Source of the DNA: Thermoplasmata archaeon M9B1D | GTDB taxonomy: Archaea; Thermoplasmatota; E2; DHVEG-1 | Assembly (NCBI GenBank): GCA_002900535.1 | Contig: MUGC01000001.1 | Location: 1-35,238, forward strand | Reading direction: 5' to 3' | DNA length: 35,238 nucleotides | Shown here: positions 1 to 35,238 of the stretch, one piece after another | Layout: every line of letters begins with the position of its first letter | Position numbering within the stretch: the first letter of the stretch is position 1 | Notes under the pieces: generated by a model | The model's input: the letters and a program-made list of their open reading frames with translations, nothing else | Database searches by the model: none | What the model was told of the DNA's origin: nothing | Program-made: the position numbers and the translations under genes

Positions 1-144
1 TTTTTTGTCTTTCAATGTTTTATTTCCTATTAAATTTTTCAAAATTTCATTGCGGGGGGGAGAATTTATTGTAGCTTTCGGAAGAGTTTTGCAAATTTCA
101 TTCCAAATCGACATTAACTCTAAGATTATATCCCCCCCCTCTTT
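1..144. repeat. Terminal direct repeat, left copy (identical to 35095-35238)
   Basis: Read directly: bases 1-144 (ttttttgtctttcaatg...tatatcccccccctcttt) recur exactly at 35095-35238. This indicates circular closure/assembly overlap or true terminal redundancy. Confidence 0.95.
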
Positions 145-501
145 AATATCATTATCATTATCATTATCATTATCATTATCATTATCGGGTTTTTTGGGTT
201 TTGTTGGGTTTTGTTGGGTTTCCAAAAAACCCACTGGGTTATTTGGGTTTTTTGGTCTTCCTCCTTGAGAACCATTGATTTTATTGCGTTCGCAAATCTT
301 TTTATATTTTTCATCATCTCTTTTAAACTGATTTACGAAAGGAGCAATTGCCATTTCTAATCCAAAATCCAAATTAGAAAGCGTACCATTTTTTTTGAAT
401 TGATAAATTGATTTTATAAATTTTCCAGCTTGTTCATCGGTCATTTTTTCCAAAATTTCTAAGCTGTCTAAATGTAATATAAAGCTATTTTTTTTTGTCA
501 T
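1..501 (-). CDS. Junction-spanning CDS, N-terminal part (DUF6291-like N-terminal domain protein; 219 aa once the circle is closed)
   Basis: ATG at 501 (minus); the frame is open to base 1. Translation: MTKKNSFILHLDSLEILEKMTDEQAGKFIKSIYQFKKNG...CERNKINGSQGGRPKNPNNP...(DN)6.DIKEGGD. MTDEQAG and NG..GGRPK are the DUF6291-type pattern. The frame is in phase with 35094->34936. The ORF is absent from the track because it runs off the window edge. Confidence 0.75.
   Translation of the reverse strand, partial: MTKKNSFILHLDSLEILEKMTDEQAGKFIKSIYQFKKNGTLSNLDFGLEMAIAPFVNQFKRDDEKYKKICERNKINGSQGGRPKNPNNPVGFLETQQNPTKPKKPDNDNDNDNDNDNDIKEGGDIILELMSIWNEICKTLPKATINSPPRNEILKNLIGNKTLKDKK
148..186. repeat. Hexanucleotide tandem repeat (ATCATT)x6.5, in frame, encoding (Asp-Asn)n in the junction CDS
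   Basis: Read directly: atcattatcatt... covers 39 nt. On the coding (minus) strand it is GATAAT x6 + GAT. Confidence 0.95.
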
Positions 502-524
502 ATCCCAAAATCTAGTTCAAGGGC

Positions 525-556
525 GTAGAATTAAAGGAACTAGTCTTTAATTCTAC
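525..556. promoter_or_regulatory. Perfect 12-bp inverted repeat (gtagaattaaag-N8-ctttaattctac) in the 5' UTR/operator region of the junction CDS
   Basis: Arms are 525-536 and 545-556; the loop gaactagt contains an ACTAGT palindrome. No T-run follows on either strand, so it is not an intrinsic terminator. It lies between the predicted promoter (603-630) and the ATG at 501. Confidence 0.5.
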
Positions 557-602
557 AAAATAAAGATGTAATGGAAAATAAAATTTATCTTCCCTTTATT
601 TC

Positions 603-630
603 ATATTAGAACAGATTTTTAATTTGTCAA
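603..630 (-). promoter_or_regulatory. Sigma70-like promoter for the junction CDS
   Basis: On the minus strand: TTGACA (630-625), 16-nt spacer, TAATAT (608-603). GGCACAATT repeats (642-650, 687-695) and an inverted TGTGCC (670-675, paired with GGCACA at 687-692) lie just upstream. Confidence 0.4.
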
Positions 631-735
631 TGGTTAATTTTGGCACAATTGATAAGACTTTTGAGTGTGTGTGCCATTTTGATACAGGCACAATTTTAAC
701 TTGTGTTAGCCTAAAAAGTTTTAATTTTGGTTAAT

Positions 736-1008
736 CTAATTTTTGTTTTTTTCTACGTTGATAATATTCTTTCTATATTCTTTCATATATTCCTTCTTAT
801 ATTCCTTATACTTATCAGTTTTCTGATATTTCTTCTGATATTCCTTATACTTATCAGTTTTCTGATATTCTTTATTATATTCTTTATTATATTCTTTATT
901 ACTTTCCAAAAAACATATTTTACATAAACTTTTATAACGCTTATAAAACTTTTCTGGATTACTCTCTCCGCATTCTCTACAAAGATGAGGTTTTAGTTTT
1001 CTTGGCAT
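736..1008 (-). CDS. Small zinc-ribbon protein with K/E/Y-rich repeats (resembles the N-terminal region of phage HNH/AP2-type proteins but has no nuclease domain)
   Basis: 90 aa: MPRKLKPHLCRECGES...SLCKICFLESNKEYNKEYNKEY.... It has CxxC...CxxC followed by in-frame tandem repeats. Confidence 0.65.
   Translation of the reverse strand: MPRKLKPHLCRECGESNPEKFYKRYKSLCKICFLESNKEYNKEYNKEYQKTDKYKEYQKKYQKTDKYKEYKKEYMKEYRKNIINVEKNKN
802..903. repeat. In-frame tandem repeats inside CDS 736-1008 (39-nt unit x2, 12-nt unit x3)
   Basis: ttccttatacttatcagttttctgatatt occurs at 802-830 and 841-869. ttctttattata occurs at 868-879 and 880-891, with a variant copy at 892-903. Confidence 0.9.
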
Positions 1009-1009
1009 A

Positions 1010-1207
1010 TTATTTTAATTTATTAAGTAGTTCATTTAAGTTATAAACTTTACATCTTTTAAATATATTGAAAGGCAAACTCATTCTAAATTTATCAGCC
1101 TCTTCATAAGAATTAAAAATAGTTTCCTTTCCAAACATATCGAGAATTTCTATGTCTTTTTTACGACATTTTTCAGTATTTCTTATAACATAGCCTTTAT
1201 CATTCAT
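1010..1207 (-). CDS. hypothetical protein
   Basis: 65-aa ORF in the operon string. Its start overlaps the stop of the upstream ORF (ATGA). Confidence 0.6.
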   Translation of the reverse strand: MNDKGYVIRNTEKCRKKDIEILDMFGKETIFNSYEEADKFRMSLPFNIFKRCKVYNLNELLNKLK

Positions 1208-1380
1208 TTTAATTTAAACTTTTTCTTTAATAAATAATTCATCATGGATTGTCTTAATTGTTCGGGAGAAGATAAAGCCTTATTTATCTCTTTCTCCTTC
1301 TCCTCCCTTTCAACTTCCCTAACTATCTCATCTAAACGCTTTTCTGCGTATGCTGATGAGTATTCTTCACTTCTATACAT
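1204..1380 (-). CDS. hypothetical protein (58 aa, below the ORF-track cutoff)
   Basis: Hand translation: MYRSEEYSSAYAEKRLDEIVREVEREEKEKEINKALSSPEQLRQSMMNYLLKKKFKLK. It fills the gap between neighbouring genes and has an ATGA overlap with the next gene. Confidence 0.5.
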   Translation of the reverse strand: MYRSEEYSSAYAEKRLDEIVREVEREEKEKEINKALSSPEQLRQSMMNYLLKKKFKLK

Positions 1381-1382
1381 AT

Positions 1383-1565
1383 TTATCCTTTTTTATTGTT
1401 TAATTCCTCAAAACTTTTCCATTTTTGATTAGGCAATTTGACTCTTAAATCATTAGTCAAATTAGCAAAGATTATTTTAATGTCATCTAATAAATCGCTT
1501 AAGGATTGTCTTGAGTTATAAGAAGTAAATCTCTTTTCACTTCCATTTTCTAAATACACTAACAT
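1383..1565 (-). CDS. hypothetical protein (first gene of the leftward operon)
   Basis: 60-aa ORF preceded by a strong SD (aaagggaggaattATG). Confidence 0.65.
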   Translation of the reverse strand: MLVYLENGSEKRFTSYNSRQSLSDLLDDIKIIFANLTNDLRVKLPNQKWKSFEELNNKKG

Positions 1566-1584
1566 AATTCCTCCCTTTGTTATG

Positions 1585-1711
1585 AGGGGATTTCTCCCCT
1601 CTTGGAGAACAACGCTTTAAAACATTGCTCTCCGCCCATACGGTTGGTTGAATGAGTGGGGAGAGAGTGGTAATGCAACAATTAACAGAAATTATTGCCT
1701 CTTCCCCCACG
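1585..1711 (-). promoter_or_regulatory. Structured GC-rich 5' leader: three stem-loops on the minus-strand transcript
   Basis: H1 spans 1711-1657, with an inner stem 1699-1691/1684-1676. H2 pairs 1634-1626 with 1613-1605. H3 is gagggga-GAAA-tcccctc (1602-1585). Two positions are G.U on the minus strand but C.A on the plus strand. The H3 loop is a GNRA tetraloop only on the minus strand. Confidence 0.55.
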
Positions 1712-1797
1712 TGAACCTAATTAAATGGTTTAATTATTTATATAACTCAATGTTATCTGTATAAATAATCAAGTTAAATTTTAATCAAGTAAACAAA

Positions 1798-1826
1798 TTA
1801 TTACATTATATTTCTGATTTGTCAAC
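1798..1826 (-). promoter_or_regulatory. Sigma70-like leftward early promoter (PL-like)
   Basis: On the minus strand: TTGACA (1826-1821), 17-nt spacer, AATAAT (1803-1798). Two direct TAATCAAGT repeats (1767-1775, 1783-1791) lie around and just downstream of the start-site region. Confidence 0.45.
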
Positions 1827-1888
1827 TTGCTTTATTTATAAGTGTTTATGATTAATGCTGTTTTATTTTGAGACGATATAAATTAGCT

Positions 1889-1917
1889 TGACTATTAGGA
1901 TTTACAAGTTCATAATG
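1889..1917 (+). promoter_or_regulatory. Sigma70-like promoter of a short rightward transcript
   Basis: TTGACT (1889-1894), 17-nt spacer, CATAAT (1912-1917). Confidence 0.45.
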
Positions 1918-1923
1918 AGATTA

Positions 1924-2019
1924 ACAATATTTTTTTTAAATTTCATAGTGTTTTTATTAATAATAATATTATTTATTATTGGTTTAAGTATCTACATTAA
2001 TTTGTAGATACTTTTTTTG
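1924..2019 (+). ncRNA. Candidate ~96-nt AU-rich sRNA bounded by a promoter and an intrinsic terminator. The region alternatively encodes a 30-aa hydrophobic peptide (1916-2008).
   Basis: The predicted start is about 7 nt after the -10. The transcript ends at the hairpin plus T-run at 1988-2019. ORF 1916-2008 (MRLTIFFLNFIVFLLIIILFIIGLSIYINL) has no SD, and its ATG overlaps the -10, so this promoter would not include it. Confidence 0.35.
1988..2019 (+). terminator. Rho-independent terminator
   Basis: Perfect 10-bp stem agtatctaca/tgtagatact with a 6-nt loop, followed by TTTTTT. There is no T-run on the opposite strand. Confidence 0.7.
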
Positions 2020-2153
2020 TTAATCAGTAAATTCCACCAGTTCCCCCTACAAGATTCACTTTCATAGTTCGAATAACGTTAATTGTGCCTAGCCAGATAA
2101 GTTGTATCAAAATAAAACTATGATTTATGTCCATTCTTTATTTATAGGCTATT

Positions 2154-2181
2154 TGCTTATTTGTATTTATGATGTATAATT
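2154..2181 (+). promoter_or_regulatory. Sigma70-like rightward early promoter (PR-like)
   Basis: TTGCTT (2154-2159), 16-nt spacer, TATAAT (2176-2181). It lies about 40 nt upstream of the first + strand gene. Confidence 0.4.
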
Positions 2182-2222
2182 GTGTTAGTTTGAATTAATT
2201 ATTAATATAAAAAAGGTATATA

Positions 2223-2477
2223 ATGAATAAAAAAAATGAAATAGAGATAAATGGTGAAGTTTATATTAAAAAATCGGCTATAAAATATGATAAAAAAGTA
2301 ATTAAAGAAATAAAATTAGGACACGACCTCGCATATAATCGCTACGACCAAAGGCTTAATTTAGAAACAGGCTTGTTATGGTTTAGAGATAAAAACTGCG
2401 AATGGGATTTTATTAAAACGGAATTAAGTAAAAAAATTGATAAGGAAAAGGAGAAAAATGTTAGAAACAATAAATAA
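2223..2477 (+). CDS. hypothetical protein
   Basis: 84-aa ORF, the first gene of the rightward operon. Confidence 0.7.
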   Translation: MNKKNEIEINGEVYIKKSAIKYDKKVIKEIKLGHDLAYNRYDQRLNLETGLLWFRDKNCEWDFIKTELSKKIDKEKEKNVRNNK

Positions 2478-2607
2478 CATAGCGCAAAATTGCGAAAATA
2501 TTCTCAAGATTATAGATGATATTGAGCAAGAACAAATAAACGCAATGTCAAGAAGTAATGACGATGATTTGCAAGATTTGGATTATTATTTACAGGAGGG
2601 GAAATAA
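2458..2607 (+). CDS. hypothetical protein (49 aa, below the ORF-track cutoff)
   Basis: Hand translation: MLETINNIAQNCENILKIIDDIEQEQINAMSRSNDDDLQDLDYYLQEGK. The SD is aaggagaaaaATG. Its stop overlaps the next start (TAATG). Confidence 0.55.
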   Translation: MLETINNIAQNCENILKIIDDIEQEQINAMSRSNDDDLQDLDYYLQEGK

Positions 2608-2849
2608 TGGGATTTTTTAAATCATTATTTTGTAATCACGATTATAAATTAGTTAAAAGTAGTATAGGAACTTGGACAAAAAAAGGAGAACCATTTGATT
2701 ATTGCTTTTTTAATTCTCTAATTTGTAAAAAATGCAAAAAAACTAAAATAAAATGTTGGGGATTTGAAGCAAAAAAACATTGGATTTATCCACGTTTAAA
2801 ACAGAAATTGAATACTTATAAATGTAAAAATCATAAGGAGAAAAAATGA
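2607..2849 (+). CDS. hypothetical Cys-rich (zinc-finger-like) protein
   Basis: 80 aa with CNHD...CKKCKK...C motifs. The SD is caggaggggaaataATG. Confidence 0.7.
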   Translation: MGFFKSLFCNHDYKLVKSSIGTWTKKGEPFDYCFFNSLICKKCKKTKIKCWGFEAKKHWIYPRLKQKLNTYKCKNHKEKK

Positions 2850-3469
2850 ACAAAGTTGGAATATACGAAAAATTAGGCGCAATTCAAACTGAATTAAAAG
2901 CACCTAAAAATCAGTTTAACGCTTTTGGAAAATATAAATATAGAAGTTGCGAAGATATTTTGGAAGCATTAAAACCTTTGCTTTCTAAACACGGATTAAG
3001 TCTTGTAATAACTGATGATTTAATATTAATAGGTAGTAGGTATTACATAAAAGCAACTGCAACAATTTATGATATTAAAAATGAAGATAAAAAACTTTCC
3101 GCTTGTGCTTTTGCAAGAGAAGAAGAAAACAAAAAAGGACAAGACGGCTCACAGATTACAGGCTCAAGTTCAAGTTATGCTCGTAAATACGCGCTTAATG
3201 GCTTATTTTTGATTGATGATACAAAAGATAGTGACGGAACAAATAAACACGGAAAGGAAAAGAAAAAAGAGAAGATGAAAGATGTTGAAGCCAATAAAAT
3301 TGAAATTGATGAAGCTATTGAACACGCTCAAACAATAGAAGAAGTGCAAAAGACAAAAGAAGTTTATAAACATAAATGGAATTATTTAAAATTAAATTCA
3401 AAAGCCGATTATGATGAATTGATTGAGAAGGCAAAAAAGAAAATTGATTTATTAAAGGAGGAGAAATGA
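2846..3469 (+). CDS. erf: ERF-family single-strand annealing recombinase
   Basis: APKNQFNAFGKYKYRSCEDILEALKPLL...RYYIKATATI...FAREEENKKGQDGSQITGSSSSYARKYALNGLF closely parallels the phage P22 Erf N-terminal domain as I recall it. Confidence 0.9.
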   Translation: MNKVGIYEKLGAIQTELKAPKNQFNAFGKYKYRSCEDILEALKPLLSKHGLSLVITDDLILIGSRYYIKATATIYDIKNEDKKLSACAFAREEENKKGQDGSQITGSSSSYARKYALNGLFLIDDTKDSDGTNKHGKEKKKEKMKDVEANKIEIDEAIEHAQTIEEVQKTKEVYKHKWNYLKLNSKADYDELIEKAKKKIDLLKEEK

Positions 3470-4089
3470 TTTACGCAATAGACATTGAAACAATACCAAA
3501 TGAAGAGGCAATTTGTTTATTACCGGAAGTAAAAGCAAAAGCAAATTTAAAAGACGAAAAAAAGATAAAAGAGGATATTGAGGCAAAAAGACAAATACAA
3601 ATAGAGAAAATGGCTCTTTGTCCCGAATTTGGCAAAATTGCTTGTATAGGAATTTATGGAGAGGATAAAAAAGAAGTTTTAGTTGGAGAAGAAAAAGAAA
3701 TATTACAAAAATTTTTATTTGAATTTTTACCAAATATAAATTTGGCACAAATTGTAACTTATAATGGAAAGGGGTTTGATTTTAATTTTATAATAAAACG
3801 TGCTTTGTATTATAGATTAGTTCGTATTTGGGAATTAAAAGTATGGTGCGATAAATATAATGCTACTAATATGCACGTGGATTTAATGTCTGAATATTGT
3901 AGATATGGAGAATATAAAAGCTTGGATTTATTAAGCGCTGTTTATTTAGGAGAAAAGAAAATTGAATTTGATGTCAAAGAAATTCCCGAATTGATGAAAA
4001 CCGAAGAAGGAATAAAAAAATTAAAAGAATATTGTTTAAAAGACTGTGAATTAACTTATAAATTAGCAAAAAAATTTGGATATGAATAA
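3466..4089 (+). CDS. RNase H-fold 3'-5' exonuclease (PolB-exonuclease-like, PF10108-type)
   Basis: MIYAIDIETIPN (ExoI DxE motif), YNGKGFDFNFI (ExoII-like) and a C-terminal YCLKDCELT (ExoIII-like Y..xD). Confidence 0.7.
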   Translation: MIYAIDIETIPNEEAICLLPEVKAKANLKDEKKIKEDIEAKRQIQIEKMALCPEFGKIACIGIYGEDKKEVLVGEEKEILQKFLFEFLPNINLAQIVTYNGKGFDFNFIIKRALYYRLVRIWELKVWCDKYNATNMHVDLMSEYCRYGEYKSLDLLSAVYLGEKKIEFDVKEIPELMKTEEGIKKLKEYCLKDCELTYKLAKKFGYE

Positions 4090-4300
4090 CAATAAAGAAT
4101 ACGTAAAAATAACAGATAAACAAGGCGAATTATTACCGCTAAGAAAAATTATAAAGAAGATAATCAATTTAACTTACAAGCTTAAATTGATACCTACTGA
4201 AGCTTGTAAAAAGCTTAAAATTGGTAGGGCTACTTTTTATCGATATGCTGATAAGAAGAATTTTAATAAAAAAAAGAGGAGAAATAATGTTAAAAAATAG
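4076..4300 (+). CDS. small helix-turn-helix DNA-binding protein
   Basis: 74 aa. ...EACKKLKIGRATFYRYADKKNF is resolvase/HTH_7-like, followed by a basic tail. Confidence 0.6.
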   Translation: MDMNNNKEYVKITDKQGELLPLRKIIKKIINLTYKLKLIPTEACKKLKIGRATFYRYADKKNFNKKKRRNNVKK

Positions 4301-4487
4301 AAAAAAAATACTAAATAAAATATTTCAAACTAATTTAATAATATTCTATTTTTGTTTAATAATTTTACTTTTAGTAAGCGTTAGTCAATTAAGAGAAACG
4401 CAAATATTTAATATTTGTGTAATAATTTTTAAAATAACCGGTTGTTTAATACCAATCTTAAAAATAATAGAAATTTGGATTGAATGA
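4287..4487 (+). CDS. small membrane protein (start refined from track ORF 4221-4487)
   Basis: Internal ATG at 4287 with SD aagaggagaaataATG. Two hydrophobic segments (LIIFYFCLIILLLV, ICVIIFKITGCLIPIL). Confidence 0.55.
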   Translation: MLKNRKKILNKIFQTNLIIFYFCLIILLLVSVSQLRETQIFNICVIIFKITGCLIPILKIIEIWIE

Positions 4488-4981
4488 AAGAATTTATAAT
4501 TAAAGGAACAAGAGATTTTACTGAACTAGAAGACGAAATCGGCATAAGAAAAGCTAAAATCTTCACAGAAACAGGCATTGAACCTTTTGTTGTAATCATA
4601 AAAAGTATAGAGGCTTGGAAAACAAATAAGCAAAATAAATGTTTCCATAGCTTGCTTAATCTTTTCTTTCGCTCTGGTTGTTTCTCTCAACAAGCAAACA
4701 ATGTTGATGAGTTAAAGAATTACTACAAAAATAAAATAGGATTGATTAAATGCTATTTGTATTTTAATGGGGAAAAGATGATTAAGGTTAAGGAAAAGAA
4801 CGAGATACCTGCTCACTATCCTCAACGAGCAAGATTTAAAATTTTGGATAGCTGGAGTAATGCAACGAAGAAACAAGCAAGAGATGGAATTGATTTGTTG
4901 ATTGCAGAAATGAAGATGAGCGGGATTGAACAAACAAGTTATTGTAAGGAGTTCAACGAGATTATTAAAAAATTGGAGTAA
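4484..4981 (+). CDS. NinB-like recombination protein (tentative)
   Basis: PFVVIIKS...KTNKQNKCFHSLLNLF and DSWSNATKKQARDGIDLLIAEMKMSGI parallel lambda NinB segments PIVVTIQ...RSLDQNRKLWACLGDV and GQSTSRMRVGEFAELLELIQAFGTERGV. Confidence 0.5.
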   Translation: MKEFIIKGTRDFTELEDEIGIRKAKIFTETGIEPFVVIIKSIEAWKTNKQNKCFHSLLNLFFRSGCFSQQANNVDELKNYYKNKIGLIKCYLYFNGEKMIKVKEKNEIPAHYPQRARFKILDSWSNATKKQARDGIDLLIAEMKMSGIEQTSYCKEFNEIIKKLE

Positions 4982-4992
4982 GTAAAAAAAAT

Positions 4993-5169
4993 ATGATAGC
5001 AAAAGATGATAGAATAGGTTTTAAAATTTCAAAAAATCTAAAACAAAAATTTAAAAAGGCGATTGAGTCAGACGATAAATATATACAAAAAGAATATTCC
5101 CAATGTATGTGCGATTTAATAGAAGCTTATGTTAAAAAAATGGAGAAAATAATAAAAAGGAAAGTATGA
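4993..5169 (+). CDS. hypothetical protein (58 aa, possible ribbon-helix-helix)
   Basis: Hand translation: MIAKDDRIGFKISKNLKQKFKKAIESDDKYIQKEYSQCMCDLIEAYVKKMEKIIKRKV. Its stop overlaps the next start (ATGA). Confidence 0.45.
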   Translation: MIAKDDRIGFKISKNLKQKFKKAIESDDKYIQKEYSQCMCDLIEAYVKKMEKIIKRKV

Positions 5170-5339
5170 AATACGATAAAAACGAAGTAAAAGAAGCTTG
5201 GGATTTAGCTTGTGATATAAAAGAAGACGCAAGTACAGAATTTTTATTACAAGCAACTTGCGATATTTTAAGAGAAAAATATAAAGATAAATATAACGAT
5301 ATTTGCGGTTGGGACGTTGCAGAAATTTTGGAGGAATAA
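5166..5339 (+). CDS. hypothetical protein (57 aa)
   Basis: Hand translation: MKYDKNEVKEAWDLACDIKEDASTEFLLQATCDILREKYKDKYNDICGWDVAEILEE. Its stop overlaps the next start (TAATG). Confidence 0.5.
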   Translation: MKYDKNEVKEAWDLACDIKEDASTEFLLQATCDILREKYKDKYNDICGWDVAEILEE

Positions 5340-5524
5340 TGTTTAAATTTTTAAAATATATAAAACTAATTAAAAAAATTAAAAAACTAATACAAAATGA
5401 AAAAGAAGTTTTAAATATTTTGCAAAAGGCAGAAAGAGGCACTCATACTTTCGATATAGAGTTAAAAACAAAGATCGCAAAAGAAAAAATAAAAATGTTA
5501 AAAAAATTAATAAAAGAGGAATAA
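5339..5524 (+). CDS. hypothetical protein (start refined from track ORF 5303-5524)
   Basis: ATG at 5339 follows SD ttggaggaataATG. 61 aa, K-rich helical. Confidence 0.55.
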   Translation: MFKFLKYIKLIKKIKKLIQNEKEVLNILQKAERGTHTFDIELKTKIAKEKIKMLKKLIKEE

Positions 5525-5527
5525 GTT

Positions 5528-5914
5528 ATGAAAACAAATCTTAAATTTCAATTGGTTAAGTTTGAAGGGGCTTTGGCGTTCCAAATACATGAGCAAACTG
5601 AAGAGTGGAGAGAGAAAAGAAACAAAAAAATTTATCCTCACGAAGTTTTAGAATTTTATGCTAAAAAAAATATTCATATTTATTCTTTAAGAATTCCAGA
5701 TTTACGAATATCTCCTTATAATTTTGATATAGGATTACAAGGAATTAATAGAAAGAAAAATAATAGAGTTTGTTTATATAATAATTGTGGTAGTGATTAT
5801 TATTATAAAAAAATCCTTGAAGCCTTAAAACAATGGTCGGCTCACGTTTACAAAGAAACAAACCGAGAAGAACAACCTTTTCAAGATTTAGGAAACGGGG
5901 TTTTTGTTGTATAG
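5528..5914 (+). CDS. hypothetical protein
   Basis: 128-aa ORF with SD aagaggaataagttATG. Confidence 0.75.
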   Translation: MKTNLKFQLVKFEGALAFQIHEQTEEWREKRNKKIYPHEVLEFYAKKNIHIYSLRIPDLRISPYNFDIGLQGINRKKNNRVCLYNNCGSDYYYKKILEALKQWSAHVYKETNREEQPFQDLGNGVFVV

Positions 5915-5916
5915 TC

Positions 5917-6025
5917 AACTTGACCAGAAAGTGGTCAAGTTAGTGGTCAAGTTAAGTAGCAGTTAAATAAAAACTGTTAGTATTTATAAGGGTTTAAGTT
6001 ATTTTGTATGTTAACAAGTTAAGTA
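5917..6025. promoter_or_regulatory. Cluster of TGGTCAAGTT / CAAGTTAAGTA repeats in a 128-nt intergenic gap (iteron- or operator-like)
   Basis: aacttgacca (5917-5926) is the inverted copy of tggtcaagtt, which occurs at 5932-5941 and 5944-5953. caagttaagta occurs at 5948-5958 and 6015-6025. No T-run follows the 10-bp hairpin. Confidence 0.45.
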
Positions 6026-6042
6026 AAAATGAGGAGGTTAAG

Positions 6043-6258
6043 TTGAAAGGTTTTATTTATAAAGACATTAAAAGATTATGTAAAGAATATGGCAGACATA
6101 TTGAAGATTTTTCTTACTTTATGCGAGGTCAAACAGTTTGTGCTTGGAAAGATGGATTTTCCGCTTTTTATTACCTTAAAGATGTTAATAAATTCTTTAA
6201 AATGAATTTAGAAGAACAAGCAAGAGAATTGGAGGAAAAAGAAGATGAAGGAAATTAA
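6043..6258 (+). CDS. hypothetical protein (TTG start preferred over track start 6004)
   Basis: GAGGAGG at 6031-6037 lies 5 nt upstream of the TTG at 6043. The track start at 6004 is also TTG but has no SD. Confidence 0.6.
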   Translation: MKGFIYKDIKRLCKEYGRHIEDFSYFMRGQTVCAWKDGFSAFYYLKDVNKFFKMNLEEQARELEEKEDEGN

Positions 6259-6541
6259 AACGTTTGAGGATTTATTAAATGCTCTTAAAAAAATTAATAT
6301 ATGTGATAAAAAACAAATAATAGAGAGATATTATAATAAATTTTATATTTATTTCACTATTAAAGAAGTTTATTTTAAAGTTTTAAAATTTAAGAACGAA
6401 AAAGAATTTTATCTTACTCTTGACAAAGTTGATAGAGGATATGATTATGATGGTGCTGACGAAGAAGAGGTAACAAAAAGTGAAAATCCACATAAAATTT
6501 ATAATTTAATAAAATCAATTAAACAATGTGAGGAGGAGTGA
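6245..6541 (+). CDS. hypothetical protein
   Basis: 98-aa ORF that overlaps the upstream gene; an SD is present. Confidence 0.7.
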   Translation: MKEIKTFEDLLNALKKINICDKKQIIERYYNKFYIYFTIKEVYFKVLKFKNEKEFYLTLDKVDRGYDYDGADEEEVTKSENPHKIYNLIKSIKQCEEE

Positions 6542-6921
6542 TGTATACAAGTTTAGAATTTAGCAAGAAGCTTAAGGAAAATGGCTGTGAGTTGGAGAGC
6601 GAAAGATATTATTATAAAGGTAATATATCTATTGCTGATTATCACGATGAGGTATTAGGTGCTTTATCAAATTTTTATAAGGCATACGATATTCTTAATG
6701 AAATTTGTGTAGAATATGCGACGCAATTTTTTGGAGACAAAGAAATAAGTAAAAATTATGGTAACGAGAATATCGGAGATATTTTTGTTTGTTTTAAAGC
6801 CTATGAGTATCATACTCAAAATATTCTTGAAATGCTCCAAAAAGACAAACCTCAAGAGGAAATAGAAAAGTATATTGAAGATAATTGTGTGTTTTTTAAT
6901 AAGGATAAGGAGGAGAGATGA
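6538..6921 (+). CDS. hypothetical protein
   Basis: 127-aa ORF with an ATGA-type overlap and SD gaggaggagtgATG. Confidence 0.75.
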   Translation: MMYTSLEFSKKLKENGCELESERYYYKGNISIADYHDEVLGALSNFYKAYDILNEICVEYATQFFGDKEISKNYGNENIGDIFVCFKAYEYHTQNILEMLQKDKPQEEIEKYIEDNCVFFNKDKEER

Positions 6922-7136
6922 AGTTAAGTGAATATGAAAATTTAGTTTTCTCTTTAGTTGAAATAAACACTGTAAAGGGTATTTATTGTATTGGTGAGTC
7001 TAATGATGAAATAATATTAGATAAATCAAAAGTAGATGTTATAACAGTTAGCGAAACAGTTGAAAAAACTATTAAAAAATTATACGAATTTATTAATAAT
7101 TTAAAAAACAAAAATGGAAAAACAAAACGAAATTAA
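6918..7136 (+). CDS. hypothetical protein
   Basis: 72-aa ORF with SD aaggaggagagATG. Confidence 0.7.
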   Translation: MKLSEYENLVFSLVEINTVKGIYCIGESNDEIILDKSKVDVITVSETVEKTIKKLYEFINNLKNKNGKTKRN

Positions 7137-7254
7137 AAAACTAACTTCTAAAAAAGAAATGGAAAAAAATTATGAGAAATTTATAGATGATTAGGATAAA
7201 ACGTTTGATTAACCAATTGAGTAATCGACGGAATAGTTTATAAAATAAAAAAAT

Positions 7255-7590
7255 ATGAGAAATGAAGAATTAAACATACAATCATCAATAATACAATATC
7301 TTAGATACAAAGGGATTAAAGTTTTTTCAATTCCCAATGGAGCTAATTTCCCTAATCATTACACAAGGTATTTAATGAGTTGTAGTGGATTAACAAGCGG
7401 AGTAGCAGATTTAGAAGTATTATTGCCTAACGGAAAGGCTATCTTTCTTGAAGTAAAAACAGAAAAAGGCAGACAAAGCAAGACACAAAAGGAATTTGAG
7501 GAAGAAGTTAAGAAATTAGGCTTTGATTATTATATTGTCAGAAGTATAGATGACGTAATTAAATTGGGATTAAAACAATTAAATATTTAA
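7255..7590 (+). CDS. VRR-NUC domain nuclease (PD-(D/E)xK fold)
   Basis: IQSSIIQYLRYKGIKVFSIPNG...GVADLEVLLPNGKAIFLEVKTEKGRQSKTQKEF...LGFDYYIVRS fits the VRR-NUC D...E.K...Q pattern. Confidence 0.7.
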   Translation: MRNEELNIQSSIIQYLRYKGIKVFSIPNGANFPNHYTRYLMSCSGLTSGVADLEVLLPNGKAIFLEVKTEKGRQSKTQKEFEEEVKKLGFDYYIVRSIDDVIKLGLKQLNI

Positions 7591-7594
7591 AAAA

Positions 7595-7837
7595 ATGAAT
7601 GAAAATAAATTTATTAAAAAATCCATAACTAAAATACTTCTTCAAAATGTCAAGGGTCAATTGGTTACAAAGCCAAATCTTGAAGACAATTTAAAGGCAA
7701 TAGGCTTTTGGGTTGGAAAGATTGCTGGGTTTGGGGAGAAAGCAAAAGACGGCTATACTCAAAAAGAGGTCTTGGATTTAATGGATAAACTAAACGAAGG
7801 GTTTATTGAGGGTTATTCAACGTTGGAGAAAAATTAG
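7595..7837 (+). CDS. hypothetical protein (last gene of the rightward operon)
   Basis: 80-aa ORF. Its stop codon overlaps the stop of the convergent endolysin gene. Confidence 0.65.
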   Translation: MNENKFIKKSITKILLQNVKGQLVTKPNLEDNLKAIGFWVGKIAGFGEKAKDGYTQKEVLDLMDKLNEGFIEGYSTLEKN

Positions 7838-8298
7838 ATTAACTCTTGATGATACATATCTAAAAATCCATTCTTTTTATTATCAGCAATGCTTTTTCTT
7901 TTCCATTTACAACCTTGTGTCAATTGGACACATTCCATATCTGCAACGGCTTTTATATATCCGCACATATAAGCTAAATCTAACTCGCTATTTATATTTA
8001 TTCGTCCATTAATTACAGGGGATACATCAGCAGCATTTCCGGTTAAATGCTTTGAATTCATCGTTTTAGTTTTTCCAGCATTAAAAAGCATTCTTTGAGT
8101 CTTTAAATCTCTCTTTCCTCCGTTAGCCATTATGGCTATAGGATAATTAAGAGAAACTTTTTTGAGAATGTTTACAAGCTTAAGGTCAACACCTTCTAAT
8201 CGTTCAAAATATTTGATGTTGTGAGAAAGAACCTCATTTTTTGACGAAATTTGGAAAAAAATTAAGTTATTTAGCAATTTGAGTAATTTTTTAAGCAT
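7834..8298 (-). CDS. Endolysin, peptidase M15 family (T5-type L-alanyl-D-glutamate endopeptidase-like)
   Basis: NSKHLTGNAADV (S.H..G.A.D) and GFLDMYHQEL (D..H.E) are zinc-ligand motifs, and overall the protein is colinear with T5 endolysin. I chose the ATG at 8298; the track ORF extends to a TTG at 8361 inside the GC-rich element. Confidence 0.8.
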   Translation of the reverse strand: MLKKLLKLLNNLIFFQISSKNEVLSHNIKYFERLEGVDLKLVNILKKVSLNYPIAIMANGGKRDLKTQRMLFNAGKTKTMNSKHLTGNAADVSPVINGRININSELDLAYMCGYIKAVADMECVQLTQGCKWKRKSIADNKKNGFLDMYHQELI

Positions 8299-8619
8299 TT
8301 TTATAGTTTCTTTTCGCCTTTTTCTGTTGCGAGCATAAAGGCTAAGCCCCAGTATCCGCAATATACATCGGATTAATCTAACATCGTGCAGGCTTGTTAG
8401 TAGCCTATGAAAGAAATAAGAGGCTTTGAACTTACTTACGAAAGCGAAGTATCCTCTCTTCTCGTATACAGTGGACTTTTGATTTGCAACTCGCCAGCCT
8501 TGTCCTTCGTGTCATTATTATTTCTTGCATCTTGTTAACTCAATCAACTTTAATGCAGGTCTTTACACCCCTGCACCTTGACAAATCAAATCCTAATCCT
8601 TAGACGAATTAAAGCTGAT
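8299..8619 (-). ncRNA. Candidate structured RNA / long structured 5' leader of the endolysin mRNA (class unknown)
   Basis: About 41% G+C by hand count over 8341-8580, against about 25-30% nearby. No ORF of 60 aa or more on either strand. Local helices lie at 8554-8575, 8433-8451, 8390-8406 and 8354-8373. The element starts after a predicted promoter. Confidence 0.45.
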
Positions 8620-8625
8620 AGTTTG

Positions 8626-8653
8626 ATTGTAAATGATTTTCTTTTTTTTTCAA
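8626..8653 (-). promoter_or_regulatory. Sigma70-like promoter directed into the GC-rich element and endolysin
   Basis: On the minus strand: TTGAAA (8653-8648), 16-nt spacer, TACAAT (8631-8626). Confidence 0.4.
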
Positions 8654-8654
8654 T

Positions 8655-8680
8655 AAAAAAACCCTCTATTAAATAGAAGG
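8655..8680 (-). terminator. Rho-independent terminator (minus strand)
   Basis: On the minus strand: ccttcta-tttaa-tagaggg followed by T7. The stem contains a G.U pair on the minus strand that would be a C.A mismatch on the plus strand. Confidence 0.6.
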
Positions 8681-8710
8681 TCAAGGAATCTATGATATAT
8701 TATAATAGAT

Positions 8711-8729
8711 ATCAATATAATATATTGAT
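8711..8729. promoter_or_regulatory. Perfect 19-bp palindrome overlapping the -35 of the moron promoter (operator-like)
   Basis: atcaatata-a-tatattgat has 9-bp arms. It overlaps TTGATT at 8725-8730. Confidence 0.45.
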
Positions 8730-8753
8730 TTTATAAAAAGTAAAGAATAGAAT
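8725..8753 (+). promoter_or_regulatory. Sigma70-like promoter of the 141-aa + strand gene
   Basis: TTGATT (8725-8730), 17-nt spacer, TAGAAT (8748-8753). Confidence 0.4.
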
Positions 8754-8869
8754 CAATTTTGATGACTATCTGCCTTATGCAGAAAAAATTACCGGTGGTT
8801 CGATATTTCGTACCACTGCATTATTTATTATTTATTATTTTATATTAATTATTTATTGAGGTATTTATT

Positions 8870-9295
8870 ATGAGTTATTTTAAAATTGAAACTATTGAAG
8901 ATGGAAAAAACGGATTTAGATATTTTCCTATATCAGATAAAAGCAAGTTCTCTTTAATCACAACAATTAATACTTTTAAAACTTATTGCAACAATCCAAC
9001 CTTTATTATTAAAAATAAATATGCTTGGAAAATTGAAGAATGGGAAAGAAAAAATGGATTTCTATCTATTTCTGGAGGCAAAGGATTACATACCTATGAA
9101 GTTCCAGAGTTTGACGCTGTTGAATATGAAAAAGTAAATCAAACAGTACACTCAAAAGGTGCGATAAAATTGCCAGAGTTTAAAGTTATCACTTATACAG
9201 AAGACGACGAAAATCCTTCTCCTGTAAAATGCATAGTTTTTGATGGAAAAGGTTACTTGATAAAAGAAGATGGAAGAACTATTGAAAGATTTTAA
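8870..9295 (+). CDS. hypothetical protein; self-contained opposite-strand moron
   Basis: 141-aa ORF with SD tgaggtatttattATG, its own promoter and a strong terminator. It is the only + strand gene embedded in the leftward late region. I recognised no motif. Confidence 0.75.
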   Translation: MSYFKIETIEDGKNGFRYFPISDKSKFSLITTINTFKTYCNNPTFIIKNKYAWKIEEWERKNGFLSISGGKGLHTYEVPEFDAVEYEKVNQTVHSKGAIKLPEFKVITYTEDDENPSPVKCIVFDGKGYLIKEDGRTIERF

Positions 9296-9340
9296 TTAAT
9301 AGTTAAAATTAACTTTGTTGGAAAATAAATATATGTTAAA

Positions 9341-9365
9341 CGGAGGTAAAAGACCTCCGTTTTTT
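9341..9365 (+). terminator. Rho-independent terminator between convergent genes
   Basis: cggaggt-aaaag-acctccg followed by TTTTTT. On the minus strand only a short T-run (ttt) follows. Confidence 0.75.
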
Positions 9366-9690
9366 ATTCGCATAACTCATAATAAAGATTGTTGTGTTTA
9401 TCTAAATTCTTACAAGTTTTTTCAGTATCAAAAACAGCTGGATATAATTCTCTTAAACATCTTTCTTTTGAAAAGTCTTTATTTTCTTTTCTACATCTTC
9501 TAATAGACGTTTTATTTCTTCTAAAATCTCTTTTTAAAGGACAGGTATTTTCTACTGGTTCATCTAATAAGCAAAAATCAGTTATTCCGGTATTTCTTAC
9601 GCAACTTGTCAGAATTAGGCTTACGCTTACGAATAGAATTAGCTTTTTTAAGTAAATTAAGTTGTTTTTTATTGTTTTTTTGCCTTTCAT
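9364..9690 (-). CDS. Cys-rich lipoprotein (o-spanin-like, or superinfection-exclusion lipoprotein)
   Basis: MKGKKTIKNNLIYLKKLILFVSVSLILTSC is a signal peptide with a lipobox (LTSC). The mature part has 8 Cys including the lipobox Cys. The start lies inside the upstream 68-aa ORF in another frame. Confidence 0.6.
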   Translation of the reverse strand: MKGKKTIKNNLIYLKKLILFVSVSLILTSCVRNTGITDFCLLDEPVENTCPLKRDFRRNKTSIRRCRKENKDFSKERCLRELYPAVFDTEKTCKNLDKHNNLYYELCE

Positions 9691-9784
9691 ACTTTTTGCC
9701 TTTATTTATGAAATATTGTTTAAGAAGTTCTATTAATAGATAAATTCCTAAAAAGGTAAAAATTTTGTCTTTTATTTTACTCAT
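9578..9784 (-). CDS. small N-terminally anchored, very basic protein (i-spanin-like position)
   Basis: 68 aa with a hydrophobic segment IFTFLGIYLLIELL followed by a K/R-rich tail. Its 3' end overlaps the lipoprotein gene by 113 nt, like lambda Rz/Rz1. Confidence 0.5.
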   Translation of the reverse strand: MSKIKDKIFTFLGIYLLIELLKQYFINKGKKYERQKNNKKQLNLLKKANSIRKRKPNSDKLRKKYRNN

Positions 9785-9872
9785 TTTTACTTAATCTCCA
9801 CATCTTTACAAAATAATGATTTAAAAAATTTATATATTGTAGTTATTAATTTATTCATAAGTTTATTGTTTG

Positions 9873-10058
9873 TTAATAACCATTTTCAATTGCTCTATGG
9901 TCGTTTAGACTTGAAATTGATAACTCAAGTAAATTTAAGGTTTTCATATATATTTTTTGATTTTGCAAATTTGTAGCATAATGAAACAACAACATTATTA
10001 AAATTAATGCTATTACAAATCTATCCGTCCTAAACCCTTCTTTTTTCTCTTTGTCCAT
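9873..10058 (-). CDS. small single-pass membrane protein (holin/antiholin candidate)
   Basis: 61 aa: MDKEKKEGFRTDRFVIALILIMLLFHYA.... A purine-rich SD-like tract lies upstream. Confidence 0.5.
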   Translation of the reverse strand: MDKEKKEGFRTDRFVIALILIMLLFHYATNLQNQKIYMKTLNLLELSISSLNDHRAIENGY

Positions 10059-10228
10059 TCCCCGCCTACCTCACAAACTTTTCTAATACTCATTAAACTA
10101 ACACCTGCAGTCAAACCGGCATTATTGAAATTATTATAGCAACTTAACATTAAAATTACAAATCCAGTTAAGTTTGTAAAATTTAAAGTTAGCTTAAAAT
10201 TAATCCATTTTAAATTAAATTTTTTCAT
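10013..10228 (-). CDS. small membrane protein (holin candidate)
   Basis: 71 aa with a hydrophobic core LTGFVILMLSCY. The 3' end overlaps the next ORF by 46 nt. Confidence 0.45.
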   Translation of the reverse strand: MKKFNLKWINFKLTLNFTNLTGFVILMLSCYNNFNNAGLTAGVSLMSIRKVCEVGGEWTKRKKKGLGRIDL

Positions 10229-10234
10229 AAATTT

Positions 10235-10558
10235 TTAAATATTATCGTCAATATCTGAATGAAATTCATCAAGTATAATTCTCATTTTATCAACAAATTC
10301 ATCTTCTTCAGCATCATATAAATTTGATAAATCTCCAATATATTCCCCAGTTTTAGGTTGAATTTTCACTCCTTTACTTGACAGAAAAGTTTTCATGGCA
10401 TTTATTGTCGGCATAACTTTCTTTTCAATATTTTCAATTTTGATTTGCATTGGTTTTATTGCAGATTTAATTATTGCCCAAAAACCTCCATAAATAGCCC
10501 CTATTGAAGTTATTAAAACTATAGCACTTGATAATTGATTTACTGATAGTTGTTCCAT
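10235..10558 (-). CDS. single-pass membrane protein with acidic C-terminus (holin candidate)
   Basis: 107 aa with a TM-like segment AIVLITSIGAIYGGFWAIIKSAI. It lies at the head of the small-membrane-protein cluster. Confidence 0.55.
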   Translation of the reverse strand: MEQLSVNQLSSAIVLITSIGAIYGGFWAIIKSAIKPMQIKIENIEKKVMPTINAMKTFLSSKGVKIQPKTGEYIGDLSNLYDAEEDEFVDKMRIILDEFHSDIDDNI

Positions 10559-10586
10559 TTTATTTTGAATTTATTAATTACAATTT

Positions 10587-11093
10587 TCATTTTTCCTCTT
10601 TTTCTTTTGATTTAGATTTCTCTTCATTTTCTTCATCAATAAGACCTAAATTTAATAAACCTTCGAGAATAAGACATTTATAAGATTCTGAAGCTATTGA
10701 TTTTTCTAATTCACTTAATTTGAATTTTTTATCATAATCAAAGGAAACAGTTTCCTTTTCTTTAAAATCTTCAATTTGTTTATTATATTTATTTACCAAT
10801 TCTTGCATCTTGTTTTCATATTTTTTTTCTTTAATCTCTTTTAATTCTTTATTATTTATTTTTGATAATTCTGATTCCTTTAATTCTTTTATTTCCTTTA
10901 ATTCTTTATCAATTTTTTTACTAATATTATTTATAAGTTCGTTATATACTTTAGCTGACTTATCAAGTCTATATCCTAAAGTTATTATATTTTTTACTAA
11001 GATGAGATTATTATATTCTATATTTCTTCTTAATTCGCTTATTGATGGTATTACAATATCTATTAAATCTTTTATTTTTATTTCTATTTTCAT
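10587..11093 (-). CDS. hypothetical coiled-coil protein
   Basis: 168 aa, K/E-rich with internal KELKEIKE repeats. It lies downstream of the tail fibre gene. Confidence 0.7.
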   Translation of the reverse strand: MKIEIKIKDLIDIVIPSISELRRNIEYNNLILVKNIITLGYRLDKSAKVYNELINNISKKIDKELKEIKELKESELSKINNKELKEIKEKKYENKMQELVNKYNKQIEDFKEKETVSFDYDKKFKLSELEKSIASESYKCLILEGLLNLGLIDEENEEKSKSKEKEEK

Positions 11094-11124
11094 AAATTTT
11101 CCTTTATATAATTAATATTAATAA

Positions 11125-12687
11125 TTAAGCAATTTTCTCCAAATTTATTATTCTTTCTTCTAATTCTTGAACTTTAAGAATTGTTAATGAATTTAAAGCA
11201 TTCCAATTGACATTATCATATATTTCTTTTTCAATTCCTTTTATTATTTCTTTTCCATTTTTATCAAAAGTTTTTTGAATCAAATTATTGTTTTTATCAA
11301 CTTTAACTTTTGCTTTAATTACTGTTTCTGGATAAAGATTATAATTATTTTCATTACCAATAAATGAAACTCCAAGTTTTCCTGTTAATTTTTCAGTAAA
11401 TCTTAAAACTTGAATATTTTTATAATTATCTAAATCCGGCGTCCATTTTTCAATAATATTTTTCCAAAATTCTCCACATGTTGACCTACGCCATTGTCCA
11501 GTTGTTGGGTCAATATATCCATTAGCAGAAGAAGAAGTTGTATCATCTTTTACATCGATTGTGAAAAATCTGCCATCTCCATAAATACGAAAAGTTTCAG
11601 TTGAAGCACCTAAATCAGAACTAATCCACAAATAATTATCAGCTCCAGAACCAACTCCATTATATCCAATAGTGAAATCATCATCAGCGCCTTCAGCAAA
11701 AACTATAACGGAAGCTGTGCCCCCACCAAGTCCACCAAAGTTTAAAATTCCTGCGCCTGTGGTTATTATAGTTGAACCCATTTGTAATGCGCCACTAGTA
11801 GCACTTATAGTATTTCCATCTATATTTATATTATCTACATTCAAAGAGGTTAATGTCCCAACATTTGTCAAACTTGAGTTTACTATATTAGAACCTAAAG
11901 TCGTTGAGGTCAAAACATCTGAACCACCTATTATATATTTTGTTGCTTGAACAGGGAGAGTAAATGTTGCTTCTGTATTGTCTATTTCAAATCTTTCTAC
12001 ACCTCCAGTAGATATATTTAAAGTATCTACATCGGAAAACCAAATACCAGTATTTATATTAAAACTTCTTGTGATTGAAGTTGAAGCAACTGAACCAGAA
12101 GGAACAAAAATTTTATCACTAAATTTAAAACCTTGCCCATCATGATTTAAAGTTTCACTATTTAAAATAAGATTATTTGTACCAGAAACCTCCAAACTAC
12201 CTGCTGTAATTTTAAAAGCCCCAGCGTTCCAATTTGCTGTTAAAGCAACTGAACCATCTTTTTTCAAAACAAGAGCATCATCAGCTTTTAAATTTAAAGC
12301 ATTTTGTAAATCTGTTTGATTAGATAAATTGCCTGAAATATTTCCCCAAACTGCTGAAATATCTTGATTATCAACTTTTTGCCAAATTGAACCATTAAAA
12401 ATAATCCAATCTCCAACTTTCCAATTTGAAATACCATCAATTTCTGTTGTGCCTTCTACAGAAACTACATAATAATCTCCTTTAGTTCCTGTGCTACTTA
12501 CTATTGTTGGATTGTTTGTGTTAGCGTTCCATGTTCCACGATATACAACACCGCCTACAACAATACTAATTGCATTATCAAGAGAAAGTAAAGCCCTCTC
12601 TACATTGGAATCCGTTTGTTTGATTGTTCCAGCTGTAAATTTATTTATATTTAATCTGACTGAACTTGCATTTTTTATAATTCCCAT
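11125..12687 (-). CDS. Tail fibre with C-terminal S74-like intramolecular chaperone domain
   Basis: The N-terminal VYRGTWNANTNNPTI...GDYYVVS...WKVGDWIIFNGSIWQKV is a common fibre motif. The C-terminal RRSTCGEFWKNI...LGVSFIGNE..LYPETV...VNWNALNSLTILKVQELEERIINLEKI fits the endosialidase-chaperone pattern. Confidence 0.75.
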   Translation of the reverse strand: MGIIKNASSVRLNINKFTAGTIKQTDSNVERALLSLDNAISIVVGGVVYRGTWNANTNNPTIVSSTGTKGDYYVVSVEGTTEIDGISNWKVGDWIIFNGSIWQKVDNQDISAVWGNISGNLSNQTDLQNALNLKADDALVLKKDGSVALTANWNAGAFKITAGSLEVSGTNNLILNSETLNHDGQGFKFSDKIFVPSGSVASTSITRSFNINTGIWFSDVDTLNISTGGVERFEIDNTEATFTLPVQATKYIIGGSDVLTSTTLGSNIVNSSLTNVGTLTSLNVDNINIDGNTISATSGALQMGSTIITTGAGILNFGGLGGGTASVIVFAEGADDDFTIGYNGVGSGADNYLWISSDLGASTETFRIYGDGRFFTIDVKDDTTSSSANGYIDPTTGQWRRSTCGEFWKNIIEKWTPDLDNYKNIQVLRFTEKLTGKLGVSFIGNENNYNLYPETVIKAKVKVDKNNNLIQKTFDKNGKEIIKGIEKEIYDNVNWNALNSLTILKVQELEERIINLEKIA

Positions 12688-12790
12688 TAATTTTACCTAA
12701 TAATATTAAATTAAATAATTTTATATTATTTTTTCCTTGTTCCTGAAAAAATAGAATTTTTATTTTGTTTAAAAATAGTACTCATTATGC

Positions 12791-13084
12791 TTACTCAACA
12801 ACATTTTTACTAATAACTTTTTGACTATTTGGATTTCCTGAAGCTATCTCATATAAAATAAAATCTGTGTTAGTATCTATAGGATAAGTTCCAGCGCTCA
12901 AAGGAGAAGCTTCATCAATAACCATATCATTTTTACTTTGTGGGTCATCTTTACCCAATTCATCAACATTAGCATTATAAATATTTATTGTACCTTCACT
13001 TATATATAAAGAAGGATTGAGTTTACTATCAAAAATTTCTTTTCTTTTATAAACTACATTTGGTTGTAATAATTTTCTCGACAT
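12791..13084 (-). CDS. hypothetical protein between the two fibre genes
   Basis: 97-aa ORF with SD aaaggaaaaatATG. Confidence 0.65.
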   Translation of the reverse strand: MSRKLLQPNVVYKRKEIFDSKLNPSLYISEGTINIYNANVDELGKDDPQSKNDMVIDEASPLSAGTYPIDTNTDFILYEIASGNPNSQKVISKNVVE

Positions 13085-13103
13085 ATTTTTCCTTTATTTT
13101 TAA

Positions 13104-13250
13104 TTAAATAAAATTTTCATATTTTTTTAAATCTTCTTTATTATTTATAAGTTTAATTTCTTCTATTTCCTTTTTACATTCAATTACTTTATCTTTAATT
13201 TTTTGTGGTATATTTTCAATATCAATAAACTTTATTTTTTTTTCTATCAT
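13104..13250 (-). CDS. hypothetical protein (48 aa, below the ORF-track cutoff)
   Basis: Hand translation: MIEKKIKFIDIENIPQKIKDKVIECKKEIEEIKLINNKEDLKKYENFI. It fills the gap after the fibre gene. Confidence 0.35.
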   Translation of the reverse strand: MIEKKIKFIDIENIPQKIKDKVIECKKEIEEIKLINNKEDLKKYENFI

Positions 13251-13258
13251 ACTTATTA

Positions 13259-14038
13259 TTAATATCCTATTGCAATCCAAGAAGCTGTTAAAGCACCTCC
13301 GCCACCATTCGAATCGTTTCCTAATACAATTTGTGATGTAGACGATGCTGCGCTATCCCAATATATAGTACTACTTCCTGTAAAATAACTTGCTTGAATT
13401 CCTGTAGCTTGTACATTGAATATAGCATTTGGAAAAGTTAAAGGTAAAGTTACTGTAACTTCAGAATCAGTTGCTATTGTTGCAGAAATTCCCCATTGTA
13501 TAATTATTTCATCAAAACCAGCACCAATCCCCACTGGTAATCTCATATATCCATTTGAAGCTCTACTTGTTCCATTAAATAAAGATTTTAAAGCTGTTGC
13601 TACAATCGCTCTTGAGCTATCTGTTCCCGCAATAACTTCTGCATTTGTTGCTATTTCAATAATACCTTTTACAGTAGTGCTTGCATCAGGAACAGTTTGA
13701 CTTACATATAATTTTTCATCTGTGCCCTTTTCAAGCAAATTATCGGCGTCAGAACTTATAAGATTATCGGCATCGGCTTTTAATTTTTGGTCTACAGAAC
13801 TTTTTTCCAGTAAATTATCACTATCAGAACTTATAAGATTATCGGCATCGGCTTTAATCAATCCATTTGTATCATCTTCAAGAAGATTATCGCTATCTTG
13901 CGAAATCATACTTTTCGCTAAATTTCCAACTGTTATTTTTTTTGTGCCATTTGGTGTTAAGTCTGTGACTGTAGGAACTAAATCATCATAATCAACACTT
14001 ACAACAGAATCTAATTCACTTATTTTTTTTTCGCTCAT
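13259..14038 (-). CDS. Tail fibre protein (gp53-like C-terminal domain)
   Basis: TTVKGIIEIATNAEVIAGTDSSRAIVATALKSL is a widespread fibre motif. The C-terminal GYMRLPVG...IIIQWG...VTLPLTFPN is typical of short fibre tips. The protein has internal 25-aa repeats. Confidence 0.75.
   Translation of the reverse strand: MSEKKISELDSVVSVDYDDLVPTVTDLTPNGTKKITVGNLAKSMISQDSDNLLEDDTNGLIKADADNLISSDSDNLLEKSSVDQKLKADADNLISSDADNLLEKGTDEKLYVSQTVPDASTTVKGIIEIATNAEVIAGTDSSRAIVATALKSLFNGTSRASNGYMRLPVGIGAGFDEIIIQWGISATIATDSEVTVTLPLTFPNAIFNVQATGIQASYFTGSSTIYWDSAASSTSQIVLGNDSNGGGGALTASWIAIGY
13706..13855. repeat. 75-nt in-frame tandem duplication inside the fibre gene
   Basis: tcagaacttataagattatcggcatcggcttt occurs at 13749-13779 and 13824-13854. 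The units encode KADADNLISSDSDNLLEKSSVDQKL and KADADNLISSDADNLLEKGTDEKL. Confidence 0.9.
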
Positions 14039-14062
14039 TTAAAACCTCAAAAAAGGGGATTA

Positions 14063-14821
14063 TTAAGCTACAGATGCAAGTCTTACATCAACTTCTCCGC
14101 TATTTGCCAATATATCAATTTTTAAATAAACCTTTAAAAATATCTCTTCATTGACAGCGAGTTGCTGTTCAGCCAAAGGTATAAATTCATCTTCATATTT
14201 ATCGTCAAGTCTAACTTCTTGAGTGATTGTTTGAAGAAGAGTAGTATCAGGAGTCAAAACTCCACCCGATTTTGTTGCTCCATACATTTCATATTTAATA
14301 GAAATTAGAGAAACTGCACCGTCAAGAGTAGCACCTGATAAAGTAGCATCGCCATCAAAAGCAATTGAAAACTCTTCACCTTCTGCGCCTACTTCATCAT
14401 AAGTAATTGTTAAAGTGTCTACTCCGTCTTCAGTATAAGTAGCCTTTGCGACATCTTCATCAGTTGAAGCATTTAAAACAGCTATGATATTGTCCAAAGT
14501 TCCCGGCAAATCGCCACCTATATTAATTTGATTTCCAGTAGCTCCGCTTGCAACAAAAGTGAATGCGACACCGTTTATTGTAAGGATTTCGTCAGCGCTA
14601 GGATTATCAGTAAAGGCTATTGTACCTGTTGCCTGATGTTGTAAATCCAAATCTTTAGGCATAAGTCCAGCTTTTACTTTATCACCACCAGCTAATAAAT
14701 AACCTGCTCCATAAGCTCCGTCTGTATTTCCTAATACATAAGATGTAGTTAAAGTTTGGTCTTCTGCGCATACGTCTTCTTGAGAACTCCAAACTTTTTT
14801 ATAATTAACTTTTTTTAACAT
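14063..14821 (-). CDS. Capsid-adjacent protein (decoration/head-fibre candidate) carrying a domain shared with the tail-tip protein
   Basis: 252 aa, immediately downstream of the major capsid gene. Residues ~64-171 align without gaps to residues ~281-388 of the 1046-aa protein. Confidence 0.7.
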   Translation of the reverse strand: MLKKVNYKKVWSSQEDVCAEDQTLTTSYVLGNTDGAYGAGYLLAGGDKVKAGLMPKDLDLQHQATGTIAFTDNPSADEILTINGVAFTFVASGATGNQINIGGDLPGTLDNIIAVLNASTDEDVAKATYTEDGVDTLTITYDEVGAEGEEFSIAFDGDATLSGATLDGAVSLISIKYEMYGATKSGGVLTPDTTLLQTITQEVRLDDKYEDEFIPLAEQQLAVNEEIFLKVYLKIDILANSGEVDVRLASVA

Positions 14822-14839
14822 ATTTTTCCTTTATTTTAA

Positions 14840-15832
14840 TTATTCGTCACTAACAGTTATTACGTCTTGTTCCTTTAACATTTGTCTTGATTTAATCAAA
14901 ACAGCTTCATTAAATACGTCATATCTTGTATTAAAAGCTTTATCTTCTGGTCTCATTTCAAGTTTATCAGTTTTAATTTCATTGATAACCTTTCTTAAGT
15001 CATTATGATAATGCATTGTGATAGCTGTAGCGTCTTCAGGATAACAAGCCTCTAAAGCATCTTCCATTAATTTTCTTAAATCAGAAGAAGAAACATTAAT
15101 AGGAATATTGACAATAGCTGTAATTTTACGTGGGTCATTTAAAAGAGAATCTATAGCTGTATCATACAACATAACTTTTCCATATTGTTTGAATAATGTG
15201 CTATCCTCTGTATATGAACCAATTTCAACTAATGAACCATTAGCAACTAAATCTTTTCTAAAAATAGAAACATCATTTGTAATCATTGGATTCATTGCTG
15301 GATTATATAACATATTAATTTTGCCTTGTTTCCAAGCTACAAAAATTATATTATACATTTCTCCGTCAGTAGTTCCACCGGCATCAAATAATTTAGCTCC
15401 TAAATTTGTACCATAAAAATCTTTTCTATGATTGTCTTTAGCGAAATCTAAAAATTTTGTATATTGTTCAACTTCAAATGATTTTGCCGATTCATTTCCG
15501 ATTAATTCTTCATTTTCCATAATATGATTCATTAATTGTTCAACTGATAAATCATTAACTAAATCATTTGACATAGTATATTTATATGAAAATGGAACTA
15601 ATTGAAGTTGTTCACTAATTCTTTTTACGTCTTCTTCAGCATAACCGCCAGCAACACGTCTCCGAACTGGTTGACCTATACTGATTATTTTTCCGTATTT
15701 ATGCATTTTACCGTTATTTGTTGGACTTGCTGGTGCAAAATCAAATAAAGGAGTTGTATTCATAAATGCGTTTATAAAACCATGTTGCTCCTTAGCAAAA
15801 TTGATTCTTCTTAAAGTATTGTAATTTGGCAT
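14840..15832 (-). CDS. Major capsid protein (by position)
   Basis: 330-aa ORF directly after the scaffold-like gene and MuF/portal. No motif-level proof. Confidence 0.7.
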   Translation of the reverse strand: MPNYNTLRRINFAKEQHGFINAFMNTTPLFDFAPASPTNNGKMHKYGKIISIGQPVRRRVAGGYAEEDVKRISEQLQLVPFSYKYTMSNDLVNDLSVEQLMNHIMENEELIGNESAKSFEVEQYTKFLDFAKDNHRKDFYGTNLGAKLFDAGGTTDGEMYNIIFVAWKQGKINMLYNPAMNPMITNDVSIFRKDLVANGSLVEIGSYTEDSTLFKQYGKVMLYDTAIDSLLNDPRKITAIVNIPINVSSSDLRKLMEDALEACYPEDATAITMHYHNDLRKVINEIKTDKLEMRPEDKAFNTRYDVFNEAVLIKSRQMLKEQDVITVSDE

Positions 15833-15849
15833 TTTTTTTCCTTTTGTAA

Positions 15850-16428
15850 TTAATTATTTTTTAATTTTTTTGCAATATCCAAATTTAGATTTTTTTCATC
15901 TTTTGGATTTTTTGGGTCGGGTGTATTTTTGTCTACTTCTTTTAATTTAGTCAGTTTAAATTCTTCAAGTTTAGAGTTTGAATATTTTTCTTTTTCTCTA
16001 TCAAAAATTTCTTTAATTTTTGTAGCCATTTTAGAAAAATTTTGACAATCAACAATCTCTTCCCATTCATTTGCATTTAATTCACAATTTTCAAAAGCCT
16101 TCCGAAAAACTTCTTTTTTCTCATAAAGCTTAACTTTGTTCTGTAAAATTTCATTTTGCTCTTTTGCAGTCTTACCTTCTAAAGCTTTTTTTTCTTGTTC
16201 TGTTTTAATATCTTGCAAAGTTTCTGATAAAACTTTGTTTTGTTCTAAAACTTTTTGATTTTGCTCTAAAAGTTCTGAAATTTTTTTATCTTGTCCAGCT
16301 TTTACTTTTTTAAGTTCTTCTAAAGTTTCGGTGTTCTTATTATCACCACCTTGCTTTTTGTCTTCAGTTTCATTCTTGATGTTTGCAGAATCGCCACCAT
16401 CGGAAGCACCTGTTTTATCTTTACTCAT
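15850..16428 (-). CDS. Scaffolding protein (by composition and position)
   Basis: 192 aa, highly charged K/E/Q-rich and helical. It lies between the MuF-like and capsid genes. Confidence 0.65.
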   Translation of the reverse strand: MSKDKTGASDGGDSANIKNETEDKKQGGDNKNTETLEELKKVKAGQDKKISELLEQNQKVLEQNKVLSETLQDIKTEQEKKALEGKTAKEQNEILQNKVKLYEKKEVFRKAFENCELNANEWEEIVDCQNFSKMATKIKEIFDREKEKYSNSKLEEFKLTKLKEVDKNTPDPKNPKDEKNLNLDIAKKLKNN

Positions 16429-16470
16429 ATAATAACCTTTTTAAAATTAATAAGTCAATAAATTATTTCA

Positions 16471-16499
16471 AATATGGCATATATAACATATTAAGTCAA
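16471..16499 (-). promoter_or_regulatory. Possible internal promoter ahead of scaffold/capsid genes
   Basis: On the minus strand: TTGACT (16499-16494), 17-nt spacer, CATATT (16476-16471), in a 74-nt intergenic gap. Confidence 0.3.
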
Positions 16500-16502
16500 A
16501 TC

Positions 16503-17357
16503 TTATAAGAAAATAATTATAGTTGTTTCTCTATCATTAATAGACCATTTCGCAGGAGCTAATCCATGTTTATAAAACTGTCCATTTGGATACTTAAAAG
16601 TTCCATTTTTTGTACTTATTTGTTTATTCATTTGAATTGATTGAGGACGAGTTCTATTGTCCAATGTTGAAATCATTTGTATTCTAACATTGCCAAAACC
16701 ATTAGCCTTTAATTCTTCAAATCTTTTATATTGTTGTAAAGATGCCATGCGCATACTTTCTGTTCTTGCTATTCTATAAGTACGATAAATATGGCCGTTT
16801 GTTCTCGTCAATTTGCCTTCTTTTAAGAGATTTAAAGTTTTTCTTGTGATTTTTCCGTGTCTGTCTCTAAAACCAAATTCAATATCTAATAATTTTGTTG
16901 TTTTTTCTATAGAAAATCCTTTATCTAAAGAATTTTCAATTATTTTTGTTGTTCTTAAAGCTAAATTTTTACTTCTTTTTAAAATTGATTTATTACTTAA
17001 AATATGATTAGTTATTCTAAATTCATAAGTTGTTGGAAATTTTTTTAAATTATCTATTTTTAAAAAAGTTAATTTTCTTTTTAGTGTATTTTCTATTAAA
17101 AATTTGCTTTCAATTGATGATTGATTATAGGAATTTAAAATTGATTTTTTTATTTTTTTAAACATATTGAAATATTTTGAAATAATTATTTTTTCAATTT
17201 GTCTAATTTGAATTTTAGACATATTAGGTTTCAATCTTTTTCTAATTAATCTTCTTATTTCTGATATAGTTTTAAAAGATAAAATATTTATTAACGCTAT
17301 TCTTTCTATCTCTTTTTTTCTTATCTCTTTTTGTTCTTTCTTTTTTGGAGTTAGCAT
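16503..17357 (-). CDS. Head morphogenesis protein, Mu F / SPP1 gp7 family
   Basis: YRTYRIARTESMRMASLQQY...STLDNRTRPQSIQMNKQ fits the Phage_Mu_F domain. It lies directly downstream of the portal gene. Confidence 0.8.
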   Translation of the reverse strand: MLTPKKKEQKEIRKKEIERIALINILSFKTISEIRRLIRKRLKPNMSKIQIRQIEKIIISKYFNMFKKIKKSILNSYNQSSIESKFLIENTLKRKLTFLKIDNLKKFPTTYEFRITNHILSNKSILKRSKNLALRTTKIIENSLDKGFSIEKTTKLLDIEFGFRDRHGKITRKTLNLLKEGKLTRTNGHIYRTYRIARTESMRMASLQQYKRFEELKANGFGNVRIQMISTLDNRTRPQSIQMNKQISTKNGTFKYPNGQFYKHGLAPAKWSINDRETTIIIFL

Positions 17358-18739
17358 TATAAATTTTCATTATCTAAATCAGGTAAACTATCCATAGCTT
17401 CTTTTTCTGATAATTTCGCCAATTCTTCTGCTTTATCTTCGGAATAACCGGAACGTCTAAATATCTCTTTTTGTGGTAATCTTCCCCCAGCCCTTAAAAT
17501 AGCTTCTAAATCTGCAAGTTCATCTTTTGGCTTATTTCTTGGGAATTCGTAATTTATTTCAAAAGTATCATATTCAGAAATAGAATTTACATCAAGTCCA
17601 GTCCAATAGCTCTTTAAAAGTTCATCTAATTCCTGTAAACTTTTTTTCCATTCCATTTCGGTATTTTTAGAATCATTTTCAAGAAGTCTAAATAATTGAT
17701 TTATTTGAAAGGCTGTAGCATTTTTTAAAGTACTTAAAGCTTTTGGGTCAATGCTCGAAGAAACGACCCAAATTCCATTCCAAACATATTCTAAAACAAG
17801 CTTAACAAATTCGGGATTAATATCTTTAGTAATAAATTTTGCTTCAGAATTTTCGGAATCAGCGATTATCACGCCAGTTTTTTCCATTTCTTTTTTGGTC
17901 TTTTCGTCAATAAGTCCCATATTTTTTAATAATAAATATGCTTGTCTGAAAGTAGCCGATTCAGTAGAATTATCGCTCGCCAATCTATCCCATGTATCAA
18001 GCAAAGTAATAGCTTTTTCACTATTTCCTCTACATTTATTATTATTTTTCCATTCAATTACAGGATTTTTAGTAAAGCCATGCGGACTTTGTTTAGATAA
18101 AATTATAGAATTGTTTGTTTGTTTGTTTTTTGATTTTTTATATGTATATTCATATACATTGGTATTATCATAAATCCATATTATTTTATCTTTATCTTCA
18201 TCTTTTTCATAAGAATAAATTACAGAATATAATTTCTCGTCTGTTTTTTTATCTTTTATAATTAAACAATTATAATTTTTGATTTCTTTGATTTTAACTC
18301 CACCATTATATAAAAAATTTAATGTGTATGTATTTCCTGTTGCTGATACATTTTCCATTAAAGTTTTTAGAAATGATTTGGTATAATTTATTCTATCAAA
18401 TTCTTTATATTTATTTTTAACTTCATCTTTAATATTTTCACTATAAACTCTTGTAATATCCCCGCCTAAATATCCGGCTTTTGTATTAGCAATTAAAGAA
18501 AATAAATCAAATGACATTTTAATATTTGGGTCAGCATCAGTAATTTTTTCTCTAACCAAAATAGGAACACCATCAGCTTTTTTGGGGTCGTCCCATTCAA
18601 ATTTACTTGCTTTTTTTCCTTCAAGACGTCTATTTTGTCCCCATTTTTCACAATCAAATTCTCTTTTATCATCAATTGTTCTTATTATTAAATCAGTATT
18701 TATTTTTATTTTTTTTGCTTTTTTATCCATAAAAATCAA
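17357..18739 (-). CDS. Portal protein (SPP1 gp6-like)
   Basis: 460 aa. NPVIEWKNNNKCRGNSEKAITLLDTWDRLASDNSTESATFRQAYLLLKNMG matches the gp6-type portal core pattern. A MuF-like gene follows. Confidence 0.85.
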   Translation of the reverse strand: MIFMDKKAKKIKINTDLIIRTIDDKREFDCEKWGQNRRLEGKKASKFEWDDPKKADGVPILVREKITDADPNIKMSFDLFSLIANTKAGYLGGDITRVYSENIKDEVKNKYKEFDRINYTKSFLKTLMENVSATGNTYTLNFLYNGGVKIKEIKNYNCLIIKDKKTDEKLYSVIYSYEKDEDKDKIIWIYDNTNVYEYTYKKSKNKQTNNSIILSKQSPHGFTKNPVIEWKNNNKCRGNSEKAITLLDTWDRLASDNSTESATFRQAYLLLKNMGLIDEKTKKEMEKTGVIIADSENSEAKFITKDINPEFVKLVLEYVWNGIWVVSSSIDPKALSTLKNATAFQINQLFRLLENDSKNTEMEWKKSLQELDELLKSYWTGLDVNSISEYDTFEINYEFPRNKPKDELADLEAILRAGGRLPQKEIFRRSGYSEDKAEELAKLSEKEAMDSLPDLDNENL

Positions 18740-21700
18740 GCCTCCCTTGCAGTAATTGTAGCCGTTAAATCTTCATTATATCTAATATTTATAATAACAC
18801 ATTCAAATATAGGATTAACACCTATATCAAAAATATCTCCCTTATAATAAAAATCTTCAGAAATGCCTTTTATCATACCAGCACCTCTAATATTTCCATC
18901 ATAAGCAATAGGTGATATTTCAATTTCATCTTTAAAACCATCATTTAATACATTAAAAACTTTAATTTGTGGAATTTCATTTGTAAAGTCTAAAGAACGA
19001 ATTGTTATTTGAGAATTTTTTTCAATTTGAATAAATGAATAAAGTTTAAATCCTATTAAATTCCCACCACTTAAAATAAGTTCTTTAATCAATCCAGTAC
19101 TTTCTTTCTCTAAATCACATGTATTAGAAATATAAATCCTATCATAAAGTTTTAAACTTAAAGCTTCTAAATTAACAGAAAATTCAAATACATTTCTTTT
19201 TTCTTGAATCAATTTTAAAGCATAAGTTCCTAATTTAATAACAGAAGATTTATCAGTTAAAAATTGATAATCAGTTTTTATAATTTGATAATCAACATCA
19301 CTTGTGCCAGATTTTGGTATTTGATAAACATTATCATCATAATAATATAAAGTTATTTCATCTTCTGAATAATCATCATTATTTATAAATCCAATTCTCA
19401 AAGCATCTGTTAATCTTCCAATTTGTGGAGTCCATTTAAAATTGAAAGAATTATGTTGATTAAATAAATCAATTGGTTCTTTTGAAGGGTTATCAATTAC
19501 AAAATAATATTTTCCGTTATAAAAAGTAAATGAAGCTTGACAATTTGATAATAAAGTTTGAATTAATTCTAAAATTTTAAATTGTTCTGATATAATTCCA
19601 TCAACATAATAATCTTCAGTTTCACACCAATTATATAATTCTACAAGAGAATCATTATCAATGCTATCAATGCTTTCAGCACGAGGGTTTATTAAATCAT
19701 TTGTGAGTAAATCTCTTATTATACTTGCAGGATTACGAGTTTCTGCTGTTGTAGACCAATTTGTGCCATCCCAAATGGGCAATTCTGATTTAGCCAAATA
19801 ATTATATTGTCTTAATGTACCTGATAATGAGCCATAAGCTATCGCTTCAACTGAAATTTGGTTTACATTAGGTAAAATTGTTTCATCAATTACATCTCCA
19901 TCGACATAAAAATTAAATTCACTTAAAACAGGATAACCAATATCAAAATTTGTTTTTTCATACAAATCCGCCGATGAAACCTTTATTGTATATTTATCTT
20001 TTGTTAAAGTCATTCCTATTGTTCTAAAAAATAATTCGTCAGCTTGATTTATATTATCAGGTGGACTAAAAGAAACTATTGCTCCGTTCACAGTGGTTGT
20101 CGAGGAAGATAAAGGTTGTTTATTCCCATTAATATCTCTTACATATAAAGTTGCTGTATCTATATCCTGAAAAGACCCTGATTGTGTTTTATATTTAACA
20201 TTAATTGACGCAATTCTCGACTCTCTTCCCCCATCGCTTTTTTGTTTATAAAGACCAACTGGAAAAGCGATTATTATATCTATATCTGTTGTATCATCAG
20301 GGCTTGTCTCAAGAACTTCTGAAACAACACCTATATATTTATTTATAGGATTATTTATTGTGTAAGAATCATTGAATAAATCTGTTGTCAATTCTTCTTC
20401 AACAATTTCTACTTCAAGACCATCTTCAACTTCTTCAGGCAAAATCCTTGTGTCTGTCGTAGCAAAAAATCTTGTCTCAATTATTCCTGAAATATTTTGA
20501 GTCCAAGTTTTTGTTCCTATGTATCGATAAGTTGTACCTCCTACTAAAACTAAATCACCGAATTCTATTAAATATGTTTGTGATAAAGTAATTTCTGATG
20601 GAGTCGGCAAAGTATCATCTAAAATATCAACTTCAATTTTAAAATTTTTATCACTAAAATTTGAACTATCAACATTTGTAAATTCTAAAATAAAATCATA
20701 TTGTAAATAAGTAGAAACTCCGCCGGTCATTTGAGTAACTAAATAACCATCTGGCAAATTTGCGTCAAGAGTGAATTCGTTTCCTTCCGCTCCCTTAGAA
20801 TCATAAATAATTATTAAAGTATCTGAACCATTATTTGAATAAGTTGCAGGGGTTACAAGAGGATTAGTTGAAGCATTTAAAACCGCTACTGTGTTATTTA
20901 ACGCAGTTAATAAAGTTGTACCTATTGCAATTTCAGTCGGACTTCCAGCAGTAACAACATAAGTAAAAACAACACCGTTTATAGTAATTGTCGAACCCAC
21001 ATTCGGTTTTATACCATACCAAATAGATCCTTGAGCATAACCTTCAACATTTTGATTATAAACTTCATTTGAAATTTCAAAAACTTCTTGTGTAATATCA
21101 ACTGATAATTGCTCTTCTCGTGGAACAGGTTTGACATTATCAAAACCTATAAAAGAACTTCCACCATAAGATTTATTTATATCTAAAAAATTACTGGAAT
21201 AAGACCCAACATTTGTCTCTCCAATTTTTTCATTATAAATATTAACATTATCATAATTTGATATAAAGTATTGTCTATATTTATTAGTAGATGAACCATC
21301 AGCAATAAGCCTATATGGATATTGCGCATAAAAAGGAGTTTGTATAGTTTCACCAAAAACATAAGGTAAAATTGATTTTGAAATCGTATTACTTGCTCCT
21401 TTAATTTCTGGTGGTTGAGATGTACCTTGACCTTCTTGAGGCGAAATTCTAAAAGATGGAGGTTTTATAGGAAACAATAATTTTGTTAAAGCAGAAACAG
21501 AACCGCCAATTATCAAACCAGCACCTATTTGTGTCAAAATGGGATTTCCTGTTGCGATTCCCGCAACAACTAAAACAGCACCAACAACAATTGTAAAGAC
21601 ATCAGCGACAAAATCTCCTTCAGGAGATTTAATATATTCACAAATATCACCTTCTTTTAATCTATATCTTGATTTTTTCTTTTTTCCATTTACATAAACA

Positions 21701-21876
21701 AATTTTAATTCTTCTTTTGTAAATAATTTTTTTAATTTTATTCCAGCACATCGTTTTCCTTTTATTTTTTCATTTAAAAGAACCTTTTCACGAAAAAAAA
21801 CAATTCCTCGTGGTCTTCTTAAAATAAATCTTTTTATTTCACTAAAAAAATATAAAATTTCATCAATTATATACAT
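18736..21876 (-). CDS. Fused tail assembly protein I-like / host specificity protein J-like central tail fibre
   Basis: Residues ~1-185 parallel lambda gpI (FTIVVGAVLVVAGIATG...GAGLIIGG...LFPIKPP...ILPYVFGET). The C-terminal part parallels gpJ (IWDGTNW...NPASIIRDLLTN...LYNWCE...). Confidence 0.8.
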   Translation of the reverse strand: MYIIDEILYFFSEIKRFILRRPRGIVFFREKVLLNEKIKGKRCAGIKLKKLFTKEELKFVYVNGKKKKSRYRLKEGDICEYIKSPEGDFVADVFTIVVGAVLVVAGIATGNPILTQIGAGLIIGGSVSALTKLLFPIKPPSFRISPQEGQGTSQPPEIKGASNTISKSILPYVFGETIQTPFYAQYPYRLIADGSSTNKYRQYFISNYDNVNIYNEKIGETNVGSYSSNFLDINKSYGGSSFIGFDNVKPVPREEQLSVDITQEVFEISNEVYNQNVEGYAQGSIWYGIKPNVGSTITINGVVFTYVVTAGSPTEIAIGTTLLTALNNTVAVLNASTNPLVTPATYSNNGSDTLIIIYDSKGAEGNEFTLDANLPDGYLVTQMTGGVSTYLQYDFILEFTNVDSSNFSDKNFKIEVDILDDTLPTPSEITLSQTYLIEFGDLVLVGGTTYRYIGTKTWTQNISGIIETRFFATTDTRILPEEVEDGLEVEIVEEELTTDLFNDSYTINNPINKYIGVVSEVLETSPDDTTDIDIIIAFPVGLYKQKSDGGRESRIASINVKYKTQSGSFQDIDTATLYVRDINGNKQPLSSSTTTVNGAIVSFSPPDNINQADELFFRTIGMTLTKDKYTIKVSSADLYEKTNFDIGYPVLSEFNFYVDGDVIDETILPNVNQISVEAIAYGSLSGTLRQYNYLAKSELPIWDGTNWSTTAETRNPASIIRDLLTNDLINPRAESIDSIDNDSLVELYNWCETEDYYVDGIISEQFKILELIQTLLSNCQASFTFYNGKYYFVIDNPSKEPIDLFNQHNSFNFKWTPQIGRLTDALRIGFINNDDYSEDEITLYYYDDNVYQIPKSGTSDVDYQIIKTDYQFLTDKSSVIKLGTYALKLIQEKRNVFEFSVNLEALSLKLYDRIYISNTCDLEKESTGLIKELILSGGNLIGFKLYSFIQIEKNSQITIRSLDFTNEIPQIKVFNVLNDGFKDEIEISPIAYDGNIRGAGMIKGISEDFYYKGDIFDIGVNPIFECVIINIRYNEDLTATITAREA

Positions 21877-22223
21877 TTAACCCCCTTTATATAATAAAAT
21901 TTACAATATCTATCGGGAATTTTATTTATTTTTGTACCTAAAATTGTCCTATGAATATATTTATTATTTCCTACACAATAACCTATATGTTCATTAATTC
22001 CGCTTTTATGCACAATACAAGTTTTTTTTGGTTCTTTTATTTCTTCAAATAATAAATTAGCTCTTAAATGTTTAGCGAAATCTTTTTCATTTCCTTCTAT
22101 TACAAAAGGATATTTTGGTAAATCTATATTATGTTCTTCTTTAAAAATATCTTGAATAAGAGTCCAGCAATCACATTTGCCGAGTTCATATTTTTTATTA
22201 AAATGTTTCAAATAATTTTTCAT
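21867..22223 (-). CDS. Tail tip protein K-like, NlpC/P60 peptidase fold
   Basis: 118 aa with candidate Cys/His/His residues at GKCDCWTLIQDIF, NEHIGYCVG and KYIHRT. It occupies the position of lambda K. Confidence 0.7.
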   Translation of the reverse strand: MKNYLKHFNKKYELGKCDCWTLIQDIFKEEHNIDLPKYPFVIEGNEKDFAKHLRANLLFEEIKEPKKTCIVHKSGINEHIGYCVGNNKYIHRTILGTKINKIPDRYCKFYYIKGVKCI

Positions 22224-22714
22224 AAGTATAAATTTGGAAATAAATTTTTATTATATCTTATTGTGCCTATATTATAACCTATTGACAATATAAGATTGAT
22301 ACCTAAATTAATTTGCGTTTTATCAATATCTAAACTAATAACTTCAAAAGTTCCTCTATCATATTTTTCAGAAATTAAATTGCCCGATGTATCTCTTTCT
22401 ATATGAGCCAAATATATTTTACATTGTATATTTTTATTTTTATAAGAACTTTTAACCGCTTCTCTTATTTTATAAGTTAATTGTCTATCAATATTCGCTA
22501 TACCTATAGAAGTTCCAGAATTTTCACCTTGCGTATTGAAAAGCAATTTAAAAGGTAATCCTAAATATTCATTACTATCAATTGTGATAGTTTTATTATT
22601 ATTTATAAATCTATAAGTTTCCAACCAAGAAGAATGGGAAAATTCAAGCAAAATATATAAACCTCTGCCTAAATATCTACTATATGCTGATTTTTTTAAT
22701 TCAAATTCGCTCAT
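22220..22714 (-). CDS. Minor tail protein L-like
   Basis: 164 aa, the second gene after the tape measure. EYLGLPFKLLFNTQGENSG..IGIANIDRQ resembles the gpL/DUF1833-type pattern. Confidence 0.5.
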   Translation of the reverse strand: MSEFELKKSAYSRYLGRGLYILLEFSHSSWLETYRFINNNKTITIDSNEYLGLPFKLLFNTQGENSGTSIGIANIDRQLTYKIREAVKSSYKNKNIQCKIYLAHIERDTSGNLISEKYDRGTFEVISLDIDKTQINLGINLILSIGYNIGTIRYNKNLFPNLYL

Positions 22715-23160
22715 ACAATTAATTCTTTGGTTGCTACAAGATTTTCTCCGCCTTCAGTCAATAAATATTCTCCGCCTTCAGTCAATAAAGAATAATCGAC
22801 ATAAATTTTAGTCTGTTCTAAAGATAATTTAACTTCTATTTGATAATAATTTGAAACTTGTCTATATAAAGGTTTATCAAGAAATCTTGCAGTTCTGTCA
22901 ACTTCAATTCTGCAATCATAAAAAGTAAATGGTATAGTTCCTTGTTTTATTGTATTTCTATACCAGCTTTTAAAATCTAAATAATCTTCTAAAGAAACTA
23001 TTATATAACCTTTTATTATATTATCTATATCTGTAAAAGTTTCTCTTCTAAATGGTTGTCCAGCGTCTGGAGAGACTTCAATAAATCCGTTTTGGTCTTC
23101 GTCTTGAAAACTATTTGATAATAAATCTCCCCATCTCCATTTTTCTAAAATTTCTGTCAT
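22711..23160 (-). CDS. Minor/distal tail protein (lambda M position)
   Basis: 149 aa, the first gene after the tape measure, with an ATGA start/stop overlap. Confidence 0.5.
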   Translation of the reverse strand: MTEILEKWRWGDLLSNSFQDEDQNGFIEVSPDAGQPFRRETFTDIDNIIKGYIIVSLEDYLDFKSWYRNTIKQGTIPFTFYDCRIEVDRTARFLDKPLYRQVSNYYQIEVKLSLEQTKIYVDYSLLTEGGEYLLTEGGENLVATKELIV

Positions 23161-24983
23161 GATGCTTGTACTCCTCTTAAATCTTGATTTTGTAAAGCGG
23201 TTTCAAAAGCGCTTTTACTTCTTTCACTTGATAAAGCACTATTAAATTGTTTTATGAAAATATCTCTGTCATTATTTGGTCTTTTTATAACTTCAATTTG
23301 AGATGGTGTTTGGTTAAAAATATTTATATTTCCACCTCCGCTTGTTTCAACTCCAAGCTTTCCATTTTTAGTTCTTGTCAATGGTAAAATAGCTTCTGCC
23401 CCAGCCTCTCCCATTAAACCAATTCCTTTTTGCATTGGAAATAAAGTAGGAGAACTTACAACACCACCATTTGCGAAAGGCATTACTTTATTATCTTTAA
23501 ATACATTTCCTTTTGCTGATGGCGTAGATGCTATTCCAGTTGCTCCACCTCCGAAAATATTAGCAATACTTCTTGCAATTCCAGTTGCAATAAGTTGCCT
23601 TGCGATTTCTTGTAAAATTCCTATTATCACTTTTTTAAATCTCTCTCCAGCTGTTTCACCTTGTTCAAAAGGTGTTGTCAAGGCATTTGCTAAATCATTT
23701 CCGATTATATTTGCTACATCGTCAATTGAAATTAAAGCCTCTTGAAATTTCGTCGCACTTTCAGCTAATTTTAATTGTTCTTCATTTGCTTTTAATTCTT
23801 TTCTTAAATTTTTAAAAGTTTCAGTTCCTTGCTGACCTGTAATAGCTAAATCTCTTAATTGTTCTTTGATTTTTTCTGTTTGTTCTTTTAATTTATCATA
23901 AGTTAAAATTGTTGATTCTTGAATTTCAATATTATCATTTGCATATTTTCCAGCGTCTCCAATATTTCTTAAATCATCTGCAGTTTTAACATCGCCAAAT
24001 TCATCTAAAGCCTTTTTAAGATTTCCTATATCTTTAATTAAATAATTAAAATTAAAAGTTGTTGCTCTTTGTAAAACTTTAAGAGAAATTGTAAAAACTT
24101 TTATTGAATCTATTATTATTTTAAAAGTTTTGACTAAATCATCGCCTTCATTATCAACAAAATCTCTTATTGAGATTGCCATACTTTCCAATTCAGGAAC
24201 TAATTGTTGACCTAAACTATCTTTCAATAAAAGAATTGAATTATTTAAACGATTAAAATTAGCTCTTGCTGATTGTGAAGCTTCTTCAACATTTATACCC
24301 AAACTCTTTCTTATTTCTTCCGCAAAAGTAGGTAAAAAATCTTTTGATACTATTTCTCCAGTTTTAATTAATTTAAAAAATTCTTCTCTACTTTTTCCTA
24401 AGGAATCTATAGCTAATTGTACAGCACCTGGTAAGGTATCACCAAGTTGACCACTTATTTCTTCTAAAGAAACTTTGCCTTTACCAGCAACTTGTTGTAA
24501 TGCTCTAAATACAAAAGATGTTTCTGTGGCACTTAAATTTAATGAAACTAAAGCATCAGAAACATCAGAAAATATTTCCTTTGTTTCTTCAAAAGTTAAA
24601 CCACTTCTTAATGCTGATGCGCTAAATCCTGCAAATCCATCAATAGCACTTCTTAAATCAATACCTAATCTTTGTGCCTCATCTGATATAAATTGATAAG
24701 ATTGTCCAGCAAGTTCAGCACTTCCTGCAGAGGCTAAAAGTTTATTATCTAAAGCTTCTAATTCAAGAGAAGTATTTATGAGTTCTTTTCCAAAAGTAAT
24801 AATTTGACGAACACCAAAAGCAATACCTAAAGTTTTTAATGAATTTTTTAAAATTTTAGCTGTAGAATTTAATTTTTTAGCACTTTTCCCAGTTTTATTT
24901 ATAGAATCATCAAGCTTTCTAAATTGAGAAGCGACAGACTCCGCATTTGTTACAATTATAATTCTTACTTTTCCATCTGCCAT
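23157..24983 (-). CDS. Tape measure protein
   Basis: 608 aa, long, helical and low-complexity, with a Gly-rich C-terminal segment. It lies immediately after the G/GT chaperone pair. Confidence 0.85.
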   Translation of the reverse strand: MADGKVRIIIVTNAESVASQFRKLDDSINKTGKSAKKLNSTAKILKNSLKTLGIAFGVRQIITFGKELINTSLELEALDNKLLASAGSAELAGQSYQFISDEAQRLGIDLRSAIDGFAGFSASALRSGLTFEETKEIFSDVSDALVSLNLSATETSFVFRALQQVAGKGKVSLEEISGQLGDTLPGAVQLAIDSLGKSREEFFKLIKTGEIVSKDFLPTFAEEIRKSLGINVEEASQSARANFNRLNNSILLLKDSLGQQLVPELESMAISIRDFVDNEGDDLVKTFKIIIDSIKVFTISLKVLQRATTFNFNYLIKDIGNLKKALDEFGDVKTADDLRNIGDAGKYANDNIEIQESTILTYDKLKEQTEKIKEQLRDLAITGQQGTETFKNLRKELKANEEQLKLAESATKFQEALISIDDVANIIGNDLANALTTPFEQGETAGERFKKVIIGILQEIARQLIATGIARSIANIFGGGATGIASTPSAKGNVFKDNKVMPFANGGVVSSPTLFPMQKGIGLMGEAGAEAILPLTRTKNGKLGVETSGGGNINIFNQTPSQIEVIKRPNNDRDIFIKQFNSALSSERSKSAFETALQNQDLRGVQAS

Positions 24984-25599
24984 TAAAAACCTCTAAAATT
25001 AGTCAACTCACATAAAGTTCTTATTCCTATTGCAATATTACAAGGTAAATCTTGTATATTTAATTTTAACATTCCTATTCTAAACCATCGCCAAATCTCG
25101 AAAACTTCATAAAATTCATTATCTAAATTTTTCCATAAATCTTTTTTCTTTCCGATTGCCACAGGATTTTTAACATCACCTAAAAAATACATTCTATTTT
25201 CTTCTCGCTTTTCAAGTTTAATTTTTCCTTTTTTAAGAATATGAAAAGCGATTATAACTTTTTTTCGGTTTTATTCGCCTCCTTAATCGCATCAGTTAAG
25301 GATTTAACAACTTCAAGAACAATTTTAAAAATATCTTTTCCGCCAAGTTTTAACATATCGGAAAAATTCTCATAATCAATTTCTTTACCATCTTCATTAA
25401 TCAATTGTGGTTTATTTTCAAATCTTAAAAATAAATCACATGCAATTTTCAAAACACTTTCATGATGATTTTCAGAAGTTAATAACAATTTAGTTGAGTC
25501 AAATTGATTTGGATAACGAAAAATAATTTTAAATTTATCATTATCTTTACAAATAGACGGAATTATTGCGATTTCTTTAGTAAATACATTTATTTTCAT
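24983..25599 (-). CDS. Tail assembly chaperone GT-like fusion made by -1 programmed frameshift (~205 aa)
   Basis: The -1 frame is open from 25270 to the stop at 24985-24983, which I checked codon by codon down to the track ORF 24983-25192. Its end overlaps the tape-measure ATG (TAATG). Confidence 0.65.
25252..25599 (-). CDS. Tail assembly chaperone (G-like, zero-frame product)
   Basis: 115 aa between the tube and tape measure genes. It ends just after a slippery heptamer. Confidence 0.75.
   Translation of the reverse strand: MKINVFTKEIAIIPSICKDNDKFKIIFRYPNQFDSTKLLLTSENHHESVLKIACDLFLRFENKPQLINEDGKEIDYENFSDMLKLGGKDIFKIVLEVVKSLTDAIKEANKTEKKL
25258..25264 (-). promoter_or_regulatory. -1 frameshift slippery heptamer A_AAA_AAG
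   Basis: On the minus strand, GAA AAA AAG TTA TAA. The heptamer A AAA AAG is in the X_XXY_YYZ phase of the zero frame and lies two codons before the stop. Confidence 0.65.
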
Positions 25600-25600
25600 T

Positions 25601-26269
25601 TTATACTACTGGTTGACTTAATTTAAAATAAGATGGTTTAACTTCATCATCTTCAACAATTCTAAAGTTTGAAGAAAATGTTTGCGCTTCCCCTTGAGAA
25701 ATTCCCGCGCTAAATCCACCCAAAACAACCGGTAATAAATAGAATGATGTTGGTTCATCATTTATTGATTCTTTATTTACCTCTAATTGCAAATAAATTT
25801 TTGTATTATCTATTTTTGAAATAATTAAAGTTGATAAATCTGCTGATTGGCTTACTATATCTATAACTTTATTCATAAAGCTATTTGCTAAATCCGTCAA
25901 TCCGACAGTCATTACACCTTCTATAGTTCCCGTGATATCTGAACGACCAAATTTATAAGTTTTAACTCTATCACAAATTGTTGTATCTTCAATTTCATCT
26001 TTTGCAAATTCGAGACTTGCATTTTGAACATCACATAAATTTGTAAATGTCATTGGTTTTACTTTATCGCCTGTTTCAGGTGTAATGCCTGTATCAGAGT
26101 AAAAAGGATATCCTGCCTCTGCATTTGTTGGTAAACCTGATGGACTTCCTACTGCAGTTATTACATAATAACCAGCGCTTAAAGGAGTCACACCATCACC
26201 TTCTATTTCAGCACCGAGCGACACACTCGCAAGGTTTCCGTCTAATTCATTCAATTTTTTTGTACTCAT
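25601..26269 (-). CDS. Major tail (tube) protein
   Basis: 222 aa, upstream of G/GT. NASLEFAKDEIEDTTICDRVKTYKFGRSDITGTIEG resembles lambda V/TP901-1 tube N-domain patterns. Confidence 0.75.
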   Translation of the reverse strand: MSTKKLNELDGNLASVSLGAEIEGDGVTPLSAGYYVITAVGSPSGLPTNAEAGYPFYSDTGITPETGDKVKPMTFTNLCDVQNASLEFAKDEIEDTTICDRVKTYKFGRSDITGTIEGVMTVGLTDLANSFMNKVIDIVSQSADLSTLIISKIDNTKIYLQLEVNKESINDEPTSFYLLPVVLGGFSAGISQGEAQTFSSNFRIVEDDEVKPSYFKLSQPVV

Positions 26270-26673
26270 TATTGTACCTCATAAGTTAAAGTTTTTGATA
26301 AAATTTCACTATTTAATCCATTAGCCCAAACCCCAGCCGTAGAATTATCGTGAGTAGTTAAATAAACTATGTAATCTTTTCCATCAAAAGTCAATTTTTT
26401 TATAGCAGAAATAAATTTATCAAGCTGTCTTTTGATATAAAAAGCATTTGAAATATTTTTATGATAAATAGTCCATTGTAAAGAAGCAATACCACCTTTT
26501 GTAAATTGATTATCTGCGCAAACATCTGGACGACTTCCATCTGCATCTAAAGAATTTTGAATAATATAAGGATATTGATTATCTTCTCCAATATCTCCAA
26601 AACCAAATTTTAAAGTAAATCCTGATACTGTAAAATTATTTTTTATATAATCGTAAATTGCTTGTTCAAACAT
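26269..26673 (-). CDS. Tail terminator / tail completion protein (DUF3168-like, by position)
   Basis: 134 aa between the gp10-like and tube genes. The N-terminal segment is IYDYIKNN. Confidence 0.5.
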   Translation of the reverse strand: MFEQAIYDYIKNNFTVSGFTLKFGFGDIGEDNQYPYIIQNSLDADGSRPDVCADNQFTKGGIASLQWTIYHKNISNAFYIKRQLDKFISAIKKLTFDGKDYIVYLTTHDNSTAGVWANGLNSEILSKTLTYEVQ

Positions 26674-27012
26674 TTATTTCCTATTAATTATTTTTGCAAC
26701 AATGCTATCAACTTCTTTTTGGACTTTTCTTGCAGAGTTTCGCATAACTGGATTAGGTCTCCGTCCTTTTTTATAAGTAAAAGTTTTAGTTTTATATCCA
26801 GCAGGGAAACCATATTCAACAGCTTTTGAATATTCTGCATTGGCAACAACTTCGCCATTTCCTGCTTTAATATTATTACGATAAAATCCTGTGTCAACTG
26901 GAGAATTTTTTTTTGCTTCCGCTTCTATTCTTGAAGTAATTTTGATAACAGCCTCTTTTATTCCATTTATTGTCAGATTTTCTAAATTGGGGACATTAAC
27001 TTCTATTGGCAT
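26674..27012 (-). CDS. HK97 gp10-family head-tail joining protein
   Basis: ...EAEAKKNSPVDTGFYRNNIKAG...AEYSKAVEYGF fits the gp10-family VDTG.LR.SI...YA..VEYG pattern. Confidence 0.7.
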   Translation of the reverse strand: MPIEVNVPNLENLTINGIKEAVIKITSRIEAEAKKNSPVDTGFYRNNIKAGNGEVVANAEYSKAVEYGFPAGYKTKTFTYKKGRRPNPVMRNSARKVQKEVDSIVAKIINRK

Positions 27013-27358
27013 TTATATTTTTTTCTACATAATTAATTAAATTTTCACCTAAAATAAACATTTCTTTTTCTTTGTCATTAGGAAATTGATAATTATATTT
27101 TTTCTTATGATAATTTCTCATAATTTTTGATATTAAATTTAAAACATCATCAAAACAAACTTCTTTAAATAATTGCATATCTTTTTTACAAACTGGACAT
27201 TGCATTGATTGTTTTTCTAAATCATATCTGTCTTTTGAATAAACAAGTAAAATTGCCTTTCCACAATTTATACAAAATAATTCTTTTTGACTTACTAATT
27301 TTTCATCATCAAGATTAATAATGTTATTATTCATCATTAATTTCTTCCATTGTTTCAT
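26996..27358 (-). CDS. Zinc-ribbon protein, paralogue 2
   Basis: 120 aa: IINLDDEKLVSQKELFCINCGKAILLV...CPVCKKDMQLFKEVCFDDV. It is colinear with the upstream 90-aa paralogue. Confidence 0.7.
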   Translation of the reverse strand: MKQWKKLMMNNNIINLDDEKLVSQKELFCINCGKAILLVYSKDRYDLEKQSMQCPVCKKDMQLFKEVCFDDVLNLISKIMRNYHKKKYNYQFPNDKEKEMFILGENLINYVEKNINANRS

Positions 27359-27367
27359 TATGACTTT

Positions 27368-27640
27368 TTAATTTACTATTATCAAATTCTTTTTTAAAAG
27401 TATATCCGTATTTTCTTCATGTATTTTTTCATTTTGTCTTGCAAGAATATCAAAAACATCGTATAAACATAAATCCTCATATTTTCTTAATTTTTGCTTG
27501 CAAACTGGACATTCTTCATTTGAAGTATCTTCATAATCTTTGGATACCATTATAATACTTTTACAACAATTTATACAAAAAAGTTTTTCAACTTTATGCG
27601 GTGTATTTTTTTCTAAATTTATTATTTTATTTTTTGTCAT
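27368..27640 (-). CDS. Zinc-ribbon protein, paralogue 1 (ATG 27640 preferred; the track start 27658 is TTG)
   Basis: MTKNKIINLEKNTPHKVEKLFCINCCKSIIMV...CPVCKQKLRKYEDLCLYDV. Confidence 0.65.
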   Translation of the reverse strand: MTKNKIINLEKNTPHKVEKLFCINCCKSIIMVSKDYEDTSNEECPVCKQKLRKYEDLCLYDVFDILARQNEKIHEENTDILLKKNLIIVN

Positions 27641-28040
27641 AAACTTTAATTTTATCAATTAAATATTGTGGATTTTTAACACAAATTAAATCAACATGGT
27701 TTCCTATTCCCGATACTCTTATTGTCTCATAACCAAAAATAGAACTAAAAATAGTTTTTCTTCTTTCTATATTTTCAATATTATTTAAAAATAGTTTATC
27801 AACCAAAATATTATTTATTCCGAAAGTTGATTCTATAAAATCTTCATGCAAAAAAATCTTTGAACTTACTCTAATAGCGAAGTCGGTAGGATAATATTTT
27901 ATTATATCAATAATTGGAATAATAACTAAACTAAATAAATATTCCGATGGAAATAAATCAAATATATTCTTTCCTAAAAAATTAAGTATATAAAAAACAA
28001 TAAAAATTCCAAATATTCTTATTATATAGTCTATTGTCAT
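27627..28040 (-). CDS. Membrane protein with two N-terminal hydrophobic helices and a bPH/YdbT-like domain (start uncertain)
   Basis: From ATG 28040: MTIDYIIRIFGIFIVFYILNF...LFSLVIIPIIDII, then ...GYETIRVSGIGNHVDLICVKNPQYLIDKI. The track ORF starts at a TTG at 28121 and overlaps the upstream gene. Confidence 0.6.
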   Translation of the reverse strand: MTIDYIIRIFGIFIVFYILNFLGKNIFDLFPSEYLFSLVIIPIIDIIKYYPTDFAIRVSSKIFLHEDFIESTFGINNILVDKLFLNNIENIERRKTIFSSIFGYETIRVSGIGNHVDLICVKNPQYLIDKIKVYDKK

Positions 28041-28077
28041 ATCTATACAACCAAGAATTTTACAAACTTTTATTTGT

Positions 28078-28314
28078 TCATTTTTTCTTTGCACTTTTTT
28101 TTCTTTTCTTTTTCTTTTCAATACTCCAAACTATTTTTGAACATCTTGTTTTGCTCATTCCACTATCTCTACAAGAAGAATAAGCTTTTTTTGAAGAAGA
28201 CTTTTTTATTCCACGAGGTGCTAAATAATAACCTTTTTTTCCTTTAACAACATTACTTAAAGGAAAACCCAATTTTTTCGCTCTTGCTCGTGCTTTTGCT
28301 TTAGTTTCAGGCAT
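28078..28314 (-). CDS. Small highly basic protein
   Basis: 78 aa: MPETKAKARARAKKLGF...EKKKKRKKSAKKK. The SD is aattggaggttttATG. Confidence 0.65.
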   Translation of the reverse strand: MPETKAKARARAKKLGFPLSNVVKGKKGYYLAPRGIKKSSSKKAYSSCRDSGMSKTRCSKIVWSIEKKKKRKKSAKKK

Positions 28315-28328
28315 AAAACCTCCAATTA

Positions 28329-28673
28329 TTAAACATTTTTATTATAAAATTGTAATTTGAATTCACAATGTTGCCCCTCGTCAGGCTCAATCCCACTAAC
28401 GCCTAAAGGCTGTGATTGTTTACCGCTAACAATATATTTTATTCCTTCATATTCAATCAAATCGTTTTCTTGAATAATAGAATTTAAAGAAATATCGCAA
28501 AATAAAATACCATCAACATTCATGGTATCTTTGGCATTTACAAAAGAATTCCTTGAAGATGGTGTTTGAACAAGACCTTTAAAGGTTTGAATTTTTGAAT
28601 AATCATCAGGTGTTGAGAATTCACCCTCTGTATATCTATATAAATCTATATCCTGATAATAATCATCTATCAT
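28329..28673 (-). CDS. Head-tail adaptor / head closure protein (HK97 gp9-, SPP1 gp16-like)
   Basis: 114 aa. ...FKGLVQTPSS...DGILFCDIS...IEYEGIKYIVSG...HCEFKL fits the Phage_H_T_join pattern. Confidence 0.55.
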   Translation of the reverse strand: MIDDYYQDIDLYRYTEGEFSTPDDYSKIQTFKGLVQTPSSRNSFVNAKDTMNVDGILFCDISLNSIIQENDLIEYEGIKYIVSGKQSQPLGVSGIEPDEGQHCEFKLQFYNKNV

Positions 28674-29422
28674 TGCACAATTCTAACTAATTTATAAGGT
28701 TTTAATTGATTTATTAAATATGATGGATATTCTAAACCACCAATTTTTAAAAAAGTATCATCTTTTTGATAAGAATAATTACCAATTCTTTCAGCTTTTT
28801 TATCTTTTATCTTTCTTTTGAAAGTATCAAAATAAAGCATTTGGCTTATAATTTCTTCAACTTGTTTAGGAATATTGCACAAAAACAAAATGGCGTATTC
28901 CGTAGTAGCTCTTAAATCTTTGTTTGTTATTTTCAAAGGTGATAAGCTTTCGATATAACCTACTATATCATTTCTCAAACTTCCTGCAATTCTTATTAAA
29001 TCCCCTACTTCAAATATATCTTCTGATAAACTATCGATTTCTCCATCAACTTTAAACTCATATTGATTCATATCACTTAAATAATGAATATTATCATTAA
29101 TTAAAGATTGTTTAATGTCCCATTCGCCATAATCAAAAGAAACATTAAAATCTTGTCTTATTTCATAAAAGAAATTGTTCAAATAATCTAAAACAAGCTT
29201 TAAAGTATGATGTAAATTTGCTTCTATTTTTGCGTCTTCAGATGTTTCTATTCTTACAGCAGTAAAGGGACTTACACTTGTTACATTATAAGATTCACCT
29301 TTTGTATAAGTTTCAACATCAAAAAAAGTTTCACTTACAAGCCAAGTTCCAGTTGAAGACGGTTTTGTATTTTGCACAAAATCATAAGAACTATATTTTT
29401 TAACACTATATAAATCTATCAT
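28670..29422 (-). CDS. hypothetical protein (possible head-tail connector, by position)
   Basis: 250-aa ORF between TerL and the adaptor gene. Confidence 0.75.
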   Translation of the reverse strand: MIDLYSVKKYSSYDFVQNTKPSSTGTWLVSETFFDVETYTKGESYNVTSVSPFTAVRIETSEDAKIEANLHHTLKLVLDYLNNFFYEIRQDFNVSFDYGEWDIKQSLINDNIHYLSDMNQYEFKVDGEIDSLSEDIFEVGDLIRIAGSLRNDIVGYIESLSPLKITNKDLRATTEYAILFLCNIPKQVEEIISQMLYFDTFKRKIKDKKAERIGNYSYQKDDTFLKIGGLEYPSYLINQLKPYKLVRIVQ

Positions 29423-29424
29423 GT

Positions 29425-29772
29425 TTATTTATTTTCGTTTTGTTTTTCAATTTCTTCTTTTTTTATCTTTTTTTTGTTTATTCTTTTTTTTGGATATTTC
29501 ATTGCTATTTCAGGTCTTACATATCCTTCTCTTGCTTCTTCTATAACTTCTTCTTTTTTTTCTTTTTCTTTAATCTCTTTTATTTCTTTAATTAAAATTC
29601 CTTCATTCCAACAAACTTTACAATCAATAACTTTATAAAATTCTCTTGTATTTTCTTTATCTGGATAAAATATTTTTCCATCTTTTAACCAACCTTCTTT
29701 TTCATAAGAAGAAACTACAATTTTTTTACCATCAAGTTTTTTTAATTTTCCAATAATTTTAACTTTTTTCAT
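29425..29772 (-). CDS. hypothetical K/E-rich protein
   Basis: 115-aa ORF after TerL. Confidence 0.7.
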   Translation of the reverse strand: MKKVKIIGKLKKLDGKKIVVSSYEKEGWLKDGKIFYPDKENTREFYKVIDCKVCWNEGILIKEIKEIKEKEKKEEVIEEAREGYVRPEIAMKYPKKRINKKKIKKEEIEKQNENK

Positions 29773-29830
29773 ATAAAGCCTTTTTTGTTGATATTAATAA
29801 AAGTCTAAAACTTAAGCTTATAAAGTCAAA

Positions 29831-31246
29831 TTAAAAAGGTCTACTACCGACTAAAACAGTTCTATTTCCGCCTTTCAAATATCTTATTATTGAAGCCAAA
29901 CTATCCGGAGCATCATCATTTTTGGATTTATCATTATAATTTTGACATTGGCTAATATAATTCGGGTCAGTTCCTTGCAAAAAATAAATATCTTTCCAAG
30001 CGGGGTATAAATGAGTCATTATTTTAAGATGTTTATTATCGTGTTCGTGATATGAAATAATATATTTACTCTTTTTTGCATTTTCACCTTTATCATCGTT
30101 TTTTTCAGTTCTTATTTGACCACATTTGTACTTTACACGGTATAACTCTATTTCAGTTAAACAATCATTAATATGTTTTTGCCATAATTTGCCAAATACA
30201 TAAAGATTATTTCCTACTATTTTAATAATTGTAAATGCAGTCCCGTCTTTTCCACCGAAACCTTTATCAATATGTCCGAAACCATTTTCAATTAATTTCT
30301 CTTGTTCTTTTGTAGCAAATTTTAATCCTTTAAAGTTAGAATTTATTTTGCTATCAGGTTCTTGTTGATATTGGGAATTAAAAACCCAAGGCAATCTTTC
30401 TCTTAATTTCTTTAATTTTTTGGTTGATATTTTTTCTTCCCAAATAGATTTTTCATTTTGTAAGGCTTGTATTTTTATTAAATCCCAATCTTTTTTCCAA
30501 TTATCTTTATCTTCTTCTTTTAAACCTTTATTATATTTACCTTCTTTCATAAGATAGCCTGCTAAATCTTCTTCTTTCAATCTTTGCATGATAATAATTA
30601 TAGGAACATCATCTCTTCTTAATCTTGTTCCTAAAGCATTATCGAATTTATAAATACAATCTTCTCTTTTAGTTTCAAAAATAATATCAGTTGCTTTAAT
30701 CGGGTCATCAATTATCATTGCGCCACAAAATTTCTTAACTGCAGGATTACCAGCGTCAAGACCTGTAATTGTACCACCCATTGAACCAGCAGTCAAACCA
30801 CTTCTTCCAATACTTCCAATTATAGACCAATTTGTTTTTGAATCTTTATCTTTTTGAAATTTATATGACCATAATTTACTACAGACTTCTCCTGATAATA
30901 TTTCTTTTATTTCTCCAGAATGTTTTTTAATTAAAGTATCGGAATAAGAAGTATATAAGAAACAATTATTTTTATTTCTTATAAAGCACCATGCGATAAA
31001 ATATTCAACAATAATTGATTTACCAAAACCAACAGGAATATTAATTATTAAATTTTTTATAGTTTTATAATTAGCTCTATCTTCTAAAGCTTTTATTATT
31101 TCATTATGGAAATCTTTAAAAGTAAATTTTGCACCAGTTCTAAATCTATGAACAATCTTAATAAATCCTTTCAATGATTTTTCACAAACTAATTTAACAA
31201 CAGCTTTTTCTTCATCGGTCGGAAAATATTCATCAAAACTTTTCAT
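29831..31246 (-). CDS. terL: Terminase large subunit
   Basis: Walker A is IPVGFGKS. Walker B is GAMIIDDPIK. The coupling motif is IIIMQRLKEEDLAGYL. The C-terminal nuclease motif is NDDAPDSLASIIRYL. Confidence 0.9.
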   Translation of the reverse strand: MKSFDEYFPTDEEKAVVKLVCEKSLKGFIKIVHRFRTGAKFTFKDFHNEIIKALEDRANYKTIKNLIINIPVGFGKSIIVEYFIAWCFIRNKNNCFLYTSYSDTLIKKHSGEIKEILSGEVCSKLWSYKFQKDKDSKTNWSIIGSIGRSGLTAGSMGGTITGLDAGNPAVKKFCGAMIIDDPIKATDIIFETKREDCIYKFDNALGTRLRRDDVPIIIIMQRLKEEDLAGYLMKEGKYNKGLKEEDKDNWKKDWDLIKIQALQNEKSIWEEKISTKKLKKLRERLPWVFNSQYQQEPDSKINSNFKGLKFATKEQEKLIENGFGHIDKGFGGKDGTAFTIIKIVGNNLYVFGKLWQKHINDCLTEIELYRVKYKCGQIRTEKNDDKGENAKKSKYIISYHEHDNKHLKIMTHLYPAWKDIYFLQGTDPNYISQCQNYNDKSKNDDAPDSLASIIRYLKGGNRTVLVGSRPF

Positions 31247-31662
31247 ATTTCTTTTATTTTAGACATAACATTATCTATAATCTTTTCATCTTTTATTTCA
31301 AGATTAGCGTTTATTTGCTCGATTTTTTCAGTTGGTTTTTCGCCTTTAGTATCACGAATAAAAGTAGCATTTTTAGAATTTCCAGAAATTGCTTTAGCAT
31401 ATTGACCTAAAATTAAAGCTGTATCCATACTTATTTCTTCTGGAATGTCACCAACTTCATTTTTTAGATTTTCTTTAATTTCTTTATTTTTAAATTCTAA
31501 TTGCCCAATTATTTCAATAATTTTTCTAAATCTTTTGTTTTCTTTTTGAACTTTATGAGAAGCTTTCGCTCCCATTGAAGTTATCCTCTGTATTTCCTCT
31601 GCAGTTCTTTTATTAAACGGCTTTAAATTTTCAATATGTAATTCAGGATTTGAATTTGCCAT
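31243..31662 (-). CDS. terS: Terminase small subunit
   Basis: 139 aa directly upstream of terL and overlapping it. NLKPFNKRTAEEIQRITSMGAKASHKVQKE resembles the small-terminase N-terminal region. Confidence 0.6.
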   Translation of the reverse strand: MANSNPELHIENLKPFNKRTAEEIQRITSMGAKASHKVQKENKRFRKIIEIIGQLEFKNKEIKENLKNEVGDIPEEISMDTALILGQYAKAISGNSKNATFIRDTKGEKPTEKIEQINANLEIKDEKIIDNVMSKIKEI

Positions 31663-31722
31663 TAGAGTTAGGATTATTTTATAATTTTATAAAAAAATAA
31701 ATAAATAAGTTTTAAAAATCAA

Positions 31723-32289
31723 TTATAATTTTAATGTTGGATTTTTAGAATTTTTAAAATCTCTTAAAGAAATTAATTCATTTTCTTTAAAAGTTATCAA
31801 TTTATTAATAAAACCTCTTTTGCATCTTTTTATAAAAGTAGATAAATTTTCTTTTCCATTTAATATAAAATTGTATTCATTATTACATAAAATATTTTTA
31901 TGATTAGATATTCTAACAGCAAAAAAGATTTTTCCTGAATTATAATATTCAAAGTATTTGCTAAATTTCTTTGATAATTTCATAGTCTGTTCTATTTCTA
32001 TTCCTTTTATGCTTTTTAATTCATTTATCAAAGCAGTCATTTTATTTTCAAATCTCTTATGTAAACAATAAATAATACTTAATTGCTTTTCTATAGAAAT
32101 AAGAGAATATTCGTTCTTCTTTTCATTTTCTTTTTTTATAAATTTTTCTTCTTCGCCAAACTTCTGTATTATCTTATTAGCAAATTTATCAGAGAATACA
32201 TATCCAACATTATTATTTGAATATAAAGCATATCTATTAAAACTATCTTCTATTTCTTTGACAAATTCTTCATCTCTTAATATAAACAT
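31723..32289 (-). CDS. hypothetical protein
   Basis: 188-aa ORF. Confidence 0.75.
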   Translation of the reverse strand: MFILRDEEFVKEIEDSFNRYALYSNNNVGYVFSDKFANKIIQKFGEEEKFIKKENEKKNEYSLISIEKQLSIIYCLHKRFENKMTALINELKSIKGIEIEQTMKLSKKFSKYFEYYNSGKIFFAVRISNHKNILCNNEYNFILNGKENLSTFIKRCKRGFINKLITFKENELISLRDFKNSKNPTLKL

Positions 32290-32291
32290 TT

Positions 32292-32471
32292 TTATTTTTT
32301 CTTTCTCCCTCTTTTACTTACAGACTCAAGAGCGCGACAAGAATTGCATTTACCATCTTTTACATCTGTAACTTCTCCACATTTTGGACATTTTGGTTTT
32401 CTATCATATCTATAACATAACCAAGTAGCAAATAAAAAACCTGCTATAAATGAAACAATACAAATAATCAT
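32292..32471 (-). CDS. Small membrane-anchored zinc-ribbon protein (start refined from 32504)
   Basis: The ATG at 32471 overlaps the upstream stop (ATGA), with GGAG 10 nt upstream. MIICIVSFIAGFLFATWLCY is a TM segment, followed by CPKCG...CNSC. Confidence 0.6.
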   Translation of the reverse strand: MIICIVSFIAGFLFATWLCYRYDRKPKCPKCGEVTDVKDGKCNSCRALESVSKRGRKKK

Positions 32472-33610
32472 TTTATTAATTCTCCTATTTTTATAATTCC
32501 CCATATTTCTTTTAACCTATCCTCTCCATATTTCTCTAACAAACAATCAAGACATTTTTGAGCGTCTTGTTCTGTGTTGAAATAAGCTTTGTTAAATCCA
32601 ATATGTGTATAATCTTTTGTGTTTTCTTGAACAATAAAGCCACACTTATTTAAAGTTGAATTTGAAACATCAAATTGTTCAGTTTTTAGTATTCGTTTCC
32701 AAGAGTTATCTTTTCTTGATAAACAAGCCATTTTCTTCATTATGTAATCAACTTCTCGCCTATCTCTTTCAAGCTCTGCTCTTTCTTTGGTTTTGAACAT
32801 ATTAAAAGGCAAACCTACTATCTCTTTTTTTGTTTTATAACCTTCGTTATGAACATCTTTTATATCAAAAATATAACAATTTTCTTGTAATAAATCATCA
32901 AATAAAGCAATATCATCAGCCGACCAAATTGGTTTTTCTTCCTCCTTCCCAAACAACTTTTCCCCGCAACAATGGCAATATTCAGCCCCCTTAAATACTT
33001 TAACCTCAGTATCGCAACTTTCACATAAAGCGATTGTGTAATCTTCTTCATTAGGAAAATAAATATTACCTTTACCTAATCTAAATTCCTCTTCTTCCTC
33101 TCTTAAAAAATCTTCAACTGATATTTCTTCTAAATTCCATAATTCAGGTTGAACTATATTTGAATTTACTATTTTTTCTTCTTTTTCTACCCAAATATAA
33201 GGACATTCAATTATAGTTTTATAAGAAAAACCTTTATCATTTCTATAAAATGAAAAGCCAATCCTATTAAATTTCTTTTTTATTTTATCAAAAATCTCTT
33301 CATCAATATCTTTTGGTACTTCTATATACTTATCCTTAAAATCTTCTTTGGTTTTGATTATTATAGGTTCTTCATAGACTTTTATGTTTTGCCAGTTTTT
33401 AAATTCTGTGACAATTAAATCAGCTTGACTCCAATGGCAATCATCATTGATTTCTAATATTTTTTCCTTATTTATTCTTAATCTTCTTTTAACTTTATTA
33501 CTTTCTTTAAAATATCTATCATATTCAATCTCCTTCATCGGATTTTCATAGCACCAACTAAGTGCCTTAAAAGCGTTTTTAAATGTCTTGTTATTTATTT
33601 TATCTGTCAT
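32468..33610 (-). CDS. hypothetical protein with central zinc ribbon
   Basis: 380 aa with CESCDTEVKVFKGAEYCHCCGEKL. Confidence 0.8.
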   Translation of the reverse strand: MTDKINNKTFKNAFKALSWCYENPMKEIEYDRYFKESNKVKRRLRINKEKILEINDDCHWSQADLIVTEFKNWQNIKVYEEPIIIKTKEDFKDKYIEVPKDIDEEIFDKIKKKFNRIGFSFYRNDKGFSYKTIIECPYIWVEKEEKIVNSNIVQPELWNLEEISVEDFLREEEEEFRLGKGNIYFPNEEDYTIALCESCDTEVKVFKGAEYCHCCGEKLFGKEEEKPIWSADDIALFDDLLQENCYIFDIKDVHNEGYKTKKEIVGLPFNMFKTKERAELERDRREVDYIMKKMACLSRKDNSWKRILKTEQFDVSNSTLNKCGFIVQENTKDYTHIGFNKAYFNTEQDAQKCLDCLLEKYGEDRLKEIWGIIKIGELIK

Positions 33611-33719
33611 CTCTTTGTAATTCCTTTAAAATATTCTCTAATAATGGTCTTATATCGTAATATACGCAAAAGAATATTGCGATTAAACATAATAATTGTG
33701 CTACTGCTATATAAATCAT
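33600..33719 (-). CDS. small hydrophobic protein (39 aa, below the ORF-track cutoff)
   Basis: Hand translation: MIYIAVAQLLCLIAIFFCVYYDIRPLLENILKELQRDDR. The SD is aaaggaaatATG. The 3' end overlaps the next start. Confidence 0.45.
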   Translation of the reverse strand: MIYIAVAQLLCLIAIFFCVYYDIRPLLENILKELQRDDR

Positions 33720-33739
33720 AATTTCCTTTATTTGTTAAT

Positions 33740-33869
33740 GTTAAGAGATTACTTCCATTTTCTCTTAACAATCCAACTTAACTCCTTATGGATAAGTGAT
33801 TATATAGGAGTCCATATGGAAAATCTTTTTTTTTAGATTTTTTTTAATAAGGGATATAATCACTTATCC
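33740..33869. promoter_or_regulatory. Nested inverted repeats with A/T tracts in a 173-nt intergenic gap (origin- or operator-like)
   Basis: A 9-bp inverted repeat gttaagaga/tctcttaac lies at 33740-33748/33761-33769. A 16-bp inverted repeat ggataagtgattatat/atataatcacttatcc lies at 33790-33805/33854-33869. The second encloses the palindrome tccatatgga and aaaatct-T-run-agatttt. Confidence 0.45.
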
Positions 33870-33892
33870 ACTAACAATATTATCTAATTTTG

Positions 33893-34315
33893 TTATTTTG
33901 TCAAATCTCTTTGTTTAAAGCATTCTATATCTTCTATTGTATTATTTTGATACGCTAAATCTCTATTTTCTAAAAGCTTTGTTTGTTTAATTGCCTCTTT
34001 GATTGTATCACTCCAACTTAAATCTATAACATAGCAATAATTATCGCCTATTTCTGTGACTCTAACAAATCCGTTTTTTGCTAAAAGTATAATACTTGGA
34101 ATATTGTCTTTTTTAACGCAAGCAATTAATCTATTGTGTTTATATTTCTTGCAAAGTTTGAGATATTTTGCAAGTTCTTTTGCTTCTTTTATAATAAAAT
34201 TAGCTCCATTTCCATCTTTATAAAAGCTTATAAAATAAAGTATTTTAAACTTTTTCTCTATATAACCCTTACTAAAATTAACTATCTCATCAATATTTTT
34301 TACTATTTTTTCCAT
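33893..34315 (-). CDS. GNAT-like acetyltransferase (tentative)
   Basis: 140 aa. GNGANFIIKEAKELAK is motif A-like, and RLIACVKKDNIPSIILLAKNGFVRV is motif B-like (N..a...y.k.GF). Confidence 0.4.
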   Translation of the reverse strand: MEKIVKNIDEIVNFSKGYIEKKFKILYFISFYKDGNGANFIIKEAKELAKYLKLCKKYKHNRLIACVKKDNIPSIILLAKNGFVRVTEIGDNYCYVIDLSWSDTIKEAIKQTKLLENRDLAYQNNTIEDIECFKQRDLTK

Positions 34316-34487
34316 TTTTTCAAATTCTCTTAAAACTACCCAATTTTTAACAAGTTTGTTCCAGATGATAAATGTATTGTTTTTTTCCCAAATCTAAAAA
34401 TCTGATACCTCTCTGGCTCATTAAACGATATTTTTTATTAACATAAAACATATAATTATAAAAATCCAATAAAGTAACTATTCAAAT

Positions 34488-34943
34488 TTATCTTTCATTT
34501 ACTCTCCAAGTTTTTATCAAATTTTGCTTTTTCACAGCTTCAAAAATGTAAGCTGGAAAACCGCAGTTGCTAAAACAAGCGTCGTGAAAATACTGACTGC
34601 GTAAGTAATCAAGCATATACACCTTTTTTATACCTTTTTTACCAATTTGAATGTATGAAACATCTCTTTTAACACCCAAACATTTCGGCATAACATCGTT
34701 ATAATGACTTTTAAGTTTAAAAAGACATTTATGTTTAAAGATTGTTTGCATAACTTCTTTTAATCCGGCATAATATCCGGTTGTTTCCCACCAGCCCTCT
34801 TTTTTTGCTTTTTTAGCAATGTAATCATCTTCAAATTTTCTCATTTCCTCTTCTTGAGCAAAAGCAAAATTCTTCTCAAATTCTTTCTTTTGTTGCTCTC
34901 TTTGGGACATTCTCTCTCGCATTTCTTTTATTTGTTCAATCAT
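34488..34943 (-). CDS. hypothetical protein
   Basis: 151-aa ORF that overlaps the upstream gene by 8 nt. Confidence 0.75.
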   Translation of the reverse strand: MIEQIKEMRERMSQREQQKKEFEKNFAFAQEEEMRKFEDDYIAKKAKKEGWWETTGYYAGLKEVMQTIFKHKCLFKLKSHYNDVMPKCLGVKRDVSYIQIGKKGIKKVYMLDYLRSQYFHDACFSNCGFPAYIFEAVKKQNLIKTWRVNER

Positions 34944-35238
34944 AGTTTCCCTCGTAAATTTTGTTAATATTTTTTAAACACCAATCAATATTGGCTTTCC
35001 AATTTCTTGGATTATCTCCATTAAGAAACGAGGATTTATTGACTATTTGGCAAAAAGCTTTCCAATCTTCTATTGACTCAAATAGCGGATTTCCTTTTTT
35101 GTCTTTCAATGTTTTATTTCCTATTAAATTTTTCAAAATTTCATTGCGGGGGGGAGAATTTATTGTAGCTTTCGGAAGAGTTTTGCAAATTTCATTCCAA
35201 ATCGACATTAACTCTAAGATTATATCCCCCCCCTCTTT
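34936..35238 (-). CDS. Junction-spanning CDS, C-terminal part (same gene as 1-501)
   Basis: The track lists only the internal-Met fragment 34936-35208 (MSIWNE...). The frame stays open to the window edge and is in phase with 1-501. The C-terminal FLNGDNPRNWKANIDWCLKNINKIYEGNYD is a motif I have seen at the ends of phage replication-associated proteins. Confidence 0.75.
   Translation of the reverse strand, partial: KEGGDIILELMSIWNEICKTLPKATINSPPRNEILKNLIGNKTLKDKKGNPLFESIEDWKAFCQIVNKSSFLNGDNPRNWKANIDWCLKNINKIYEGNYD
35095..35238. repeat. Terminal direct repeat, right copy (identical to 1-144)
   Basis: Exact 144-nt match read directly. Confidence 0.95.

Follow-up and report, generated by a model that had tools for sequence, protein, structure and literature searches.

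The window, by which the whole analysed stretch of 35,238 nt is meant, has a 144-nt direct overlap joining the contig ends, and thus represents a circular or terminally redundant unit of 35,094 bp. The mean G+C fraction of the genome is 0.272. The contig was binned with an archaeal MAG, but its genes and signals give it the look of a bacterial tailed phage. Tailed-phage genes encode TerL (29831-31246), a tape-measure protein, a J-like tail protein, an endolysin, and Erf plus an exonuclease; sigma-70-type promoters and strong Shine-Dalgarno sites are of bacterial type. The nearest relatives of TerL (55-62% amino acid identity) are located on MAG contigs of Gastranaerophilales and Clostridia, and identity to cultured phages is below 33%. 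One relative adjoins a tRNA gene within a 147-kb Gastranaerophilales contig, a locus which is read as a prophage integrated at a tRNA attachment site. The 15 loci collected with a TerL alignment have only late genes in common with this phage. The early-left region is in its entirety unique to it.

Minus-strand ORFs run from 1565 to 1 and then from 35094 to about 9364. Together with the terminal overlap of 144 nt, this agrees with the first-pass annotation, in which a gene string of about 27 kb was described as running in one direction across the junction. The element under study lies at the head of this string and is best explained as a structured 5' untranslated leader of about 225 nt, with which the leftward operon mRNA begins downstream of a near-consensus promoter. 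The features are as follows.

1825-1797, minus strand: sigma-70-type promoter (TTGACA 1825-1820, 17-nt spacer, TG 1805-1804, AATAAT 1802-1797)
1790-1782 and 1774-1766, minus strand: two direct ACTTGATTA repeats, about +1 to +25
1772-1730, minus strand: AU-rich 5'-proximal hairpin, about +19 to +61, in the minimum-free-energy fold of the full leader
1710-1656, minus strand: composite hairpin H1, predicted by folding; the GC hairpins begin here, at +81
1655-1634, minus strand: C-rich linker UCAUUCAACCAACCGUAUGGGC, 22 nt, unpaired in the fold
1633-1604, minus strand: hairpin H2, predicted by folding
1601-1584, minus strand: hairpin H3, predicted by folding
1575-1563, minus strand: ribosome binding site of gene 1 (Shine-Dalgarno GGGAGG 1575-1570, 4-nt spacer, AUG 1565-1563)
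1565-1383, minus strand: gene 1, an ORF for a 60-aa ORFan, first cistron of the leftward string
630-603 and 33904-33877, minus strand: TTGACA-16-TAATAT promoter-like sites in intergenic gaps within the string

Every feature described in the first-pass annotation is present, with all of its positions one base too high. The promoter matches the consensus at 11 of 12 positions, has an extended -10 element, and its score is tied for the best among the promoter-like sites of the window (two other sites also reach 11/12). A scan and a reading of the sequence between this promoter and the first start codon revealed no other promoter, and transcription probably starts near A1790. Both direct repeats are where they had been reported, and they are the only exact ACTTGATTA copies in the genome; when one mismatch is allowed, the count is at chance level. 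From their position, the repeats are more likely a DNA operator for some regulator than part of the RNA element. The reported G+C enrichment was likewise confirmed (0.45-0.46 versus 0.272 for the genome). The Shine-Dalgarno sequence of gene 1 starts 9 nt past H3. In a set of 5.8 billion protein clusters the product of gene 1 forms a singleton; it has no Pfam or PHROG match, and no relatives in IMG/VR. An ORF of 57 codons (1710-1537) overlaps the leader. It was rejected as coding: it starts with GTG, lacks a Shine-Dalgarno sequence and overlaps the ribosome site of gene 1, and a long ORF is to be expected by chance wherever an AT-rich genome becomes GC-rich.

Folding recovered all three of the hairpins that had been described upstream of the first gene's Shine-Dalgarno sequence. 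H1 (-23.0 kcal/mol) consists of 7 bp, a 1x1 A.C mismatch, 4 bp, a 7-nt 3' bulge, 9 bp and a 6-nt loop. Its lower stem is GUGGGGG/UCCCCAC, followed by the A.C mismatch and AGAG/CUCU; the 3' bulge is AUUACCA, the upper stem GCAAUAAUU/AAUUGUUGC, and the loop UCUGUU. H2 has the form GGAGAGCAAUGUU-UUAA-AGCGUUGUUCUCC, with 13 bp including three G.U pairs, in place of the stem of 9 bp previously given, and its energy is -16.8 kcal/mol on the minus strand versus -6.4 kcal/mol on the plus strand. H3 is GAGGGGA-GAAA-UCCCCUC, with 7 bp capped by a GNRA loop (-12.4 kcal/mol). As stated in the first-pass annotation, this loop is of the GNRA type on the minus strand only; on the plus strand it reads UUUC. 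The H3 18-mer has exact matches in more than 112 contigs of IMG/VR, all of them generic GNRA hairpins and none reaching into the leader. No U-tract follows any of the three hairpins. H3 is thus not an intrinsic terminator, and for the same reason an attenuator and a stand-alone small RNA were rejected. The 40 pairs of H1-H3 comprise 19 G-C, 16 A-U and 5 G.U pairs. The G.U pairs (1704/1662, 1694/1679, 1628/1609, 1624/1613 and 1622/1615) are all A.C on the plus strand; the strand-specific wobble noticed earlier is therefore real, but it involves five pairs and not two.

The 225-nt UTR folds with -76 kcal/mol (z = -7.36), and 0 of 200 shuffled sequences were as good; for the plus strand z is -3.23. 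The 137-nt core has -58.5 kcal/mol and z = -6.45. Windows of 140 nt were ranked genome-wide on both strands, with residuals taken from a regression of minimum free energy on G+C content. The leader window is rank 1 of 2006, both by energy and by the GC-corrected residual (-5.8 sd). The next unrelated window has -37.5 kcal/mol, and the plus strand of the leader window itself -43.3 kcal/mol. With DNA parameters the minus strand gives -24.8 (z = -4.0) and the plus strand -20.9 (z = -2.9). The strand contrast shrinks under DNA parameters, which argues for selection at the RNA level, on the transcribed strand, as proposed in the first-pass annotation; the basis is thermodynamics and the strand asymmetry seen in the five G.U pairs. 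It is from these two kinds of evidence that the leader appears to be a cis-acting RNA, strand-specific and unusually stable, in the 5' UTR of the leftward operon. The structure would presumably also form in vivo, as far as the folding model can be taken as a guide.

All three hairpins have a purine-rich 5' arm (purine fraction 0.69-1.0) and a pyrimidine-rich 3' arm (purine fraction 0-0.31). The 5' arms resemble Shine-Dalgarno sequences, namely GGGGGAAGAGG in H1, GGAGAG in H2 and GAGGGGA in H3, and the 3' arms carry anti-Shine-Dalgarno sequences, namely CUCUCUCCCC, UUCUCC and UCCCCUC. The computed probability that the Shine-Dalgarno sequence of gene 1 is unpaired in the full leader is 0.64-0.95, and it is stable from 10 to 45°C. 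In transcripts that were begun in silico at 1697, 1672 and 1620, and that thus lack the 5' arm of H1 or H2, the freed 3' arm occludes the Shine-Dalgarno sequence. Blocking constraints in ViennaRNA had the same effect: when any one of the purine arms R1, R2 or R3 is blocked, accessibility falls from about 0.8 to about 0.01-0.1, the price being about 10 kcal/mol. The off state, being about 10 kcal/mol costlier, is by computation essentially unpopulated by itself. The leader would thus be 'on' by construction, and capture of a purine arm could in principle switch it off. This capacity is a computed property and not evidence of regulation.

A check against Rfam had been suggested. A cmscan-type search of Rfam 15, which includes EAR, riboswitches, ribozymes and phage RNAs, gave zero matches at the gathering threshold, so that the leader belongs to no known Rfam family. 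With E values up to 10, searches of the 35 kb, of 901 nt and of 241 nt returned nothing credible; the best sub-threshold match had 14 bits and E > 3. ARAGORN found no tRNA and no tmRNA. A multicopy repeat was rejected, as no other contig of the source metagenomes matches the leader at 80% or more. Among the sequencing runs listed as containing the leader stretch there are only two, both DNA runs of one study and possibly its source, and no RNA run; the contigs of the two are identical, and neither run has variants or additional contigs over the leader.

A covariance model of the leader, R1, was used to look for relatives. Some 160 related viral and prophage loci, selected by Erf, DUF6291 and TerL, contained no copy that the model could detect. 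Relatives of the Erf recombinase, the gene of which lies 1.3 kb from the leader, were collected at 80 loci, and relatives of DUF6291, 1.1 kb from the leader, at 63 loci; in neither set was there synteny or a match by blastn or the covariance model. TerL as a single query found no relatives. The 15 loci found with the TerL alignment contained no covariance-model match and shared no early-left genes. Nothing was found with R1 in 154 bacterial genomes (three with TerL-relative loci and 151 sampled from the class of one of them), and in 108 genomes of the archaeal family to which the bin belongs only short matches at chance level turned up. Minimum-free-energy scans of upstream regions in the relatives yielded a tRNA/att site (locus L288) and AT-rich hairpins only, and no analogous leader. 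A DNA pattern scan of JGI metagenome contigs returned one match (locus L277), which covers the 12-bp lower stem of H1 only, lies after a stop codon in a contig of 52% G+C, and was judged coincidental. The contigs of 185k species genomes gave zero matches in a pattern scan, and so did two further DNA patterns in IMG/VR. The leader is an orphan, with no relatives in the data searched. As there is no homologue, covariation support is lacking and the reading of the leader is a thermodynamic prediction on a single sequence.

The preferred explanation, to which a probability of roughly 0.4 is assigned, is that the leader acts on the mRNA itself, that is, on translation and stability of the first cistron, and not on RNA polymerase. 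On this reading it would be an ordinary but unusually well-built leader, which maintains an open ribosome site for gene 1 and probably stabilises the mRNA. During transcription, the three local hairpins would form one after another, each purine-rich 5' arm capturing the pyrimidine-rich 3' arm of its own hairpin. With the 3' arms caged in this way, the Shine-Dalgarno sequence of gene 1 would be left single-stranded and translation would be on by default. A block of such stability, placed directly 5' of a site to which ribosomes bind strongly, would in addition hinder decay that depends on the 5' end, as in stabilisers of the ompA, aprE and SP82 type. For the mRNAs of ompA, aprE, ermC and phage SP82 it is established that 5' structure combined with a strong Shine-Dalgarno sequence stabilises the message independently of translation (PMC7509114; PMC3997798).

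Several observations favour the translation and stability reading: the strength of the fold and its uniqueness in the genome, the strand asymmetry at the RNA level (z of -7.4 versus -3.2), the location downstream of the best promoter-like site and ahead of the first start codon, the lack of a U-tract, which speaks against an attenuator or small RNA, and a Shine-Dalgarno sequence that is open and closes on loss of any purine arm. Downstream of two other leftward intergenic promoter-like sites there are likewise strong UTR hairpins, at 491 on the minus strand and at 33741-33776, which are among the most stable windows. This suggests that strong UTR hairpins after leftward promoters are a general habit of the phage. 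Against the same reading stand the missing homologues and covariation; some 80 nt separate the GC-rich hairpins from the predicted 5' end, while stabilisers of the classical kind are located at the very end; three hairpins with a total of about -52 kcal/mol exceed the need of such a role; and the anti-Shine-Dalgarno property may be a by-product of GC-rich purine/pyrimidine stems.

The first-pass annotation had put forward, as a hypothesis, a processive antitermination RNA like put of HK022. In functional terms such an RNA would resemble put, EAR of Bacillus, conAn2 of pLS20 or canT of Tn916: the folded leader would bind RNA polymerase and render it terminator-resistant over the 27-kb string. 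The position is right for this, just past the strongest promoter and at the head of a unidirectional string, the transcribed strand yields a stable RNA with several hairpins, and no N-, Q-, NusG/RfaH- or ConAn1-like protein was recognisable with Pfam and PHROGs in the leftward or rightward early ORFs. The RNA antiterminators known from mobile elements are stem-loop regions rich in G+C and poorly conserved in sequence, and conAn2 and canT are hard to recognise (PMC8191782, PMC11658703); absent similarity is therefore weak evidence against antitermination. What tells against it concerns, in part, its targets. Two scans of the 27-kb string, one of them looser, found no convincing intrinsic terminator, Rho-dependent sites not being predictable. 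Terminator-like sites in the string number 12 in sense (11 within ORFs and a weak intergenic one at 14054) versus 8 in antisense, which is chance level, and the convincing terminators, 8682-8660 on the minus strand and 9338-9362 and 1986-2013 on the plus strand, all lie outside it. The promoter-like sites inside the string mean that a single PL-driven transcript of 27 kb is not required. Moreover, there is no similarity to EAR in Rfam or to put: searched against the HK022 immunity region, model R1 gave at best 7.3 bits (E 0.14), below significance, and over the whole window it found the leader itself only, leaving the genome with a single copy. The three hairpins are simple, near-perfect and independent, and show neither the irregular stems nor the tertiary features that put has (PMC9378689). 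The put-like proposal thus drew no support from similarity, copy number, terminators or antiterminator proteins, and antitermination is considered unlikely. The alternative proposal of a nut-like leader bound by a protein fared no better; the boxA-like sequence GUUCUCCA is a weak match (5/8) and base-paired, no N-like protein was recognisable with Pfam and PHROGs, and the boxA/boxB reading was dropped.

Rated as somewhat less unlikely than antitermination is a regulated translational switch, in which a trans factor (a phage or host protein, a small RNA or the 30S subunit) would capture a purine arm, and the freed pyrimidine arm would shut off gene 1 and the coupled genes at a set time of infection. 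The modelled drop of Shine-Dalgarno accessibility from about 0.8 to 0.1 or less for each of R1, R2 and R3, the single purine/pyrimidine polarity common to the three hairpins, and the 7-nt bulge and 6-nt loop of H1 as possible recognition sites are in its favour; on the other hand, no candidate effector was identified, the off state is so costly that it is hardly populated by the RNA alone, the complementarity may simply follow from the composition of the stems, and no conservation points to a role for loops or bulges. A processing site for RNase III, of the type of the T7 R-sites, the lambda N leader or SP82 early RNA, is compatible with the translation and stability leader and does not exclude it. 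Cleavage of H1 and/or H2 would remove the AU-rich 5' part and leave an RNA whose 5' end is defined and stable. The early leaders of phages are among the classical substrates of RNase III, H1 has 20 bp, about two helical turns, with an asymmetric loop (a 1x1 mismatch and a 0x7 bulge), and H2 is a helix of 13 bp, but the 7-nt bulge breaks coaxial stacking, and the proposal is regarded as improbable. SP82 is mentioned in PMC7509114 and PMC4838370. About equally improbable is that the stretch has no dedicated function, being a neutral, fortuitously palindromic GC-rich remnant in an AT-rich mosaic early region, or the small coding ORF discussed above. The orphan status, without relatives or variants, an early-left region found in this phage only, and the overlap with the GTG ORF would fit; the rank-1 fold of the genome with its strand-specific wobble pairs, and the exclusion of a multicopy repeat by the lack of source-metagenome matches at 80% or more, would not. 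An element acting as DNA, such as a single-strand initiation or primosome site, a component of an origin, or inverted repeats bound by a protein, with the RNA fold incidental, is very improbable. The leader lies within a divergent control region, and its three hairpins within about 130 nt are reminiscent of G4-type ssi signals; GGGGAGA is found in both orientations, and with 6 copies versus 1.3 expected it is enriched in the genome. Yet the fold with DNA parameters is much weaker and less strand-specific (-24.8 versus -20.9), and five mismatches become G.U on the transcribed strand only.

If the leader does control translation or stability of the first leftward gene, it would be a compact and designable case in which three caged anti-Shine-Dalgarno tracts hold a ribosome site open, in a phage lineage without a cultured relative and without a recognisable repressor or antiterminator. 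It is rather unlikely that the leader represents a previously unseen class of phage cis-regulatory RNA, either an RNA-only processive antiterminator or a 'triple-locked' translational switch with timed release that silences the first early gene. Were it an RNA antiterminator, control of the put/EAR/conAn2/canT type would extend to a new group of phages, with terminase relatives in Gastranaerophilales and Clostridia. As a singleton without comparative support, the leader is of value mainly as a well-defined candidate for reporter tests and as a seed model for viromes of marine sediments.

Among known systems, putL and putR of HK022 resemble the leader as cis-acting stem-loop RNAs located past an early phage promoter, in a long operon and with no recognisable protein antiterminator. 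The put RNA binds the zinc-binding domain of the beta' subunit of RNA polymerase. It is about 70 nt long, with two irregular stems in a V shape and a triplex in stem I; copies follow both PL and PR, and terminators are suppressed up to 10 kb away (PMC9378689). In contrast to these two copies of about 70 nt, the leader is a single copy of three simple hairpins over 127 nt. conAn2 (pLS20) and canT (Tn916) are similar as GC-rich stem-loop RNAs located close to where very long operons begin, in mobile elements from low-GC hosts; their sequences, too, are poorly conserved. They differ in their length of 260-600 nt and in the mapped terminators of their operons (PMC8191782, PMC11658703), as compared to a core of 127 nt and no terminators detected here; conAn2 also needs the ConAn1 protein, encoded just upstream, whereas no gene lies between promoter and leader in the phage. 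With nutL and the N leader of lambda the leader shares a boxB-like short hairpin with a GNRA loop, H3, in a PL-type leader before the first gene. Unlike nutL, it lacks a single-stranded boxA, the nearest sequence, GUUCUCCA (5/8), being inside the H2 stem, and no arginine-rich N-like protein is found here; GNRA hairpins are generic.

Screens of GC-rich intergenic regions in AT-rich genomes yield unnamed RNA candidates, and a GC-rich, ORF-free intergenic stretch in a genome of 27% G+C is exactly the signal of those pipelines. Multiple homologues and covariation are required of such candidates (PMC6429828, PMC8723152, PMC11109978), whereas the leader is a singleton. The 5' stabilisers are functional classes and not sequence families, so that membership is not showable by homology. 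The ompA 5' UTR of E. coli, the aprE leader of B. subtilis and the polypurine stabiliser of SP82 have in common with the leader a long structured 5' UTR, the last hairpin of which adjoins a strong, accessible Shine-Dalgarno sequence (PMC7509114, PMC3997798). Here, that sequence is GGGAGG with a 4-nt spacer and an accessibility of 0.64-0.95 beside the structure. With respect to a stem-loop near the 5' end, the AU-rich hairpin begins at +19 and the GC hairpins at +81, counted from the predicted start at about 1790. ompA, aprE and SP82 have one or two hairpins and free tracts, whereas the leader has three hairpins and its Shine-Dalgarno-like tracts are base-paired. Purine-rich, Shine-Dalgarno-like tracts are a further trait that the leader has in common with this class, and like the SP82 stabiliser it belongs to the early mRNA of a phage.

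The contig is a complete phage genome of 35,094 bp, circular or terminally redundant; window positions 1-144 are repeated exactly at 35095-35238, a terminal overlap of 144 nt. Within the leftward gene string, three identical promoter-like sites (TTGACA-16-TAATAT) were identified on the minus strand. Two of them lie in intergenic gaps, each followed by a strong hairpin in the untranslated region.

Promoter-like sites of the leftward string and the hairpins that follow them
630-603, minus strand: promoter-like site TTGACA-16-TAATAT, intergenic gap
around 556-525, minus strand: perfect 12-bp hairpin, after the site at 630-603
33904-33877, minus strand: promoter-like site TTGACA-16-TAATAT, intergenic gap
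33868-33790, minus strand: inverted repeat of roughly 17 bp starting at about +1, after the site at 33904-33877
26897-26870, minus strand: promoter-like site TTGACA-16-TAATAT, inside the leftward string

The leader at the head of this string contains three hairpins, H1 to H3. The 18-mer of H3, GAGGGGAGAAATCCCCTC (window 1584-1601), was found in more than 112 IMG/VR contigs (among them L002-L113), compared with a few expected by chance. As many of these copies are preceded by AA (AAGAGGGGAGAAATCCCCTC), a recurrent terminator-type hairpin with a GNRA cap is suggested. The apex of H2 holds a mini-ORF, AUG-UUU-UAA (1625-1617, minus strand), located 2 nt 3' of a Shine-Dalgarno-like GGAGAG; it is probably incidental. 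The imperfect lower-stem arms of H1, GTGGGGGAAGAG / CTCTCTCCCCAC, recur exactly in a hairpin of an unrelated metagenome contig of 52% GC (L277, 1259-1325, minus strand). This hairpin has a different interior and is located directly 3' of a stop codon; the resemblance was judged coincidental.

The small plus-strand unit is closed by a terminator-like hairpin (1986-2013) with a T-run. A weak match of 1982-2017 to the Rfam family CRISPR-DR61 (22 bits, E 0.59, gathering threshold 38) is probably due to chance; if real, it would represent a solitary repeat-like unit. In the rightward operon, a 74-aa protein (4076-4300, plus strand) gave sub-threshold Pfam matches to HTH_17 and DUF1492 (E 0.0015-0.007) and is possibly a small transcription regulator.

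A very stable stretch of GC 0.52-0.62 was observed at 10921-11130 of a viral contig of GC 0.30 (L215), near a relative of the DUF6291 protein; it possibly encodes a structured RNA, either a tRNA or one of another type.

The MAG bin holding the contig is archaeal (MBG-D), but the contig itself encodes an endolysin, and its genes have sigma-70 promoters as well as strong Shine-Dalgarno sites; it was probably mis-binned. Relatives of its terminase, TerL, at 55-62% are carried by MAGs of Gastranaerophilales and Clostridia (L288-L290). One of them, on a Gastranaerophilales contig of 147 kb (L288), adjoins a tRNA gene (6920-7005) and probably belongs to an integrated prophage. The host of the phage may be a sediment relative of these Gastranaerophilales or Clostridia lineages.

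Follow-up and report, generated by a model that had tools for sequence, protein, structure and literature searches.

The window, that is, the whole stretch of DNA that was analysed (35,238 nucleotides), is a complete phage genome, as indicated by the exact recurrence of its first 144 bases at its end. It forms one contig within a 1.69-Mb metagenomic bin, and the source data for this phage consist of metagenomic contigs only. It is probably a gut phage of ~35 kb whose host group is Melainabacteria. The structural genes are read from the minus strand, and the features relevant to this work are the following:

13259..14038, minus strand: first tail-fibre gene, 259 aa (Pfam Gp53-like_C, E 6e-15; phrog_4209, tail fiber)
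14063..14821, minus strand: gene of the 252-aa protein P0001, with a central domain between beta-rich flanks
14306..14635, minus strand: domain copy 1 (P0001 aa 63-172), matched by phrog_28344 (E 1.4e-13) and by the family profile (E 1.1e-46)
14462..14479: 18-nt stretch that encodes VLNAST on the minus strand, identical to 20866-20883
14840..15832, minus strand: major capsid gene of the epsilon15 gp7 / BPP-1 type (PF20911; NCBIfam MCP_gp7_epsi_15)
18736..21876, minus strand: gene of the 1046-aa protein P0002, a predicted fused gpI-like/gpJ-like tail-tip hub (phrog_32, phrog_31, Foldseek)
20713..21042, minus strand: domain copy 2 (P0002 aa 279-388), matched by the family profile (E 3.5e-34) and delimited by a gap in the MAFFT alignment
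20866..20883: 18-nt partner stretch, identical to 14462-14479

Gaps of 19 bp and 25 bp separate the gene of P0001 from the major capsid gene, which precedes it, and from the first fibre gene, which follows it.

Two segments with one ancestry

The initial annotation had described an ungapped likeness between residues 64-171 of P0001 and residues 281-388 of P0002. These coordinates are exact (14309-14632 and 20713-21036, respectively), and over the 108 ungapped positions 45 residues are identical, the same number as in the earlier hand count. Composition-adjusted pairwise BLASTP aligned P0001 59-153 with P0002 276-370, with 42 of 95 residues identical, no gaps, and an E-value of 6e-21. In an hmmsearch run, the profile of the domain family matched both P0001 (E 1.1e-46) and P0002 (E 3.5e-34), with no third match in the window or in the 1.69-Mb bin. 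BLASTP and the family profile thus identify the two segments as homologous copies of one module, which is probably autonomous.

A resemblance due to composition or chance, of the kind expected between Gly/Thr/Ala/Asn-rich stretches of low complexity, is refuted by the BLASTP and profile statistics and retains a practically negligible probability. The domain is indeed rich in G, T, A and N, and its weak matches among PDB sequences are antibody light chains of like composition; against this stand the E-value of the composition-adjusted BLASTP, the profile E-values of 1e-46 and 3.5e-34, a motif pattern kept across 291 domains, and the confident modelling of the P0001 domain as a globular unit.

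The two genes also have in common the identical 18-nt stretch AGTTGAAGCATTTAAAAC (14462-14479 and 20866-20883), as had been reported from the sequence. The encoded VLNAST is the most conserved motif of the domain family, and an identical run of 18 nt has a probability of ~0.026 given both amino-acid sequences and the codon usage of the phage. Among the identical residues, 22 of 42 use the same codon (chance expectation, 22.0), and the synonymous divergence between the two paralogues is saturated (dS = 1.76). The possibility that the 18-mer is the trace of a recent DNA exchange or gene conversion was rejected on the basis of this chance-level codon identity and of the P-value; the stretch is accounted for by the conserved motif together with AT-biased codon usage.

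An unnamed family of accessory domains and its predicted fold

By profile similarity, both segments belong to a large and unnamed family of accessory domains. At E<=1e-3 the profile matched 6,471 proteins, and at E<=1e-10 it matched 2,652, each of them the representative of a cluster at 50% identity. Family members often contain 2-10 tandem copies, and their lengths range from 165 to 1,876 aa. Pfam and NCBIfam searches returned no model over the domain, without any Pfam match at E<=0.01; the sole annotated family found over it was phrog_28344, of unknown function, and no paper that names this ~110-residue domain emerged from a search of the literature. As a kind, the module is known, since phages carry other accessory domains; what is new is this unnamed, non-Ig family.

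The proteins that carry the domain are highly diverse. P0001 and its homologues have only the central ~110 residues in common, the remainder of the proteins being different, and masking of the domain splits the 202 proteins collected into ~90 carrier groups that are unrelated to each other and mostly consist of a single protein. Pfam annotation of 112 family members yielded the following carriers:

Phage_tube_2: 21/112 members
Phage_cement (PF22758; E217 gp24 / Pam3 gp6 capsid cement): 7/112 members
DUF3383: 3/112 members
CBM_5_12: 3/112 members
FNIII-A_GpJ: 2/112 members
Lambda gpD (gpD HDPD, PF02924): 1/112 members
Phage_tail_2: 1/112 members
PhiJL001 gp84-type hub: 1/112 members
Flagellin, with the domain between the N and C helical regions: 1/112 members
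FlgE hook protein: 1/112 members

Further carriers include a crAss ring protein (P0020), a Laminin_G_3 protein (P0116), tail tube proteins of Rhodobacter phages, and proteins named 'tail sheath gpL-like' by JGI. Two members are encoded at the place of the tail-tube gene, with the terminator on one side and the chaperones of the tape measure on the other.

Of the positions that 70% or more of the 291 domains conserve, nearly all are kept in both copies of the window; in P0001 numbering, the family-conserved positions are G66, N83-G84, T88, L116, Y129, G145, G148 and G168. Two loop motifs, SGATGNQ and SGATL, have been lost from the copy in the tail protein. Gly, Asn, Thr and residues of the hydrophobic core make up most of the conserved positions, which look structural; the column tally of the 291 domains identified no ligand, conserved pocket or catalytic residues. 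The domain sometimes co-occurs with CBM_5_12 and with a lectin-like domain.

Regarding the fold, AlphaFold2 with a 32-sequence alignment modelled the P0001 domain with a pLDDT of 86-98 (flanks, 35-78), as an alpha/beta unit of ~8 short strands, one helix of 14 residues and one short helix. In the full-length AlphaFold2 model of P0002, which was built on a shallow alignment, the insert has a pLDDT below 50. The best match of the P0001 domain among solved structures is a contractile sheath protein, that of cyanophage A-1(L) (8kee_C; 111 columns, rmsd 2.7 A, Foldseek probability 1.0), and the next Foldseek matches are other sheaths, including those of Pa193 and phage 7-7-1. At 20% identity this is a likeness of fold rather than a match at the sequence level, and a profile search of PDB sequences returned no sheath, just insignificant antibody matches (E 0.16-0.8). 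The matched region of ~110 residues in the A-1(L) sheath is presumably its outer domain III. The density on the outside of that sheath is flexible between domains I and III (PMC10966104), and additional domains of sheath proteins are generally found on the outer side, at a distance from the tube-contacting core (PMC9230969). Unlike the sheath case, the carriers in the window are the predicted tail-tip hub of a siphophage and a capsid-adjacent protein. Among the predicted viral structures of BFVD, the domain matches many phage structural proteins, including a 'major tail protein', two proteins of phage RcTitan, PhiJL001 gp68, and one protein labelled as a major capsid protein.

Membership in the Ig-like families was considered and rejected, given the lack of an Ig-type Pfam match, the 14-residue helix and the alpha/beta model.

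The two carriers: a predicted tail-tip hub and a capsid-adjacent protein

The N-terminus of P0002 presents a gpI-like hydrophobic stretch, matched by phrog_32 (tail assembly protein I) over aa 81-132, and aa 690-917 match phrog_31 (J; E 1e-19). The NCBIfam model attach_TipJ_rel matched P0002 with an E-value of 3.6e-22 and 78.5 bits, which is under the curated cutoff of 140. Foldseek comparison of its AlphaFold2 model retrieved the Sf11 tail (E 5e-25) and lambda gpJ (8k35_A; E 1.5e-22), and the T1 and T5 tips also matched, the overall E-values ranging from 5e-25 to 1e-8. The region of P0002 that resembles the lambda gpJ/TipJ hubs (8k35, 8xcg, 8iyk; T1, Sf11) spans approximately residues 390-1046 (Foldseek E 1e-19 to 5e-25). 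By predicted fold and sequence family, P0002 is therefore a gpJ-type tail-tip hub, whose own features are the fused gpI-like N-terminus and a 109-aa insert.

This insert is the second copy of the domain. When P0002 was aligned with 20 homologues by MAFFT, the domain was present in P0002 and in P0040 (locus L004; 76-79% identical to P0002), and the other 19 proteins, of 905-942 aa, showed one clean gap against P0002 279-387 between conserved flanks. The proposal that the tail protein carries the domain as an extra element is thereby borne out; according to the initial annotation, lambda has nothing comparable at this site. Its location had been given as between the gpI-like and gpJ-like parts; the insert does follow the gpI-like part, by ~90 residues, but it is placed within the N-terminal J-like part, between two conserved beta-strands, and not exactly where the I and J parts meet. 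A survey of relatives found the domain absent within 10 kb in 25 IMG/VR loci (16 of them close relatives) and in 6 loci of GTDB genomes. Judging from these comparisons, the copy in the J protein is a lineage-specific insertion into a loop, which is assumed to face outward on the tail tip. Three distant J-like proteins bear the domain at other positions, which suggests repeated independent insertions.

The capsid-adjacent protein, P0001, consists of a short beta-rich N-terminal flank (aa 1-62), the domain (63-172) and a beta-rich C-terminal flank (173-252). The sole full-length homologue that was found is P0003 of locus L001, which is 59% identical and is likewise encoded right after a capsid gene. 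Searches with the flanks, by phmmer against the 202 collected proteins and by a word-indexed search with the C-terminal flank, recovered nothing beyond P0003; the flanks had no match among PDB sequences, no Pfam family even at E<=10, and no credible match in Foldseek, where the flank model was weak (pLDDT 35-78).

The neighbouring capsid gene matches PF20911 (GP7) with an E-value of 2e-3 and MCP_gp7_epsi_15 with 2e-5, both below cutoff, and is 56% identical to the capsid gene of L001, after which P0003 comes next. The 15 wider relatives with a readable capsid gene, L002 included, possess a different capsid gene of the PF05065 type, and their fibre genes, whose N-termini are homologous to that of the window's 259-aa fibre, follow the capsid gene directly. 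A third capsid type is present in the relative L009. Thus, the 252-aa gene accompanies the epsilon15-type capsid gene only (window and L001) and is missing beside the other types, a distribution which indicates that it came with the epsilon15-type capsid gene and stays with it. No further phages with the window's capsid type were found in IMG/VR and JGI metagenomes. The two domain copies are seen together in the window alone, the J gene of L001 being cut and L004 ending before the capsid-adjacent gene.

In BPP-1, the cement protein Bbp16, a jellyroll of 140 aa, has the gene number beside that of the capsid gene product Bbp17, and the cement protein gp10 of epsilon15 occupies similar positions on the capsid (PMC3863775). 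P0001 resembles both in being a small protein encoded beside a capsid gene of the epsilon15/BPP-1 type, with beta-rich flanks, and without its domain it would measure ~142 aa, close to Bbp16. Members of the domain family are also fused to cement and decoration proteins of other kinds, namely those of the Pam3 gp6 / E217 gp24 family (PF22758) and a protein like lambda gpD (PF02924). P0001 differs from these families in that its flanks match none of them by sequence or by fold, the fold model being of low confidence; furthermore, in the PF22758 member P0097 the best-matched domain is C-terminal to the cement fold, whereas in P0001 the domain sits in the middle of the carrier. Because of its gene position, its size and its co-inheritance with the capsid gene, P0001 is read here as, most likely, a cement or decoration protein of the capsid into which a display domain has been inserted, and its presence on the head is plausible from the gene position and the association with one capsid type.

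The same pairing of carriers is found in other phages. In RcTitan, gp13, encoded between gp11 (major head protein) and gp14 (adaptor), has one domain copy (E 3e-24), and gp17 has two; in PhiJL001, one copy is present in gp68 (E 1e-9), directly after the coat protein gp67, and another in gp75, within the neck/tail block. Decoration proteins are usually encoded in the interval from the capsid gene to the genes of the head-tail adaptors. Hence, three unrelated phages have the module both beside the capsid gene and on the tail side, RcTitan gp17 having been described as a tail tube protein (PMC8601537). That a single module is mounted on a capsid-side and a tail-side protein, as the initial annotation had supposed, is credible in view of the fusions to cement proteins and gpD and of these two phages.

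Alternatively, P0001 could belong to the tail or fibre apparatus, for instance as a fibre adaptor or tail decoration, in which case both copies would be on the tail. We regard this as somewhat unlikely, although several observations agree with it: the gene lies 25 bp upstream of a fibre gene, and in relatives the fibre block adjoins the capsid gene; the domain is carried most often by tail proteins; in RcHartney, the protein that corresponds to RcTitan gp13 bears the annotation 'tail protein'; and the model of the C-terminal flank includes a long beta-hairpin (aa 172-204) like that of tube proteins. On the other hand, the gene is absent from relatives that have homologous fibre N-termini but another capsid type, the counterparts in RcTitan and PhiJL001 are encoded in this typical interval for decoration proteins, from the capsid gene to the head-tail adaptors, genuine fusions to cement proteins are present in seven family members, and the flanks of P0001 match no tail family.

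Origin, use and possible role of the two copies

Both copies appear to be maintained by selection. Comparison of the J copy with its L004 orthologue gave a dN/dS of ~0.19, similar to the rest of J, and comparison of the 252-aa copy with its L001 orthologue gave ~0.21. At the protein level, the J copy is 80% identical to its orthologue (rest of J, 72-82%), and the 252-aa copy is 67% identical to its own (flanks, 47-61%). This purifying selection indicates that both copies are in use.

Their relationship was examined in two trees. In the tree of 291 domains, both copies fall into one clade of 15 members with a weak support of 69. In a careful tree of 59 rows, the J copy joins P0103 (94/86) on a long stem of 0.94, and the 252-aa copy groups with P0003 and with a class of ~230-aa proteins; the gene context of those members of this class nearest to the P0001 domain (P0008, P0010 and P0037) was uninformative. 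Forcing a four-sequence clade costs 14 log-likelihood units, with a p-value of 0.325 in the AU test. The P0001 domain is 62-67% identical to the domains of P0004, P0007 and the tube protein P0006, versus 41-44% to the J copy. In the reading favoured here, the two copies are old paralogues within one subfamily and not recent copies of each other.

These data leave without support the earlier suggestion of intragenomic domain shuffling, by which the domain of one gene would have been copied to the other within the phage lineage and would then have diverged rapidly. In favour of such an event, both copies are confined to the sublineage of the window, L001 and L004 and are absent in ~20 relatives, both lie within the 15-member clade, the long stem of the J copy is compatible with acceleration, and the AU test does not reject the four-sequence clade. 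Against it, domains outside this genome are closer to that of P0001 than the J copy is, the free tree places the two copies in different clades instead of as sisters, the same-codon count is at chance and dS is saturated, and the DNA flanking the two copies is not in common. We consider shuffling within the genome unlikely; if real, the copying was old.

The explanation that we favour overall, and consider fairly probable, is that of a widespread accessory domain present as old paralogues on a tail-tip hub and a probable cement protein, with a role in display. According to this model, phages would insert or append the domain at solvent-exposed sites of subunits that form large repetitive assemblies, among which are tail tubes, sheath-like and ring proteins, capsid cement or decoration proteins, and tail-tip hubs; in bacteria, its place would be on the outer part of flagellin and of the flagellar hook. 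In the phage of the window, one copy would have entered a loop in the N-terminal part of the I-J hub, and the other the middle of the small beta-rich protein encoded right after the epsilon15-type capsid gene. The domain would then constitute a non-essential display module, whose contacts, weak and multivalent, would be with adjacent subunits or with surface polymers belonging to the host or to the environment. The common adhesin or carbohydrate-binding role raised in the initial annotation is likewise a hypothetical one. By analogy with the Ig-like domains of phages, the display role is the most likely one, and stabilisation of the lattice may be an alternative.

The Ig-like domains (Big_2, I-set, FN3) provide the closest parallel in behaviour. 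They too are small and autonomous, scattered over capsid decoration, tube, sheath and tip proteins, spread by horizontal exchange, often in tandem, and dispensable for the core fold of the carrier, and a single phage may have them on both a head-side and a tail-side protein. The present domain parallels this pattern in the exposed position of its carriers on repetitive assemblies, in its frequent tandem arrays and in its occasional company of CBM_5_12 or a lectin-like domain. The role proposed here also coincides with theirs, since weak adhesion to surface carbohydrates has been proposed for the Ig-like domains (Fraser et al. 2006, J Mol Biol 359:496, as relayed in PMC10276861 and PMC9230969). 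Unlike them, the present domain is predicted to have a helix packed on a sheet and no Ig beta-sandwich, it has no Ig-type Pfam match, and its family extends to flagellin and the flagellar hook.

A broader proposal is that of a universal outer-surface module exchanged between phage virions and bacterial flagella, which would bind common ligands such as glycans of the host or of mucus. This appears distinctly unlikely; if true, a phage with the module on both head and tail tip would employ the whole surface of the particle for reversible adherence before the tip commits, and the ligand would give a name to a family of more than 6,000 clusters that has no Pfam or NCBIfam model.

That phages distribute a single accessory domain over proteins of the head and of the tail is already known from the Ig-like domains, and the present case leaves the understanding of these viruses unchanged. 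With a name for the family, thousands of phage structural proteins and some flagellins would be better annotated, and the family ties phage virion surfaces to the outer domains of flagella. Finally, both the insertion into J and the capsid-gene swap that brought the 252-aa gene are delimited precisely against relatives without the domain, and they thus offer clean constructs for testing its function.

Accessory domain in other tail-tip hubs and in flagellar proteins

The accessory module of about 110 residues, carried in the window by the 252-aa capsid-adjacent protein and the 1046-aa I-J tail-tip hub, is also found in three distant J-like proteins obtained by profile search of representative proteins:

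P0080, aa 474-597, domain in a distant J-like protein
P0111, aa 348-472, domain in a distant J-like protein
P0090, aa 71-178, domain in a distant J-like protein

Because the domain in these proteins occupies positions that differ from its site in the I-J protein of the window, the comparison suggests that tail-tip hubs acquired it by repeated independent insertions.

The same search identified flagellar carriers, comprising one flagellin and FlgE-like hook proteins (P0172, P0146, and P0060), with up to four copies of the domain. In the flagellin, it lies in the central variable region, flanked by Flagellin_N on one side and Flagellin_C on the other, and the hook FlgE-like proteins bear it as well.

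Gene order and capsid gene replacement

The window displays an unusual gene order (17357-31662), in which terminase, neck, tail, and I-J genes are followed by portal, head genes, and fibres. This order is also present in the full gene listing of the distant relative L002, and its portal-MuF-scaffold-capsid-fibre portion was seen again, at matching positions, in IMG/VR and genome loci.

Otherwise syntenic relatives differ in the major capsid gene, which has been swapped among them and occurs in three types:

Window, 14840-15832, major capsid gene, epsilon15 gp7-like
L002, 17307-18278, major capsid gene, PF05065 type
L009 (relative), 5558-6475, major capsid gene, third type

The epsilon15 gp7-like gene is shared by the window, L001, and L004, and the PF05065 type occurs in the 15 other relatives with a readable capsid gene, including L002. 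Homology is retained in the portal, MuF-like, and scaffold genes.

The head module of L002 includes a glycosyltransferase family 8 gene (15488-16141), with the MuF-like gene on one side and the scaffold gene on the other; no equivalent of this glycosyltransferase gene exists in the window. The closest relative, L001, has its portal gene (1342-2707) broken into two ORFs, 274 aa and 173 aa long, each of which is homologous to the window's undivided 460-aa portal; either a frameshift or a mistake in assembly accounts for the break.

Genome completeness and probable hosts

The window carries an exact 144-bp direct terminal repeat (1-144 = 35095-35238); it is a complete phage genome of ~35,094 bp, circular or circularly permuted, and was placed by binning in a 1.69-Mb MAG.

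GTDB genome contigs (L039-L044) encode relatives of the I-J protein with 46-48% identity to it; the MAGs concerned bear labels that include Candidatus Gastranaerophilales and Candidatus Limenecus avicola. Since the contigs of some of these loci measure 80-147 kb, those loci are probably prophages. Gut Melainabacteria are the probable hosts of this phage group.

What the first reader, a model, noticed from the sequence alone, without database searches (positions are those of the whole stretch)
26996..28314. Four-gene accessory island inserted in the head-tail joining module: basic protein, bPH-like membrane protein and a tandem pair of zinc-ribbon paralogues
The head-tail adaptor gene (28329-28673) and the HK97 gp10-like gene (26674-27012) are normally neighbours. 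Here four small genes with no structural-protein signature separate them:
- a 78-aa extremely basic protein (MPETKAKARARAKKLGF...KKKKRKKSAKKK);
- a protein with two N-terminal hydrophobic helices followed by a bPH/YdbT-like soluble domain;
- two adjacent paralogues sharing IINL..K.LFCINC.K.I..V...CPVCK...C..DV.

A tandem duplication, a membrane partner and insertion into an otherwise conserved late operon is the usual appearance of phage morons, superinfection-exclusion cassettes or anti-defence cassettes. I recognise no described system with this composition.
Basis: partly seen in the sequence, partly recalled or inferred. Interest (0 to 1): 0.62.

Follow-up and report, generated by a model that had tools for sequence, protein, structure and literature searches.

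The report
Variable accessory-gene slot in phage late operon
Four small genes of unknown function (a very basic protein, a membrane protein and two related zinc-binding proteins) sit in a spot of a marine-sediment phage genome that related phages leave empty or fill with other genes, so they are optional cargo, not virus building blocks; this is a common kind of phage variation and what the genes do remains unproven.

Summary
Four tightly packed minus-strand ORFs (78, 137/164, 90 and 120 aa) fill 26996-28314, between a conserved 114-aa connector-module gene and an HK97-gp10-like gene. The two Cys-rich ORFs are true paralogues (37% identity, E about 1e-11).

About 30 related phages and prophages keep the same flanking genes. 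The slot between them is empty in 7 loci and holds one unrelated 59-73-aa ORF in most. One relative has a different Cys-rich ORF. The closest relative has a polybasic 46-aa ORF plus an HslV-type peptidase. So this is a hypervariable cargo slot, and the island is unique to this phage.

The zinc-ribbon family is very rare: three other representatives among 1.84 billion, plus one more in IMG/VR. Elsewhere it is single-copy and non-structural, lying upstream of the terminase or at the end of an early block.

The membrane protein resembles bPH_2 (YdbS-like) proteins in architecture, but its scores fall below the curated cut-off.

No promoter or terminator of its own was found, no integrase, and no match in PADLOC, PDB or BFVD. 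It is therefore not a classical moron. It is best read as late-transcribed accessory cargo that acts on the infected cell. The function is inferred, not shown. Interest is modest.

The parts
28329..28673 (-). Conserved 114-aa connector-module gene (head-closure position). It is the upstream boundary of the variable slot.
   Evidence: Homologues at 33-62% identity in about 30 related loci, always directly after the 250-aa adaptor-like gene. No Pfam, PHROG or PDB assignment.
28078..28314 (-). Gene A: 78-aa polybasic protein (pI 10.8), with GGAGG 6 nt before its ATG.
   Evidence: ORF and sequence; composition. No homologue in the phage collection, PHROGs, Pfam, NCBIfam or PADLOC. No similarity beyond composition to the polybasic ORF in the same slot of L008 (z 0.78).
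28095..28102 (-). A8 tract (coding strand) inside the overlap of the end of A with the TTG-started frame of B.
   Evidence: Read directly. The frame of B is +1 relative to A. A slippage-made fusion could not be tested, because only assembled contigs are held.
27627..28121 (-). Gene B: membrane protein, 137 aa from ATG 28040 or 164 aa from TTG 28121. Two N-terminal hydrophobic helices, then an ~85-aa bPH_2-like domain.
   Evidence: Hydropathy 2.0 and 1.4 for residues 1-19 and 28-46. The AF2 secondary structure shows two helices, then strands, then a C-terminal helix, at pLDDT 52. PF03703 scores 17.7-18.6 bits against a cut-off of 22. hhalign against five genuine YdbS-like proteins gives P 0.0015, probability 17%. 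phrog_3707 'membrane-flanked domain' gives E 0.038.
27368..27640 (-). Gene C: 90-aa zinc-ribbon protein (CxxC-x18-CPxC plus a helix). Its ATG overlaps the stop of B by 14 nt.
   Evidence: Family profile hits. The weak Lar-like hit covers only the ribbon (E 0.006).
26996..27358 (-). Gene D: 120-aa zinc-ribbon paralogue with a longer helical C-terminus. Its stop region overlaps the gp10-like start by 17 nt.
   Evidence: 37% identity to C. Full-length homologue P0124, E 5e-9. The AF2 model has pLDDT 72 overall and 80-87 in the core: two beta hairpins plus two helices.
26674..27012 (-). HK97-gp10-like tail-completion gene. It is the downstream boundary of the slot.
   Evidence: PF04883 above its cut-off; phrog_5, E 2e-16. 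Conserved in relatives.

Best explanation
The four ORFs are real genes. They are lineage-specific accessory cargo in a recombination-tolerant slot of the late morphogenesis operon of a complete, circularly closed 35.1-kb siphophage genome.

Shown:
- The slot lies between the conserved 114-aa connector gene and the gp10-like gene.
- In relatives it is empty or filled with unrelated genes.
- The cargo has no transcription signals of its own and is translationally interlocked with the structural genes, so it should be made late in lytic growth.
- The zinc-ribbon family occurs in other phages only outside structural modules.

Inferred:
- The proteins are not virion building blocks. They act on the infected cell.
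- B is anchored in the cytoplasmic membrane by two helices, with a bPH-like domain facing the cytoplasm.
- C and D are zinc-stabilised binding modules that diverged after a duplication and recognise a protein or nucleic-acid partner.
- A binds nucleic acid or another polyanion.

My most likely functional guess is a late-acting membrane-associated function. It would protect the infected cell or the progeny, either by blocking DNA entry of further phages or by neutralising a host defence. That last step has no direct evidence.
For: Synteny:
- The order ad250, hc114, slot, gp10, p134, tail tube is conserved in L005-L040.
- The slot is empty in L005/6, L007, L017, L025, L033 and L040.
- It holds one 59-73-aa ORF in most loci and a different Cys-rich ORF in L038.
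- In L008 it holds a polybasic ORF plus an HslV-type peptidase.
- A, B, C and D are absent from all of these loci.

Rarity:
- Only self-hits for B and D among 5.8 billion clusters.
- The C/D profile finds three other proteins among 1.84 billion representatives, and one more appears in IMG/VR.

Context of the zinc-ribbon homologues:
- They lie upstream of the terminase (L044, L047, L076) or at the end of a RecT/SSB early block (L045).

Operon embedding:
- Start and stop overlaps and short gaps.
- No terminator, and promoter-like sites at the chance level.

Membrane and bPH evidence for B.

Precedent: HK97 gene 15, a small inner-membrane exclusion protein inserted in a tail operon (PMC3594210).
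Against: - No functional assignment reached significance. PADLOC gave nothing. Foldseek found no match at E <= 0.001 in PDB or BFVD.
- The bPH_2 score is below the curated cut-off, and the model of B is poor (pLDDT 52).
- GC3 of the island equals that of its neighbours, so there is no sign of recent import.
- Late-only expression is unusual for exclusion proteins, which are mostly early or prophage-expressed (my knowledge).
- Two of the two members of the closest subclade start the slot with a polybasic ORF. A might therefore have a packaging or virion-linked role.
- No expression or proteomic data exist.
Confidence: 0.5

Rival explanations
1. C and D (and perhaps A) are small nucleic-acid-binding regulators. 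They would be zinc-ribbon proteins of the Com/Ogr/Lar size class that tune translation, late transcription or packaging, and B would be an unrelated passenger.
For: Homologues sit directly upstream of the small and large terminase genes, or at the end of early operons, where phage regulators are commonly found. There are weak ribbon-only hits to Com-type 'translational regulator' (phrog_6417, E 0.006; PF10122, E 0.033) and to Lar-like proteins (phrog_6422, E 0.006-0.011). A is polybasic.
Against: All hits are below any curated threshold and cover only the generic CxxC...CxxC ribbon. A regulator of late genes placed inside the late operon would arrive late. Related phages do without any such gene at this site.
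Confidence: 0.2
2. The island encodes proteins that are packaged into the head or ejected with the DNA, like T4 internal proteins or P1 Dar. A would be a DNA-associated polybasic internal protein, and C and D would be ejected counter-defence factors.
For: The genes are co-expressed with head-completion and tail genes. A is extremely basic. The closest relative also begins the slot with a polybasic ORF. Loci for small basic internal proteins are hypervariable in T4-like phages (my knowledge, not tested here).
Against: A and the L008 polybasic ORF share nothing beyond composition (z 0.78). B is a membrane protein and is unlikely to be packaged. Zinc-ribbon homologues elsewhere are in early or pre-terminase regions. 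No capsid-targeting or protease-cleavage motif could be tested.
Confidence: 0.15
3. The island is a neutral hitch-hiker. It would be ORFan DNA that landed at a permissive gene boundary and is tolerated without contributing a selected function.
For: There are no homologues for A and B anywhere. Several gene boundaries in this phage family accept unrelated small ORFs.
Against: Four long intact frames in 22% G+C DNA, precise start-stop coupling, and invariant Cys and Pro residues kept between paralogues and distant homologues all argue for purifying selection, at least on C and D.
Confidence: 0.1

Closest known systems
HK97 gene 15 moron (inner-membrane superinfection-exclusion protein; Cumby et al. 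2012, reviewed in PMC3594210)
   Same: A small membrane-protein gene inserted between conserved genes of a siphophage late (tail) operon and absent from relatives. It is the best precedent for cargo at such a site.
   Different: gp15 is a single gene with its own promoter and terminator and is expressed from the prophage. Here there are four genes with no signals of their own on a contig with no integrase. There is no sequence similarity.
bPH_2 / 'membrane-flanked domain' proteins (PF03703; YdbS/YdbT of Bacillus subtilis; phrog_3707)
   Same: Two N-terminal transmembrane helices followed by a ~80-aa domain. The C-terminal half of B aligns to the family motif. Membrane-anchored bacterial PH families and phage-encoded PHb proteins are described in PMC2817789.
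   Different: B scores 17.7-18.6 bits, below the 22-bit cut-off. The N-terminal half of the domain does not align, and no structural confirmation was obtained.
Small phage zinc-ribbon proteins: Lar-like restriction alleviation (phrog_6422), Mu Com (PF10122), FmdB-type ribbons
   Same: Size (70-120 aa) and a CxxC-x18-22-CxxC ribbon. The weak profile and Foldseek matches fall on the ribbon.
   Different: No match reaches significance. The conserved N-terminal strand (IINL / TPHxV) and the post-ribbon helix (DVLxFISR) are specific to this seven-member family.
Hyperplastic or moron loci of phage genomes, for example loci upstream of the packaging module that carry Tai defence genes (PMC11364771), and T4 internal-protein loci (my knowledge)
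   Same: A fixed genomic position with interchangeable, unrelated small genes among relatives. The zinc-ribbon homologues occupy the pre-terminase locus in other phages.
   Different: No Tai homology, and the cargo function here is unknown. This slot lies inside the connector module, not before the terminase.

Membership tests
Moron (as defined in PMC3594210) | Extra DNA present in one genome and absent at the same site in related phages | tested here: met
   The slot is empty or differently filled in about 30 relatives.
Moron (as defined in PMC3594210) | Own promoter and terminator that allow expression from a repressed prophage | tested here: not met
   0 terminator-like sites; 47 promoter-like sites against 48.1 expected. 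Start-stop overlaps with flanking late genes. This was a consensus scan only.
Moron (as defined in PMC3594210) | G+C content different from surrounding genes | tested here: inconclusive
   The island is 22.3% G+C against 27.2% for the genome, in the lowest 2.2% of windows. GC3 is 0.11-0.13, the same as the neighbours.
Moron (as defined in PMC3594210) | Carried by a temperate phage | tested here: inconclusive
   No tyrosine or serine recombinase on the contig. Distant relatives are prophages.
bPH_2 (PF03703, YdbS-like) | Score at or above the Pfam gathering threshold (22 bits) | tested here: not met
   17.7 bits; 18.6 bits.
bPH_2 (PF03703, YdbS-like) | Two transmembrane helices immediately N-terminal to the domain | tested here: met
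   Hydropathy peaks; helices 3-21 and 32-49 in the model. The same layout is seen in genuine members L050-L054 and L069.
bPH_2 (PF03703, YdbS-like) | PH-like beta sandwich capped by a C-terminal helix | tested here: inconclusive
   The order of secondary-structure elements is compatible, but pLDDT is 52. Foldseek gave only meaningless matches. hhalign gave P 0.0015, probability 17%.
Zinc ribbon (generic fold) | Two CxxC knuckles on beta hairpins, with all four Cys invariant across the family | tested here: met
   C29, C32, C54 and C57 are invariant in five sequences. The model has hairpins at 22-41 and 53-63, with core pLDDT 80-87. Metal binding was not tested.
Lar-like restriction alleviation protein (phrog_6422) | Significant full-length profile match | tested here: not met
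   E 0.006 (C) and 0.011 (P0125), covering profile positions 6-45 of 120 only. No NCBIfam match to a Lar family model.
Known anti-phage defence systems (PADLOC-DB 2.0) | Match of any of the four proteins to a defence-system model | tested here: not met
   No hit better than E 0.03.
Core virion / head-completion component | Conserved at the same position in all relatives, or homologous to structural families | tested here: not met
   Absent from all relatives. No structural PHROG or Pfam hit. Zinc-ribbon homologues lie in non-structural regions.
Packaged internal / ejected proteins (T4 IP-like) | Capsid-targeting sequence, protease cleavage site, and presence in virions | not testable with these tools
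   Needs virion proteomics. Only the basic composition of A is known.

The most novel reading that the evidence does not exclude
B, C and D (perhaps with A, possibly even fused to B by slippage at the A8 tract) form a previously undescribed late-expressed, membrane-anchored phage system. A bPH-like inner-membrane protein would recruit two diverged zinc-ribbon adaptors to block incoming phage DNA or to disable a membrane-associated host defence. The zinc-ribbon family, with about seven members known, would be a new class of phage host-interaction protein.
Probability: 0.15. Interest if true: 0.6.

Novelty: new member of a known kind. Interest (0 to 1): 0.3.

Why it matters
The finding documents, with about 30 comparators, a precise hypervariable cargo slot inside the connector module of a little-studied phage lineage. 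This lineage has an unusual gene order, with the tail genes between the terminase and the portal. The finding also defines a very rare phage zinc-ribbon family and a candidate phage bPH-type membrane protein. Such slots are where new exclusion and counter-defence genes are usually found, so the cargo genes are reasonable candidates for functional screens. As it stands, this is an ordinary example of phage mosaicism, with ORFan content and no demonstrated function.

Tried and rejected
- DNA and protein searches of the INPHARED phage collection with the region and with A, B and D found nothing.
- Single-protein pattern scans of IMG/VR with gp10 and TerL found nothing. A profile of the 250-aa protein did work.
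- TerL and D were absent from 40 related genomes and from all 197 genomes of the MAG's class. That fits the MAG being archaeal and the contig being mis-binned.
- Single-sequence AlphaFold of B gave pLDDT 52 and its Foldseek matches are meaningless. A PDB sequence search with B found nothing.
- The model of D (pLDDT 72) gave only generic, non-significant zinc-ribbon matches in PDB and BFVD.
- PADLOC and NCBIfam were uninformative.
- I tested whether A and the polybasic ORF in L008 or L076 are homologous. They are not (z < 1).
- I tested whether the 59-aa slot ORF of relatives is hidden elsewhere in the window. It is not.
- I tried to assign the 114-aa flank to a connector family with a 14-sequence alignment. 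There was no Pfam or PDB hit.
- I rejected compositional evidence for recent import, because GC3 equals that of the neighbours.
- I rejected 'classical moron' and 'structural component'.

Full report
**Observation**

The minus strand of 26996-28314 holds four closely packed ORFs.
- A (28078-28314) is 78 aa, pI 10.8, with 28 Lys+Arg. A GGAGG lies 6 nt before its ATG.
- B is 137 aa from ATG 28040. It is 164 aa from TTG 28121, the start chosen by two independent gene callers. It has two hydrophobic helices at about residues 3-23 and 33-50, then a soluble ~85-aa part.
- C (27368-27640, 90 aa) starts 14 nt inside the end of B.
- D (26996-27358, 120 aa) follows C after 9 nt and overlaps the start of the next gene by 17 nt.

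C and D are 37% identical (E 5.7e-11 genome-wide). They share LFCINC.K, SKD, CPVCK and C..DV. In DNA of 22% G+C, open frames of this length are very unlikely by chance (composition).

The downstream gene is HK97-gp10-like (PF04883 above its cut-off; phrog_5, E 2e-16). The upstream 114-aa gene is conserved in relatives but could not be assigned to any connector family. The adaptor-like signal is in the 250-aa protein one gene further up.

**The genome**

The window is a whole contig with an exact 144-bp terminal repeat. A second assembly from a JGI metagenome runs across the junction. It is therefore a complete circular or circularly permuted genome of 35,094 bp. The DNA comes from marine sediment.

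The contig is binned in an archaeal MAG: RNA polymerase subunit N is present on another contig. However:
- it encodes an endolysin (phrog_465) and a lambda-like tail tip;
- its relatives are prophages in bacterial Gastranaerophilales MAGs;
- it is the third-strongest tetranucleotide outlier among 52 contigs of 8 kb or more.

The host is therefore probably a bacterium and the binning is doubtful. No tyrosine or serine recombinase lies on the contig.

**Synteny**

TerL has hundreds of homologues at 55-70% identity. Loci were fetched through TerL relatives and through a profile of the 250-aa protein. About 30 of them keep the order 250-aa, 114-aa, slot, gp10-like, 134-aa, tail tube, chaperone.

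The slot between the 114-aa and gp10-like genes holds:

| Slot content | Loci |
|---|---|
| Empty (gap -22 to +2 nt) | L005/6, L007, L017, L025, L033, L040 |
| One conserved 59-73-aa ORF (..NWKLFGK..REEIY.E.SSEG.PYQI.VTQDY..) | most loci |
| A different 73-aa Cys-rich ORF | L038 |
| Polybasic 46-aa ORF plus a 156-aa HslV-family peptidase | L008 |
| A, B, C and D | this phage only |

L008 is the closest relative, with 62-70% identity in the flanking genes. Its peptidase matches phrog_1040 (E 8e-24) and PF00227 above its cut-off.

The 59-aa family is absent from the window. A shares nothing beyond composition with the L008 polybasic ORF. Other gene boundaries in the family also vary: TerL|250-aa, and gp10|134-aa, where L007 has a 65-aa one-helix ORF.

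**Nature of the cargo**

A, B and D have no homologues in the phage collection. B and D have only self-hits among 5.8 billion protein clusters.

A profile of the C/D core, searched against 1.84 billion representatives, found only three other proteins (E 5e-9 to 4e-5). A profile scan of IMG/VR added one more. Across these sequences the four ribbon cysteines, a lysine, a valine and the proline of CPxC are invariant. An N-terminal strand (IINL, TPHxV) and a post-ribbon helix (DVLxFISR) are also conserved.

In those phages the gene is single-copy. It lies just upstream of the terminase genes (L044, L047, L076) or at the end of a RecT/YqaJ/SSB early block (L045). It is never in a structural module. 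The region upstream of the packaging module is described as a moron locus in PMC11364771.

The AlphaFold model of D (5-sequence alignment; pLDDT 72 overall, 80-87 in the core) shows two beta hairpins and two helices. Foldseek found nothing at E <= 0.001. The best partial matches are generic zinc ribbons. Weak profile hits (Lar-like, Com, FmdB) cover only the ribbon.

**Protein B**

Several independent but weak signals agree on a bPH_2-like C-terminal domain:
- PF03703 at 17.7-18.6 bits, against a cut-off of 22;
- hhalign against a profile I built from five genuine YdbS-like proteins: P 0.0015, probability 17%, aligning NIENIE..FGYETIRV..VKNPQYL to the family's conserved C-terminal half;
- phrog_3707 'membrane-flanked domain', E 0.038;
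- the family's hallmark layout of two transmembrane helices before the domain.

PMC2817789 describes membrane-anchored bacterial PH families with the domain predicted to be intracellular, and PHb proteins in phage genomes. The single-sequence model is too poor (pLDDT 52) to confirm the fold. I rate membership at roughly two in three. Formally, the threshold is not met.

**Expression logic**

Between 25 and 32 kb there is no terminator-like site, and promoter-like sites are at the chance level. All junctions are overlaps or gaps of 9-37 nt. The island should therefore be transcribed with the late structural genes.

The classical moron definition requires its own promoter and terminator, a deviant G+C and expression from the prophage (PMC3594210). 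That definition is not met. The lower G+C of the island (22.3% against 27.2%) comes from codon positions 1 and 2, and GC3 matches the neighbours.

**Interpretation**

Best supported: late-expressed, dispensable accessory cargo in a hypervariable slot, not virion parts. The mechanism is inferred only. It would be a membrane-anchored bPH-like protein with two soluble zinc-ribbon binding modules and a polybasic protein, acting on the infected cell. HK97 gp15 is the nearest precedent for membrane cargo inside a late operon.

Rivals:
- small regulators, suggested by the pre-terminase position of the homologues;
- packaged or ejected proteins, suggested by the polybasic first gene in both members of the closest subclade;
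- neutral hitch-hiking DNA.

None can be excluded without experiments.

**Verdict**

This is a new member of a known kind, phage accessory cargo at a hyperplastic locus. It includes a new, very small zinc-ribbon family and has no assignable function. Interest is modest.

Noticed in passing
window 1-144 and 35095-35238: An exact 144-bp terminal direct repeat. A second assembly (L003) spans the junction, so the contig is a complete circular or circularly permuted 35,094-bp phage genome.
   Followed up: yes
whole window / genome G000: The MAG is archaeal (RNA_pol_N on C199). The contig, however, carries an endolysin (7834-8361, phrog_465) and a lambda-like tail tip, and its relatives are prophages in bacterial Gastranaerophilales MAGs. 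The phage contig is probably mis-binned; it is tetranucleotide outlier rank 3 of 52.
   Followed up: partly
window 17357-31662: The whole connector and tail module lies between TerL and the portal/capsid genes. L005 and L007 share this order. Phages with TerL that is 58-59% identical (L041, L043) have the usual order, TerL directly followed by the portal.
   Followed up: partly
L008 4263-4870: The closest relative fills the same slot with a 46-aa polybasic ORF (phrog_1375, E 5e-4) and a 156-aa HslV/proteasome-beta-type Ntn peptidase (phrog_1040, E 8e-24; PF00227 above its cut-off). This is a phage-borne HslV-like gene inside a connector module.
   Followed up: partly
window 28095-28102: An A8 run on the coding strand lies in the overlap of the end of A and the TTG-started frame of B, which is the +1 frame. 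Loss of one A in the mRNA would fuse A to B. This could not be tested because only contigs are held.
   Followed up: no
L007 12880-13077; window 29425-29772; L008 2688-3170: Further variable gene boundaries exist in this phage family. L007 has a 65-aa single-helix membrane ORF between gp10-like and the 134-aa gene. Between TerL and the 250-aa gene there are unrelated ORFs of 115, 160, 55 or 0 aa.
   Followed up: no
L009-L039, slot between the 114-aa and gp10-like genes: A conserved 59-73-aa ORF (NWKLFGK..REEIY.E.SSEG.PYQI.VTQDY) with no Pfam or PHROG match occupies the slot in most distant relatives and overlaps the gp10-like start. Its function is unknown.
   Followed up: partly
L076 5724-6284: An ORF with a GIY-YIG-looking motif lies between the TerS-like gene and TerL in a phage that carries a zinc-ribbon homologue. 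I read this by eye and did not test it.
   Followed up: no
P0010, P0052, P0100, P0120 (TerL homologues): Several TerL relatives are 540-820 aa long and carry intein domains (PF14890).
   Followed up: no
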